Notes: generated by a model from the letters alone, not told the origin. A stretch of DNA of 47,699 bases from Candidatus Omnitrophota bacterium (GCA_013203315.1 JABMQJ010000024.1:1-47699), one strand, 5' to 3'. Positions 1 to 47,699 are shown, counted from the stretch's first letter. Made by a program: numbers and translations.

Positions 1-88
1 ATATAGCTTACTACAATTTTTTGAAGAAGAAAGAGCTCCGTCGAAAGTGCAGAGCCGCCCTCACCAATACCCTCTCATTCCGTAAGGT

Positions 89-117
89 TGGGGAAGGGAA
101 TTACATCTCTTGCTTCT
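89..117. repeat. Right end of a MITE-like element, same family as 11870-12070
   Basis: TGGGGAAGGGAATTACATCTCTTGCTTCT matches 12042-12070 at 26/29 nt; the partner end would lie upstream of the window. Confidence 0.7.
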
Positions 118-159
118 TGTGCGGACGAACAGGGCGAAGCTACTTTCTTTAAATAACAT

Positions 160-188
160 TTGCATTAGTGAGGTGTTATAGTTATAAT
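160..188 (+). promoter_or_regulatory. sigma70-type promoter for the hinT operon, probably leaderless
   Basis: TTGCAT-17 nt-TATAAT; ATG 8 nt downstream with no SD. Confidence 0.65.
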
Positions 189-196
189 TATAACTA

Positions 197-541
197 ATGA
201 GCGACTGCATATTTTGCAAGATCGTAAGCGGTGAGATTAAAACTAATTTCGTTTATGAGGACAGTGATGTTGTCGCGTTCTATGATATTAAACCCGAAGC
301 GCCGGTCCATATAGTCCTCATACCGCGTGAACATATCGAGCGCATATCGAATATCAAAGAGAAGGATGCAGGGCTTGTCAGCAAGCTATTTCTTGCCGCG
401 ACAAAGTTGGCGCAAGAAAAGCATATTGAAACATCCGGTTATAGACTTGTTATTAATTGTAACAAAGATGCCGGACAAGCCGTCTTTCACTTGCATCTGC
501 ATCTTTTAGGTGGCAGAAAACTTACTTGGCCACCCGGATAA
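197..541 (+). CDS. hinT: Histidine triad nucleotide-binding protein
   Basis: DCIFCKI N-terminus, HLHLH triad, C-terminal WPPG. Confidence 0.95.
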   Translation: MSDCIFCKIVSGEIKTNFVYEDSDVVAFYDIKPEAPVHIVLIPREHIERISNIKEKDAGLVSKLFLAATKLAQEKHIETSGYRLVINCNKDAGQAVFHLHLHLLGGRKLTWPPG

Positions 542-551
542 AAGGGGGAAA

Positions 552-947
552 ATGATGTCAAAAAGAAAAGAAATTAATGAAAAAAGGGAATACTCGAGGG
601 TAAAAGACCAGGGCATATCCCTAAAGGTAAAGTCCGGCGATGTCGACATAATCACAAAGAGCCTCGACATAAGCGCCTCCGGCGTATATTGCAAAGTGGA
701 AAAAGAAATTCCTCTTTTGTCGCGAGTGAAGATTATTCTTATCATTCCTAAATTTAAAAAAAGTGAAGCAGGGGACGCTCCGCAAACCGTGAAAATTGAA
801 ACAGACGGTGTCGTAGTAAGGGAGCACCCTGTCATAGTCGGCGAAAAGGTCACGCACTACGATGTTGCGGTATTTTTCGACAATATTTCCGCAAAGGATC
901 GCGAAGCGCTTCTAGAATATATTGACAAAAAGAGCGGGCCTAAATAA
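552..947 (+). CDS. PilZ domain protein
   Basis: REYSR (RxxxR) and DISASG (D/NxSxxG); ATG at 552 after AAGGGG preferred over 510. Confidence 0.85.
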   Translation: MMSKRKEINEKREYSRVKDQGISLKVKSGDVDIITKSLDISASGVYCKVEKEIPLLSRVKIILIIPKFKKSEAGDAPQTVKIETDGVVVREHPVIVGEKVTHYDVAVFFDNISAKDREALLEYIDKKSGPK

Positions 948-1426
948 TGGTTCTCTTTTTCGAAGTCCTATGTATTTTTATTCTCGGCATGATTCTCGCA
1001 GCCGTTGTCTTCGATGAGTTGGGACAACGTGCAAAGCAAATGCGCCGGGTGCAAGTAAGCGGCTATTGGGATGGGAAAGAACGCCGGAGCGCTGAGCGCT
1101 TAAATATCACTTTTGAGGTAAAGTATTTTACTAACGGTAAAGGCCTGAACGCCAAGAGCATGGATGTATCCACAAGCGGCATCAGGCTTGTTTTGGACGA
1201 GAAAATTGTAAAGGGGACCCCTGTCAGGCTAGAACTAAAGATTCCCGATCAGACAAGGCCTATAAAAGCAAGGGGTGAGGTCATGTGGTCCGATGAAGCC
1301 AAGGACGCCGAAAAAACTTCCCCAAAACGCCTGTTCAATACGGGATTAAAATTTTACGCACTTCAGAAGGCAAACGAAAAAATATTATTTGATTTTATTG
1401 ACAGCCTGCGATCCCGAAAAGCTTAA
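947..1426 (+). CDS. Membrane-anchored PilZ domain protein
   Basis: N-terminal TM helix, RRSAER, DVSTSG. Confidence 0.85.
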   Translation: MVLFFEVLCIFILGMILAAVVFDELGQRAKQMRRVQVSGYWDGKERRSAERLNITFEVKYFTNGKGLNAKSMDVSTSGIRLVLDEKIVKGTPVRLELKIPDQTRPIKARGEVMWSDEAKDAEKTSPKRLFNTGLKFYALQKANEKILFDFIDSLRSRKA

Positions 1427-1428
1427 GA

Positions 1429-1992
1429 ATGGGCGAGCCCTTAAAGCATATCCAAGTAAAACTAATTATCGGTCTTATCTCCGGCCGCATGCGGCAATTT
1501 GACGCCCGAAGAAACGACCTTGAAGAAAGATTCGGAAGAATTGATGGCGAAACTCAGATTTTGGATTTTTCGTGCACAAGTTATTACGAAGGGGAGCTTG
1601 GTAGAAATTTAAAAAGAAAATTTTTCAGTTTTAAGAATTTAATTGATCCGGGTAAAAGTTATCGCATAAAATTGTATACGAATGAGCTCGAAAAAAAATA
1701 TTCCGAAAATAACTTCCGTGTCGTAAATATTGATCCCGGATATGTGTCACTGACGAAACTCGTGCTCTTTACTACAAAAAATCGCAGCCACCGCATTTAC
1801 CTGGACGAAGGAATATATGCCGACCAGGAGCTCATGTTCGAGAACAAAAGTTTTCGCCCGCTGGGCTGGGCTTTTACCGATTATCGGACAACGGAGTATA
1901 TTGATTTTTTTAATGCGGTAAGGGCAAAATATTTTAAACAAATAAAAGACGAGATTCATGTACCGCAAAAAAAAGAAAACTTCATATATTAA
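1429..1992 (+). CDS. DUF4416 family protein
   Basis: T.YYE.ELG, RVVNIDPGY and HRIYLDEGIYAD motifs. Confidence 0.8.
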   Translation: MGEPLKHIQVKLIIGLISGRMRQFDARRNDLEERFGRIDGETQILDFSCTSYYEGELGRNLKRKFFSFKNLIDPGKSYRIKLYTNELEKKYSENNFRVVNIDPGYVSLTKLVLFTTKNRSHRIYLDEGIYADQELMFENKSFRPLGWAFTDYRTTEYIDFFNAVRAKYFKQIKDEIHVPQKKENFIY

Positions 1993-2548
1993 AAATAGGA
2001 CCGCGCTTGTAATCGCGTTCTCATCGCTGATTATCTCTTCGGTATTAGCCCTTACAATCTTCGGATTTTATGCGTATCTGGGGTGGAAGGAAAAAGAGAT
2101 AAGAAGAAATTACAGGGTAGCCCTTTATGATCTCAACGCAAAAGCCTTTGAAAAATACGTGATCGTAAAGCTGGACGCCAAGTTTGATAACGAGGGTATT
2201 TTTAAGGGCAAGCCCATCGTCCGCGGCACCATCAAAAACACCTCTCGTAAAACAATATACTCCCTGCGCCTTAGAATTGCTTTCTACGACAAGGAGCACC
2301 GCACCGTATATGTTGACACGTTCTATCCGGTTGGCCTTGCACTTGAGTCGCTGATAAATGTTGTAGACATAAGAAAAACGACGAAAAATTTTTTACTGGA
2401 AGGGGACTCCATATCCTTTAAACACAGGCTCGAGAATTGCCCTCCGAAAGTGTTGGAATATTTAAAATCCAAGCGAAAATTTGCCGGCCTCGGCGCATCA
2501 GAGCCGCTTAAACTTGAATACAAAATTGTTGGACTTGACATAAGATGA
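1958..2548 (+). CDS. Hypothetical single-pass membrane protein
   Basis: One TM helix, then a beta-rich G.IKNTS domain; overlaps both neighbours. Confidence 0.7.
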   Translation: MYRKKKKTSYIKNRTALVIAFSSLIISSVLALTIFGFYAYLGWKEKEIRRNYRVALYDLNAKAFEKYVIVKLDAKFDNEGIFKGKPIVRGTIKNTSRKTIYSLRLRIAFYDKEHRTVYVDTFYPVGLALESLINVVDIRKTTKNFLLEGDSISFKHRLENCPPKVLEYLKSKRKFAGLGASEPLKLEYKIVGLDIR

Positions 2549-4242
2549 AAAATCTATACATAGTTTTTTCAATAACCATCGTACTCATAATATCCCTAAT
2601 AGTTTTCGCTTTTTTATTTTTTGAGAAAGAGAAGCACCAAAGCCACATTTACCTCGTAGAAGAGAGGGGACAGAAAATAGGGTACATAAAAGCAGACTAC
2701 TATAAAACAGAAAATAAAATCATTTATAAATCCACGCGCTTTTTCCCGAAAGAGCTCGATTACACGACGCAAACCGAGCGAATTCTTTTCAGCAAAGAAG
2801 GGTTTGAGCTGGAAAAATTCTTAAAAGAAAATATAAATTTCGGCGCGACAACAGATTCTGTATTCATCAAAAACATTGAGAAGGTTTTTGGTTTTCTTGC
2901 GGTAGCTGAATCAAAGCTCAGCACCATATCCGATATCACCCATGCCAAAGACATATCTGTTTTTAACGGCGAGTCCGTAGCAACATATGCGCCGTTTGTA
3001 GATAAGTACGATTTTTCGATCGGCGGGGCGCAATCTTTTAATGTCGTTTATTGCCCGCCCGGAAACCTTTTTGCGCCTGCAAGAGGGAAAATTATTTTTA
3101 GATCGATACGGGACGAATATATAAACGTGGGAGGAAAGAAGATTAAAACCGAGCACCTCAGGGTAACGGCGAAGGGCATTACTGAAAGAGGTATCTGGGT
3201 TTCAAAAAAAGACAGAAGCATCGTACGGCTCGAGATTAAAGGTAAGGACCTATTGATAAAAAAAGTTATGTCTTTGCCAAAAATTCTGATTAAGACCCCT
3301 ACCCGAGAAAGCGGTGATTACGAGTTGAGTGACGCGTTGTTCCCTTCGGGCGACATCGCGCTCGCCGGAACACTTACCGTTCCACAAAAAAAAGAAATTA
3401 TGCCGGCGGTCCTTCTTGTTGCCGGGGTAGGGCCCTACAATAGAGAGAATGCGGGATTGTATACCGATATGAGTGCGTGGCTTGCCCGGAATGGATATAT
3501 TACCCTACGCTTTGACAATAGAGGCATCGGGGATTCGCAGGGAAGCAATCGTTCCGTAGGCATAGACAATGAGGTGAAAGATGTCAAGAGTGGGTTGCGC
3601 TTTCTTATGAATCACGAAAAGGTAGACAAGGATAAACTTTTTATTATCGCGCACGGAGAAATATGCTCATTCCTGCCGCAAATCGATTTCACTGAACTTC
3701 CGGTAAAGGGGCTCGTAATGCTGGGGATTACAAAACCTATGCCGCTATTTGATTTCGAATCCATCGATACGCTGGATAAAATAAACGAGATGACAAAGAT
3801 TGAAATGGTATATCCTGAAACGCTAGCGTCATTAAAAAAAGATACCCTGGAAGCAGTAAAGGGCGCAAAGAAAGAATACATTACCTTGCAGGGAAGGCGG
3901 CCCTTTGTTAAGAGAGCGAGTCAACTCCTTTCACTTAAACCGCTCGAAGATTTTAAAAAACTAGATACTCCCTTACTGATAATCTGTGGAAAGAAAGATA
4001 GATTCGCCTCGCCGGCTTATATTGAAGGTGTTGAAGGAGCGCTGAAAGTTGCCGGATGCGAGTTTAGAGTCGTGTACTTTAGGGGGTTGGGACATTTCTT
4101 CGGCGAAATCTTAGATGAAGAAAACCAAAAAAAACACTACAAGGCAAATGAGGAAATGCTTGGGACTGTAAGTGATTGGCTTGACCATAGAAGCGAGGAT
4201 GATCTCGTGCCTACGCCGCCTTCTACCCAAAACCCGGAGTAA
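2545..4242 (+). CDS. Membrane-anchored alpha/beta-hydrolase-fold protein lacking the catalytic Ser
   Basis: LAGTLTVP, RFDNRGIGDS, GLGH motifs; nucleophile elbow reads AHGEI rather than GHSEG. Confidence 0.8.
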   Translation: MKNLYIVFSITIVLIISLIVFAFLFFEKEKHQSHIYLVEERGQKIGYIKADYYKTENKIIYKSTRFFPKELDYTTQTERILFSKEGFELEKFLKENINFGATTDSVFIKNIEKVFGFLAVAESKLSTISDITHAKDISVFNGESVATYAPFVDKYDFSIGGAQSFNVVYCPPGNLFAPARGKIIFRSIRDEYINVGGKKIKTEHLRVTAKGITERGIWVSKKDRSIVRLEIKGKDLLIKKVMSLPKILIKTPTRESGDYELSDALFPSGDIALAGTLTVPQKKEIMPAVLLVAGVGPYNRENAGLYTDMSAWLARNGYITLRFDNRGIGDSQGSNRSVGIDNEVKDVKSGLRFLMNHEKVDKDKLFIIAHGEICSFLPQIDFTELPVKGLVMLGITKPMPLFDFESIDTLDKINEMTKIEMVYPETLASLKKDTLEAVKGAKKEYITLQGRRPFVKRASQLLSLKPLEDFKKLDTPLLIICGKKDRFASPAYIEGVEGALKVAGCEFRVVYFRGLGHFFGEILDEENQKKHYKANEEMLGTVSDWLDHRSEDDLVPTPPSTQNPE

Positions 4243-4256
4243 ACTTCTCCGTTGGG

Positions 4257-4285
4257 TTGACAAAACACTGACTTTATGATACACT
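4257..4285 (+). promoter_or_regulatory. sigma70-type promoter
   Basis: TTGACA-17 nt-TACACT with extended TG. Confidence 0.65.
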
Positions 4286-4328
4286 TGTTTCGAAATTATA
4301 AAGAGTACTCATAAGAAAGGGGTGAAGA

Positions 4329-4676
4329 ATGAAGAAATTTATAGCAATTGGTTTGGTATTTTTGTTCATCGTAGGATTTTCAACTATTTTATTTGCCGAC
4401 GAAGGCACAGTTAGCACTACTCCATATAGACTCGCAATAGGGAATAAGGTAGCGCGGGGGCTTAAGAACGCGCTTTTAGGCTGGACTGAAATTCCTAAAA
4501 GAATGGTCGACATAACGAATGAGACCAACGATCCCGTATGGGGCGTTTTTGCCGGAACATTTCAGGGAACATTAAAAGCTATAGCAAGAACCGCTTCCGG
4601 CGTATCGGACGTAGTCACAGCTCCAATATCTCCCGAGAAACCGCCGCTCATTAGCCCTGATATAAACGTAGAATAG
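4329..4676 (+). CDS. Exosortase-system-associated-like secreted protein (TIGR04073-like)
   Basis: Signal peptide, then KVARGLKNALLGWTEIPK...RTASGVSDVVTAPI pattern. Confidence 0.7.
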   Translation: MKKFIAIGLVFLFIVGFSTILFADEGTVSTTPYRLAIGNKVARGLKNALLGWTEIPKRMVDITNETNDPVWGVFAGTFQGTLKAIARTASGVSDVVTAPISPEKPPLISPDINVE

Positions 4677-4696
4677 CGAAACTGAATTTTAAAGTT

Positions 4697-4740
4697 AAAT
4701 AAAGACAGGCTTTTTGCAAAAAGGGCCTGTCTTTATTTTT
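4697..4740. terminator. Bidirectional intrinsic terminator
   Basis: AAATAAAGACAGGC / GCCTGTCTTTATTT inverted repeat with A and T tails. Confidence 0.85.
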
Positions 4741-4756
4741 GCCTGCGCGCAGTCGC

Positions 4757-4785
4757 TTGACTATATGATATAATTATGATATACT
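4757..4785 (+). promoter_or_regulatory. sigma70-type promoter
   Basis: TTGACT-17 nt-TATACT with extended TG. Confidence 0.7.
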
Positions 4786-4807
4786 TTTTGATATTATTGG
4801 AGGCTAT

Positions 4808-5194
4808 ATGGCAAAAACGGGTCAGGAAAGACGAAAATACCTAAGGGTAGGGGCTCCTTTACGCGTAAGAGTAATAAGTAAAGATAATAACGTCTGTGAA
4901 ACTCAAACCAAGGATATTTCACCGCTTGGCTTGCGATTTGAGGTAAAAGGGTGTGATTTCGACGTAGACGACAGCATTGAACTTAAAATTGAGTTGCCGA
5001 AAGGCCTAAGCCCGGTTCACGCCAAAGCTAAGGCAGTGTGGAAAAGGAAAGCTACCACCGAAGATGCTTCGCCTCTTGATATAGGCTGCGAATTCACGAA
5101 AATCGAAGAAGATAACAAAAATACCTTTCTCAAATATTTCTGCGACCTTTTGTACGAACGCGGGAAAGGGAATAGTGAAAAAGGAGAAGAATAA
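4808..5194 (+). CDS. PilZ domain protein
   Basis: RRKYLR and DISPLG motifs; GGAGG SD. Confidence 0.85.
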   Translation: MAKTGQERRKYLRVGAPLRVRVISKDNNVCETQTKDISPLGLRFEVKGCDFDVDDSIELKIELPKGLSPVHAKAKAVWKRKATTEDASPLDIGCEFTKIEEDNKNTFLKYFCDLLYERGKGNSEKGEE

Positions 5195-5195
5195 C

Positions 5196-5537
5196 ATGAA
5201 TTCATTTAAACTAGTTTTAGCTCTTATATCAATCCTGTCTTTAACGGGCTGCGCAGATATAACTCTTCCGACGCCGAAAGAGATAATACAGCGCCCCATT
5301 GGCACCGACTCGGTAAAAATCGGGATGTCAAGGGATGAGGTAAAAGAAATATGGGGAGTGCCTGACCAGGTAAACCAGGTCGAAGACAAAGAGCTGTGGG
5401 GTGGCCAAAGGACTGAGTGGGTCTATCGCGGAAGGTATTCAGCGGTACCTGTTGATGCCGGTTTTCTCTCAAGGACAAAGAAATTGTATTTCGACGGTGA
5501 TAATCTAACGAACATCGTAGACGTAAAAGAAGAATAG
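5196..5537 (+). CDS. SmpA/BamE-like lipoprotein
   Basis: Lipobox LTG-C, KIGMSRDEVKEIWGVP, EWVY; ATG 5196 after AAGGAG. Confidence 0.7.
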   Translation: MNSFKLVLALISILSLTGCADITLPTPKEIIQRPIGTDSVKIGMSRDEVKEIWGVPDQVNQVEDKELWGGQRTEWVYRGRYSAVPVDAGFLSRTKKLYFDGDNLTNIVDVKEE

Positions 5538-5546
5538 GAAGGTAAC

Positions 5547-5900
5547 ATGCTCAGAATAATGTGCAAGTCCAAAATACACAGGGCGCGAATCACAAAAACA
5601 CTGCTAAATTACGAAGGTAGCATAGGCGTTGATAAGAAGATCCTGGAGGCAAGTAATATATATCCGAACGAAGTCGTGCAGGTCCTTAATGCCAATAACG
5701 GCTCGAGGTTTGAAACATACGTTATAGAAGAGAAAGAGTCCTCGGGTGAAATCGTCTTGTATGGCCCGGCAGCGCGTATGGGCCAGGTGGGCGATATTAT
5801 AATTATCATGTCAAAAGTACTGGCCGAAGCAAAAGAAATTCAGAATCTAAAAACAAAAGTAGTTCATGTTGACGAAAAGAATAGGATAGTAAAAAAGTAA
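5547..5900 (+). CDS. panD: Aspartate 1-decarboxylase
   Basis: KSKIHRA, YEG/SI cleavage site, NG.RFETY. Confidence 0.93.
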   Translation: MLRIMCKSKIHRARITKTLLNYEGSIGVDKKILEASNIYPNEVVQVLNANNGSRFETYVIEEKESSGEIVLYGPAARMGQVGDIIIIMSKVLAEAKEIQNLKTKVVHVDEKNRIVKK

Positions 5901-5902
5901 AA

Positions 5903-6388
5903 ATGCCTTCTTTAGAAATAAAAATATATCCTGACCCTGTATTGCGGAAAAAAGCCGCCCCCCTGCAATCAGTCGGCAATGAAGAGAGAGATCTCATGCG
6001 CTTCATGGCCGAGACAATGTATGCAGGCCGTGGGATCGGGCTTGCCGCGCCCCAGTTAGGCATCTCAAAAAGAATTATCGTAGCAGACGCGGGAGAGGGG
6101 TTAGTAAAAATGGTAAATCCGGAAATCACACAAGACAAGGAAATGGCCTCGCTTGAAGAGGGGTGCCTAAGCCTTCCCGGAAAATTCGTGGACATGCAAA
6201 GGGCCGAGAAAATTTCCGTATCATATATAGATGAAAACAATAACCGATGCGTAAAGAGTTTCAGCGGGTTAATCGCCCGGGTCATACAACACGAGGGCGA
6301 TCACTTAAACGGAAAGCTGATTATTGATTATTTACCCTGGTTTAAAAAGATGTTCCCAAAGAAGCGGGAAGCACCGTGCCTGCAATAA
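5903..6388 (+). CDS. def: Peptide deformylase
   Basis: GIGLAAPQ, EGCLS, QHEGDH. Confidence 0.95.
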   Translation: MPSLEIKIYPDPVLRKKAAPLQSVGNEERDLMRFMAETMYAGRGIGLAAPQLGISKRIIVADAGEGLVKMVNPEITQDKEMASLEEGCLSLPGKFVDMQRAEKISVSYIDENNNRCVKSFSGLIARVIQHEGDHLNGKLIIDYLPWFKKMFPKKREAPCLQ

Positions 6389-6401
6389 CCTTGAGGCCCA
6401 T

Positions 6402-6848
6402 ATGACAATAGAAGAAAAAATTGATAATGAATATAAGACGGCCCTGAAGGCCAAAGACGCCATCAAGGTTTCGACGCTACGAATGCTAAAGGCTGAGATC
6501 AATAATGTTAAATTGAATCAAAGTAAACTCGAATTGAAAGAGGCTGATATTATAAAAATTGTTCATCGCCAGATTAAGCAGCACAAGGATTCAATCGAAC
6601 AGTTTGAAAAAGGCAACCGAGCTGACCTTGCGGAAAAGGAAAAAAAGGAACTCGCGATTCTTTCGGACTACATGCCTGAACAGTTGTCCGAAGAAGAACT
6701 CAGAAAAATTATAACCGAAACAATTAAAGAATTAGAAGCTACGACCAAAAAGGATATGGGAAAGGTAATAAAGGCTGTGATGGAAAAGGCCAAGGGTAAG
6801 GCAGATGGTAAGACCGTAAGCCAGATCATATCACAGATGCTTGGCTAA
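6402..6848 (+). CDS. yqeY: GatB/YqeY domain protein
   Basis: STLRMLKAEI, SIEQF..GNR.DL, KDMGKV, ADGK; ATG at 6402. Confidence 0.9.
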   Translation: MTIEEKIDNEYKTALKAKDAIKVSTLRMLKAEINNVKLNQSKLELKEADIIKIVHRQIKQHKDSIEQFEKGNRADLAEKEKKELAILSDYMPEQLSEEELRKIITETIKELEATTKKDMGKVIKAVMEKAKGKADGKTVSQIISQMLG

Positions 6849-6866
6849 TCTAATGATAGGTGAATC

Positions 6867-7838
6867 ATGATAAATGTCCTTATACAGGAAAAGAATAAAG
6901 ACGCGGAGATTCTGAAAAACCCCGAAGACATTGTTTCTTACATCGATAAAAAAGATGTGCTTGTCTGGGTTGATATACAGAAACCTACCCAAAAAGACAT
7001 GCAGCTTTTGGAAAAACATTTCACGTTCCATCCGCTGGCCATCGAAGACTGCATGACAAGTATTCAGCGCCCAAAAATCGACAGATACGATAATTATCTT
7101 TTTATCGTCCTTCATGCCGCCACTCTCGGCACGCACAAGGATAAGGCCACCTCGCTTGAATTAGATAGTTTTGTAGGGCGAAACTATGTCGTAACCGTAC
7201 ACTTAAAAACCATACCCAGCGTATCATCAACATGGGAAAGGTGCATAAAAAATAGCGGTATTATGACACGCGGGGCCGCGTATCTTTTTTACTTTTTGGC
7301 TGACGCTTTGGTGGATAACTATTTCCCGATACTTGAGAAGCTGGATAAGGAAATACAAAAGGCTGAGGACGCGATCTTTAAAAACGCTGATACATTCGCG
7401 CTAAATAGAATTTTCGACCTTAAGGAAAACGTCCTGATATTGCGTCGAATCCTCGGCCCCCAAAGAGAGACCATGAATTTTATATCAAGAGGGGGCTACG
7501 ACCCAATCATCCCCGGTGACTTATCGATATATTTCCGTGACGTTTCGGACCTCCTTGCTAGAATTAACGATAACCTTGATACCTACAGGGATATGCTGGC
7601 AAGCGCGCTGGACGGCTACATGTCCGCAACATCTAATAAGCTAAACGAGATCATGAAGGTTCTCACGATTATTTGCACCATAATGATGCCGCTGACCCTC
7701 ATAACCGGTATCTACGGAATGAATTTTCGCTTTATGCCTGAGGTGCAGTGGCGTTACGGATATTTTGTTGTTATATCAGTGATGGCACTAATTGCTGCAG
7801 GAATGCTTTTATTTTTTAAAAATAAAAAGTGGCTTTAA
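6867..7838 (+). CDS. corA: Magnesium/cobalt transporter CorA
   Basis: FHPLAIED, QRPK, YGMNF, MPE, two C-terminal TM helices. Confidence 0.95.
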   Translation: MINVLIQEKNKDAEILKNPEDIVSYIDKKDVLVWVDIQKPTQKDMQLLEKHFTFHPLAIEDCMTSIQRPKIDRYDNYLFIVLHAATLGTHKDKATSLELDSFVGRNYVVTVHLKTIPSVSSTWERCIKNSGIMTRGAAYLFYFLADALVDNYFPILEKLDKEIQKAEDAIFKNADTFALNRIFDLKENVLILRRILGPQRETMNFISRGGYDPIIPGDLSIYFRDVSDLLARINDNLDTYRDMLASALDGYMSATSNKLNEIMKVLTIICTIMMPLTLITGIYGMNFRFMPEVQWRYGYFVVISVMALIAAGMLLFFKNKKWL

Positions 7839-7853
7839 AATAGTGACAAGAAG

Positions 7854-7903
7854 AGGGGCAACGACCATTTTTTATCGGCAAGTAAAAAATAGTTGTTGTC
7901 CTA
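7854..7903. repeat. REP-like intergenic hairpin
   Basis: AGGGGCAACGACCATTTTTTAT / GTAAAAAATAGTTGTTGTCCCT imperfect inverted repeat, with ends like the AGGGAC...GTCCCT family further on. Confidence 0.6.
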
Positions 7904-7920
7904 TTTTTTAGGAGGTCGTA

Positions 7921-8601
7921 ATGGGTAACTTCATTTTTGCGATTCCTGTCATACTTGTTATCGCGATATCTGTCTTGATAGTTAAAATCGCTACCGTGGC
8001 ACTCAGGATGACGGGGCTTGACGAAAAAAGGGCATATTTTCAGGCCCTCTCGGCGTTTACGGGAACGGGATTTACAACAAAAGACTCTGAGCTCGTATTC
8101 GAAGAAGATATCCGCAGGAAAATCATTATAATCCTGATGGTGCTGGGTAACGCGGGCCTTATCACGGTAATAACGACACTGGTAATATCGTTCGGCAGGG
8201 GCAATATGCTGCCTCTTGTGATAAATGCCGGTATCGTGCTGCTTTTGATATTCATCCTCTTTAAAGCCCTGACACACAGGGGCTTAACGAAATTCCTAAA
8301 TGACAAGATTGAATCGCGCCTCGAGAAAAGGGCGCCTTTCCAGAAACGTCCCGTCGAGGAAGTACTGCGCATAGCAAAAGATTACGGCATCGCGGAAGTA
8401 AACATAAAAGGGCAGTGCCAGGATTTAAATAAAACCCTGAGCGACTCTAGCTTCCGGGAAAACGATATACTGGTTCTTGCCATCGAAAGAAAAGAAGGCG
8501 TTATCCCGGCGCCAAAGGCAAGCGATAAAATCTCACTGGATGATACCCTGATTTGTTACGGCAGGTTATCGAGCATAGAAAAAATCCTTACGCAAAAATG
8601 A
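7921..8601 (+). CDS. Membrane protein with TrkA-C (RCK-C) domain
   Basis: AYFQALSAFTGTGFTT pore-like segment; C-terminal VLAIER...I..DDTLICYG. Confidence 0.85.
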   Translation: MGNFIFAIPVILVIAISVLIVKIATVALRMTGLDEKRAYFQALSAFTGTGFTTKDSELVFEEDIRRKIIIILMVLGNAGLITVITTLVISFGRGNMLPLVINAGIVLLLIFILFKALTHRGLTKFLNDKIESRLEKRAPFQKRPVEEVLRIAKDYGIAEVNIKGQCQDLNKTLSDSSFRENDILVLAIERKEGVIPAPKASDKISLDDTLICYGRLSSIEKILTQK

Positions 8602-9155
8602 GACTCCGAGACAGATGTTTTCTCATAATTTTGCTGGTTGTAATATTTTTATACATCGTACCGAGTTTTTTCATTCCGTTCATTTATAAAATAAAAGAAC
8701 CGTATTTTGCCATACCTATCGAATGTGACAGAGGGCTTAAGGCATCGGAAATCCTACCGATAAGGCATGATGCGTACGGGGACGGCGAGTTCGGCGCAAA
8801 AAGAAATAACGGCAGGCTGCATAAGGGATTGGACCTTACTGCCAAATTAAAGAGCCCTGTATGCGCCGCAAAGAGCGGGCGCGCAAGAAAGCGCTTTATT
8901 CCCGGCGGATACGGGAATCTCGTGACAATAACGCACCCCGGCGGATGGCAAACGCGTTACGGACATTTACATGAAAGTTCGATAAAGAATTCACAATGGG
9001 TGAAACGCGGCGAGATAATAGGCTCTGTCGGCAAGTCAGGAAATGCTAACGTAAACGGAATGCTGACGCATCTACATTTTGAAATAAGAGAAAAAGACAT
9101 ACCGCTTGACCCGGCAATTTTTTTAAGGGAGACCAAAAAGAATAATGGAGATTAG
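8598..9155 (+). CDS. M23 family metallopeptidase
   Basis: HKGLD, YGHL, HLHFE; N-terminal TM; ATG at 8598. Confidence 0.9.
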   Translation: MRLRDRCFLIILLVVIFLYIVPSFFIPFIYKIKEPYFAIPIECDRGLKASEILPIRHDAYGDGEFGAKRNNGRLHKGLDLTAKLKSPVCAAKSGRARKRFIPGGYGNLVTITHPGGWQTRYGHLHESSIKNSQWVKRGEIIGSVGKSGNANVNGMLTHLHFEIREKDIPLDPAIFLRETKKNNGD

Positions 9156-9855
9156 AAAAAGGTTTTATAGAAACATCGCCGTTCTCTACGTAGCCGGAAA
9201 GATTGACCTAAACGCGGCTGTATTTATTGAAGAAACCGGCCGACTTCTGCGGGAGGGCATACGCAAGATTTTATGCAACCTTGTAAACGTGGAAATGGTT
9301 GACTATAACGGCCTGTCAATCCTGGCCATCGCCTATAAAAATGCCGTAAACCAAAAAGGCGCGCTTAAATTCTGCAGTGTCCCGAAGCACATAAAAGCTC
9401 TTTTTAAATCTGCGCGATTGGATATTGTATTCGATGTCTTTCCCGATGAGGAAAGTGCGTTAAAAGGCTTTAACGTATCCACCAAAGTTGACAAGCTCAA
9501 GTTAAGGCGACGATTTAAGCGCATGGATGCAAACATTCCCGTGAAATTCAAAACAGGTCTCTCCGCGGGCACAAAGCTCCTTAGCGGAAAAATATTGAAT
9601 TTAAGCGGCGAGGGCATGTTTGTATATTCCAAAAATGCATTCCCCGTATCTACGCAACTGTACATGGAAATAGCTATGGCCGGCGAAAAAAAAGCGCTTA
9701 CGCTAATGGGCACGGTCATGTGGCAGGCTGATAAAGAACTACAGCCTCACGCATACCCCGGTATGGGTATAAAGTTCGGAAATCTTGACGAAAAATCCCA
9801 GCAAGATATAATCGCTTTTATCGACAAAAATGTAATAAGGCGAACCAGAACCTAA
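9145..9855 (+). CDS. STAS-PilZ fusion protein
   Basis: N-terminal anti-sigma-antagonist-like domain; C-terminal RRRFKR and NLSGEG. Confidence 0.8.
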   Translation: MEIRKRFYRNIAVLYVAGKIDLNAAVFIEETGRLLREGIRKILCNLVNVEMVDYNGLSILAIAYKNAVNQKGALKFCSVPKHIKALFKSARLDIVFDVFPDEESALKGFNVSTKVDKLKLRRRFKRMDANIPVKFKTGLSAGTKLLSGKILNLSGEGMFVYSKNAFPVSTQLYMEIAMAGEKKALTLMGTVMWQADKELQPHAYPGMGIKFGNLDEKSQQDIIAFIDKNVIRRTRT

Positions 9856-9864
9856 AGAAACTTT

Positions 9865-10878
9865 ATGCAATCTTGTAAATTTCAAAACTGTAAAAATCAT
9901 GCCGTTTTCAATTCAGAATTCTGCTGGAACCACATAAAAGACACCGACGCCTACAGGAAAAAACTTGAAGCGATGGTGAAGGAAAATACCTCTTTAAAGG
10001 GTGCAAATCTCGCCAGGGTTAATTTAAGTACCCTTGACTTGGCCCGCGTGGATTTAAGTGAGGCTAATCTCTCAAGGGCCAATCTCTCCGACAGCAATCT
10101 TTTCGATGCAAACCTCAGGAATGCGGAATTGCTCGGCGCGGACCTAACAAACTCAGACCTGACAAGTTCAAGCCTTTGTGGATCTGACCTTACGAGGGCT
10201 TGTCTTCGGGGAGCGCGTTTGTGGCACGCTGATCTTGAAAATTCGAATCTGATCGAGGCGAACTTGGACTACTGTGACCTGTGGAACGCGCGGCTTCCTA
10301 ACACCAGGTTCTGGCGCACAAATCTATCGCATGCGATTTCGCTCAGTAAAAAGAATTTTCGGTGCAAAGCAAGCAAATTCTCCGATACGTACAAGATTAA
10401 CGAAAAAGGCGCTCTTTCGTCGGAAGACGCCTATCGGGACCTGAAAAAGTATTTTCTCGCAAACGGAAGATATAACGATGCCAGCTGGGCTGCATTTAAA
10501 GAAAAAACAATGGAGAGAATGCTTCTCAAAAAGAAAAAAAGTATCGCATATATTCCGAGCGCGATCATGAACTTTTTATGCGGTTACGGTGAGAAACCCC
10601 AAAGGATAATTTTTTCTTCGTTTCTCATGATTGTTTTTTACGCTGCGATGTATGCTGTGTTAAACGCCATCACTTACGCGCAATCCGCAGCCTACATCAT
10701 GTCAAAAAGCGACTACATCTACTATAGCGTCATTACTTTCACGACAGTAGGTTACGGTGATTTCATACCCAAATCTTCTATTCTTTTTAGATCCCTTGCA
10801 GCGTCCGAGGCGTTTATCGGCACGTTCATGATAGGACTTTTCATTTTCACGCTTGCTCGAAAATACTCCGCCCGTTAA
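9865..10878 (+). CDS. Pentapeptide-repeat protein with 2TM potassium-channel domain
   Basis: A(N/D)Lxx repeats; TTVGYGD selectivity filter. Confidence 0.9.
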   Translation: MQSCKFQNCKNHAVFNSEFCWNHIKDTDAYRKKLEAMVKENTSLKGANLARVNLSTLDLARVDLSEANLSRANLSDSNLFDANLRNAELLGADLTNSDLTSSSLCGSDLTRACLRGARLWHADLENSNLIEANLDYCDLWNARLPNTRFWRTNLSHAISLSKKNFRCKASKFSDTYKINEKGALSSEDAYRDLKKYFLANGRYNDASWAAFKEKTMERMLLKKKKSIAYIPSAIMNFLCGYGEKPQRIIFSSFLMIVFYAAMYAVLNAITYAQSAAYIMSKSDYIYYSVITFTTVGYGDFIPKSSILFRSLAASEAFIGTFMIGLFIFTLARKYSAR

Positions 10879-10886
10879 AACCCGTA

Positions 10887-11834
10887 ATGGATACCGCACA
10901 AAAGTTACAACGTATCAAAGAAATGAAACCGGCACTGGCAAAACTTGCGAGCCCTTGTCGGCTTTGCGCGCACAAGTGCGCGACGAATCGCCAAAGTGGG
11001 AAAAAAGGCATGTGCCGGGCAGGGTCAAAGCCTGCCGTTTACAGCTACTCGCCGCACCATGGGGAAGAGCCGCCTCTTTCCGGGCACAGAGGCTCGGGCA
11101 CCATATTTTTTACGCATTGCAACATGCAGTGCGCATACTGCCAGAATTATTCGTTTAGCCAGGAATCTGACTGTGAGGAACTGGAAACCGAAGCACTGGC
11201 AGATAGAATGCTGGAGCTCGGGCGCCTTGGTTGCCATAACATAAATCTTGTAAGCCCCACGCATTACGCCTACAAGATAGTTAGTGCGCTCGAAATCGCT
11301 TTGGAAAAATCACTTGATATACCAATCGTTTACAATACCGGCGGATACGATAGCCTCGAGCTTATAAAACTCCTGGACGGTATCGTGGACATATATCTTA
11401 CCGACATTCGATACGCAAAAAGTGAAATGGCGCTAAAGTATTCAGACGCGCCGCGTTACGCCGAAAACAGTCGTCTGATCACCAGGGAAATGTTCAGGCA
11501 AGCAGGCATCCTCAAACTCGACAAAGAGGGTATAGCGCAAAAAGGCGTTATCGTGCGGCTTCTCATTCTTCCCGACGATGTTTCCGGCACGGTTGATACG
11601 CTAAAATTTTTAAAAAAAGACGTCTCGAAGGATATTTTTCTAAGCGTCATGAGCCAATATCACCCCACCTACAAAGCAGAGCACCATCCACAAATCGCCC
11701 GGCGGATAAATAAGTCGGAGTATAAAAAAGTAATTGACGAAGTCGAAAAACTAGGCTTCGCAAACGGCTGGATCCAGGGCTTCCTAACCGACCACGAACG
11801 CTTCCTCGGCACTAGCATCAAACCGACACGATAG
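10887..11834 (+). CDS. Radical SAM protein, PflX-like
   Basis: CNMQCAYC, HHGEEPPLSG..GSGTIFF, HNINLVSPTH. Confidence 0.9.
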   Translation: MDTAQKLQRIKEMKPALAKLASPCRLCAHKCATNRQSGKKGMCRAGSKPAVYSYSPHHGEEPPLSGHRGSGTIFFTHCNMQCAYCQNYSFSQESDCEELETEALADRMLELGRLGCHNINLVSPTHYAYKIVSALEIALEKSLDIPIVYNTGGYDSLELIKLLDGIVDIYLTDIRYAKSEMALKYSDAPRYAENSRLITREMFRQAGILKLDKEGIAQKGVIVRLLILPDDVSGTVDTLKFLKKDVSKDIFLSVMSQYHPTYKAEHHPQIARRINKSEYKKVIDEVEKLGFANGWIQGFLTDHERFLGTSIKPTR

Positions 11835-11869
11835 CAGGCTCAACCTTTATTTTCCGGTTTTATGTTATA

Positions 11870-12070
11870 AGAAGCAAGGGATGTAATTCCAAAGGGCCTC
11901 CTTTCTTATAAAATTTCAGTCTTTTATCGAGATTTTTAGATGTTTCCTCAAGGATGCCTGCCTACCTGCCTACCGGCAGGCATCCTTTCTGAAAATCGAG
12001 ATAAAAGACGAAGCTTTGCTTTTAGTGAACAGAAATTTTCGTGGGGAAAGGAATTATATCCCTTGCTTCT
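11870..12070. mobile_element. ~200 bp nested-palindrome MITE/REP-like element
   Basis: Terminal IR 11870-11890/12050-12070 (20/21), middle IR 11919-11940/11988-12009 (19/22), perfect 13-bp core IR 11950-11962/11975-11987; non-coding; second end copy at 89-117. Confidence 0.7.
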
Positions 12071-12145
12071 CATGAAAAGGGTGGCGGGATCCGCAAAAAC
12101 AGAAAAGAGGTTTGGAAAAAGAAGGTAGGAAGACCCTGAATTGGC

Positions 12146-12174
12146 TTGACAAAATGAAGTGGTTTTGATATAAC
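12146..12174 (+). promoter_or_regulatory. Promoter of the purF-guaA-purL-purQ operon
   Basis: TTGACA-17 nt-TATAAC with extended TG. Confidence 0.75.
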
Positions 12175-12206
12175 TAAAACGTGCAGAAGAAGTTATGCAA
12201 TTAGTG

Positions 12207-12244
12207 AGGGCGAGAGAATAGTCTCTTCGTCCCTTTTACTTTTT
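12207..12244 (+). terminator. Terminator-like hairpin in the purF leader, possible attenuator
   Basis: AGGGCGAGAGA-ATAG-TCTCTTCGTCCCT followed by a T-rich tract, lying between promoter and start codon. Confidence 0.6.
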
Positions 12245-12255
12245 ATATGGTAATT

Positions 12256-13662
12256 ATGAGAGAATATTGTGGACTCTTCGGAATATGTGGTCATAAAGAG
12301 GCCTCGACCTTAACTTATTTAGGCCTATACGCGCTTCAGCACCGTGGGGAGGAGTCCTGCGGGATAGTTACCTCAAACGGCAGGCGCATATATCAGCACA
12401 AGGCGATGGGCACTATCTCCGATGTCTTCGACAAATCTGTCCTCAAAAAGCTAAGAGGGGACCTCGCCATAGGCCACGTTCGTTATTCCACAACGGGTTC
12501 AAGCACTCTAAAAAACGCGCAGCCTTTCGTCATAAATTATAAGCGTGGCGCAATTGCCATAGCGCATAACGGCAATATCACAAACTCGCTGGAACTTAAG
12601 GATGCCCTTGAAACAGGCGGATCCATCATTCAGACCGGCATGGATAGCGAGCTCGTACTTCACCTTCTCGTAAAAGCCAAATCACAAAACATAAAAGAAA
12701 GTTTAATCGAAATACTGCCTAAAGTAAAAGGCGCGTATTCTTTTCTTTTACTAGCGGGCGATACGATGATCGGCATAAGGGATCCTCACGGATTCAGGCC
12801 GCTTTGTATCGGCAAAGTAGGCAAAAGCTATGTCCTCGCCAGTGAAACATGCGCGCTGGATCTCGTAAACGCTAAGTACGTGAGAGATGTGGAGCCGGGA
12901 GAAATTGTTTTCATAAATGGGGGGCGCATCGAATCCGTTAAGCCGTTTCCTAAAATGCGAAAAGCGTCATGCATATTCGAGTTTATATATTTCGCAAGGC
13001 CGGACAGTAATATATTTACAAAAAACGTGTATTTGACGCGCAAGCGCCTGGGCAAGGCCCTCGCAAAAGAACATCCCGTGCCCGGGGCTGATTTTATAAT
13101 GCCGATACCGGATTCCGGTGTCTACGCGGCTTTAGGGTTTTCTGAAGAATCAAAAAGGCCCGTCGAAATGGGCATGATACGAAACCACTATATAGGCAGA
13201 AGCTTCATACAGCCATCGCAACACAGGAGAGATTTTGCGGTAAAGGTAAAACTAAATCCCATAAGAGACGTTTTAAAAGGCAAGAAAATCGCGATAGTCG
13301 AAGACTCGATCGTAAGGGGTACGACCTCGAGGCTAAGGGTAAAGGCTTTAAGAGAAGCCGGCGCAAAAGAGATTCACATGCGCGTAAGTTGTCCTCCACT
13401 CATATCGCCTTGTTACTACGGGATCGATTTCCCTACGACAAAAGAATTGATCGCCTCAAAACATTCAATTGAAGAAATCAGAAAATTTATCGGCGTCGAT
13501 AGTTTGAAATATATTAGCCTTAAAGGCATGCTGAATTCCATGATGCTACCTAAAGAGAATTTCTGCACGGCCTGCTTCACAAAAGATTATCCTGAACCGG
13601 TAAATAAGTGCTTCACAAAAAAAGGGCTTGAGACAAGAAGGAATAAATGCCTGCTTTTATAA
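12256..13662 (+). CDS. purF: Amidophosphoribosyltransferase
   Basis: MREYCG N-terminal nucleophile Cys, [26 protein letters not shown]; alternative ATG at 12247. Confidence 0.97.
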
Positions 13663-15203
13663 AAGATAGGAACTGGATAGCAATTTTAGATTTTGGTTCC
13701 CAATACACCCATCTTATCGCGCGCAGGGTAAGAGAGTGCGGCGTTTATTCCGAGATCGTGCCGTTTAACATTCCTGCCAGGAAACTGCTCTCGCGGAAGC
13801 CAAGCGCCATTATATTATCGGGTGGGCCATCCAGCGTTATTTCGCGAAAAAGTCCGGTCTGCGACAAAAACATTTTTAGCTTAGGTCTGCCGGTACTCGG
13901 CATATGCTACGGCGCGCAGCTCATGGCCAATGTGCTGGGAGGCAGAGTCAGTAAGGCCGGAAAGAGAGAGTATGGAAAAGCAATCCTCAAGATTAAATCG
14001 GGAAAAATGCTCCTAAAGGGGCTAAAGCAAAAGGAAGCCGTATGGATGAGCCACGGAGATAAAGTGACAAAGCTTCCTGCGGGTTTTAAAATTGCCGGCG
14101 CTACCGCCAATTCGCTTATTGCAGCCATGGAAGACAAAAAGAGAAAATTCTTTGGTTTGCAGTTTCACCCGGAAGTTATTCATACCCCGGGTGGTAAAAA
14201 AATACTGAAAAATTTCGTTATAAACATTTCCCGCTGCAAGACGGGATGGAACATGCGCTCATTCGTAAAAAAGGCCATAAAAGACATAAGAAGCACCGTT
14301 GGCAACGAAAAGGTTCTCTGTGGCTTAAGCGGCGGGGTGGATTCTAGCGTTTTGGCAACGTTGCTCCATAAAGCAATCGGCAAAAACCTCATTGCCGTGT
14401 TTGTCGACAACGGCGTACTGCGCAAAGACGAAGCAAGGCTTGTTGAAAAACGTTTTAAGCGCCATTATCACATTAACCTGAAAACCGTAAACGCGGGCAA
14501 TATTTTTCTTAAAGGTTTAAAGGGTGTTAGGGATCCCGAGAAAAAACGTAAAACAATCGGGAAAATATTTATTGACGTCTTCACGAAAGAGGCAAAGAAG
14601 TTCGGAAGAATCAAGTTTTTAGCGCAGGGCACTCTTTACCCGGACATTATCGAGTCGCGATCCGCTTTTGGGGGCCCTTCGGCTACTATAAAAACACATC
14701 ATAACGTGGGCGGGCTTCCCAAAAACCTTAAATTCAAGCTGATTGAGCCACTCAAGGATTTATTTAAAGACGAGGTAAGGCTTTTGGGTAAAGAATTGGG
14801 TTTGCCTGACGACATTGTTTACCGACAACCGTTTCCGGGGCCGGGGCTGGCTGTCAGGATTCTGGGAAGCATAACTCCGGAACGCCTGAGAATACTGCGC
14901 GAGGCAGGCTGGATTTTAATGAACGAGGTAAAGCGAGCGGGGCTCTACAATAAACTCTGGCAGTCTTTCTGTGTTCTTCTTCCTTTAAAAACAGTCGGCG
15001 TCATGGGGGATGAGCGAACGTACGAAAGTGTAATCGCGATAAGGGCCGTGGAAAGCGAAGACGCCATGACAGCTCGCTGGGCGAAGCTACCTTATGATTT
15101 TCTGGGAAAAGTTTCAAATAGAATAGTAAATGAAGTAAAAGGCGTAAACAGGGTCGTATACGACATTAGCTCAAAACCACCCGCGACAATCGAGTGGGAA
15201 TAG
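13647..15203 (+). CDS. guaA: GMP synthase (glutamine-hydrolysing)
   Basis: [31 protein letters not shown]. Confidence 0.98.
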
Positions 15204-15222
15204 GGCGCTAAACTAAATCAAT

Positions 15223-18120
15223 ATGCCTACACATAGAATCGAAGTAAGAAACAAGTCCGGTATTTTTGACGTGATCGGTGAGGGCGCAAAAAAGGACATG
15301 CTCGACATCGGTATTAAGGGCACCAAAAGCGTGTCCTTTATCCGGGTTTACTTTATTGAAGCAGACCTCGACGCTAAAGCGCTGGACCACATATGTAAGA
15401 ACCTTCTCGCGGATCCGATAACGGAGGAGTATGCATTTGACCGGGGCTTCGAAATCCGGGAGAAAAAGGACCTGCACGTAGTCGAAGTGGCTTACAATCC
15501 CGGTGTAATGGACCCGGTTGAAGAAAGCACCAAGAAAGCCCTCCTCGACCTCGGTATAAAAAATATAATCTCAGTACGAACCGCCAAAAGATATGTGATC
15601 AAGGGGAATTTCTCCAAAAATGAAATGGATTTCATAACTGAGAAAATCCTCTGCAACAAGGTTATCCAGCATGTACCCAAGCCTAATGAGAAACAACCCA
15701 CGCCACCTTCGTACAAATTCAAACTTATAACCGTAGACATGCTGGGTGCGGACGACAAGACCCTTATGAAAATTGCAAAAGAGGGGCAACTCTTCTTGAG
15801 CCTTGAAGAAATGAAAACAATAAAAAATTATTTTCATGGCCAGGGCCGCAATCCGACTGACTGCGAGCTTGAATCCATAGCACAGACCTGGTCGGAGCAC
15901 TGTAGTCATAAAACATTCCGCGGCATAATTGAATATGAAGAACACGGCGAAAAGAGCAAAAAAGAAACGAGGACCATAAAGAATCTTCTTAAAAATACCG
16001 TGATGCTTGCCACCGAAGAACTGGCTAAAAAATGGTGCGTTTCCGTTTTTAAAGATAATTCCGGCGTTATTGAATTTGATAAAGATTACGACGTATGTTT
16101 TAAGGTTGAGACCCACAACCACCCGTCTGCGCTTGAGCCTTACGGCGGAGCGGGAACAGGTATAGGCGGTGTTATAAGAGACCCTCTCGGAACCGGCAGG
16201 GGCGCGAAACCGATTTTGAACACGGATGTTTTCTGTTTCGGCACGCCTGATACGCCTTTTGATAAGCTTCCACCCGGCGCGCTGCATCCCAAGCGCGTGA
16301 TGAAAGGCGTCGTGAGTGGTGTGCGGGACTACGGAAACCGCATGGGGATTCCCACTGCAAACGGAGCAGTTTTATTCGATGAACGCTATATCGGAAATCC
16401 ACTCGTCTATTGCGGTAACGTTGGCATAATGCCTAAAAAATATGCCGACAAAAGAGTCGATCCCGGAGATATCCTTATAGTGGTTGGCGGTAAAACCGGT
16501 AGAGACGGCATACACGGGGCGACATTTTCCTCAGGCGAACTTACCTCCGAATCCGAAGCGACATCAAGTTCAGCGGTCCAGATCGGAAATCCCATAACTG
16601 AAAAGAAGGTTACTGATACAATCCTCCAGGCAAGAGACAGGGATCTATATAAAGCCATAACAGACTGCGGCGCCGGCGGGCTATCTAGCGCGGCAGGGGA
16701 GATGGGCGAGGAAACCGGGGTTCTCGTGCACCTGGATAGAGTTCCTTTGAAATATAGCGGCCTTTCCTACACGGAAACGTGGATCTCAGAGGCGCAGGAA
16801 CGGATGGTATTGGCCGCCGATCCTGAAAATGTGGATGAGCTTCTTAGCGTCTTCAGGAAAGAAGATGTCGAAGCTGTGGTTATCGGGGAATTTACTGACA
16901 CAAAAATGCTCGAATTGAAATATAACGATCATACTGTCGCAAAGCTTGACATGAAATTCTTGCATAAAGGGGTTCCGCAAATAAAGAGAAAAGCGGTATG
17001 GAAAAAGAAATCACATCCTGAGCCGAAAAAAAGATCTCCGGGTGACCTCACGAAATTCCTCTTGAATATTCTATCATCCTGGAACGTATGCAGCAAGGAG
17101 TGGATCATAAGGCAATACGACCACGAAGTCCAGGGCGGAAGCGTTTTAAAACCCCTGCAAGGCGTGGCAAACGACGGCCCCGGGGACGCCTGCGTGATAA
17201 GGCCGAGGCTTGACTCAGATAAAGGCATTATAGTTTCAAACGGCATAAACTTCTTATACGGGCTTATTGACCCTTACTGGATGGCGGCCTCGGCAATAGA
17301 TGAGGCGCTAAGGCAGATTATCGCAGTCGGCGGAAATCTCGATAGAGTAGCGATCCTGGATAACTTCTGCTGGGGCAACACAAACAAGCCTCATCAACTG
17401 GGAGAGTTAGTAAGGGCGTCTTTGGCTTGTTACGATATCGCGAAAGGGTATGGGACTCCCTTTATATCCGGAAAAGATAGCTTAAATAACGAATATTCTG
17501 TAAACGGTAAGTCCATATCGATTCCTTCCACACTTCTTATTTCCGCGATGTCTGTCATAGATGATGTGACAAAAACTATTTCAATGGACGCTAAAATTGC
17601 CGGAAACCACATCTATGTCGTAGGAGAAACATTTAACGAAATGGGAGGCTCTCACTACTGGAAAATACTGGGATTCACCGGGAACTCGGTTCCTCGCGTA
17701 AATTGCAAAAAAGGAAAAATACTCATGTCAAGGCTCTCTTCTGCAATTTCAAAGGGCCTTGCGGTATCGTGTCATGATTGTTCAGAAGGCGGACTTGGCG
17801 TAGCAACAGCCGAGATGGCTTTCGCCGGCGGCCTGGGCATGGATTTGGGCCTAAAAGGCGCCCCGCAGGGAGAAGCGATAAGAGATGACGCTACGCTCTT
17901 GTTTTCCGAGTCGAATACGCGTTTTGTCGTAGAAGTCCCGCGCGAAAAACAAAAAGCCTTTGAAAAATTTATGAAGGGCTCTTCGTTCGGGCTCCTGGGC
18001 GCTACAAAAAAACAAAGTACTTTTTCAATCAAGGGCCTGGGAGGAAAAACCATCGTAAAAACAGATATAAGTAAATTAAAAGGGGCATGGCAAAAGCCCT
18101 TTAGCAAAAAGGCTAATTAG
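15223..18120 (+). CDS. purL: FGAM synthase subunit PurL with N-terminal PurS-like extension
   Basis: WSEHCSHK, KVETHNHPS, DCGAGG, SGKDS; ~150 aa N-terminus with two PurS-like units (LLADPITE, PGVMDP). Confidence 0.96.
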   Translation: MPTHRIEVRNKSGIFDVIGEGAKKDMLDIGIKGTKSVSFIRVYFIEADLDAKALDHICKNLLADPITEEYAFDRGFEIREKKDLHVVEVAYNPGVMDPVEESTKKALLDLGIKNIISVRTAKRYVIKGNFSKNEMDFITEKILCNKVIQHVPKPNEKQPTPPSYKFKLITVDMLGADDKTLMKIAKEGQLFLSLEEMKTIKNYFHGQGRNPTDCELESIAQTWSEHCSHKTFRGIIEYEEHGEKSKKETRTIKNLLKNTVMLATEELAKKWCVSVFKDNSGVIEFDKDYDVCFKVETHNHPSALEPYGGAGTGIGGVIRDPLGTGRGAKPILNTDVFCFGTPDTPFDKLPPGALHPKRVMKGVVSGVRDYGNRMGIPTANGAVLFDERYIGNPLVYCGNVGIMPKKYADKRVDPGDILIVVGGKTGRDGIHGATFSSGELTSESEATSSSAVQIGNPITEKKVTDTILQARDRDLYKAITDCGAGGLSSAAGEMGEETGVLVHLDRVPLKYSGLSYTETWISEAQERMVLAADPENVDELLSVFRKEDVEAVVIGEFTDTKMLELKYNDHTVAKLDMKFLHKGVPQIKRKAVWKKKSHPEPKKRSPGDLTKFLLNILSSWNVCSKEWIIRQYDHEVQGGSVLKPLQGVANDGPGDACVIRPRLDSDKGIIVSNGINFLYGLIDPYWMAASAIDEALRQIIAVGGNLDRVAILDNFCWGNTNKPHQLGELVRASLACYDIAKGYGTPFISGKDSLNNEYSVNGKSISIPSTLLISAMSVIDDVTKTISMDAKIAGNHIYVVGETFNEMGGSHYWKILGFTGNSVPRVNCKKGKILMSRLSSAISKGLAVSCHDCSEGGLGVATAEMAFAGGLGMDLGLKGAPQGEAIRDDATLLFSESNTRFVVEVPREKQKAFEKFMKGSSFGLLGATKKQSTFSIKGLGGKTIVKTDISKLKGAWQKPFSKKAN

Positions 18121-18122
18121 CG

Positions 18123-18926
18123 ATGCCAAAAGCAAAAGTATTAGTGCTCCGAACGGCCGGGACCAACTGCGATTTAGAAACTGCATACGCATTCAAAAAA
18201 GTCGGCGCTTCCTGTCAGCTTGTCCACATAAACCGCCTGGTCTCGGGGGAAACAAAGCTCGATAAGTATAATATCCTTGCAATACCCGGGGGGTTTACAT
18301 ACGGCGATGACATAGCAAGCGGGAAAATACTCGCAAATGAAATCAGGTTTAAGTTAAAAAAAGACGTTACCAATTTCGTAAAAAATGGAAAACTTATAAT
18401 CGGCATCTGCAACGGGTTTCAGGTTCTTGTAAAGTCCGGCCTTTTACCGAACACAAGCGGTACTGCCGGAGAGCTCCAAGCAACTTTAAGCATCAATGAT
18501 TCCGGTAAGTTCGAGGATAGATGGGTATATCTCAAAACTTATAAATCACAAATTACAAATCACAAATGCGTGTGGACGAAAGGCATAGGGGATGTGATTT
18601 ATCTACCTGTCGCTCATGCTGAAGGTAAGTTTATTCCGAAAGATACGGCAACCCTTAGCGAAATGAAGAAAAACGGCCAGATCGTATTTACGTATTGTGG
18701 GAAAAAAGGGGAAAGGCCCGGTTACCCCGAAAATCCTAACGGTTCAGTGGAGAATGTCGCAGGCATATGCGACACTGGCGGGCGCGTGTTCGGGCTTATG
18801 CCGCACCCGGAAAGGCACATACGCACCACACAGCATCCGCGCTGGACAAGGATACAGAAGAAAAAGCGCTCTCTTGACGGCCTTCAAATATTTAAAAACG
18901 GCGTGAAGATTGCATCTAAACTATAA
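18123..18926 (+). CDS. purQ: FGAM synthase glutaminase subunit
   Basis: GTNCD, PGGFTYGD, GICNGFQ, MPHPER. Confidence 0.97.
   Translation: MPKAKVLVLRTAGTNCDLETAYAFKKVGASCQLVHINRLVSGETKLDKYNILAIPGGFTYGDDIASGKILANEIRFKLKKDVTNFVKNGKLIIGICNGFQVLVKSGLLPNTSGTAGELQATLSINDSGKFEDRWVYLKTYKSQITNHKCVWTKGIGDVIYLPVAHAEGKFIPKDTATLSEMKKNGQIVFTYCGKKGERPGYPENPNGSVENVAGICDTGGRVFGLMPHPERHIRTTQHPRWTRIQKKKRSLDGLQIFKNGVKIASKL
18539..18567 (+). repeat. Four heptamer units inside purQ
   Basis: TTATAAA TCACAAA TTACAAA TCACAAA. Confidence 0.65.
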
Positions 18927-18942
18927 AAAACGAGTTGCAAGT

Positions 18943-19665
18943 ATGATGAAACTCTTAAAAGACATATTCTCTAGTGCAAATAAGGAAAGCCGGGATAAAG
19001 AAGAAGACTTTATTCATAAAGAGATCGTCGAAACCTTCTTTAAAAAAAGCATCCACGATGTTCCACAGAAAAAGACATTCGGAATAAACAAGAAAACGGC
19101 GATTATTGCCCTGATCCTTCTCGTCTCGGCTCTTGTAATGTCGCCGATAATCATTATACTTTATAACAAAAGCGTCGACGGCTTAAGCGAAAAATCCGCA
19201 CTAACTGAAATTCATTATTCCGAAAAAATTATTGAAAACGGCCGTATAAACCATTCTGACATAGAAGAGACGTTCCTTGACGGAGATGCAAAGGCAAAAA
19301 GTTCTTTTTTAAAAGTGAGCATAAAACTCGTAAATTCCGGACCGGAAGGCAGGGCGGCACTGGTAATGAGATTCCGGGAACCGCTTGACCTTGAAGGCAA
19401 GCACTTACTCGTCACCGCGCGCGCTCAAAACGGTACTAAAAAAGTTAAAATAATATTAAAAAATTCAAAAAACCGGTTTTATGAGTTCGCGGATATTTCT
19501 TTTTCGTCAAATTGGAACATGAATAATATATTTATGGGCAAAAAGCACGATTTTGATTTAAAAAGCATAAAAGAATTGAAATTCGAATTCGGAAGCAATA
19601 CTGCCGGCAATAAAGAGGGTACAATTTTATATTTAAAGGACCTGGCCGTAAGAGGGGTTTTTTAG
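18943..19665 (+). CDS. Single-pass membrane protein, possible carbohydrate-binding (CBM11/CIA30-like) domain
   Basis: One TM helix; C-terminal PLDL...FDLKSIKELKFEF...GTILYLKDL pattern; fold call is inference. Confidence 0.6.
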   Translation: MMKLLKDIFSSANKESRDKEEDFIHKEIVETFFKKSIHDVPQKKTFGINKKTAIIALILLVSALVMSPIIIILYNKSVDGLSEKSALTEIHYSEKIIENGRINHSDIEETFLDGDAKAKSSFLKVSIKLVNSGPEGRAALVMRFREPLDLEGKHLLVTARAQNGTKKVKIILKNSKNRFYEFADISFSSNWNMNNIFMGKKHDFDLKSIKELKFEFGSNTAGNKEGTILYLKDLAVRGVF

Positions 19666-19666
19666 C

Positions 19667-20758
19667 ATGAAAATTTTTGCCATAACCAATCAAAAGGGCG
19701 GCTGCGGAAAAACGACGACGGCAACGAATCTTGCCGCGGCGTTCGCGCAGAAAGGCAAGAAAACGCTTCTCATAGACCTTGATCCGCAATCACACGCTTC
19801 CATAGGGCTCGGCGCCATAAGGGTTGAGCCACATGATTCCGTATTTAGCCTATTTTCAGCAGGGCAGGAAAATGCGAAAAAAATACAGGATCTGGCCATA
19901 AAAATAGAAAGCGGTTTTTTTCTCATACCGTCTCACATAATCCTAAGTACCATTGAACACGAACTTAAGGAAAGAGAAGACGGGCTTCTCATACTCACAA
20001 AGGCCATTACACGCTCGGATTTAAGCTACGACTACATTGTTATCGATTGCCCGCCAAACCTCGGGTTTCTGACGTTCAACGCCCTGCGCGCGGCCAATGA
20101 AATAGTTATTCCGGTAGAAACAAGCGCCTTTGCGCTGCTCGGCGTGGGAAAACTAATAAGCATGGTTGAGCTCATAAAAATAAAGCTTCATCACGCCCCG
20201 CACATAAAAGGGCTTGTTACTATGTTTGATGAGTATTCTGATTTCGCGGAGAAAATGCTGCAAAAAATTAAATACATATTCAAAGACAAATTATTAAAAA
20301 CGATTATATCTCAGGATATGGCATTGCGCCAGGCGCAGGAAAAATGCATGTCTATTTTTAAAAGCAATGCCCAGTCCCGCGGCGCGCATGACCATCTGGG
20401 ACTGGCAGAAGAGCTCCTCGAACTTGAGCAGCAGGAGTCATCTGAAAATATATTCCACGAAATGCGTAAGATCCTGCACGGGGTCTACGGTAACGTGTAT
20501 TCAAAACAAAAGGTCTTTCAATTTTACGCCCCTCATGCAAAAGTAGTTTACGTCGTAGGCGACTTTAATAACTGGAAAATGGACGACAATAGCAGGTTGG
20601 AAAGGTCCGAAAAAGGGGAGTGGGAGAAGTCCGTTTATCTTGTGCCGGGGCGGTACAGGTACAAGTTCGTTGCCGACGGCTTATGGCTCTGGGATCCGCA
20701 AAACACTGAAAAAGAGCCAAATCCTTACGGAGATTACGACTCGGTTTTTAAAGTCTGA
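19667..20758 (+). CDS. ParA/Soj family ATPase fused to a CBM48/AMPK-type glycogen-binding domain
   Basis: KGGCGKTT, DLDPQ, IDCPP; C-terminal VVGDFNNW...PGRYRYKFVADG.W..DP.N. Confidence 0.9.
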   Translation: MKIFAITNQKGGCGKTTTATNLAAAFAQKGKKTLLIDLDPQSHASIGLGAIRVEPHDSVFSLFSAGQENAKKIQDLAIKIESGFFLIPSHIILSTIEHELKEREDGLLILTKAITRSDLSYDYIVIDCPPNLGFLTFNALRAANEIVIPVETSAFALLGVGKLISMVELIKIKLHHAPHIKGLVTMFDEYSDFAEKMLQKIKYIFKDKLLKTIISQDMALRQAQEKCMSIFKSNAQSRGAHDHLGLAEELLELEQQESSENIFHEMRKILHGVYGNVYSKQKVFQFYAPHAKVVYVVGDFNNWKMDDNSRLERSEKGEWEKSVYLVPGRYRYKFVADGLWLWDPQNTEKEPNPYGDYDSVFKV

Positions 20759-20759
20759 A

Positions 20760-20801
20760 TGAACCTGTTTCAATCTGTGTTTTTCGCATGAAACAGGTTC
20801 A
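20760..20801. repeat. Perfect 13-bp intergenic inverted repeat
   Basis: TGAACCTGTTTCA-16 nt-TGAAACAGGTTCA. Confidence 0.7.
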
Positions 20802-20821
20802 AAAAAAATAACGAGGTTAAA

Positions 20822-21466
20822 ATGGCACCTTTAAAACAAGATTTTACAAAAGAAGATCCCTGGCGAATATTTCGAATAATGAGCGAATTCGTTGACGGTT
20901 TCGAGGAATTGGCGGATTTAAAAAATGCGGTTAGCGTATTCGGTTCGGCGCGCTCAAAACCAAGTGACAAGTATTACAAATTAGCTGAAAAAACCGCCTC
21001 GCACATGGCCAAGTCCGGTTATACTGTCATAACCGGCGCAGGCCCCGGCATAATGGAAGCTGCCAACAAGGGCGCTAAAAAATCCGGAGGCGACTCTATA
21101 GGGCTAAATATCTTAATACCAACCAAGCAAAAGCCTAATAGATACGTAACTCGGCTTATCGATTTCAAATATTTCTTCTGCAGAAAAGTAATGTTCGCCA
21201 AATACAGCAAGGCCTTTCTCGTGTTTCCCGGCGGATTCGGTACTTTAGACGAACTCTTCGAAGCCCTTTCTCTTGTGCAAACGCAACGCGTGGATCCGTT
21301 TCCCGTTATACTGGTAGGCAAAGACTACTGGAAGGGCCTCATTAAATGGATGCAAACAGCACTGGTCAAGAGGGGCACATTAGTTAAATCGGAACTTTCC
21401 ATTTTTACCCTGATAGACGACCCCAGGGAAATGACCGGTTTCATCAGAGATTTCTACCGGAAATGA
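20822..21466 (+). CDS. LOG family protein (TIGR00730-like)
   Basis: FGSAR, TGAGPGIMEAANKGA, PGGFGTLDE. Confidence 0.93.
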   Translation: MAPLKQDFTKEDPWRIFRIMSEFVDGFEELADLKNAVSVFGSARSKPSDKYYKLAEKTASHMAKSGYTVITGAGPGIMEAANKGAKKSGGDSIGLNILIPTKQKPNRYVTRLIDFKYFFCRKVMFAKYSKAFLVFPGGFGTLDELFEALSLVQTQRVDPFPVILVGKDYWKGLIKWMQTALVKRGTLVKSELSIFTLIDDPREMTGFIRDFYRK

Positions 21467-22368
21467 ACTGGTTTTTTCTATCATTAGCCTGCGCACTCTT
21501 CACGGCAACTACTGCCGCCATATCCAAAACGTTATTACGTAAGAGAGACGAGTTTTCTGTCCTCTGGATAACCTACGCGCTCGCCTTGCCCTTTCTCCTG
21601 ATTATGTTTATTAAACAACCGCGGCCGGAACTTACACTTGATTTCTGTAAAGTCATGGCCATAATGCTGCCTATTGAAGCAACGGCAGTTTTAATGTATT
21701 TGCACGCGCTTAAAACTTCGCCTATTTCTCTGGTTTTTCCATTTCTTGGGCTGACACCGGTATTTAGTATTTTTACCTCATCCCTAATATTGAACGAAAA
21801 ATTCACACCTCTTGGAATAGGAGGGATAGTGCTGGTTTCATTAGGGGCGTATCTGGTGAACGTCCACTCCATAAAAGACGGTGCATTAGCGCCTATAAAA
21901 AATATGCTCAAGGAAAAGGGAGTGCTCCTCATGATCGCGGTCGCTTTTCTCTTTAGCTTTACTTCAGTGTTTGGGAAAAAAGCGGTTCTGCTGACAAGTC
22001 CCGAAACCTTCCCCGCAGTTTATTATACTATTTTTTGCGTTCTACTTTTACCGATAGTCGTAGGCCGATGGCAGCGCTCCCGTCGGCGGCAGGTGAATTC
22101 CGGGCATGCCCCAAGCAGCCAAAATGTCACACGTAAAGAAGTTTTATTATTTTTGGTGATGGGCGCCTCATTCGGAATGGCTATTCTTTTTCATTATAAA
22201 GCAATATCGCTTGTTAACGTCTCTTATATGATTTCGGTAAAGAGGCTTAGCCTGATAATCGGCGTATTTTACGGCGCTTTAATATTTAAAGAAAAAAATA
22301 TCGGATACAGGCTATTGGGTACGGCTGTAATAGTGGCAGGGGTCATGGTGTTGTCGCTGGCGGGATGA
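21463..22368 (+). CDS. EamA/DMT family transporter
   Basis: About ten TM helices in two repeats; SPISLVFP, SYMISVKRLS. Confidence 0.9.
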   Translation: MNWFFLSLACALFTATTAAISKTLLRKRDEFSVLWITYALALPFLLIMFIKQPRPELTLDFCKVMAIMLPIEATAVLMYLHALKTSPISLVFPFLGLTPVFSIFTSSLILNEKFTPLGIGGIVLVSLGAYLVNVHSIKDGALAPIKNMLKEKGVLLMIAVAFLFSFTSVFGKKAVLLTSPETFPAVYYTIFCVLLLPIVVGRWQRSRRRQVNSGHAPSSQNVTRKEVLLFLVMGASFGMAILFHYKAISLVNVSYMISVKRLSLIIGVFYGALIFKEKNIGYRLLGTAVIVAGVMVLSLAG

Positions 22369-22371
22369 GGT

Positions 22372-22404
22372 AATAAACAGCCCCCTCATCAGTTGAGGGG
22401 GCTG
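22372..22404 (-). terminator. Intrinsic terminator with U-tract on the minus strand, possibly bidirectional
   Basis: CAGCCCCCTCA / TGAGGGGGCTG perfect stem; TAATAAA on the left flank. Confidence 0.8.
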
Positions 22405-22498
22405 GAACATCTTGTTGGGTTAACTATTATTGCACGGATGGCAACAGCTTGTACTATTTAATAGTGGACCAGACAACTGGTCATGCTGTTGTCATCCT
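22372..22498 (-). ncRNA. Candidate ~125 nt structured small RNA of unknown family
   Basis: Minus-strand promoter directly upstream, three-way junction at 22436-22497, terminator at the end, no credible ORF. Confidence 0.5.
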
Positions 22499-22504
22499 TT
22501 ATTT

Positions 22505-22533
22505 AGTATACATTGAAAATTGTGAAAAATCAA
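22505..22533 (-). promoter_or_regulatory. sigma70-type promoter for the candidate sRNA
   Basis: Minus strand TTGATT-17 nt-TATACT. Confidence 0.6.
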
Positions 22534-22556
22534 GTTGACCTGGTAACTTTTAGATA

Positions 22557-22688
22557 TTACAATAACGGAAAGCCTATGGGCCATTTTGGTATAGGAATTT
22601 TTGCGGGAAAGGGAATAGAGCACCCGACTGCGAAAGCGGCTATTACAAATAATAGTATTATAATTAATAAAAATTTTGATATACGCAT
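22557..22688 (-). CDS. 43-aa proline-rich micro-lipoprotein (not in ORF track)
   Basis: MRISKFLLIIILLFVIAAFAVG-CSIPFPAKIPIPKWPIGFPLL; AAGGA SD, signal peptide, lipobox-like AVG-C. Confidence 0.65.
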   Translation of the reverse strand: MRISKFLLIIILLFVIAAFAVGCSIPFPAKIPIPKWPIGFPLL

Positions 22689-22734
22689 TTTGGTTCCTTA
22701 AGACGAAGTCATTGTAACACGGAGTTAGAATAAA

Positions 22735-23016
22735 ATGAAGAAAAAAGTATTTCCTATAGCGTTTACTATAATCACGATAACCGTCGCGATCGCAGGCGCC
22801 GTATGCGCGTACATATTTAATACGGCTTTTGCCAGGGGTACGATCGATTATTTCTCTTTTTTCGCGGCTATGTTTTTGATCGTTGACGGGTTTTACAAAA
22901 TCAAGCATTATAAAAACGAGCCCTATTTTCCTAATCATTTCATAAGGCACTTCAGGATAATCATAGGGGCTTGCATTTTCACCATACACATAATGCAATT
23001 TGCATACGGGGTATAA
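22735..23016 (+). CDS. Small hypothetical membrane protein
   Basis: Three hydrophobic segments; GGAG upstream. Confidence 0.7.
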   Translation: MKKKVFPIAFTIITITVAIAGAVCAYIFNTAFARGTIDYFSFFAAMFLIVDGFYKIKHYKNEPYFPNHFIRHFRIIIGACIFTIHIMQFAYGV

Positions 23017-23294
23017 TGGATAGCGTGAAGTATGATACTCTTCAGGAAGAAAATTTGCTTCGGTTCGAATCGGTATGCATGCGCTGTGGCAGATGCTGCG
23101 GATCAAAAGATGGCGACCCTTGCGCAAAATTGCGGACAAATTCTGACAGGAGATATTACTGTGAGATTTATCGGGATAGGCTCGGCCCGCAAAAAACCGT
23201 AAGCGGCAGGGTGTTCAACTGCGTGCCCATAAGGGAGATGGCAAAATACGGTTACGCCAGGCCGGATTGCGCCTATAATAACGCAAGACAATGA
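23016..23294 (+). CDS. CxxCxxCC (YkgJ-like) cysteine-cluster protein
   Basis: CMRCGRCC, PC..L, CEIY.DR; ATG at 23016 overlaps the previous stop. Confidence 0.75.
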   Translation: MDSVKYDTLQEENLLRFESVCMRCGRCCGSKDGDPCAKLRTNSDRRYYCEIYRDRLGPQKTVSGRVFNCVPIREMAKYGYARPDCAYNNARQ

Positions 23295-23614
23295 CTGATA
23301 TATATTTTCTAAAAAGCGGGTGTTTCCAGGACGGGCTAAAACTCCTGGTATATTTTATACCACTGGTTTATATCTTTGTAAAAAAGCGCGAATTGAAACT
23401 TAAATTTTTCGCGCTATTCTGTCTGGGGCTATTTCTTTTGTTTTCGTCAAACCTGCTGGACTTTCTTGATGAGTTCCGCGCCCTGGACAGTTTACCTGTC
23501 ATAGGACATGGGCATCCGATGCAGGATTTTTTTGAAGATACGATAGGTTCGATGCTGGGTTTTATTATTTTAGTCGTGGCCATGCGCCTTGAGCTTAAGA
23601 AAAGAAAGGGGTGA
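23291..23614 (+). CDS. Small hypothetical membrane protein
   Basis: Three TM segments; ATGA overlap with the upstream gene. Confidence 0.7.
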   Translation: MTDIYFLKSGCFQDGLKLLVYFIPLVYIFVKKRELKLKFFALFCLGLFLLFSSNLLDFLDEFRALDSLPVIGHGHPMQDFFEDTIGSMLGFIILVVAMRLELKKRKG

Positions 23615-23619
23615 AAACT

Positions 23620-23682
23620 ATGTGTAAATGCTGCGCAGCTCACAAAAAACCTAAGAAAAAAAAGAAGAAAAAGAAGAAGTAG
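23620..23682 (+). CDS. Possible 20-aa Cys/poly-Lys micropeptide
   Basis: MCKCCAAHKKPKKKKKKKKK; AAGGGGTG SD; mixed AAA/AAG codons. Confidence 0.45.
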   Translation: MCKCCAAHKKPKKKKKKKKK

Positions 23683-23701
23683 CAGGGGAAAGGGGTAAAC
23701 A

Positions 23702-24001
23702 ATGAAAGCGTTAAGATTTAGCGTTATAATAATGGTTTTGTGCCTTGTAATTTCAGGTTTTTCCTTTGCCGAGGACACAGATAAGAAAAAAGATGCCATG
23801 ATGGAAGGCCCGATGATGGGGGATCCGATGATGCGTGGCGGACCCGAGGGTTTTCCCATGATGGGCATGATACCTGTCGGTGACATGGTCGCTACCTCCG
23901 ACGGCGGAGTAGTCATTCTTATCGGAAACCGCCTTGTAAAATACGATAGCAACCTTAGGCTTGTAAAGGAAACGAAAATAGAAGTGGGCAAAAAAAAGTA
24001 A
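23702..24001 (+). CDS. Secreted Met-rich small protein
   Basis: Signal peptide, MMEGPMMGDPMMRGG..PMMGM, then MVATSDGGVVIL.GN.L.KYD. Confidence 0.75.
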   Translation: MKALRFSVIIMVLCLVISGFSFAEDTDKKKDAMMEGPMMGDPMMRGGPEGFPMMGMIPVGDMVATSDGGVVILIGNRLVKYDSNLRLVKETKIEVGKKK

Positions 24002-24020
24002 CAAGAAATACATCAAAAAA

Positions 24021-24035
24021 CCTGCCGGTAGGCAG
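24021..24035. repeat. Short REP-like palindrome
   Basis: CCTGCCGGTAGGCAG is the reverse complement of the CTGCCTACCGGCAGG core at 11966-11980. Confidence 0.6.
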
Positions 24036-24050
24036 AGAAGGAGAAAAAAA

Positions 24051-24287
24051 ATGCCGTATAACAGCGAATTGGATGAACGCCTGTATTCTAAATCATTTGA
24101 AGTGGAAGCAGGGCGCCTCACTGTGAGTGTTTATTCATACAATAAAGGCATGAAAAAAATGCAACTTACGCGGGAAAACAGAACCGCAGACGGTGATTTC
24201 CGGTTCGGTAAGCTCGGAAGAGTAACTAAGGAAGAAGCGGAATCAATGATTCCTTTAATGCAGGAAGCATTAAAGAGTATGGACTAA
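24051..24287 (+). CDS. Small hypothetical protein, possibly PC4/PUR-like nucleic-acid-binding fold
   Basis: AAGGAG SD; beta-beta-beta-beta-alpha pattern; fold call is inference. Confidence 0.7.
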   Translation: MPYNSELDERLYSKSFEVEAGRLTVSVYSYNKGMKKMQLTRENRTADGDFRFGKLGRVTKEEAESMIPLMQEALKSMD

Positions 24288-24312
24288 ATTCTCCGGTAAC
24301 GGGGGATAGAGG

Positions 24313-25332
24313 TTAAGAGACGGGATTTACGGGATTTCCATTCAGGAAACCCGTAATGTTCCCGATGGTTGTATCCAGTATTCTCTGCAACGCCTGTTTT
24401 GAATAAAATCCGATATGTGGTGTAAAAACTACGTTTTCCCTCTGCAGAAGAAAACAATTCCTGAGTGTTAACTGAAGTTTTTCCGGGGTATGCAATTCCT
24501 TCCTTCTTCTCATCAAAAGTTGTTTTTCCTCAAGTATAATATCCTCGCCTTCAAGGACGTCCAGGCCGGCACCGGCTAATGCCCCTTGATCCAGTGCCCT
24601 GGCAAGCGCAACCGTATCCACCAGCCCGCCACGGGCCGTATTAATAAGAATGGCGCCCTTCTTTATCAATTTTATGCTGTCTTCGTTTATCAAGTGGTGT
24701 GTCTTCTTATTATAAGGGGCGTGCAGGCTTATTATATCGGACCGGCCAAGTAGCGTTTCAAAATCAGCATATTCAAAACCTAGAACCTCCGATAAAAACT
24801 GATTTGGCTTGGGATCAAAGGCAAGAACCTTCATGCTGAAGCCTACGGCCATCTTTATGACCCTTAAGCCTATGTGCCCGGTGCCAACTACACCGATCGT
24901 CTTTCCCTTAAGATCAAATCCCATGAGCCCTTTAATGGCGAAATCGCACTTACTTGCCTTAACATGCGCTTTTTTAAGATGGCGCGCGATTGATAAAATA
25001 AGGGCGAAGGTGTGCTCGGCAACCGTGTTTTCGCCGTAGGTTGGGACGTTCGACACGACGATACCTTTTTTCCGCGCGTAATCGACGTCGATATGATCAA
25101 ATCCGGTAGAGCGGGTCGCTATAAACTTTAGGTTTGGCAATGAATCGATTATCTTTTTATCTACCTTTGAATTTATAAAAGTGGAGAGAATGGCGCTATC
25201 TTTGATTTTATCGAGAACGAGGCCGGCGGTTTCTTTAAAATTCTTGATTTCACCGGATGAACTTAAATGTTTCTTAAGGTATTCTATCTCCCAGGGGTCT
25301 TCAATATCTACGACGGATATTGCGGGGTTCAT
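24313..25332 (-). CDS. D-isomer-specific 2-hydroxyacid dehydrogenase (D-lactate dehydrogenase-like)
   Basis: TRSTGFDHID, GTGHIG, INTARG, LDVLEGE, TPHIG. Confidence 0.92.
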   Translation of the reverse strand: MNPAISVVDIEDPWEIEYLKKHLSSSGEIKNFKETAGLVLDKIKDSAILSTFINSKVDKKIIDSLPNLKFIATRSTGFDHIDVDYARKKGIVVSNVPTYGENTVAEHTFALILSIARHLKKAHVKASKCDFAIKGLMGFDLKGKTIGVVGTGHIGLRVIKMAVGFSMKVLAFDPKPNQFLSEVLGFEYADFETLLGRSDIISLHAPYNKKTHHLINEDSIKLIKKGAILINTARGGLVDTVALARALDQGALAGAGLDVLEGEDIILEEKQLLMRRRKELHTPEKLQLTLRNCFLLQRENVVFTPHIGFYSKQALQRILDTTIGNITGFLNGNPVNPVS

Positions 25333-25709
25333 GCGCGATTTTTCTCGATCTCTTCCTTTATAATCTGATCTATGTATTGGTCGGCTTCGGCCATGTCTTC
25401 GAAAATATCGATCATGGGTAGGATCTTCATTACCTCGAATACCTTTTCGATCTGCGGTTGAAGATTTATCATGGCAAAGGTCGCGAGCTTCTTTTCCAGG
25501 GTCTTTTTAGCCCACACAACAACCCTTATGCCAACCGAGCTTATATAGTCCACGGCCTTCATGTCCATGATGACCGCCTTCGTTCCGTCGTGGATAAGCT
25601 CTTTTACTTCGTCTTCCAGCTTCTGGTGCGACTCCGCGTCAATCGCCCCTTTTAACTCGACTGCGTAAACATGATTCGGTTTCTTTTCAACTTTTATAGA
25701 TAGCGCCAT
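25329..25709 (-). CDS. STAS domain anti-sigma factor antagonist
   Basis: LKGAIDA, VDYISSVG with phosphorylatable Ser. Confidence 0.9.
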   Translation of the reverse strand: MALSIKVEKKPNHVYAVELKGAIDAESHQKLEDEVKELIHDGTKAVIMDMKAVDYISSVGIRVVVWAKKTLEKKLATFAMINLQPQIEKVFEVMKILPMIDIFEDMAEADQYIDQIIKEEIEKNRA

Positions 25710-25796
25710 TTTTCCTCCCGTTTTTATATTGAATTTGTGTAACGTGTTATTATATTCGACCTTCCCGCATATGTAAAGTAAAATGTTTACGGGAAT

Positions 25797-25824
25797 TTGA
25801 TTTTAGCGCATTTTGTGGTATAAT
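25797..25824 (+). promoter_or_regulatory. sigma70-type promoter
   Basis: TTGATT-16 nt-TATAAT with extended TG. Confidence 0.55.
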
Positions 25825-25852
25825 CAATTAAGCTTATATATATAGGAGTAGC

Positions 25853-26248
25853 GTGTTTATGATTACCAAAAAGATCGCGATTATATGCATAACATTAGTT
25901 TTTGCGTGCTGCGCTTTCTCTTCTAGCGCTTCCGCGGGGCCGCTATTCGAGTTAATGGCGGTTGGCGAAAGCCAAAAAGAGATGGAGAAAGAGCTGGATA
26001 AGGAGACGAAGGCCTACAAAGCTATTAAAAGGGCCATAGAAAATGGCCACATCAAAAAAGGTGAATCCGCGGATAAAATACGAAAAAGGTACGGGGCACC
26101 TGTTATCACGCTTTCTGATCGGCAGTATGCCGAGAAATGGGTTTACAAACCGGGTTACGCCTCCTATTTTGACGGCATAAAAATATATCTATTCTTTGAT
26201 GACGACAAAGCCCTGAAAGGCGTAAGGGTAATGAGCGGGGCTAGGTAA
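25853..26248 (+). CDS. Secreted hypothetical protein with SmpA-like C-terminus
   Basis: Signal peptide; IKKG.S...I...YG.P, KWVY, IYLFFD. Confidence 0.7.
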   Translation: MFMITKKIAIICITLVFACCAFSSSASAGPLFELMAVGESQKEMEKELDKETKAYKAIKRAIENGHIKKGESADKIRKRYGAPVITLSDRQYAEKWVYKPGYASYFDGIKIYLFFDDDKALKGVRVMSGAR

Positions 26249-26258
26249 GGGAGGGAAG

Positions 26259-27065
26259 ATGGATACTCTTTTTTTAAGTCCTTTGGAAATATCGCGCGCT
26301 TTAAGCCGCATAGGAGTAAAGAAGGCAACCGCGACAATCTTTGAGCAACTCATCTTCGGAGTACTGGCAGGGATATATATTGCCTTCGGCTGCAATGCCG
26401 CTACTGCCATATTAAGCGGGGGGACGCTTGACCCGGGCCTTGCGATATTTCTTGCAGGCAGCGTATTTAGCGTGGGTCTCATGCTGGTTTTAATTCCCGG
26501 CTCGGAGCTCTTCACCGGGAACATACTCATGACCATAGGTTTTATTTATAGAAAATATCGCTTCATAAAAGTCCTGCGCAACTGGCTCGTTGTTTATTTC
26601 GGTAATTTAGTGGGCGCGCTTATCATCGTGTGGCTCGTATTCGGCACCGGCCTCCTGGGGCAGGTAGGTAATTTAACACCCGCAGGAGAGGTGGCAGTCA
26701 GAATCGCTGAGAAAAAATTGCACCTGGGCTTTGCAGAAGCCCTGTGCCGGGGAATTTTATGTAATATGCTCGTGTGCCTGGCGGTAATCATGTGTATAGC
26801 CTCAAAGTCTCTAATCGGCAAAATATTCGGTATCTATTTTCCGATCATGGCATTCGTCGTCTCCGGTTACGAACACTCCGTGGCTAACATGTATTTCATA
26901 CCGGCAGGCCTTGTGCTAAAAGGACAATTCGCATCGGGCTTCTTTTCAATGTTCAATAACCTAATCCCTGTAACGATAGGCAATATCATAGGTGGGCTTT
27001 TAATAGTGCTTTTACATCCAAAAGTCGAGGAACGAATCGGCCGATTACTTATGGGAAGAGGGTAG
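26259..27065 (+). CDS. Formate/nitrite transporter family channel
   Basis: LAGIYIAFG, ELFTGN, GILCNMLVCLA, EHSVANM, GNIIGG. Confidence 0.93.
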   Translation: MDTLFLSPLEISRALSRIGVKKATATIFEQLIFGVLAGIYIAFGCNAATAILSGGTLDPGLAIFLAGSVFSVGLMLVLIPGSELFTGNILMTIGFIYRKYRFIKVLRNWLVVYFGNLVGALIIVWLVFGTGLLGQVGNLTPAGEVAVRIAEKKLHLGFAEALCRGILCNMLVCLAVIMCIASKSLIGKIFGIYFPIMAFVVSGYEHSVANMYFIPAGLVLKGQFASGFFSMFNNLIPVTIGNIIGGLLIVLLHPKVEERIGRLLMGRG

Positions 27066-27079
27066 GGGTAGTTAAAAAT

Positions 27080-28066
27080 ATGAAAAAAACAGCGCTTGTA
27101 GCGGGTGCCGGTGGATTTATAGGCGGTCACCTCGTAAAGCGATTGAAAAAAGAAGGGTACTGGGTTCGCGGCGTAGATTTAAAGCATCACGAATTTAGCC
27201 CGACAAAAGCTGATGATTTCGTAATAGGGGACCTTCGCGATGTGGCTACGTGCAATAGAGTTATGGACCGGGCATTTGACGAAGTCTATCAGTTGGCAGC
27301 CGACATGGGTGGGGCCGGATTTGTCTTTACGGGGAAAAATGATGCCGTGGTTTTACATAATTCCGCCTCGATCAATCTAAACATGCTCGAAGCGGCAAAA
27401 AATACGAAGATAAAAAAGATATTTTACTCCTCATCGGCCTGCATATATCCGAAGCATAATCAGCTTGACCCGAATAACCCAAAATGTTCGGAAGATTCCG
27501 CGTATCCCGCAAGCCCTGATAGCGAATATGGCTGGGAAAAACTTTTCAGCGAGCGGCTATACATGGCTTATCATCGTAATTACGGGATGGATATTCGCAT
27601 TGCCAGATTTCACAACATATTCGGCGAAGAAGGAACCTGGCGCGGGGGAAGAGAGAAGGCTCCTGCTGCATTATGCAGAAAAGTCGCGGAAACAAAAGAC
27701 GGTGGAACAAGTGAAATGTGGGGAGACGGAAAACAAACCAGGTCTTTCCTATATATAACAGAGTGCCTAGAAGGCGTAAGTCGCTTAATGAAATCGGACT
27801 TTGCGGGGCCCGTCAACATCGGGTCCGATGAGATGGTTACCATAAATGATCTGGCCAAAATGATTATGGGCGTCGCGGGTAAGAATTTGCAAATAAAGCA
27901 CGTTGAGGGGCCGCTCGGGGTAAGAGGAAGAAATTCCGACAATAAACTGATCCGTGAAAAACTGGGCTGGGCGCCAATGTGTAGCTTGAAAACCGGTTTA
28001 GAAAAAACGTATCCCTGGATAGAAGCGCAGGTCAAATTAGGTAGGACAGCAAGTAAACAGGTCTGA
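27080..28066 (+). CDS. NAD-dependent epimerase, GDP-mannose 3,5-epimerase-like
   Basis: GAGGFIG, LAADMGG.GF, SSACIYP, YGWEK, GGREKAPAA.CRK, GVRGRNSDN. Confidence 0.9.
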   Translation: MKKTALVAGAGGFIGGHLVKRLKKEGYWVRGVDLKHHEFSPTKADDFVIGDLRDVATCNRVMDRAFDEVYQLAADMGGAGFVFTGKNDAVVLHNSASINLNMLEAAKNTKIKKIFYSSSACIYPKHNQLDPNNPKCSEDSAYPASPDSEYGWEKLFSERLYMAYHRNYGMDIRIARFHNIFGEEGTWRGGREKAPAALCRKVAETKDGGTSEMWGDGKQTRSFLYITECLEGVSRLMKSDFAGPVNIGSDEMVTINDLAKMIMGVAGKNLQIKHVEGPLGVRGRNSDNKLIREKLGWAPMCSLKTGLEKTYPWIEAQVKLGRTASKQV

Positions 28067-28149
28067 CTATTTTAATGATTTGTTTTTTCTTAAATGCCTG
28101 GGCAGTATCCGCTTCTTCCGGTTAAATAGGGGGTGCGCGGGAAAAGGGA

Positions 28150-28506
28150 ATGACAAAATACATATTAAGCCTTGTTTTTCTTATGACTCTTACAACCGGG
28201 GCTGCTTATGCGCATCCACCAAACTCCATGGGAACGCGCTATAACCGGGAAGATAAAACATTAGAAATTCACATTGTCCATCCTGTCCGAAACCCAAAAA
28301 AACATTATGTGGAAAAAGTCACAATTGCCAAAAACGGCGATCCTGCCGTGACAAAAGAATTCACGGAACAGGAGAACGACAAAGTGCAAAACGTTATTTT
28401 TGAGCTTGTTGATGTAGATCCGGAGGACATTGTTGTCATAGAGGCTCACTGTAGTATAAGCGGAAAATTAAAAGGAAAACTGGATTTAAGCAAATTGATT
28501 AAATAA
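28150..28506 (+). CDS. Secreted protein, possible metal-binding Ig-like fold
   Basis: Signal peptide then HPP; HPV....HY; C-terminal A.CSISG. Confidence 0.7.
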   Translation: MTKYILSLVFLMTLTTGAAYAHPPNSMGTRYNREDKTLEIHIVHPVRNPKKHYVEKVTIAKNGDPAVTKEFTEQENDKVQNVIFELVDVDPEDIVVIEAHCSISGKLKGKLDLSKLIK

Positions 28507-28520
28507 AAAAGGAGACACCG

Positions 28521-29087
28521 ATGAACCTTAAAGAACTGGAAATGCGTTCGGAAAGAGAGTTTAATAACACGATATGCCTGATCGGCATTATTCCGTTTTT
28601 GGTTTTTGTTCATGTTTTAGCCGATAAGTTCGGCTTTAAAATATTCATCGGCGAAACAGGTTACATTGTGCTTGTTTCCATGATAATCCTGCTTTTGGGT
28701 ATAATTATGGGCAAAAAAATGCTTTGGCGCGTAATAAAGCGCCTTATCGATTTTAACCAGCAGGTTATAGGGTTGCAGAGGGACCTTATAGAGAAAAAAA
28801 GGCTGGCTGCGATCACGGAAACTACCCTGACGCTTGGGCACGAAATCAATAATCCGCTTGCCGTTATATCCGGAAATCTTGAGTTCATTGAAAATGATTT
28901 TGAAAAAAGCAATATACCAAGCACTATACAAGAGCGATTTATTACTATAAAAAATCATTGCGAACGCATAAGGGAAGCGACTAACAAGTTGGCGCACCTG
29001 GCAAAGCCGTCCATGCGCACAATTTACGGCGATACTAAAATAATCGATCTGGCTAAATCCAAGATTAACTTACCCGAGAAAAAGTAA
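28521..29087 (+). CDS. Two-TM protein with HisKA dimerisation domain but no ATPase domain
   Basis: HEINNPL H-box; no N/G boxes before the stop. Confidence 0.8.
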   Translation: MNLKELEMRSEREFNNTICLIGIIPFLVFVHVLADKFGFKIFIGETGYIVLVSMIILLLGIIMGKKMLWRVIKRLIDFNQQVIGLQRDLIEKKRLAAITETTLTLGHEINNPLAVISGNLEFIENDFEKSNIPSTIQERFITIKNHCERIREATNKLAHLAKPSMRTIYGDTKIIDLAKSKINLPEKK

Positions 29088-29088
29088 C

Positions 29089-29640
29089 ATGCCAGCAAAA
29101 AGCGCACTGGTCATTTTAGCGAATGGCTTCGAGGAAATAGAGGCGATAGCACCTGTAGATATCCTGCGAAGGGCCGGGGTCAAGGTAACCGTGGCTGGCT
29201 TATCCGGGCTCGAGATAGAAGGAGCACATGGCGTAAAGTTTACAGCCGATAGCAAGTTGGACGGCCTAAAAGAAGAATTTGACGCTGTAATACTTCCCGG
29301 TGGCGGTCTCGGCGCCGAGAACCTTTCCAAATCATACGAAGTAAGGGTTCTGGTAAAAGAAATGCACCTAAAGGGGAAGATCGTAGCCGCGATATGCGCG
29401 TCTCCTGCAGTGGTCCTGGCACCCATGGGGATTCTTAACGACAAGAAAATAACCTGTTATCCTTCTGAAAAAAACTCTTTACCAAGCAATGTCACCTTCA
29501 TAGATAAACCCGTTGTAGTAGATGGCCTTATCGTAACAAGTAAAGGACCGGGAACTGCCATCTCCTTTGGTTTAAAACTCACCGAACTCCTTCTGGGTAA
29601 AGACGCAGCAGATTCCCTAAAGAAGAAACTTCTCGTTTAG
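29089..29640 (+). CDS. DJ-1/YajL (ThiJ) family protein
   Basis: GFEEIEA, LPGG, AAICASP, TSKGPGT. Confidence 0.93.
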   Translation: MPAKSALVILANGFEEIEAIAPVDILRRAGVKVTVAGLSGLEIEGAHGVKFTADSKLDGLKEEFDAVILPGGGLGAENLSKSYEVRVLVKEMHLKGKIVAAICASPAVVLAPMGILNDKKITCYPSEKNSLPSNVTFIDKPVVVDGLIVTSKGPGTAISFGLKLTELLLGKDAADSLKKKLLV

Positions 29641-29679
29641 GCCCGGGGCATAATAGTAAAGATACAATATAATAAAAAA

Positions 29680-30507
29680 ATGATGAAAAAAATATCACTG
29701 ATTGCCCTATTCTTGACGCTAGCTTTTTGTACTTTTACGTTAGCCCAATATGCTGAAATAGCGACCGAAGAGATATTATCAAAAGAGGAGCCGATTTTTG
29801 AGAAGAAAGCTAAAGACGAGATAGAAATAAGTTCTTTCGGTGAATACAGTTGGGTGAAACAGGGGTCCAGGAAAGGCAATTGGAATATCTCAATAAATCG
29901 AATTGCGTATCTTGTGCACAATATGCCGGTTGCCTATGCGGATTTTACGGTCCGTACGCGTTTTCTTGAAACAGATTATAATTTTGATTTCGGTTCCTAC
30001 TACAAGATAGAAAAAGGATATGTACACGGTGAGGTCGGCTTCGGAGCCGATGTCGATTACACATATCGCCTTAAGGCGCTTGCCGAGATTGAGTATAAAC
30101 TTATTGGTACGCTATTTGTGAATGTAGACGGAACGTTTCTGAATTACGAGACTGCTAATGTATTCGTTACTTCACCGGGGCTGGTTTATTATTTTGGTAA
30201 CCATTATATAGCCGCTGATTACGGCATGTCTCTTAGCGAAGGTCGCGATCCGGCGTATTTTGGTATGGTACGGGGACACCTTGGCCTGAATAAATATCTT
30301 GGTTTATGGTTTAGCGGCGCGGCCGGTGAACGTTTATACGATATTTTCGAGCTTAATTCCTCAAAACAGGCCGGCTACATATTGTCTTCAGGTATAGAAG
30401 TTACCGTTTTTGAGGATATTAAATTAAGGGTCGGATTGTCATATTCTAAAGAAAAACCGGCTTTTATAAAAAGAAGTATAAATTTCAAAGGATCCATAAA
30501 GTTCTAG
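29680..30507 (+). CDS. YaiO-like outer-membrane beta-barrel
   Basis: Signal peptide, alternating amphipathic strands, C-terminal Phe; context with HEAT and GT2 genes. Confidence 0.7.
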   Translation: MMKKISLIALFLTLAFCTFTLAQYAEIATEEILSKEEPIFEKKAKDEIEISSFGEYSWVKQGSRKGNWNISINRIAYLVHNMPVAYADFTVRTRFLETDYNFDFGSYYKIEKGYVHGEVGFGADVDYTYRLKALAEIEYKLIGTLFVNVDGTFLNYETANVFVTSPGLVYYFGNHYIAADYGMSLSEGRDPAYFGMVRGHLGLNKYLGLWFSGAAGERLYDIFELNSSKQAGYILSSGIEVTVFEDIKLRVGLSYSKEKPAFIKRSINFKGSIKF

Positions 30508-30517
30508 CGAGGAAGAG

Positions 30518-31795
30518 ATGTTTTACGAAATAACACAGCATTTCTGGATAGTTGTAAGATTGTTGACTGTCTTTGTCGGGGGCCTGGTGATCTACATGAT
30601 AATAAGGAAGGCAAGAGAAGCGACGTCAACAAAAATCCACGATCGCAGAACGAAAGACATAGATGCAGCGCTCATGGATTTCGTGGATTCCGCAAAAAGC
30701 AATACCAGCGACTCTATGTCAGAAGTATTGCAAAAAGCGAATCTCGGTGAATTAGCGTATCTATTGGATCGGATAAAGAATCTTCCGGATACCCCAAGAA
30801 AAAAAGTCTTGTATAAAGTTATCCTGTATTCCAATAGACTGAAAAACATAAAAAGAATCGCAATTTCAAAAAGTCCGCTAAGAAAAAAAATCCTGTCGAT
30901 AAGAATACTAGGAAAATTAAAAGACGACACGTTGGTGCACGAACTAAAAGCGATTATAGATACATCGAATGACCCTGACATAATTTACGCGGTCATTCAG
31001 GCCCTCGGTGAAATAGAAAGTTCGCTTGCCGTAGATACGATCATGTCTTTGCTGGGAACAAATAAATTTTCAAATTCCAAAATATCCGCAATTTTAGAAA
31101 CCATCGAGCACCCCATTCTGAATCATAGTTTAAAAAGACAGAAGGATAAAGACAGTACCGTGAGATTCTGGGTGGCAAATTTTCTGGGTAACTATAAAGA
31201 TGACATTGCTTTTGAAGCCCTGGAAGAAATGCTAAAAGACAACGACCCGAATGTACGGGCTGCGGCATGCGAGAGTTTGGGTAAAATAGGCAATAAAAAA
31301 GCCGTCGACTTTCTCCATGAGCTTCTTCTTGATGATTTCTGGTTTGTTCGCCTTCATGCGATAAAAGCCCTGGGCCAGTTTCTTTCTACCGGGAGTATCA
31401 AGAGAATCATCCCGTCCCTCCGGGACAAAAACTGGTGGGTGCGATATAACGCAAAGTCCACCTTGAAGAAGTTCGGGCCCGAGGTAGCTCCCTACATGCA
31501 TCCTGTATTAAGAGACGGCGACAGGTTTGCCAGAAATTCCGCAGTAGAAATATTGGAAGAGACCGGATCTGCGGATAAGATGTTCGATAAGCTTATGTTC
31601 GATACTGTGTCGGATGAAAAGACACATAATTTATTTATAGATTTCATAGAAGCAGAGGGATTCCTATGGCTAAAATCCCGCTTAAAACAGATGGATAAGG
31701 AAAAAAGGCATTTTGTGATGAAGTTAATCGAAAAAGAAGACCTCGATATGTATGAAGACACGAAAGACAGAATTTATCACGGAGAATCGAAATGA
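30518..31795 (+). CDS. Membrane-anchored HEAT-repeat protein
   Basis: N-terminal TM; repeated D.D..VR..A...LG units. Confidence 0.88.
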   Translation: MFYEITQHFWIVVRLLTVFVGGLVIYMIIRKAREATSTKIHDRRTKDIDAALMDFVDSAKSNTSDSMSEVLQKANLGELAYLLDRIKNLPDTPRKKVLYKVILYSNRLKNIKRIAISKSPLRKKILSIRILGKLKDDTLVHELKAIIDTSNDPDIIYAVIQALGEIESSLAVDTIMSLLGTNKFSNSKISAILETIEHPILNHSLKRQKDKDSTVRFWVANFLGNYKDDIAFEALEEMLKDNDPNVRAAACESLGKIGNKKAVDFLHELLLDDFWFVRLHAIKALGQFLSTGSIKRIIPSLRDKNWWVRYNAKSTLKKFGPEVAPYMHPVLRDGDRFARNSAVEILEETGSADKMFDKLMFDTVSDEKTHNLFIDFIEAEGFLWLKSRLKQMDKEKRHFVMKLIEKEDLDMYEDTKDRIYHGESK

Positions 31796-33207
31796 TGTAC
31801 TTTTCGATCTACAAATTCTTTTACGTTGTATATGTTATATGCCTCATATACTTCTTATGTCTCGTTACCTATTTCTTTTTTCTTTTGGTAATCGCATTTT
31901 TAGAAAATAGGAGACGCGACATACAGCACAAAGACGAAAACTATAATACAGCCTTGTCTTCAAGGTTTACGATACCGGTAAGCATATTGATACCCGCGTT
32001 AAACGAGGAAAAAACGATTTTAAATTGCGTAAAATCCGCTTTAAATCAAGACTATCCGGAATTCGAAGTGATTGTCGTAAGCGACGGCTCTACGGATAGG
32101 ACCGTGGAAATTCTCGCGCAGGAATTCAATCTCACGGAAACCGATATTTTTTATAGAAAAAAAGTTTCGAACAACAATATAGTCTCTATATATAAGTCCG
32201 GGAAATATCCAAATCTCACGGTTGTTAATAAACGTAATGGCGGACAAAAGGCCGCGGTTCTTAATAACGCGTTAGATTTCTCAAGGTATCGCTATATCTG
32301 CAGTATAGACGCTGATACAGTATTGGAAAAAGACGCCGTATTAAAGACCATGAGGCCCATACTCAGGGAACCGGATAAGATTGTCGGCGCCGGGAGCTTG
32401 CTCGGTATTCTTAACGGTTTTGTCGTTAAGGATGGAAAGATTCTAAAGAGAAAGTTTTCACGCTTTTCTCTTTCCTCATTCCAAACCCTGGAATATATAA
32501 GAAGCCATATCGGAAACCGGCTATCCTTGAGCAGGTTTCGCTCCATGCTTTGTATTTGCGGCGGATTCGGTGTATGGCGTAAGGATTTTTTACTCGAAAT
32601 AGGAGGCTATTCTTCTGACTTTACATGCGAAGACATAGAGATAACTTTCAGGGCGCATGATCATATCGTTAAAAATAAAAAACCTTACAAGATTATCATG
32701 CTTCCTCACTGCGTCGCATGGACAGAAGGGCCCAGCCGTATAAAAAATCTTATAAAACAGCGAAATAGATGGCAGAGGGTAACGAATGAAACCGTCTGGC
32801 ACTATCGCCACATGCTTTTTAACCCTAAATACGGATGGATAGGATTTCTGGGGGCACCATATTATCTATTTTATGAGAGTCTGGGGATATTTTTTGAACT
32901 GGCAAGCATTATGGTTCTTCTATGGGGAACGGTTTTAGGGTATGTGGCCCTCAACCATTTTTTGCTTATTCTGGCAATCATGATTTTATGCTATAGCATT
33001 ACGACACTAGTTTCGCTGTTAATATTTGACAAAAACCAGCGCATGCTTTCGCTGAAAGACTTACTCGTATTCGCGGGGTTAAGCTTCTTGGAATTTTTCG
33101 GATATAGACAGATAATATCAATCGCCAGAGTGTTGGGAACCATCGACTTTATCCGTGGCGACAAGAAATGGCATAAATTCGAAAGAAACCATCAGACAAC
33201 TTATTAA
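31792..33207 (+). CDS. Processive GT2 glycosyltransferase (polysaccharide-synthase-like)
   Basis: PALNEE, DGSTD, DADT, CED, QRNRW; TM helices. Confidence 0.92.
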   Translation: MMYFSIYKFFYVVYVICLIYFLCLVTYFFFLLVIAFLENRRRDIQHKDENYNTALSSRFTIPVSILIPALNEEKTILNCVKSALNQDYPEFEVIVVSDGSTDRTVEILAQEFNLTETDIFYRKKVSNNNIVSIYKSGKYPNLTVVNKRNGGQKAAVLNNALDFSRYRYICSIDADTVLEKDAVLKTMRPILREPDKIVGAGSLLGILNGFVVKDGKILKRKFSRFSLSSFQTLEYIRSHIGNRLSLSRFRSMLCICGGFGVWRKDFLLEIGGYSSDFTCEDIEITFRAHDHIVKNKKPYKIIMLPHCVAWTEGPSRIKNLIKQRNRWQRVTNETVWHYRHMLFNPKYGWIGFLGAPYYLFYESLGIFFELASIMVLLWGTVLGYVALNHFLLILAIMILCYSITTLVSLLIFDKNQRMLSLKDLLVFAGLSFLEFFGYRQIISIARVLGTIDFIRGDKKWHKFERNHQTTY

Positions 33208-33260
33208 AAAAATAACCATTAGGGACGGTTTTGCATAAGGGCAAGATTTTAGCTAAAAGG

Positions 33261-33289
33261 TTGCCAAATCGGGAGTTTATAGGTATACT
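33261..33289 (+). promoter_or_regulatory. sigma70-type promoter
   Basis: TTGCCA-17 nt-TATACT. Confidence 0.65.
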
Positions 33290-33309
33290 TTCCTAAAAGG
33301 GGGTGCTGT

Positions 33310-33582
33310 ATGAGAAGAATATTAGCTTTAGTATTAATAGCTGTATTTATGCTATCTATCGCCGGTTGCGCAAGTAAGACAGAATATGATAAACTGATTG
33401 ATCAAAAAGCAGCCGTTGAAAAGAAGGTTTTGGATCTTTCCGCAGACATAGATACCCACAAAAAGACAATCGCTGCCAGAGACATGGAGCTTCGGGATCT
33501 GAGAAGCTCCCTAAAAGCGGCAGAGGCAAAAGCCAACAGTCTTGCGGCCGAAGTAGCCAAATTAAAGCCTGCAGAGCAATAG
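33310..33582 (+). CDS. Coiled-coil lipoprotein
   Basis: Lipobox IAG-C followed by heptad repeats. Confidence 0.8.
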   Translation: MRRILALVLIAVFMLSIAGCASKTEYDKLIDQKAAVEKKVLDLSADIDTHKKTIAARDMELRDLRSSLKAAEAKANSLAAEVAKLKPAEQ

Positions 33583-33607
33583 GATTTAAGAGTATAATCC
33601 TTTGAAA

Positions 33608-33645
33608 AAACCCGCATTTGGAGGCTCCAGGTGCGGGTTTCTTTT
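33608..33645 (+). terminator. Terminator hairpin, member of a repeated family
   Basis: AAACCCGCATTTGGA-GGC-TCCAGGTGCGGGTTT; related to 37309, 39978 and 40873. Confidence 0.8.
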
Positions 33646-33685
33646 CTATTTTTATATCAAATTTTGAACAGGGGAGAGGAGAAAC

Positions 33686-33970
33686 ATGAAAAAAGCAAGT
33701 GCGCGTCACATTCTTGTAGATTCAAAAGAGGCCTGTGAAAGCCTGAAATCTCAAATCGAAAAAGGTGCGGATTTCACACAAGTAGCAAAAGAGCACTCAA
33801 AATGCCCATCCGGTAAGAGTGGGGGAAGTCTTGGCGAGTTTACGCCCGGCCAGATGGTAAAAGAGTTTGATGCAGTAGTGTTTAGCGCTGAATTAAACAA
33901 GGTCCAGGGCCCCGTAAAGACTGATTTCGGTTACCATCTAATCGAGGTAACAAGCCGTAATGACAACTAA
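33686..33970 (+). CDS. ppiC: Parvulin-type peptidyl-prolyl isomerase
   Basis: ARHILV, HSKCPSG..GG.LG.F..GQMVKEFD, T.FGYH. Confidence 0.93.
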   Translation: MKKASARHILVDSKEACESLKSQIEKGADFTQVAKEHSKCPSGKSGGSLGEFTPGQMVKEFDAVVFSAELNKVQGPVKTDFGYHLIEVTSRNDN

Positions 33971-34646
33971 AATTAGATTAAAGATAGCGGGCATATTTAG
34001 CACATTATGGCGGAAATTCACGGAAGGGTCATATGTTACTTTTACAACTGTCGCGATCTTCGGTATTTTGCTTGGAATATTTTTAAAAAGATTTACAAAA
34101 TATCCAAACAGCATCAATGACTGGATATCCTGGTCAATATTGTGGTTCTCGGCCGGCGCCTGGCTTCGAATGAGTTTTCAGTCAAATCCCAAAATGGAAA
34201 TCAAAATAGACACCGACCATAGCACTTTTCCCCCAAAGCCTAAAATAAGCCACGAAATAGATAAAAAAGGTACGCTATATGTTGATGCGGTTCTGAACTT
34301 TATCAATCGAAGTAGCACCAACAATTCAATAGTTAGTGAAAGATATTTAGTCAGCGGGGATAATAAGAAATATATGCCGGCACGGAAAAAAACAGGCAAT
34401 GGATCCGGCGTTATTAAAGAAATCCATTTACCGGACGTATATAGGCCATATACTGCGAGGAAACACAAAGTTTCTCTTGCTGTGGAAAAAAATTGTACAT
34501 ATGGAGTATTAGAAAATGGCCATAAATACTGGATTAAATTCATTTATGAACCGATAAACGGCAAGCATATTACAGTCACGGTTGAAAAAGAAATAGACAA
34601 TTCTATTAAAGAAAAACACAAATACCTGTCCCCAATTACAGTATGA
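33960..34646 (+). CDS. Hypothetical membrane protein
   Basis: Two TM helices, then a beta-rich domain; overlaps both neighbours. Confidence 0.65.
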   Translation: MTTKIRLKIAGIFSTLWRKFTEGSYVTFTTVAIFGILLGIFLKRFTKYPNSINDWISWSILWFSAGAWLRMSFQSNPKMEIKIDTDHSTFPPKPKISHEIDKKGTLYVDAVLNFINRSSTNNSIVSERYLVSGDNKKYMPARKKTGNGSGVIKEIHLPDVYRPYTARKHKVSLAVEKNCTYGVLENGHKYWIKFIYEPINGKHITVTVEKEIDNSIKEKHKYLSPITV

Positions 34647-35422
34647 AAATCTCACGCCCCTTAGTAGTCCTCGATCTTGAAACAACCGGAACATGGGTTG
34701 AGAAAGACAAGATTGTAGAGATAGGCATGGTAAAGCACCTGCCTGATGGCTCTAAAGAGAGCTATGTAAAGCGTGTAAATCCGGGCATGCATATCCCGGA
34801 GTCTGTAAGCAAAATTACGGGAATAAGCGATGAAGATGTCAAAGATGCGCTCATCTTTAGTAAAATAGCGCCTGAAGTGATTGCTTTTTTGGGAGACTGC
34901 AATATAGGGGGATTTAATATAGAGAGGTTTGACATACCTCTGCTTGAACGTGAGATAATAGATGTGGGGCTTAAGTTTGAGCTTGGCGATAGAGTTGTAT
35001 ATGATGCCCAGAAGATCTATAATATACATGAAAAAAGGAACCTTACGGCAGCATATAAGTTCTACTGCAATAAGGCGCTTGATAATGCGCACTCAGCGCT
35101 TGGAGATGTTGAAGCTACCTTTGAAATACTCTCGGAGCAGGTTAACAAATATGGGTCCACTGAAGAGGGTATTAGCTCCTTAGCTAAGTTTGATTACGAA
35201 AGGTCACTTGATTACTTTGATAAGGGGAGAAAATTCAGGTGGTGGAACAGTGAGCTTTATCCCATGTTTGGGAAACATGCCAGGCGCCATAGCATAAGAG
35301 AGCTGGTAAAGAGGGACCGTGCTTACCTTGAGTGGATCCTTTCTAAGGACTTTAGCGTTGAAGTAAAGGCTATGATAGGAGATGCCCTTTCCGGGGCATT
35401 CCCCAAGCCGCCAAAGAGATAG
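34643..35422 (+). CDS. DEDDh 3'-5' exonuclease (DnaQ-like)
   Basis: DLETTG, FNIERFD, AHSALGD; C-terminal FGKH...YLEWI. Confidence 0.92.
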   Translation: MKISRPLVVLDLETTGTWVEKDKIVEIGMVKHLPDGSKESYVKRVNPGMHIPESVSKITGISDEDVKDALIFSKIAPEVIAFLGDCNIGGFNIERFDIPLLEREIIDVGLKFELGDRVVYDAQKIYNIHEKRNLTAAYKFYCNKALDNAHSALGDVEATFEILSEQVNKYGSTEEGISSLAKFDYERSLDYFDKGRKFRWWNSELYPMFGKHARRHSIRELVKRDRAYLEWILSKDFSVEVKAMIGDALSGAFPKPPKR

Positions 35423-35437
35423 ATTTAAATAGGGGAG

Positions 35438-35974
35438 ATGAAAAAAATGAGTGACGAAAGAAAATCTCTTAATGAATTAATTCTTAACGCAAAGTTAGAC
35501 GAACAGCATATTGAAGCCGCGTATTTTAAAGAAAGAGCGGAAAACTTCACAAAGCACAATAAAATAAGCTATAAAGATACGCGGAGCCTGGTTATTGATA
35601 TTCATTTATCGCTGGAACGCATGCTTAACTTCACGATTGCGCTGCTTTTTTTATTCGGCCGGGATCGGTTAGGACTGCCTGACAAAAAAGCCCCGGCGCT
35701 TTCGTCTGTTGGCTTAGTTCCTTTCTCGCATAAATTAAGCATAATCAAGAGCCTGGATTTGTACAGCAAAGAAACTGCGCAAACATTGTTTAGAATTAAT
35801 AAGACCAGAAATGCTTTTGCCCATGGTGATGAAATGGATAGTCCGAGATATAACTATGATGCGATATCGATATTCACACAAGGGGCTGTTGACAGGGTAA
35901 TAGAAGACTATGAAAAGGCCATGGCAGAATGGGAAAAACTCTTCAATGCGGTAGAGCCTGAGGTAAAAGGATAG
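35438..35974 (+). CDS. All-helical protein with HEPN/MtlR-like Rx4H motif
   Basis: HLSLE, F..KL, INKTRNAFAH. Confidence 0.6.
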   Translation: MKKMSDERKSLNELILNAKLDEQHIEAAYFKERAENFTKHNKISYKDTRSLVIDIHLSLERMLNFTIALLFLFGRDRLGLPDKKAPALSSVGLVPFSHKLSIIKSLDLYSKETAQTLFRINKTRNAFAHGDEMDSPRYNYDAISIFTQGAVDRVIEDYEKAMAEWEKLFNAVEPEVKG

Positions 35975-36008
35975 TTAACGAACATTAACCTGAAAGGAAG
36001 GCGCTAAA

Positions 36009-36392
36009 ATGTTAAGAAAGCCGATATTAATTATCGATGATGAGACAGACTATACCGACTTACTCAAAGTGCACCTGGAAGCAATAAGTGATTTTGAGAT
36101 ATTCGCTTCCAATAACAGCGAAGACGGGATCAAGTTGGCAAAACAGTTAAAACCGCTTTTGGTTCTTCTTGATATACTTATGCCCGGGATAGACGGTTAC
36201 GAGGTACTGAAACGATTAAAAAGCGACCCGGATACCCAAATGATTCCCGTCATTATGCTGACCGCCCTGGGTTCCGAGGAGTCGAAAATAAAAGCCTCAC
36301 AATTATTCGATGAAGACTATCTCGTAAAACCGGTAGAAGCGCGCGACTTGAAGAAAAAAATAGAAGAAGTTATAAAAAGAAGGGGAGCTTAA
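36009..36392 (+). CDS. Single-domain response regulator
   Basis: IIDDE, LLDILMP, MLTA, KP. Confidence 0.93.
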   Translation: MLRKPILIIDDETDYTDLLKVHLEAISDFEIFASNNSEDGIKLAKQLKPLLVLLDILMPGIDGYEVLKRLKSDPDTQMIPVIMLTALGSEESKIKASQLFDEDYLVKPVEARDLKKKIEEVIKRRGA

Positions 36393-36407
36393 GTAAGGAG
36401 AAACGAA

Positions 36408-36614
36408 ATGAAAAATTTTATTGCTTTTGTTATTATTATTGTAGCTATAGTAATAGGTATCTACATAGTCTTCCCGAAATATACACTACACCCAATGGGG
36501 CAAGGAATTATGAGATACAACAAAGTTACCGGTCAGTCCTGGAGGTTAAATCTGAATGATGGCTATTGGGACGAAATAGAAGAGAAGGAATTGAAGGCAT
36601 CCGAAGCAAAGTAA
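36408..36614 (+). CDS. Small membrane-anchored protein
   Basis: TM then RYNKVTGQSW; stop TAA lies in junction repeat A. Confidence 0.75.
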   Translation: MKNFIAFVIIIVAIVIGIYIVFPKYTLHPMGQGIMRYNKVTGQSWRLNLNDGYWDEIEEKELKASEAK

Positions 36615-36631
36615 GGGAGATGCTTAAATAG
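36606..36631 (+). repeat. Gene-junction direct repeat, copy A
   Basis: GCAAAGTAAGGGAGATGCTTAAATAG. Confidence 0.7.
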
Positions 36632-36678
36632 TAGGAATGATGGCAAAAAAAGGTCGATTGGGTTAAGGAAAATGTCTT

Positions 36679-37002
36679 ATGGGTATTGAAAGACGTGCCG
36701 GTGAGCGTGTGCGTAAAAAAATTCACCTGCGAGTGGATCCTCCCGGTCATGCCGCGGATATTTTAGATATCAGTCTGCACGGACTTTTAATCGAATCTTC
36801 CAAGCACTATGTGCCTAACGCCGCGGTGCGCCTTACATTGATGTTACCCGCCGGCATGGAATTCCAGTGTGATGCGAACGTAGTTTGGGTGAATCCCCAA
36901 ACAACAACAGCACCCATTTATAAGGTTGCCCTGCAGTTCACAAGCCTATCCGAAGCCGATCTCGCAACACTAAAAAAAGTACTGCAAAATGAGAGCACTT
37001 GA
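36679..37002 (+). CDS. PilZ domain protein
   Basis: RRAGER and DISLHG. Confidence 0.85.
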   Translation: MGIERRAGERVRKKIHLRVDPPGHAADILDISLHGLLIESSKHYVPNAAVRLTLMLPAGMEFQCDANVVWVNPQTTTAPIYKVALQFTSLSEADLATLKKVLQNEST

Positions 37003-37025
37003 CTCATTTTATACTGCTTGTTACT

Positions 37026-37051
37026 CCGGAATAAGGGAGATGCTTAGGTGA
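37026..37051 (+). repeat. Gene-junction direct repeat, copy B
   Basis: CCGGAATAAGGGAGATGCTTAGGTGA; supplies SD and GTG start of 37048. Confidence 0.72.
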
Positions 37052-37254
37052 CAAGGAAACTATTTTGCATAGTTATTTTGATTGCAGCTTGTTTTACAAT
37101 AATTTTATATGGGTGTAGCCAAGGTAAGCCTGAAGAACCAAGCGTGATAGAAGTTCTATCAGGAAAAACGCAGCTAGACACGTATAAAAAAGCAAAATCT
37201 ACAATTGAAAAAATAGATAAATCTCGCAGTGAGCAATATCAGGGGTTGGAATAA
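37048..37254 (+). CDS. Small lipoprotein
   Basis: Signal peptide with LYG-C; GTG start inside repeat B. Confidence 0.75.
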   Translation: MTRKLFCIVILIAACFTIILYGCSQGKPEEPSVIEVLSGKTQLDTYKKAKSTIEKIDKSRSEQYQGLE

Positions 37255-37280
37255 AAATGACCCTCTCCACGATATAGATT

Positions 37281-37342
37281 AGGGACGGTTCTTTAGCCGA
37301 TCTTATATACCCGCATTTGGAGCATTCCGAATGTGGGTTTTT
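37281..37342 (+). repeat. Composite REP-half plus terminator repeat
   Basis: AGGGACGGTTCT..CCGATCTTATAT then ACCCGCATTTGGA..TCCGAATGTGGGTTTTT; paralogous to 39950-40013. Confidence 0.8.
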
Positions 37343-37402
37343 GTATTTATATGCTATATAATATATATATAGCATATTATAAGCATAAATAGTAATAACG
37401 CG

Positions 37403-37470
37403 TAAAATGTTAACTATGAAAAACCTAGATATTAGCCCTTGCGCTTTTAGCGGGGATTAGGCATACTTGG
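37403..37470 (+). promoter_or_regulatory. Duplicated promoter block, copy 1
   Basis: 67/68 identical to 40085-40152; TTGCGC-17 nt-CATACT. Confidence 0.8.
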
Positions 37471-37478
37471 GTAAGAGG

Positions 37479-37578
37479 GACGATAAAGGCACACCATCTG
37501 AAAAGATGGGTCGCAAAGCTTTAAGAGCCTCGCCTTGTAGGCGGAGTGTATCTACGAGTAAGGCAGTCAGCTTTCGAA
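37479..37578 (+). ncRNA. c-di-GMP-I (GEMM) riboswitch, U92 variant
   Basis: CGATAAAGGCACACCATCT-GAAA-AGATGGGTCGCAAAGC...GGCAGTCAGCTTTCG fits the GEMM-I layout; downstream terminator-like stem at 37596-37640. Confidence 0.8.
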
Positions 37579-37661
37579 AGTAAGCCTAAAAGGAAGGCCT
37601 ATTCATGTTTCATCCGAGGATGGCGTGAGTAGGTCATTTTGTGCTTTAGGAGGTTTTTGCC

Positions 37662-38036
37662 ATGAAGAAAGTAAGCGAAAGCAAAACACTGAAACTATTT
37701 ACCCTTATGTCCGAAGCCTGTCACGCATTCGAGAAGATAGCGGGAACTGCCGGGGCTCACATACGGTTTTCCTATAAGGGCAAGAAAGACCGTATAGTTT
37801 TAGCATGCGAAAAGGGTATGTTAAGCCAGATTGTAGCTAAGGGCGAAACTTCTAAAAATGGTGACTGTATTGCATGGAAGGAATCAGAGTTTAAAGAATA
37901 TACCCGGGAACAGGCCTTTCTTAAATTTTTTGACGATATCAATAAAATAGAGGTAAGCCATCCGAAGATGCTTAAGACGTGGGATTCTGTACAAGATTTT
38001 GAAAAGTGGCTTAAAGATGTGGTAGCGGAAAAATAG
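37662..38036 (+). CDS. Hypothetical protein downstream of the variant riboswitch
   Basis: AGGAGG SD; 124-aa ORF with no motif recognised. Confidence 0.75.
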   Translation: MKKVSESKTLKLFTLMSEACHAFEKIAGTAGAHIRFSYKGKKDRIVLACEKGMLSQIVAKGETSKNGDCIAWKESEFKEYTREQAFLKFFDDINKIEVSHPKMLKTWDSVQDFEKWLKDVVAEK

Positions 38037-38052
38037 AGTAAAACTAGGAAAG

Positions 38053-38093
38053 AGGGGACACCCCAGAGTTCACGAAACACCCCGTCCCTTAGC
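38053..38093. repeat. REP-like element
   Basis: AGGGGACAC.CCAGAGTTCACGAAACACCCCGTCCCT; paralogous to 40036-40083. Confidence 0.75.
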
Positions 38094-38128
38094 ACACCTG
38101 CCTCTCCACCATATTCGAACTTTTACAA

Positions 38129-38157
38129 TTGACATACTACTGCTTTAGGAGTAACAT
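38129..38157 (+). promoter_or_regulatory. sigma70-type promoter
   Basis: TTGACA-17 nt-TAACAT. Confidence 0.65.
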
Positions 38158-38171
38158 ATTTCGTATAGGAA

Positions 38172-38243
38172 TATAGGCGATGGGGCTCACCTAAAATTTC
38201 CCGCATTGGGATGATGGCTTCTACTGTAAAGTAGGAGTTTTTT
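38172..38243 (+). ncRNA. Fluoride (crcB) riboswitch with overlapping terminator
   Basis: GGCGATGGGGCTCACC...TGATGGCTTCTAC fits the crcB layout with pseudoknot; GGCTTCTACT-GTAA-AGTAGGAGTT-TTT competing terminator. Confidence 0.85.
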
Positions 38244-38262
38244 ACTTGAAAGATATAAATCA

Positions 38263-39951
38263 ATGATTGAATATGTAACAAATTTGCTAAGCAAAATACC
38301 ACTCCTCCATTTCAATATATTGCTACTTTTAGGGGTAGCCTTATTCGGTGGACTTGTTGGTGGCAGGCTATTCCAAAAATTAAAGATCCCACAGGTTGTG
38401 GGATATATAATAATAGGCATAATTATCGGAGAATCCGGCTTAAAAATTATTGACCATAATGCGATTATCGCTTTCAGGCCGTTTAATTATTTTGCGTTAG
38501 GGTTGATTGGATTCATGGTAGGAGGCGAGCTAAGGAAGGAATCGTTTCAGAAATACGGCAAAAATTTTCTCTACATTTTGTGCTGTGAAGGAATGGTTCC
38601 CTTTTTATTAGTATCATTTTTTGTAGGAATTATAGGAACTGCATTATTTGGAGCCAAACCTTTTGTGTGGGGATTAGCCCTTCTGTTAGGCGCGATATCA
38701 TCTGCTACGGACCCGGCCACTACTACATCGGTTTTAAAGGAATATAAGACGAAAGGGCCGCTAACTACGAATATACTGGGAATAGTCGCTTTAGATGACG
38801 GACTGGCTTTATTGCTGTTCGCAATTGCTTCGAGTATAGCAGGGGCATTGATCGGACGTGGCGGCGAGGGATTGCTCAGTGCCATTATTCATCCGTTATA
38901 TGAGATAGGCGGGGCTATCGCCCTTGGAGCCATATCAGGAGTAGGGTTAAATAGACTGCTTAGAAAATACGGAGAAAAGGATAGAATATTGGTATTTTCT
39001 TTAGGAACCGTTCTTTTTGTTACGGGACTATCGCTAACCCTGCATGTAAGCATGCTTTTGGCCGCAATGACACTTGGTGTTGTTGTGGTTAATAGACGGC
39101 CGCACAAAAGCAAAGAGGTGTTTAATTTAGTAGAAGCTTTTACCCCGCCGATTTTCTTACTTTTCTTTGTTTTGGTAGGCGCAAGATTACATTTTAGCCA
39201 GATTACATTGTCCGTTTTGATTTTAATATTCGTTTATCTTATATTTGGGTTATTGGGTAAGATGGTAGGAGCCAGGGTCGGAGCCTTGCTATCAAGGGCA
39301 CCGCAAACAGTTGTAAAATATTTACCATTCTCGCTTTTTAGCCAGGCGGGTATCGCCATAGGATTATCGATTTTGGCGGCCCAGCATTTTCAGGGTGAGC
39401 TAGGGCATACGTTAATTGTTGTTATAACGGCTACCACATTTGTAACTCAACTAATAGGCCCGGCCATGACTAAATATGCGGTTACTAAAGCAAAGGAAGT
39501 AGGATTAAACATCACGGAAGAAGACATAATTAAAGAAAGTAGGGCAAAAGATGTGATGGATGCCAATCCACCCGTGGTTTATGAAAACATGCAGCTTCGC
39601 AATATAATAAAAATATTTAGCGAACACGATAATTTATATTACCCTGTAGTGGATAGACAAGGCAAATTGTGCGGGGCAGTCACTGTTGAGGGCATAAAAC
39701 ACACATTATTAGAAACGGATATAGAAGGGCTTATTTTAGCAAATGATTTGATGGAATCGGTTGTTGCTACCGTTTTGCCAAATACTCACGTATCCGAAGT
39801 AAAGGAACTGTTCAATAGATATGCTATTGAGTATTTACCGGTAGTCGATAGCAGCGATAGGCTAAAGGGTTTTATAGAAAGAAAAATGCTTGATAAATAT
39901 GTTTCAACAAGGATGATAGAGCTGCAAAGGCATTTGGACACTTTGGCTTAG
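38263..39951 (+). CDS. Cation:proton antiporter with C-terminal CBS pair
   Basis: ATDPA, VALDD, QAGIAIGL, about twelve TM; two C-terminal PVVD..G motifs. Confidence 0.92.
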   Translation: MIEYVTNLLSKIPLLHFNILLLLGVALFGGLVGGRLFQKLKIPQVVGYIIIGIIIGESGLKIIDHNAIIAFRPFNYFALGLIGFMVGGELRKESFQKYGKNFLYILCCEGMVPFLLVSFFVGIIGTALFGAKPFVWGLALLLGAISSATDPATTTSVLKEYKTKGPLTTNILGIVALDDGLALLLFAIASSIAGALIGRGGEGLLSAIIHPLYEIGGAIALGAISGVGLNRLLRKYGEKDRILVFSLGTVLFVTGLSLTLHVSMLLAAMTLGVVVVNRRPHKSKEVFNLVEAFTPPIFLLFFVLVGARLHFSQITLSVLILIFVYLIFGLLGKMVGARVGALLSRAPQTVVKYLPFSLFSQAGIAIGLSILAAQHFQGELGHTLIVVITATTFVTQLIGPAMTKYAVTKAKEVGLNITEEDIIKESRAKDVMDANPPVVYENMQLRNIIKIFSEHDNLYYPVVDRQGKLCGAVTVEGIKHTLLETDIEGLILANDLMESVVATVLPNTHVSEVKELFNRYAIEYLPVVDSSDRLKGFIERKMLDKYVSTRMIELQRHLDTLA

Positions 39952-40083
39952 GCACGGTTCTCGCACCGATCTTACATACCCACATTCGGAGCTTTCCGAA
40001 TGTGGGTTTTTTTATTGATTTCCTGCTCCTTGAATAGGGGGGGGGTGCAGGCCAGAGTTCACGAAATGCCCCGTCCCGTAGCG
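39950..40083 (+). repeat. Composite REP-half, terminator and REP element
   Basis: Shares segments with 37281-37342, 42160-42195, 40873-40929 and 38053-38093. Confidence 0.8.
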
Positions 40084-40084
40084 C

Positions 40085-40152
40085 TAAAATGTTAACTATG
40101 AAAAACCTAGATATTTGCCCTTGCGCTTTTAGCGGGGATTAGGCATACTTGG
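40085..40152 (+). promoter_or_regulatory. Duplicated promoter block, copy 2
   Basis: 67/68 identical to 37403-37470. Confidence 0.8.
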
Positions 40153-40160
40153 TGTAAAGG

Positions 40161-40251
40161 AACGATAAAGGCACACCATCTGAAAGGATGGGCCGCAAAG
40201 CTCAAGAACCTAACCCTACATATACCGTAGGAAAGGTAGTCAGTTGCCGAA
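40161..40251 (+). ncRNA. c-di-GMP-I (GEMM) riboswitch, canonical G20/A47/C92
   Basis: CGATAAAGGCACACCATCT-GAAA-GGATGGGCCGCAAAGC...CCTAA...GGTAGTCAGTTGCCG. Confidence 0.9.
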
Positions 40252-40260
40252 GAGAAAACG

Positions 40261-40294
40261 ACCTATCCACATATGATGGATAGGTTTTTGTTTT
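40261..40294 (+). terminator. Riboswitch expression-platform terminator
   Basis: ACCTATCCA / TGGATAGGT followed by TTTTGTTTT. Confidence 0.8.
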
Positions 40295-40338
40295 ATAGCG
40301 GGTTTAATATTAAATATACTTAAAAAAAGTAGGGGGAG

Positions 40339-40833
40339 GTGAGGAAAATGAGGACTTTAAGGAAAGAGGGGAGAAAGGTTTTTGCAGGGCTCCTAGTTAT
40401 GGTCTTTATGTTATTTATTGTAGCAGAAGCTGCATATTCTGGAGGTGGCCAAGGCAAAGAGAGAGCCCAAAAAAGATCAAATGTTATGAGCCCGGGCTAT
40501 ATGAATGCCGCACTTCAGAAAGCAGCAAATCTGGAAGCTACTGATAGTGAATCTTCGAATAAAAGATCGAACGCAAGATGGTCGGACAACCCTAAAGACA
40601 GAAGAGGGCAGGGGAATATGGGAAAACCCAACATGATAGTCCCTTACGGATTTGATAAATATAGTGGTAGAGAAAAATCCGAAAGGAGTCGCATGGGAGA
40701 CAAATACCACTATCAGTCCTTCGGTTATGCTCTTTATGCCGTAATTGGTGGTATCTATTCGGCATCCATGGATCCTAGGAAAATTACTGGTTTTTATGCC
40801 ATTGCAAGCGGCTGGTTATACAGCAACCCTTAA
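40339..40833 (+). CDS. Secreted hypothetical protein under the c-di-GMP riboswitch
   Basis: Signal-like N-terminus and polar low-complexity middle; start may be the ATG at 40348. Confidence 0.65.
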   Translation: MRKMRTLRKEGRKVFAGLLVMVFMLFIVAEAAYSGGGQGKERAQKRSNVMSPGYMNAALQKAANLEATDSESSNKRSNARWSDNPKDRRGQGNMGKPNMIVPYGFDKYSGREKSERSRMGDKYHYQSFGYALYAVIGGIYSASMDPRKITGFYAIASGWLYSNP

Positions 40834-40872
40834 GGCTGTATGGTCACAAGGTATGTAGGGAATAGGGATTAT

Positions 40873-40929
40873 AAACCCACATTCGGAAAGTTCCGAATGT
40901 GGGTTTTTTTATTGATTTCCTGCTCCTTG
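40873..40929 (+). terminator. Repeated terminator with conserved tail
   Basis: ACCCACATTCGGAA / TTCCGAATGTGGGTTTTTTT plus ATTGATTTCCTGCTCCTTG, near-identical to 39978-40032. Confidence 0.85.
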
Positions 40930-40969
40930 CAGCATAGAATAGTCTTATATTAAAGTACATAAGGGAGGA

Positions 40970-41113
40970 ATGATGGATGCTTGTCCATTACTGCAGTGGT
41001 GTAAGTGTAGCGGAACTCAAATTTGTCTCTTTTGCAAGATATTAACCGTTATTGGAATTGTTGCCATAAGCGGCCTTGTCGGTTATTTCATAGGGAAGAG
41101 ACAAAGAAAATAA
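40970..41113 (+). CDS. 47-aa Cys-rich single-TM protein (not in ORF track)
   Basis: MMDACPLLQWCKCSGTQICLFCKILTVIGIVAISGLVGYFIGKRQRK; GGGAGG SD; ends 3 nt before repeat C. Confidence 0.65.
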   Translation: MMDACPLLQWCKCSGTQICLFCKILTVIGIVAISGLVGYFIGKRQRK

Positions 41114-41116
41114 ATC

Positions 41117-41145
41117 CGCCCCAAAGCAAAGGAAATGTTTAAGTG
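41117..41145 (+). repeat. Gene-junction direct repeat, copy C
   Basis: CGCCCCAAAGCAAAGGAAATGTTTAAGTG; supplies GTG start of 41143. Confidence 0.85.
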
Positions 41146-41412
41146 CATAAAACCACTAAAAAAATCATAGCACTTTTATTAATATGTTTATTTTTAAATG
41201 GATGTGCGCTTTTTGAGCTTCCCGGACAAACCGTGAAAGTCGTAGGAACTACAGTTGGAACAGTTGGTAAAGTTGTCCAAACTGCCGGAAATGTTGTTAT
41301 TACGGGGGGCCAGGTAGTAGGTAAGGTTGTAGAAGCCGGTGGAAAAGTTATAGAAACAGTAGTCAAGGCTCCGGGAATAAAAGAAGTTATAACCAATAGA
41401 ATAGCCCCATAG
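41143..41412 (+). CDS. Small lipoprotein with V/G/T-rich repeats
   Basis: Lipobox LNG-C; repeated V..(A/G/V)GKVV units. Confidence 0.78.
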   Translation: MHKTTKKIIALLLICLFLNGCALFELPGQTVKVVGTTVGTVGKVVQTAGNVVITGGQVVGKVVEAGGKVIETVVKAPGIKEVITNRIAP

Positions 41413-41427
41413 ACAGTTTGTGGGGCG

Positions 41428-41453
41428 CAAGAATAAGGGAGATGTTTAAATAA
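41428..41453 (+). repeat. Gene-junction direct repeat, copy D
   Basis: CAAGAATAAGGGAGATGTTTAAATAA. Confidence 0.7.
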
Positions 41454-41464
41454 GGAGGAATAAT

Positions 41465-41662
41465 ATGGCTGACAAACATTCAATGAGAATTAGCTTTCGT
41501 AAAGTTCCGAAGGACCCCAATATGTTTGAGTTTACAATTGCTGCGCCGTTACTCCGAGCTCAATTTCGCCTTCCAAGAGCGATAGTCAACAACTTAAGAG
41601 TTGAGTTAGAAAGAGCCATTACAAATAAACCGAACCCGTCCCAAAGTAAAGGAGATGTTTAG
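41465..41662 (+). CDS. Small hypothetical protein
   Basis: AAGGAGG SD; stop TAG supplied by repeat E. Confidence 0.7.
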   Translation: MADKHSMRISFRKVPKDPNMFEFTIAAPLLRAQFRLPRAIVNNLRVELERAITNKPNPSQSKGDV

Positions 41663-41666
41663 GTGA
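41637..41666 (+). repeat. Gene-junction direct repeat, copy E
   Basis: CGTCCCAAAGTAAAGGAGATGTTTAGGTGA, 29/30 to copy F. Confidence 0.9.
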
Positions 41667-41691
41667 ATAAAGGTGGGGGAAAGGAGTAGTT

Positions 41692-42156
41692 ATGCTTTGG
41701 ATATGTTATTCTACATTAACTGTAATCGGTGCCGTATTGCACATTCTTATTGCCAAAACACCCGTAATATATACATTCCTTTTATATTTCCTTGTTATAA
41801 ACATAGGGGCTGCAGGTGTTACCGCATTTTTTGGGCATGCGTTCAGGTCTGATGAGGTGGCCGAATATATAGGATGGCCGAAAGGAAATCCTTTTCAACT
41901 GGAAATTGCCTGCGCAAATCTTGCTACGGGAACACTTGGGATACTATGCATATGGTTTCGCGGGAATTTCTGGATTGCAACGGCAATTGTCTCCTCTGTG
42001 TTCGCGCTGGGCGCGGGCGTAGTGCACATAATGGAAATCATCAGGAATAAGAATTACTCTCCCGGTAATGCCGGTATGCCGCTTTATTTTGATTTTATAA
42101 AACCCATCGTGGTCTGGTGCCTCATGATTGCGTATCTTCTGGGTTTTAAAGGATAA
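41692..42156 (+). CDS. DUF6790-like membrane protein
   Basis: FFGH.F..D.VA..IGW...NPFQLEIA.ANL, N..PGNAG. Confidence 0.75.
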   Translation: MLWICYSTLTVIGAVLHILIAKTPVIYTFLLYFLVINIGAAGVTAFFGHAFRSDEVAEYIGWPKGNPFQLEIACANLATGTLGILCIWFRGNFWIATAIVSSVFALGAGVVHIMEIIRNKNYSPGNAGMPLYFDFIKPIVVWCLMIAYLLGFKG

Positions 42157-42159
42157 TTT

Positions 42160-42195
42160 AGGGACGGTTCTCGTGCCGATCTTACACCCGTCCCT
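42160..42195. repeat. Intact REP-like element
   Basis: AGGGACGG-TTCTCGTGCCGATCTTACAC-CCGTCCCT; left part shared with 37281, 39950 and, shorter, 33221. Confidence 0.8.
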
Positions 42196-42222
42196 TATTC
42201 CCTTTAAAGATATGAGTAATAA

Positions 42223-43401
42223 ATGAAAATAAAAAACTCAGTTAAATTTTTAATCATTGGTGGCGTATTTTTAGGATTTTATTACCTACCCATTGAATTA
42301 CTGCCTTTTCGAAACCCTATATTTGAATCTTTAGCCTTGGCTAAATGGTATGCGAGAGAACATGTGCTATTGTGTTTAGTGCCGGCTTTCTTTATCGCGG
42401 GAGCAATATCTGTTTTTGTAAGCCAGGCAGCTGTTATCAAGTATTTTGGAGCACAAGCCAAAAAGGTATTAGCTTACAGCGTAGCATCTGTGTCTGGAAG
42501 CATATTAGCTGTTTGTTCCTGTACGGTCCTGCCTCTATTTTCAGGTATTTATAAGCGCGGAGCCGGCTTAGGGCCCGCTGTTGCATTTCTTTATTCCGGT
42601 CCTGCCATCAATGTTTTAGCTATAATTTTTACAGCCAAAGTTTTAGGATGGGAGCTTGGCCTTGCAAGGGCAATAGGAGCAGTAGTCTTTAGCATAATTA
42701 TAGGCCTTTTAATGCATCTAATATTTATTAAAGAAGAAAGACGGCGTCATGCGGAAGGTAATTTCTCAGTACAAGACGAAGAAGTATCGAGGCCTTTATG
42801 GAAAAATGCGATATATTTTGTCTCTATGATTGGGATTTTAGTATTTGCTAATTGGACAAAACCCGGTTCTGGAGATACGGGAATATGGGTAAACATATAT
42901 CATTTTAAATGGATAATTACATCTTTTTTTGCGGTAGTATTAGCAGTAATATTGGTAAGCTGGTTTAAGAAAGACGAGCTCGGCAAGTGGGTAAAATCGA
43001 GTTGGGAGTTTGCTCTTCAAATACTACCGTTACTTCTTTTTGGTGTATTGGTTGCAGGGTTCCTTCTTGGCAGGGTAGGACATGAAGGCGTAATCCCATC
43101 AAGATTTGTTGCAAGATTAGTCGGAGGCAATTCATTATTCGCGAATTTCTTTGCTTCAATATTCGGCGCATTTATGTATTTTGCTACACTTACAGAAGTG
43201 CCTATACTACAAGGCTTAATTGGCGCAGGCATGGGCAAAGGCCCTGCATTGGCGTTGTTATTGGCAGGCCCGGCATTGAGCTTGCCTAGTATGCTCGTAA
43301 TCCGGAGTGTTATAGGAACGAGAAAGACTATCGTGTATATATTGTTGGTTATTATTATGGCTACTCTAAGCGGGATTTTATTTGGAATTATAGTTAGATA
43401 A
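42223..43401 (+). CDS. ArsP-like (DUF318) permease
   Basis: HVLLCLVPAFFIAGAI, AVCSCTVLPLF, YFATLTEVP, AGPALSLP. Confidence 0.9.
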   Translation: MKIKNSVKFLIIGGVFLGFYYLPIELLPFRNPIFESLALAKWYAREHVLLCLVPAFFIAGAISVFVSQAAVIKYFGAQAKKVLAYSVASVSGSILAVCSCTVLPLFSGIYKRGAGLGPAVAFLYSGPAINVLAIIFTAKVLGWELGLARAIGAVVFSIIIGLLMHLIFIKEERRRHAEGNFSVQDEEVSRPLWKNAIYFVSMIGILVFANWTKPGSGDTGIWVNIYHFKWIITSFFAVVLAVILVSWFKKDELGKWVKSSWEFALQILPLLLFGVLVAGFLLGRVGHEGVIPSRFVARLVGGNSLFANFFASIFGAFMYFATLTEVPILQGLIGAGMGKGPALALLLAGPALSLPSMLVIRSVIGTRKTIVYILLVIIMATLSGILFGIIVR

Positions 43402-43411
43402 AGGAGAAAAA

Positions 43412-43642
43412 ATGAAAATAGAAATACTTGGTATGGGGTGCCCTAAGTGCAAAATGCTTTATGAGAACGCAAAGAAAGCTGTTAGCGAGACAGGCGTTCA
43501 GGCTGAAGTGCTCAAAGTGGAAGATATGGATAAAATTACAAATTATGGCGTGATGATGACACCAGCGCTTGTTATTGACGGAAAGGTGAAAACAACAGGT
43601 AAGATACCCGGAGCGGAGGATATTAAAAAATGGTTAGTATAA
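43412..43642 (+). CDS. Small redox-active disulfide protein (MTH895/ArsE-like thioredoxin family)
   Basis: ILGMGCPKC, YGVMMTPALVIDG. Confidence 0.9.
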   Translation: MKIEILGMGCPKCKMLYENAKKAVSETGVQAEVLKVEDMDKITNYGVMMTPALVIDGKVKTTGKIPGAEDIKKWLV

Positions 43643-44049
43643 AACGGTTTTTAATCATTTTTATCATAGGAGTTTTTATCATTAACGCATCTTCCGCATT
43701 CTGCGATAACGGCAAAGTTATAGCTTATTATTTTCACGGAAGCTTTCGCTGTCCTACCTGCCGCAACCTGGAGCAATATGCCAAAGAAGCGATTGAAAAT
43801 AATTTTAAAAAAGAATTAGCGGAAGGCAGCCTCATATTTAAAGCAGTAAACGTTGAAGAAAAAGAAAACGAACATTTTATGAAAGATTACCGGCTTTATA
43901 CAAAATCATTGGTTTTATCTTTAGTAAAAGATGATAAAGAGGTAAAATATAAAAATCTTGATAAGATCTGGGAATATGTAAGAGACAAAACGAAATATAT
44001 GAATTATGTTAAAAACGAAGTTGCTATTTTCTTAAAGGATTTGAAATGA
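43630..44049 (+). CDS. ArsF-like exported thioredoxin-fold protein
   Basis: Signal peptide; YYFHG..RCPTC. Confidence 0.8.
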   Translation: MVSIKRFLIIFIIGVFIINASSAFCDNGKVIAYYFHGSFRCPTCRNLEQYAKEAIENNFKKELAEGSLIFKAVNVEEKENEHFMKDYRLYTKSLVLSLVKDDKEVKYKNLDKIWEYVRDKTKYMNYVKNEVAIFLKDLK

Positions 44050-44726
44050 TAGAGATTTTCGTTGCTTTTGGGTCTGCCATCTGGCTTGGCATACTTACGT
44101 CGATTAGTCCCTGCCCTTTAGCGACTAATGTTGCCGCTGTCTCTTTTTTGTCAAAGAAAATAAATAATCCTAAAGCGGTTCTACGGGCAGGGAGCGCTTA
44201 TACATTTGGGCGCATGGTTGCTTATGCTGTTTTGGGTATGATCATTATAACGTCTATCGCTAGCGTACCTTCTGCGGCGAATTTCCTGCAAAAATACATG
44301 AACAGGATATTGGGCCCCATATTGCTTGTGGTTGGGCTATTCCTTTTGAATGTCATGAGGCTCAATATTTCAGGTTTTACACTTTCGAAAGAAAAACAGG
44401 AATCCTTAGCTGGGTCGGGAGCAAAAGGCGCATTCTTATTAGGAGCTATTTTTGCGCTTTCATTCTGCCCGATTTCAGCGGCATTATTTTTCGGCAGCCT
44501 TATTCCTTTGGCGCTAAATAGCAAGGTAGGTATACTGTTACCTTTCTTTTTTGGAATAGGCACGGGGCTGCCGGTTATGCTTTTTGCAGTCGGAATTGCG
44601 CTTGGCATGCTATCAGTTTCACGCTGGTTTCATAAAGTAGCTGCGATAGAGAAATATACAAGAAAAATAACAGGTATTATATTTGTGTTAGTTGGTTTAT
44701 ACTTTATATGGAACTACATCTTTTAA
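44046..44726 (+). CDS. ArsG/CcdA-like (DsbD transmembrane) protein
   Basis: LGILTSISPCPLATN and FALSFCP.SAALFFG. Confidence 0.85.
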   Translation: MIEIFVAFGSAIWLGILTSISPCPLATNVAAVSFLSKKINNPKAVLRAGSAYTFGRMVAYAVLGMIIITSIASVPSAANFLQKYMNRILGPILLVVGLFLLNVMRLNISGFTLSKEKQESLAGSGAKGAFLLGAIFALSFCPISAALFFGSLIPLALNSKVGILLPFFFGIGTGLPVMLFAVGIALGMLSVSRWFHKVAAIEKYTRKITGIIFVLVGLYFIWNYIF

Positions 44727-44730
44727 AATT

Positions 44731-44780
44731 AGGGACGCATCCCAATTCTTGCATATGTGCAAAAAAGAGGATGTGTCCCC
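44731..44780. repeat. REP-like hairpin
   Basis: GGGACGCATCC...TTGCATATGTGCAA...GGATGTGTCCC. Confidence 0.65.
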
Positions 44781-44818
44781 ATTAAAAGGGAATATCAAAC
44801 TAAAATTGGAGGTAACTA

Positions 44819-45439
44819 ATGACGAACCCGGTAATTGAAGCCATAAACAAGAGAATGTCTGTCAGGGCTTACGACTCAAAACCAATTCCGAAGAATATTA
44901 TTAATGCGATCATCGCAGCCGGCAACCAGGCACCTTCAAGGGGGAAGGAGGAAAAAGGAAGTAAGGAATTTATTTTTCAGCCCTGGCGGTTTGTTGTTGT
45001 GGAGGACTCAGAGTTCAAGAAAAAACTCGTAAAGACCACACTTCCGGTCTGGAAAAAATTCATTGAAAACATGAAGAAATCGCACCCTGAAATGTACGAG
45101 TACGTAATGATGACCTATAAGGCAATGGAAGAACCCAAAGACATGGTTTACTATTCTGCGCCTGCCATCCTCTTTGTCGTAGGGCCAATCGGACACGATG
45201 TAAGTTGCGCGCTTGCCTGCGAGAACATCATGATTGCCGCAACCTCTTTCGGCCTGGGAAGCTGTTATGTGGGATTCGGTGCAATGGTCAAAGGCGATGC
45301 CGATATCGTACAAACCCTCGAGCTAAAGGATGATGAACGGATCTTCGGGCCTATCTTGCTTGGCTATCCGAAGAGCGATCCTAGCGCGCTAGATAGCATA
45401 CGGCCGGAGAAAAGAGAACCCGTAATTAAATGGATCTAA
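44819..45439 (+). CDS. Nitroreductase family protein
   Basis: RMSVRAY, APS, QPWRFVVV, NIMIAA...GLGSC, LGYP. Confidence 0.9.
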   Translation: MTNPVIEAINKRMSVRAYDSKPIPKNIINAIIAAGNQAPSRGKEEKGSKEFIFQPWRFVVVEDSEFKKKLVKTTLPVWKKFIENMKKSHPEMYEYVMMTYKAMEEPKDMVYYSAPAILFVVGPIGHDVSCALACENIMIAATSFGLGSCYVGFGAMVKGDADIVQTLELKDDERIFGPILLGYPKSDPSALDSIRPEKREPVIKWI

Positions 45440-45509
45440 AGGAAGGTTCTGTAATGTTAGTGGATAGAGTTATTGTTTTTGGGGGAAAAGGAATTTTTTA
45501 TAAGGAGAA

Positions 45510-45869
45510 ATGATGGAGAAGAAAAGATGGTCTAAAGGGATAATTATTTATGCGACCATAGGACTTCTTATTGGCATATGGGTTACACCTATAGTTTCCT
45601 GGAGCAACTTTAATCCTTATTGGTTTATTGGTCCTGCATTTATTATTTTAAGTATTAGTATGTTTCTAATGAGAAATTGGGTTCGCATTACTATTATTAC
45701 ACTCTCTATTTTTTATATTCTTCTTCATGTCTTTGCTATGATTCAAAGTCACTCTTCTCCTAGCCCATTTACTTATGTATTATTGAGTTTGCTTTCCCCA
45801 GTTCTTTTCTTTTGTATTTACTCTCTTGTTTACCTCACACGCCCCAAAGTAAAGGAGATGTTTAGGTGA
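45510..45869 (+). CDS. Four-TM small membrane protein ending in LTRPKVKEMFR
   Basis: Last 10 codons, including the stop, are repeat F. Confidence 0.8.
   Translation: MMEKKRWSKGIIIYATIGLLIGIWVTPIVSWSNFNPYWFIGPAFIILSISMFLMRNWVRITIITLSIFYILLHVFAMIQSHSSPSPFTYVLLSLLSPVLFFCIYSLVYLTRPKVKEMFR
45840..45869 (+). repeat. Gene-junction direct repeat, copy F (consensus)
   Basis: CGCCCCAAAGTAAAGGAGATGTTTAGGTGA. Confidence 0.9.
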
Positions 45870-46012
45870 AACTGGTAAGTAATAAACTATGTAGAAAAAG
45901 ATATAAGGTGCAAATAAAACTCCGCAAATGGGTAAATGGTGGAGGATGGGGCTGGGATGTAGGAAAAGTGAATCCAAAGAAAAAGAAGCCCCAAAGTAAA
46001 GGAAATGTTTAG
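45866..46012 (+). CDS. 48-aa basic ORF running from repeat F to repeat G (not in ORF track)
   Basis: GTG in F to TAG in G: MKLVSNKLCRKRYKVQIKLRKWVNGGGWGWDVGKVNPKKKKPQSKGNV. Confidence 0.45.
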   Translation: MKLVSNKLCRKRYKVQIKLRKWVNGGGWGWDVGKVNPKKKKPQSKGNV

Positions 46013-46016
46013 GTGA
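45988..46016 (+). repeat. Gene-junction direct repeat, copy G
   Basis: GCCCCAAAGTAAAGGAAATGTTTAGGTGA, 28/29 to copy F. Confidence 0.9.
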
Positions 46017-46032
46017 ATCCCGGAAATAGATT

Positions 46033-47169
46033 ATGAACAAGATGCATAAAAATGCCAGTAAAAAGTTAAAGATTGTACTGGATGTCTCAAAAACCGTAAG
46101 CTCTACCCTTGATCTTGACACCGTCAATGACCTTATTCTAAAAAAGGCCATATGGGCGCTCGGAACAGATCATGCCTCACTCTTTTTACCTGACGATTCA
46201 GGGAAGCATCTCATGTTGAGGGCCGCCAAAGGGTTCACTAAATACGAGATGAGCAATCTCGCCATACTCGAAAGCTGGGAGAGAATAAACCTTCAGGTAG
46301 CAAGGAGTAAGAAACCGATCATCGTAAATAATCTCAAATCTCATGCAATCTTCAAGAAGGAGAAGCTACCCTTTTCAAAGAAAGAACTCCCTCTTAATTC
46401 TTTCTTGAGTGTTCCCTTAATGGCGAAGAAGAACCAGATAGTGGGCGTCTTGATCGTAAGCAATAAGAAGGGGCATCCCAACATCTTCACAAAGAGCGAC
46501 AAAGAGCTTCTTATGACTCTGGGAAACCACGTTTCAATAGCCCTTTTAAACGCTAAACTATACAAGGGTCTGGAAGACCTCTTCATAAGTACAATAAAAT
46601 CGCTGGCTAACGCAGTTGACGCCAAGGATCCGTACACTCGCGGACATTCAGAGAGAGTCATGAGATATTCTCTGGCGATAGCGGGCAAGATGGAACTTTC
46701 GGAAGATTTTATGAAATGGCTCAAACTTTCAAGCCTCCTTCATGATGTCGGGAAGATAGGGATAAAAGACGCTATATTGGGAAAGGAGGCCAAGCTTAGC
46801 ATGGATGAGGTCAAGATCATGCAGCAGCATCCGATTATAGGGATAAATATCGTTTCATCAATAATAGGCTCTGAAAGAATAGTAAGAGGTATATCAGATC
46901 ATCATGAATGGGTCAACGGGAAAGGATATCCGAAAAAATTGACTGGTGATAAGATTTCACTTGAAGGAAAGATCATCGCTATTGCGGATACCTTTGATGC
47001 GATGACCACAAACAGACCGTATCAGAAGAAATTCACAAGCAAGGAAGCCTGCCTTGAAATAGCTCGGAATATTAATACGCAATTCTCCCCTGAGGTTACG
47101 AGGGCATTTATGCGTTCTTTCAGCGAAGAGAACCATATTTGGTGTATGCCATCAGACCTTAACCGTTAA
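46033..47169 (+). CDS. GAF plus HD-GYP cyclic-dinucleotide phosphodiesterase
   Basis: GAF (LSVPL, IVGVL), YTRGHSERV, HDVGKIG, HHE..NG.GYP, RPY. Confidence 0.93.
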   Translation: MNKMHKNASKKLKIVLDVSKTVSSTLDLDTVNDLILKKAIWALGTDHASLFLPDDSGKHLMLRAAKGFTKYEMSNLAILESWERINLQVARSKKPIIVNNLKSHAIFKKEKLPFSKKELPLNSFLSVPLMAKKNQIVGVLIVSNKKGHPNIFTKSDKELLMTLGNHVSIALLNAKLYKGLEDLFISTIKSLANAVDAKDPYTRGHSERVMRYSLAIAGKMELSEDFMKWLKLSSLLHDVGKIGIKDAILGKEAKLSMDEVKIMQQHPIIGINIVSSIIGSERIVRGISDHHEWVNGKGYPKKLTGDKISLEGKIIAIADTFDAMTTNRPYQKKFTSKEACLEIARNINTQFSPEVTRAFMRSFSEENHIWCMPSDLNR

Positions 47170-47170
47170 A

Positions 47171-47351
47171 TATGGAAAGAAAATTGCAAAAAAACACAAC
47201 TTAACTAAAGAGCGGTTAGATGAAATATCAAACGAAGGAATACTAAAATACTGGCCATGCCTAAAGATTGGATGGATAAAAAATGAATAAACCCATCAAA
47301 AAAATCATAGTGAAATCTACCCATCCCAAAGCAAAGGAGATGTTTAGGTGA
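47171..47351 (+). pseudogene. Two fused gene remnants upstream of repeat H
   Basis: Start-less frame YGKKIAKKHNLTKERLDEISNEGILKYWP..., then 22-aa MNKPIKKIIVKSTHPKAKEMFR whose first 28 nt resemble the start of the 41143 gene. Confidence 0.5.
47322..47351 (+). repeat. Gene-junction direct repeat, copy H
   Basis: CATCCCAAAGCAAAGGAGATGTTTAGGTGA, 27/30 to copy F. Confidence 0.88.
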
Positions 47352-47368
47352 TTTTGAAGCACTAAAAG

Positions 47369-47699
47369 ATGAAAAAAACTAGATTAATAATCTTAGGCAT
47401 TTTAGGTCTAGCGCTCATCGTATTATTTATCCGCTCTACATCTGTGGGCATGGCTTCATATTATAGTAATGGATTGAGAGGCAAAAAGACAGCTAGTGGA
47501 GAGCGTTATGACCCAAATAAGCTTACAGCCGCCCATAAAACTCTACCTGTTGGGACTATGGTGAAGGTAACGAATTTAGGCAATAATAAGCAGGTAGTGG
47601 TTAAGATAAATGACCGAGGTCCTTACGTAAGAGGTAGAATCATAGACCTGTCATATTCAGCAGCACGCCAGCTAGGCATGCTTAAGGACGGAGTAACGA
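47369..47699 (+). CDS. rlpA: RlpA-family lytic transglycosylase (DPBB), cut by the window end
   Basis: GMASYY...TASGE.YD...TAAHKTLP.GT.VKVTN...INDRGPY...IIDLS. Confidence 0.9.
   Translation, partial: MKKTRLIILGILGLALIVLFIRSTSVGMASYYSNGLRGKKTASGERYDPNKLTAAHKTLPVGTMVKVTNLGNNKQVVVKINDRGPYVRGRIIDLSYSAARQLGMLKDGVT

Follow-up and report, generated by a model that had tools for sequence, protein, structure and literature searches.

A 33-nt repeat carrying stop codons, an SD and a start codon at gene junctions of variable islands in Candidatus Omnitrophota

Genes and repeat copies in the window

The window (the whole stretch of DNA analyzed, 47,699 nt in length) came from a 1.5-Mb Candidatus Omnitrophota MAG, herein designated G000. 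An initial annotation, made from the sequence alone, had described eight same-strand copies of a ~30-bp junction repeat, five of them close to the consensus and three retaining mainly the core. Both counts held: a 19-nt core matched the + strand at all eight places, and the copies at 36606, 37026, and 41428 were the core-only ones. The repeat was thus real, but its length needed correction, the conserved block being 33 nt. The core gave nine matches in total against 0.41 expected (shuffle maximum, 2), the ninth being a 3-mismatch match at 23229 that had no flanks, while the 30-mer consensus was matched with zero to three mismatches at 41637, 45840, 45987/8, and 47322 (none in shuffles). The reported lack of copies in the first 33 kb was borne out by a profile built from 37 copies, which found no match before 36.5 kb of this contig at E ≤ 10.

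All eight copies were on the + strand, and the first two flanked a PilZ gene: (i) copy 1 (36599-36631), a core-only variant (...GCAAAGTAAGGGAGATGCTTAAATAG) with a profile E of 1e-4, provided the TAA that ended the ORF at 36408-36614 and lacked a fixed-position RTG, the PilZ gene start lying 63 nt past its GGAG; and (ii) copy 2 (37019-37051), also core-only, lay 17 nt past the PilZ stop, and its GTG (37048) opened a 68-aa lipoprotein-like ORF. The remaining six copies were internal gene junctions of a co-directional run (40907-47699, +) composed of small ORFs and genes for DUF6790, ArsP permease, Trx_3, DsbD_2, nitroreductase, a TM protein, a 48-aa ORF product, HD-GYP, and RlpA. No + strand terminator-like site of >6 pairs was found within 40906-47699, where these six copies sit, and no promoter-like or terminator-like site coincided with any copy. 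The neighborhood was rich in c-di-GMP control functions (two riboswitches, PilZ, and HD-GYP).

Copy 3 (41114-41146) directly followed a 47-aa TM ORF (40970-41113), and its GTG (41143) opened an 89-aa lipoprotein gene (weak NF038104 match). Copy 4 (41421-41453) was a core-only variant that had ~25 nt of additional 5′ flank in common with C2:1988-1932, and the gene 3′ of it started at 41465 with its own SD. Copy 5 (41634-41666; 1 mismatch to the 30-mer) ended that ORF (41465-41662) with its TAG, while its GTG opened an 8-codon uORF whose stop was 2 nt 5′ of the DUF6790 ATG (41692). Copy 6 (45837-45869), a consensus copy, encoded in frame a the tail ...VYLTRPKVKEMFR* of a 119-aa multi-TM protein (45510-45869), the sole intact window member of its family; the GTG of this copy (45866) overlapped the stop of that gene as GTGA and opened the 48-aa ORF (45866-46012), which belonged to a small-protein family (MKLxxNKLCRKRYKVQIK...). 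Copy 7 (45984-46016), one of the matches to the 30-mer with zero to three mismatches, ended the 48-aa ORF with its TAG, and its GTG opened a 7-codon uORF whose TGA overlapped the ATG (46033) of a GAF/HD-GYP gene. Copy 8 (47319-47351), in the same mismatch range, ended with its TGA a 22-codon ORF (MNKPIKKIIVKSTHPKAKEMFR, 47283-47351), and its GTG opened a 5-codon uORF ending 3 nt 5′ of the RlpA-like ATG (47369). The 22-codon ORF consisted of nine N-terminal codons of a longer gene joined to the element; that gene was found whole in G008 (C52, 12660-12947), and two similar units were present in L085, a contig from a distant organism.

The stop usage given in the initial annotation (TAA, TAG, and TGA each ending one or two of the above ORFs) was right throughout. 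Its GTG starts at 37048, 41143, and 45866 were likewise present, but the SD that went with them read AGGGAG at copy 2 and AAGGAA at copy 3 instead of AAGGAG.

Anatomy and frame use of the repeat

The conserved unit ACCCGCCCCAAAGTAAAGGAGATGTTTAGGTGA spanned -17 to +15 around GGAG and had a sharp 3′ edge, which fell at the start codon position. A total of 61 distinct copies, taken from this genome, its relatives, and metagenome contigs, were compared. Stops in all three frames were present in 50 of them (frame b, 60/61; frame a, 57/61; frame c, 52/61). TAA lay ahead of the SD and TAG immediately 5′ of the start codon, with which TGA overlapped as RTGA. ATG or GTG stood 8 nt past AAGGAG in 35/61 copies, opening an ORF of at least 40 codons in 27 of those 35, and this fixed-position RTG was missing in the other 26/61. 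In all cases the element had the same orientation as the gene, included the SD, and was placed at a start codon or immediately 5′ of one, and its nucleotide conservation exceeded what an SD requires. Variable ARR positions adjoined an invariant GTTT. All differences among the G000 copies examined were transitions, conservative in frame a, and a few transversions were seen in the wider copy set.

The dyad symmetry noted initially was indeed weak (5/6 pairs, 12-nt gap), but it was not kept across copies: C was present at -10 in 53/63 copies, while its partner at +11 was G in 34 and A in 29, and no dyad covariation was found. Folds of eight copies gave z-scores of -2.5 to +1.7 (below -2 in 1/8) and no common stem.

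Upstream ORFs of at least 45 aa ending in the element were tabulated for 64 copies: 15 ended in frame a, 14 in frame c, and 6 in frame b, while 29 copies had none. Each of the three frames was thus used by some upstream ORFs, and other copies terminated none, which placed the conservation at the DNA level. The ends in frames b and c were on unrelated proteins, e.g., orthologous 237/240-aa proteins ending ...SPAPK* / ...LPDPK*; the copy 5′ of a Zn-ribbon gene was kept across three genera; and orphan copies were near-identical across genera with unrelated flanks.

Apparent module shuffling at repeat copies

The sequence comparison was also applied to element-bearing loci of different genomes, and homology between genomes frequently started or ended inside a copy: 35 of 74 non-edge HSP ends lay ≤12 nt from a copy, against 2.1% of bases, an enrichment to be read qualitatively because the loci were picked by element presence and the HSPs were non-independent, gene boundaries being natural synteny breakpoints anyway. 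Gene content between copies differed among relatives, and a 94-aa gene between two copies had four different left and three different right neighbors in five assemblies. The segment 45842-46017 (copy, 48-aa ORF, copy; motif–118 bp–motif) shared 97% identity over 176 bp with L085, the identity beginning and ending inside copies with both outer flanks unlike, while other genes shared with L085 were 47-64% identical in protein. In L085 itself one cassette was duplicated at two places, both carrying an identical rare motif variant with a 1-nt deletion.

Three pieces of related-population contigs agreed with these breakpoints, breaking at the copies at 41428, 45988, and 47322: (i) alike up to 41452 and then unlike for 1290 nt at copy 4, (ii) alike rightwards from 45993 with unlike upstream sequence at copy 7, and (iii) alike rightwards from 47325 with unlike upstream sequence at copy 8. 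Excision, circle, or deletion joints with long sides linking two copies, circular junctions having been proposed as a check, were not found in the contigs of four runs. All recombinant junctions had only ~20-33 bp in common. Such a length is short for RecA-type recombination with respect to minimal homology, and that so short a site is used repeatedly could instead indicate an enzyme.

Distribution of the repeat and the C2 integrase

G000 contained 14 copies (profile E < 0.05), all located between 36.6 and 47.4 kb of C23 or between 1.1 and 10.4 kb of C2, the latter contributing six extra copies, and in G041 seven of eight pattern matches were on one 9.9-kb contig. The arrays were strictly co-oriented and clustered, and the element was also carried by G003, G011, G013, and G006. 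Variants were genome-specific (position -3 was A in 12/14 G000 copies and G in 6/8 G041 copies) and are listed here as concerted evolution.

The initial annotation had seen no recombinase, which was true of the window, but on C2 the GTG of the last copy was the start of a tyrosine recombinase gene. This C2 integrase was tRNA-adjacent, co-oriented, and at the downstream end of the C2 array. It was the one tyrosine recombinase of G000 that was not Xer-like, and no serine recombinase was found in this genome. No IntI was recognized at the array, the C2 integrase scoring 71.6 bits on TIGR02249 (cut-off 265) and 38.1 bits on NF011946 (cut-off 435). A co-occurring recombinase was sought as proposed, and none was consistently linked to the element.

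Comparison with known systems

The element had been held to match neither attC nor pdif, and the attC and dif feature tests agreed. The arrays resembled integrons, including CALIN arrays without integrase, in having co-oriented, mostly small, promoter-less, unrelated genes split by a recurring site and in having cassette content that varied among relatives with boundaries at the site. An attC site is an imperfect palindrome of ~55-140 bp that contains paired core sites and folds single-stranded, and the 7-nt integron core consensus is GTTRRRY. The element, in contrast, was 33 bp long with no stable imperfect hairpin, its GTTTARR misfitted that core, its sequence was nearly invariant whereas attC sites vary, and it bore its own SD and start codon in the absence of IntI. 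An integron attC array was rejected on the lack of IntI, the 33-nt block, and the lack of a common stem, even though the varying, co-oriented, promoter-less content did fit.

A dif/pdif site is 28 bp long (XerC arm, 6-bp spacer, and XerD arm; 11-6-11) with palindromic inner arms and alternating orientation. The likeness to pdif modules lay in short sites that flank mobile modules with no need for an element-encoded recombinase, but the 33-nt consensus had no 11-6-11 layout, all copies were direct, and the best dif candidate of G000 (C6, near 75641) was unlike the element. REP/BIME/MITE elements were rejected, with copies in two loci only, on one strand relative to genes, and not palindromic; a CsrA/RsmA site was rejected as well, PF02599 being found in 0/14 family genomes (control positive in three reference genomes) and no conserved hairpin being present.

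PeSLs of T4-type phages are promoter plus terminator stem-loop cassettes that act on transcription, and recombination between copies shuffles modules and makes mini-circles in phages (Arbiol et al., 2010; PMC2839356). PeSLs and the element are alike in being short, conserved signals for expression placed where non-essential small genes adjoin in hyperplastic regions, but the element provided stop, SD, and start for translation and lay in a bacterial chromosome island. Unlike a PeSL-type cassette with its strong promoter and terminator stem-loop, no copy had a promoter-like or terminator-like site or a hairpin; module exchange was supported by breakpoints, with no circle or deletion joint with long sides in the contigs of four runs.

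Interpretation of the repeat

The initial proposal of a gene-shuffling junction that terminates and restarts translation was supported by comparison, since copies were clustered in G000 (two loci) and G041 instead of being scattered genome-wide, content between copies differed among relatives, breakpoints fell on the repeat, and conservation was at the DNA level; a dedicated site-specific recombination site was not supported by a consistently linked recombinase, by an excision or circle junction in the contigs of four runs, or by the attC and dif tests. Judged from sequence comparison, the best reading, with a probability of about one half, is that the element is a portable intercistronic translational coupler and that recombination takes place at its copies. 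Having a stop in each frame, it would terminate upstream translation whatever the frame, and AAGGAG, the 8-nt spacer, and ATG or GTG would restart it, so that the combination of all-frame stops with SD and start suggests coupling between cistrons. The coupler would work within promoter-less co-directional runs, mostly of small envelope-protein genes. Because the copies are nearly identical, they may serve as recombination points, probably through short-homology recombination or gene conversion rather than a proven dedicated enzyme, and copy-bounded gene modules would have been exchanged, lost, and duplicated both inside variable islands and from one genome to another in a single Omnitrophota family.

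A dedicated non-integron cassette system, in which the element is the recognition site and a recombinase (the island tyrosine integrase, the Xer pair, or an unrecognised enzyme) excises and inserts units of element plus gene, is considered unlikely. Were it true, one 33-bp site would be both recombination site and universal all-frame coupler, units as small as 148 bp would travel between distant Omnitrophota, and stop, SD, and start would ensure that any captured gene is terminated upstream and expressed downstream without its own promoter or RBS. That breakpoints fall, across many independent contexts, within one very short and highly conserved sequence would suit such a system, as would the tiny 148-bp unit common to distant genomes at 97%, the L085 cassette duplicated along with its motif variant, the clustering and strict co-orientation of arrays, the start of the sole non-Xer-like tyrosine recombinase at a copy's GTG, and the variable ARR beside invariant GTTT. 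However, integrase homologues were found in just 2/13 other family genomes (G008 and G009), with no element at their starts; the C2-integrase query matched no homologue in G003, G011, G013, and G006, which had the element; and no recombinase ORF was found in the G041 array contig (9.9 kb) or in 14.4 kb of L085. The position of the integrase beside tRNA genes is that of ordinary island integrases, and the absence of serine recombinases from G000, the weak, gapped, and unkept dyad, and the lack of any circle or deletion joint in the contigs of four runs also speak against it.

Two further accounts dispense with a recombination function. An RNA-level regulatory site, acted on by a repressor, small RNA, or processing nuclease and co-regulating island genes with recombination as an incidental matter, would fit the constant sense-strand position at or just 5′ of the start codon, the included SD, the conservation beyond SD needs, and the c-di-GMP-rich surroundings; we regard it as distinctly improbable, given the absence of a CsrA gene from 14/14 family genomes, of any Rfam family match at copies, of a consistent fold, and of dyad covariation, and neither clustering nor genome-specific variants would be explained by it alone. 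It is very improbable that the copies are mere relics, i.e., functionless decayed 3′ ends of expanded RPKVKEMF(R/K) membrane-protein genes left by duplication and deletion. Frame a being the tail of real family members, the diverged tails found (KEQFK, KELFK, and VRQF), the transitions conservative in frame a, and the 22-codon ORF, which resembles a deletion product, agree with such decay; against it, no frame-a family member was upstream in 49/64 copies, unrelated proteins ended in the element in frames b and c, orphan copies stayed near-identical across genera despite unrelated flanks, the sharp 3′ edge fell at a start codon, and persistence at breakpoints in many contexts is not expected of a relic.

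The membrane-protein tail, offered initially as the alternative reading, was nevertheless right in part as to origin: the element most likely derives from the terminal codons of the multi-TM family joined to the region where the following gene starts. Frame a reads YLTRPKVKEMF(K/R), the tail of a real family of 113-245 aa, and this reading fitted 15/64 copies and the relatives P0002-P0006 but failed for the other 49/64, which terminated no such protein; conservation held in other frames and at non-coding positions too. The five relatives of the 45510-45869 protein (63-76% identity) ended in YLT[RH][PS][KR]VK[EK]xFK, with tails varying at the M position, and two of them carried extra residues after it. 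The family was unnamed by Pfam or NCBIfam, its nearest lead being a weak one to DUF2127 (Atlas score, 0.86), and tail-bearing members were found in the window, in L045 (four proteins), and in G008 (two proteins, C52).

Sequence and copies of the junction element

The conserved block was 33 nt long, ACCCGCCCCAAAGTAAAGGAGATGTTTAGGTGA, as delimited in an alignment of 63 distinct copies from this genome, its relatives, and metagenome contigs, and it displayed an abrupt 3′ edge immediately after T-R-R and a gradual 5′ edge. The eight same-orientation copies reported by the initial annotation (36606, 37026, 41117, 41428, 41637, 45840, 45988, and 47322, + strand) were all recovered, both in the printed copies and by the 19-nt core: nine core matches were found in the window against 0.41 expected, including all eight of these places, all on the + strand, together with a ninth match at 23229 that had 3 mismatches and lacked the flanks. 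The 30-mer originally proposed matched at 41637, 45840, 45987/8, and 47322 with 0 to 3 mismatches, none being expected from shuffled sequences. Motif variants of the element were genome-specific, a pattern that gene conversion or spread within a genome would be expected to produce.

Distribution within the genome, the phylum, and public collections

A profile built from 37 copies (cut-off E<0.05) was searched against the 1.5-Mb, 32-contig assembly under study (G000), and the clustering predicted for the repeat was observed: the 14 matches were confined to two loci, eight on the window contig C23 at 36.6 to 47.4 kb and six on the minus strand of contig C2 at 1.1 to 10.4 kb, with only very weak matches elsewhere. 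A comparable array was found in another metagenome-assembled genome (MAG), G041, in which 7 of 8 pattern matches lay on a single 9.9-kb contig and a looser regular expression gave 8 copies in 8 kb. Six of the 14 genomes of the same family harbored the element (one to three copies each outside G000), and none of the 27 genomes of other families in the search of relatives did so. A sample of 401 genomes of the phylum contained five carriers: G000 with eight copies, G003 with three, G011 with two, and two members of other families with one each. The public scan covered a single genome for each species and yielded 26 stretches, of which seven were labelled Omnitrophota or Omnitrophica, one was labelled Planctomycetia yet carried the same module as G013 (same family as G000), and the remainder were single matches in other phyla, as expected of a Shine-Dalgarno (SD)-like pattern. 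These counts therefore showed that the element was lineage-restricted and lay at only one or two loci in any given genome. A stricter pattern was present on sixteen metagenome contigs, among them L085 with seven copies.

A phage or plasmid origin was rejected: the motif pattern had 0 matches in viral_contigs, and a 47-nt query had none in plasmids or phages. No description of the element was found among the articles listed in full-text searches on Omnitrophota gene cassettes, intergenic repeats, integrons, or genomic islands. A contig of sequencing run X1 reaching 47699 also matched the copy at 45841 over 31 nt, which points to a probable continuation of the array past the contig end at 47699. 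No linkage of C23 and C2 by contig-end overlap was found.

Stops, starts, and predicted translational coupling

The initial annotation had assigned stops in three frames to the repeat, together with GTG starts of three ORFs, and these held up in the ORF list, the printed copies, and a frame-by-frame reading. Among 61 distinct copies, stops were present in frame b in 60, frame a in 57, frame c in 52, and all three frames in 50; the frame c stop lay just 5′ of the SD, that of frame b abutted the start codon, and that of frame a overlapped the start as RTGA. In 35 of the 61 copies an ATG or GTG lay 8 nt beyond AAGGAG, and an ORF of at least 40 codons began exactly there in 27, including those at 37048, 41143, and 45866 in the window and those of a Zn-ribbon protein and an integrase on C2. 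Where the gene started later, a short uORF from the element's GTG ended (i) 2 nt before the ATG at 41692, (ii) overlapping the start at 46033, or (iii) 3 nt before the start at 47369; this spacing is, as read from the sequence, the geometry of a putative termination-reinitiation coupling.

Strong + strand terminators were located at 37309-37338, 39978-40007, and 40873-40906. From 40906 to the window end there was only one weak 6-pair terminator-like match on the + strand (42385-42404), which indicates that six copies are predicted to lie inside a single long co-directional run, at junctions between its genes. The three strong terminators were near-identical hairpins (13 to 15 pairs plus a T run) forming a second repeat family, and they closed transcription units between arrays. 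The ORFs downstream of the element had a median length of 94 aa, and a hydrophobic 19-mer above threshold was present in 37 of 54 of them versus 987 of 2203 ORFs of a crude background. The 16S 3′ end, sought for anti-SD comparison, was absent from the G000 assembly.

Protein tail versus nucleotide element

Read in frame a, the block encoded ...L-T-R-P-K-V-K-E-M-F-R/K-stop, and multi-TM proteins ending in this tail were found in the window (45510-45869, 119 aa), at locus L045 (four, 154 to 245 aa), and on G008:C52 of the same family (two). Five relatives of the 119-aa protein (63 to 76% identity) had C-termini that were close variants of YLTRPKVKExFK; the M position was occupied by different residues, and some of these tails contained H, S, or R replacements or ran on for additional residues. 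The tail therefore belongs to real proteins and is likely the source of the element. Neither Pfam nor NCBIfam assigned the TM family or the small ORFs to a family, and an Atlas search with the TM family gave only a weak DUF2127 lead.

The 64 distinct copies examined for upstream ORFs of at least 45 aa ending in the element used all three frames: frame a in 15, frame c in 14, and frame b in 6, the other 29 having no such ORF. Unrelated proteins ended ...SPAPK* in frame c, among them orthologues of 237/240 aa from two assemblies, and other proteins ended ...PQSKGDV* in frame b; in the window, a family member lay upstream at only one of the eight copies. This use of three frames and the mostly non-tail copies argue for conservation at the nucleotide level. 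The alternative raised at the outset, that the repeat is the conserved tail of a membrane-protein family, was partly right: the multi-TM tail was real and is the likely origin, but most copies were not tails.

Breakpoints and probable gene shuffling

An all-against-all comparison was applied to 29 element-bearing loci, leaving out same-genome pairs, HSPs (aligned segments) below 70 bp, and one same-organism pair (99.9%). Of the HSP ends away from contig edges, 35 of 74 lay within 12 nt of a copy, a distance covering 2.1% of bases; this enrichment is qualitative only, because the HSPs were not independent and the loci had been picked by the element. Four individual cases were clear: (i) a 94-aa gene (MIGIVFF...) lay between two copies in G003, G011, G013/L093, L087, and L099 with four different left and three different right neighbours; (ii) window positions 45842-46017 (copy, 118 bp, copy; 176 bp) were 97% identical to L085, from an otherwise distant organism (the proteins of the three best shared genes were 47%, 55%, and 64% identical), the identity starting within the first copy and stopping right after the second; (iii) L085 carried the same 53-aa gene twice, 8.5 kb apart, behind two different upstream genes, both with the same rare 1-nt-deleted motif variant; and (iv) of three related-population contigs (93 to 97% identity), one matched the window from 45993 rightwards after 233 unlike nt, one from 47325 rightwards after 137 unlike nt, and one up to 41452 before 1290 unlike nt. 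The expectation that changes in gene order would map to the repeat was thus supported. Since any two window copies had at most about 28 identical nt in common, judging from their sequences, assembly chimeras at 31-mers are unlikely in the window; they are possible for the relatives' contigs.

Joints touching copies in contigs of four runs had sides of just 22 to 42 nt and are explained by copies, or paralogous start regions, resembling one another; no joint with long sides pointed to a deletion or circle between copies. Two further joints, 40942>42188 and 40950>45442, likewise had short sides, with ends away from copies, and hint at possible variants without blocks that contain copies. The stretches fetched from same-genus G001 and from G003 had only the exonuclease gene (34643-35422) in common with the window. 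A block encoding ArsP permease, Trx_3, an unnamed product, and DsbD_2 (42220-44723) was 91% identical to G003:C56, from another genus, and its two counterparts in G001 reached just 82 to 83% identity to it, a pattern suggestive of lateral transfer; the block was not flanked by the junction element in either genome.

Recombinases and comparison with known systems

On C2, a 359-aa tyrosine recombinase (Pfam Phage_integrase, 9e-33) started at the GTG of the last copy; its gene (32-1111) adjoined a tRNA gene within which C2 started. A homologue with 76% identity was encoded at G008:C52 23100-24176, followed by tRNA-Met and tRNA-Val, and the enzyme is by this context an apparently ordinary tRNA-side island integrase; the integron-integrase family test rejected an integron integrase. 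Apart from the integrase, the islands of C2 and G008:C52 had only the TM family and a single lipoprotein-like gene (119-121 aa) in common. With this integrase as the query, no homologue was found in element-bearing G003, G011, G013, and G006, and the homologues in G008 and G009 had no element at the start. G000 otherwise contained two Xer-like tyrosine recombinases, encoded at C25:40564-41076 and C17:18592-19107, no serine recombinase, and, elsewhere in the assembly on other contigs, two Y1 transposases.

As initially proposed, the repeat matched neither attC nor pdif: unlike attC, it had neither the length nor the fold, and a dif-like site was rejected for want of the dif layout. A structured RNA or DNA hairpin was also rejected (no stem common to the eight folds, no covariation in the dyad), as was a CsrA site (CsrA gene in 0 of 14 family genomes), and Rfam gave no match at any copy.

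Interpretation

We give roughly even odds (about 0.5) to the best-supported reading, that the element is a portable stop/SD/start junction, which would derive from a membrane-protein tail, would couple translation across gene boundaries, and may serve as a crossover point for the shuffling of modules within variable islands. Its mode of working would resemble that of integron cassettes and that of the regulatory cassettes called PeSLs in T4-type phages (PMC2839356), but it belongs to neither group, and it has neither the PeSL promoter nor the hairpin. A dedicated site-specific recombination system, which the shortness of the shared core would favour, is a possible but less likely alternative. 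An RNA regulatory site is more doubtful still, and a pure relic appears the least probable by a little; both fit less of the evidence.

If the portable-junction reading holds, the element would be a naturally occurring linker, ready for expression: a single short sequence would end any upstream frame, give the next gene a ribosome-binding site and start, and mark points of module swapping. It would offer an uncultivated phylum with very small, streamlined genomes a simple way to keep a fast-changing set of small envelope proteins, and it would broaden the idea of a conserved regulatory junction and recombination linker, drawn from phages and transcription, to a bacterial chromosome and to translation. 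The element could double as a compact synthetic-biology part.

Neighbouring features

The region was rich in c-di-GMP control, with PilZ (36679), GAF/HD-GYP (46033), and two c-di-GMP-I riboswitch aptamers on the + strand (37478-37578 and 40160-40251; 54 and 70 bits versus a gathering score of 35) upstream of unnamed genes at 37662-38036 and 40339-40833; these aptamers partly accounted for a 77% repeat (37279-37530/39948-40211). A fluoride riboswitch (38167-38230, +; 38.3 bits versus 34) preceded a Na+/H+ exchanger-CBS gene (38263-39951) outside the usual fluoride exporter families. A small-protein family, MKLxxNKLCR(K/R)RYKVQ(I/K)K, with variable and often TM C-termini, was found at 45866-46012 in the window, at 13146-13286 (-) on C2, and on L101, L102, L103, and L095; its members were spread over several Omnitrophota families and mostly lacked an upstream junction element, and both G000 members lay directly 5′ of c-di-GMP enzymes, namely, HD-GYP and a response regulator that, read from its sequence, likely has a GGDEF domain.

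Tandem heptamers (AGCGGAT-like or AAGCYRT-like) directly followed several copies in two other MAGs (L045 at about 1282-1330, 1795-1850, 4003-4040, and 4666-4700; L008/L055). Another start context, AGGAG(R)AATGATG(R)AGAAGAAA, with proteins beginning MMEKK or MMKKK, recurred at 45487-45530 in the window, at about 2222-2261, 3130, and 3932 on C2, and on L097, L099, L044, and L091; it often came after the element's stop and underlay several of the short-sided joints.
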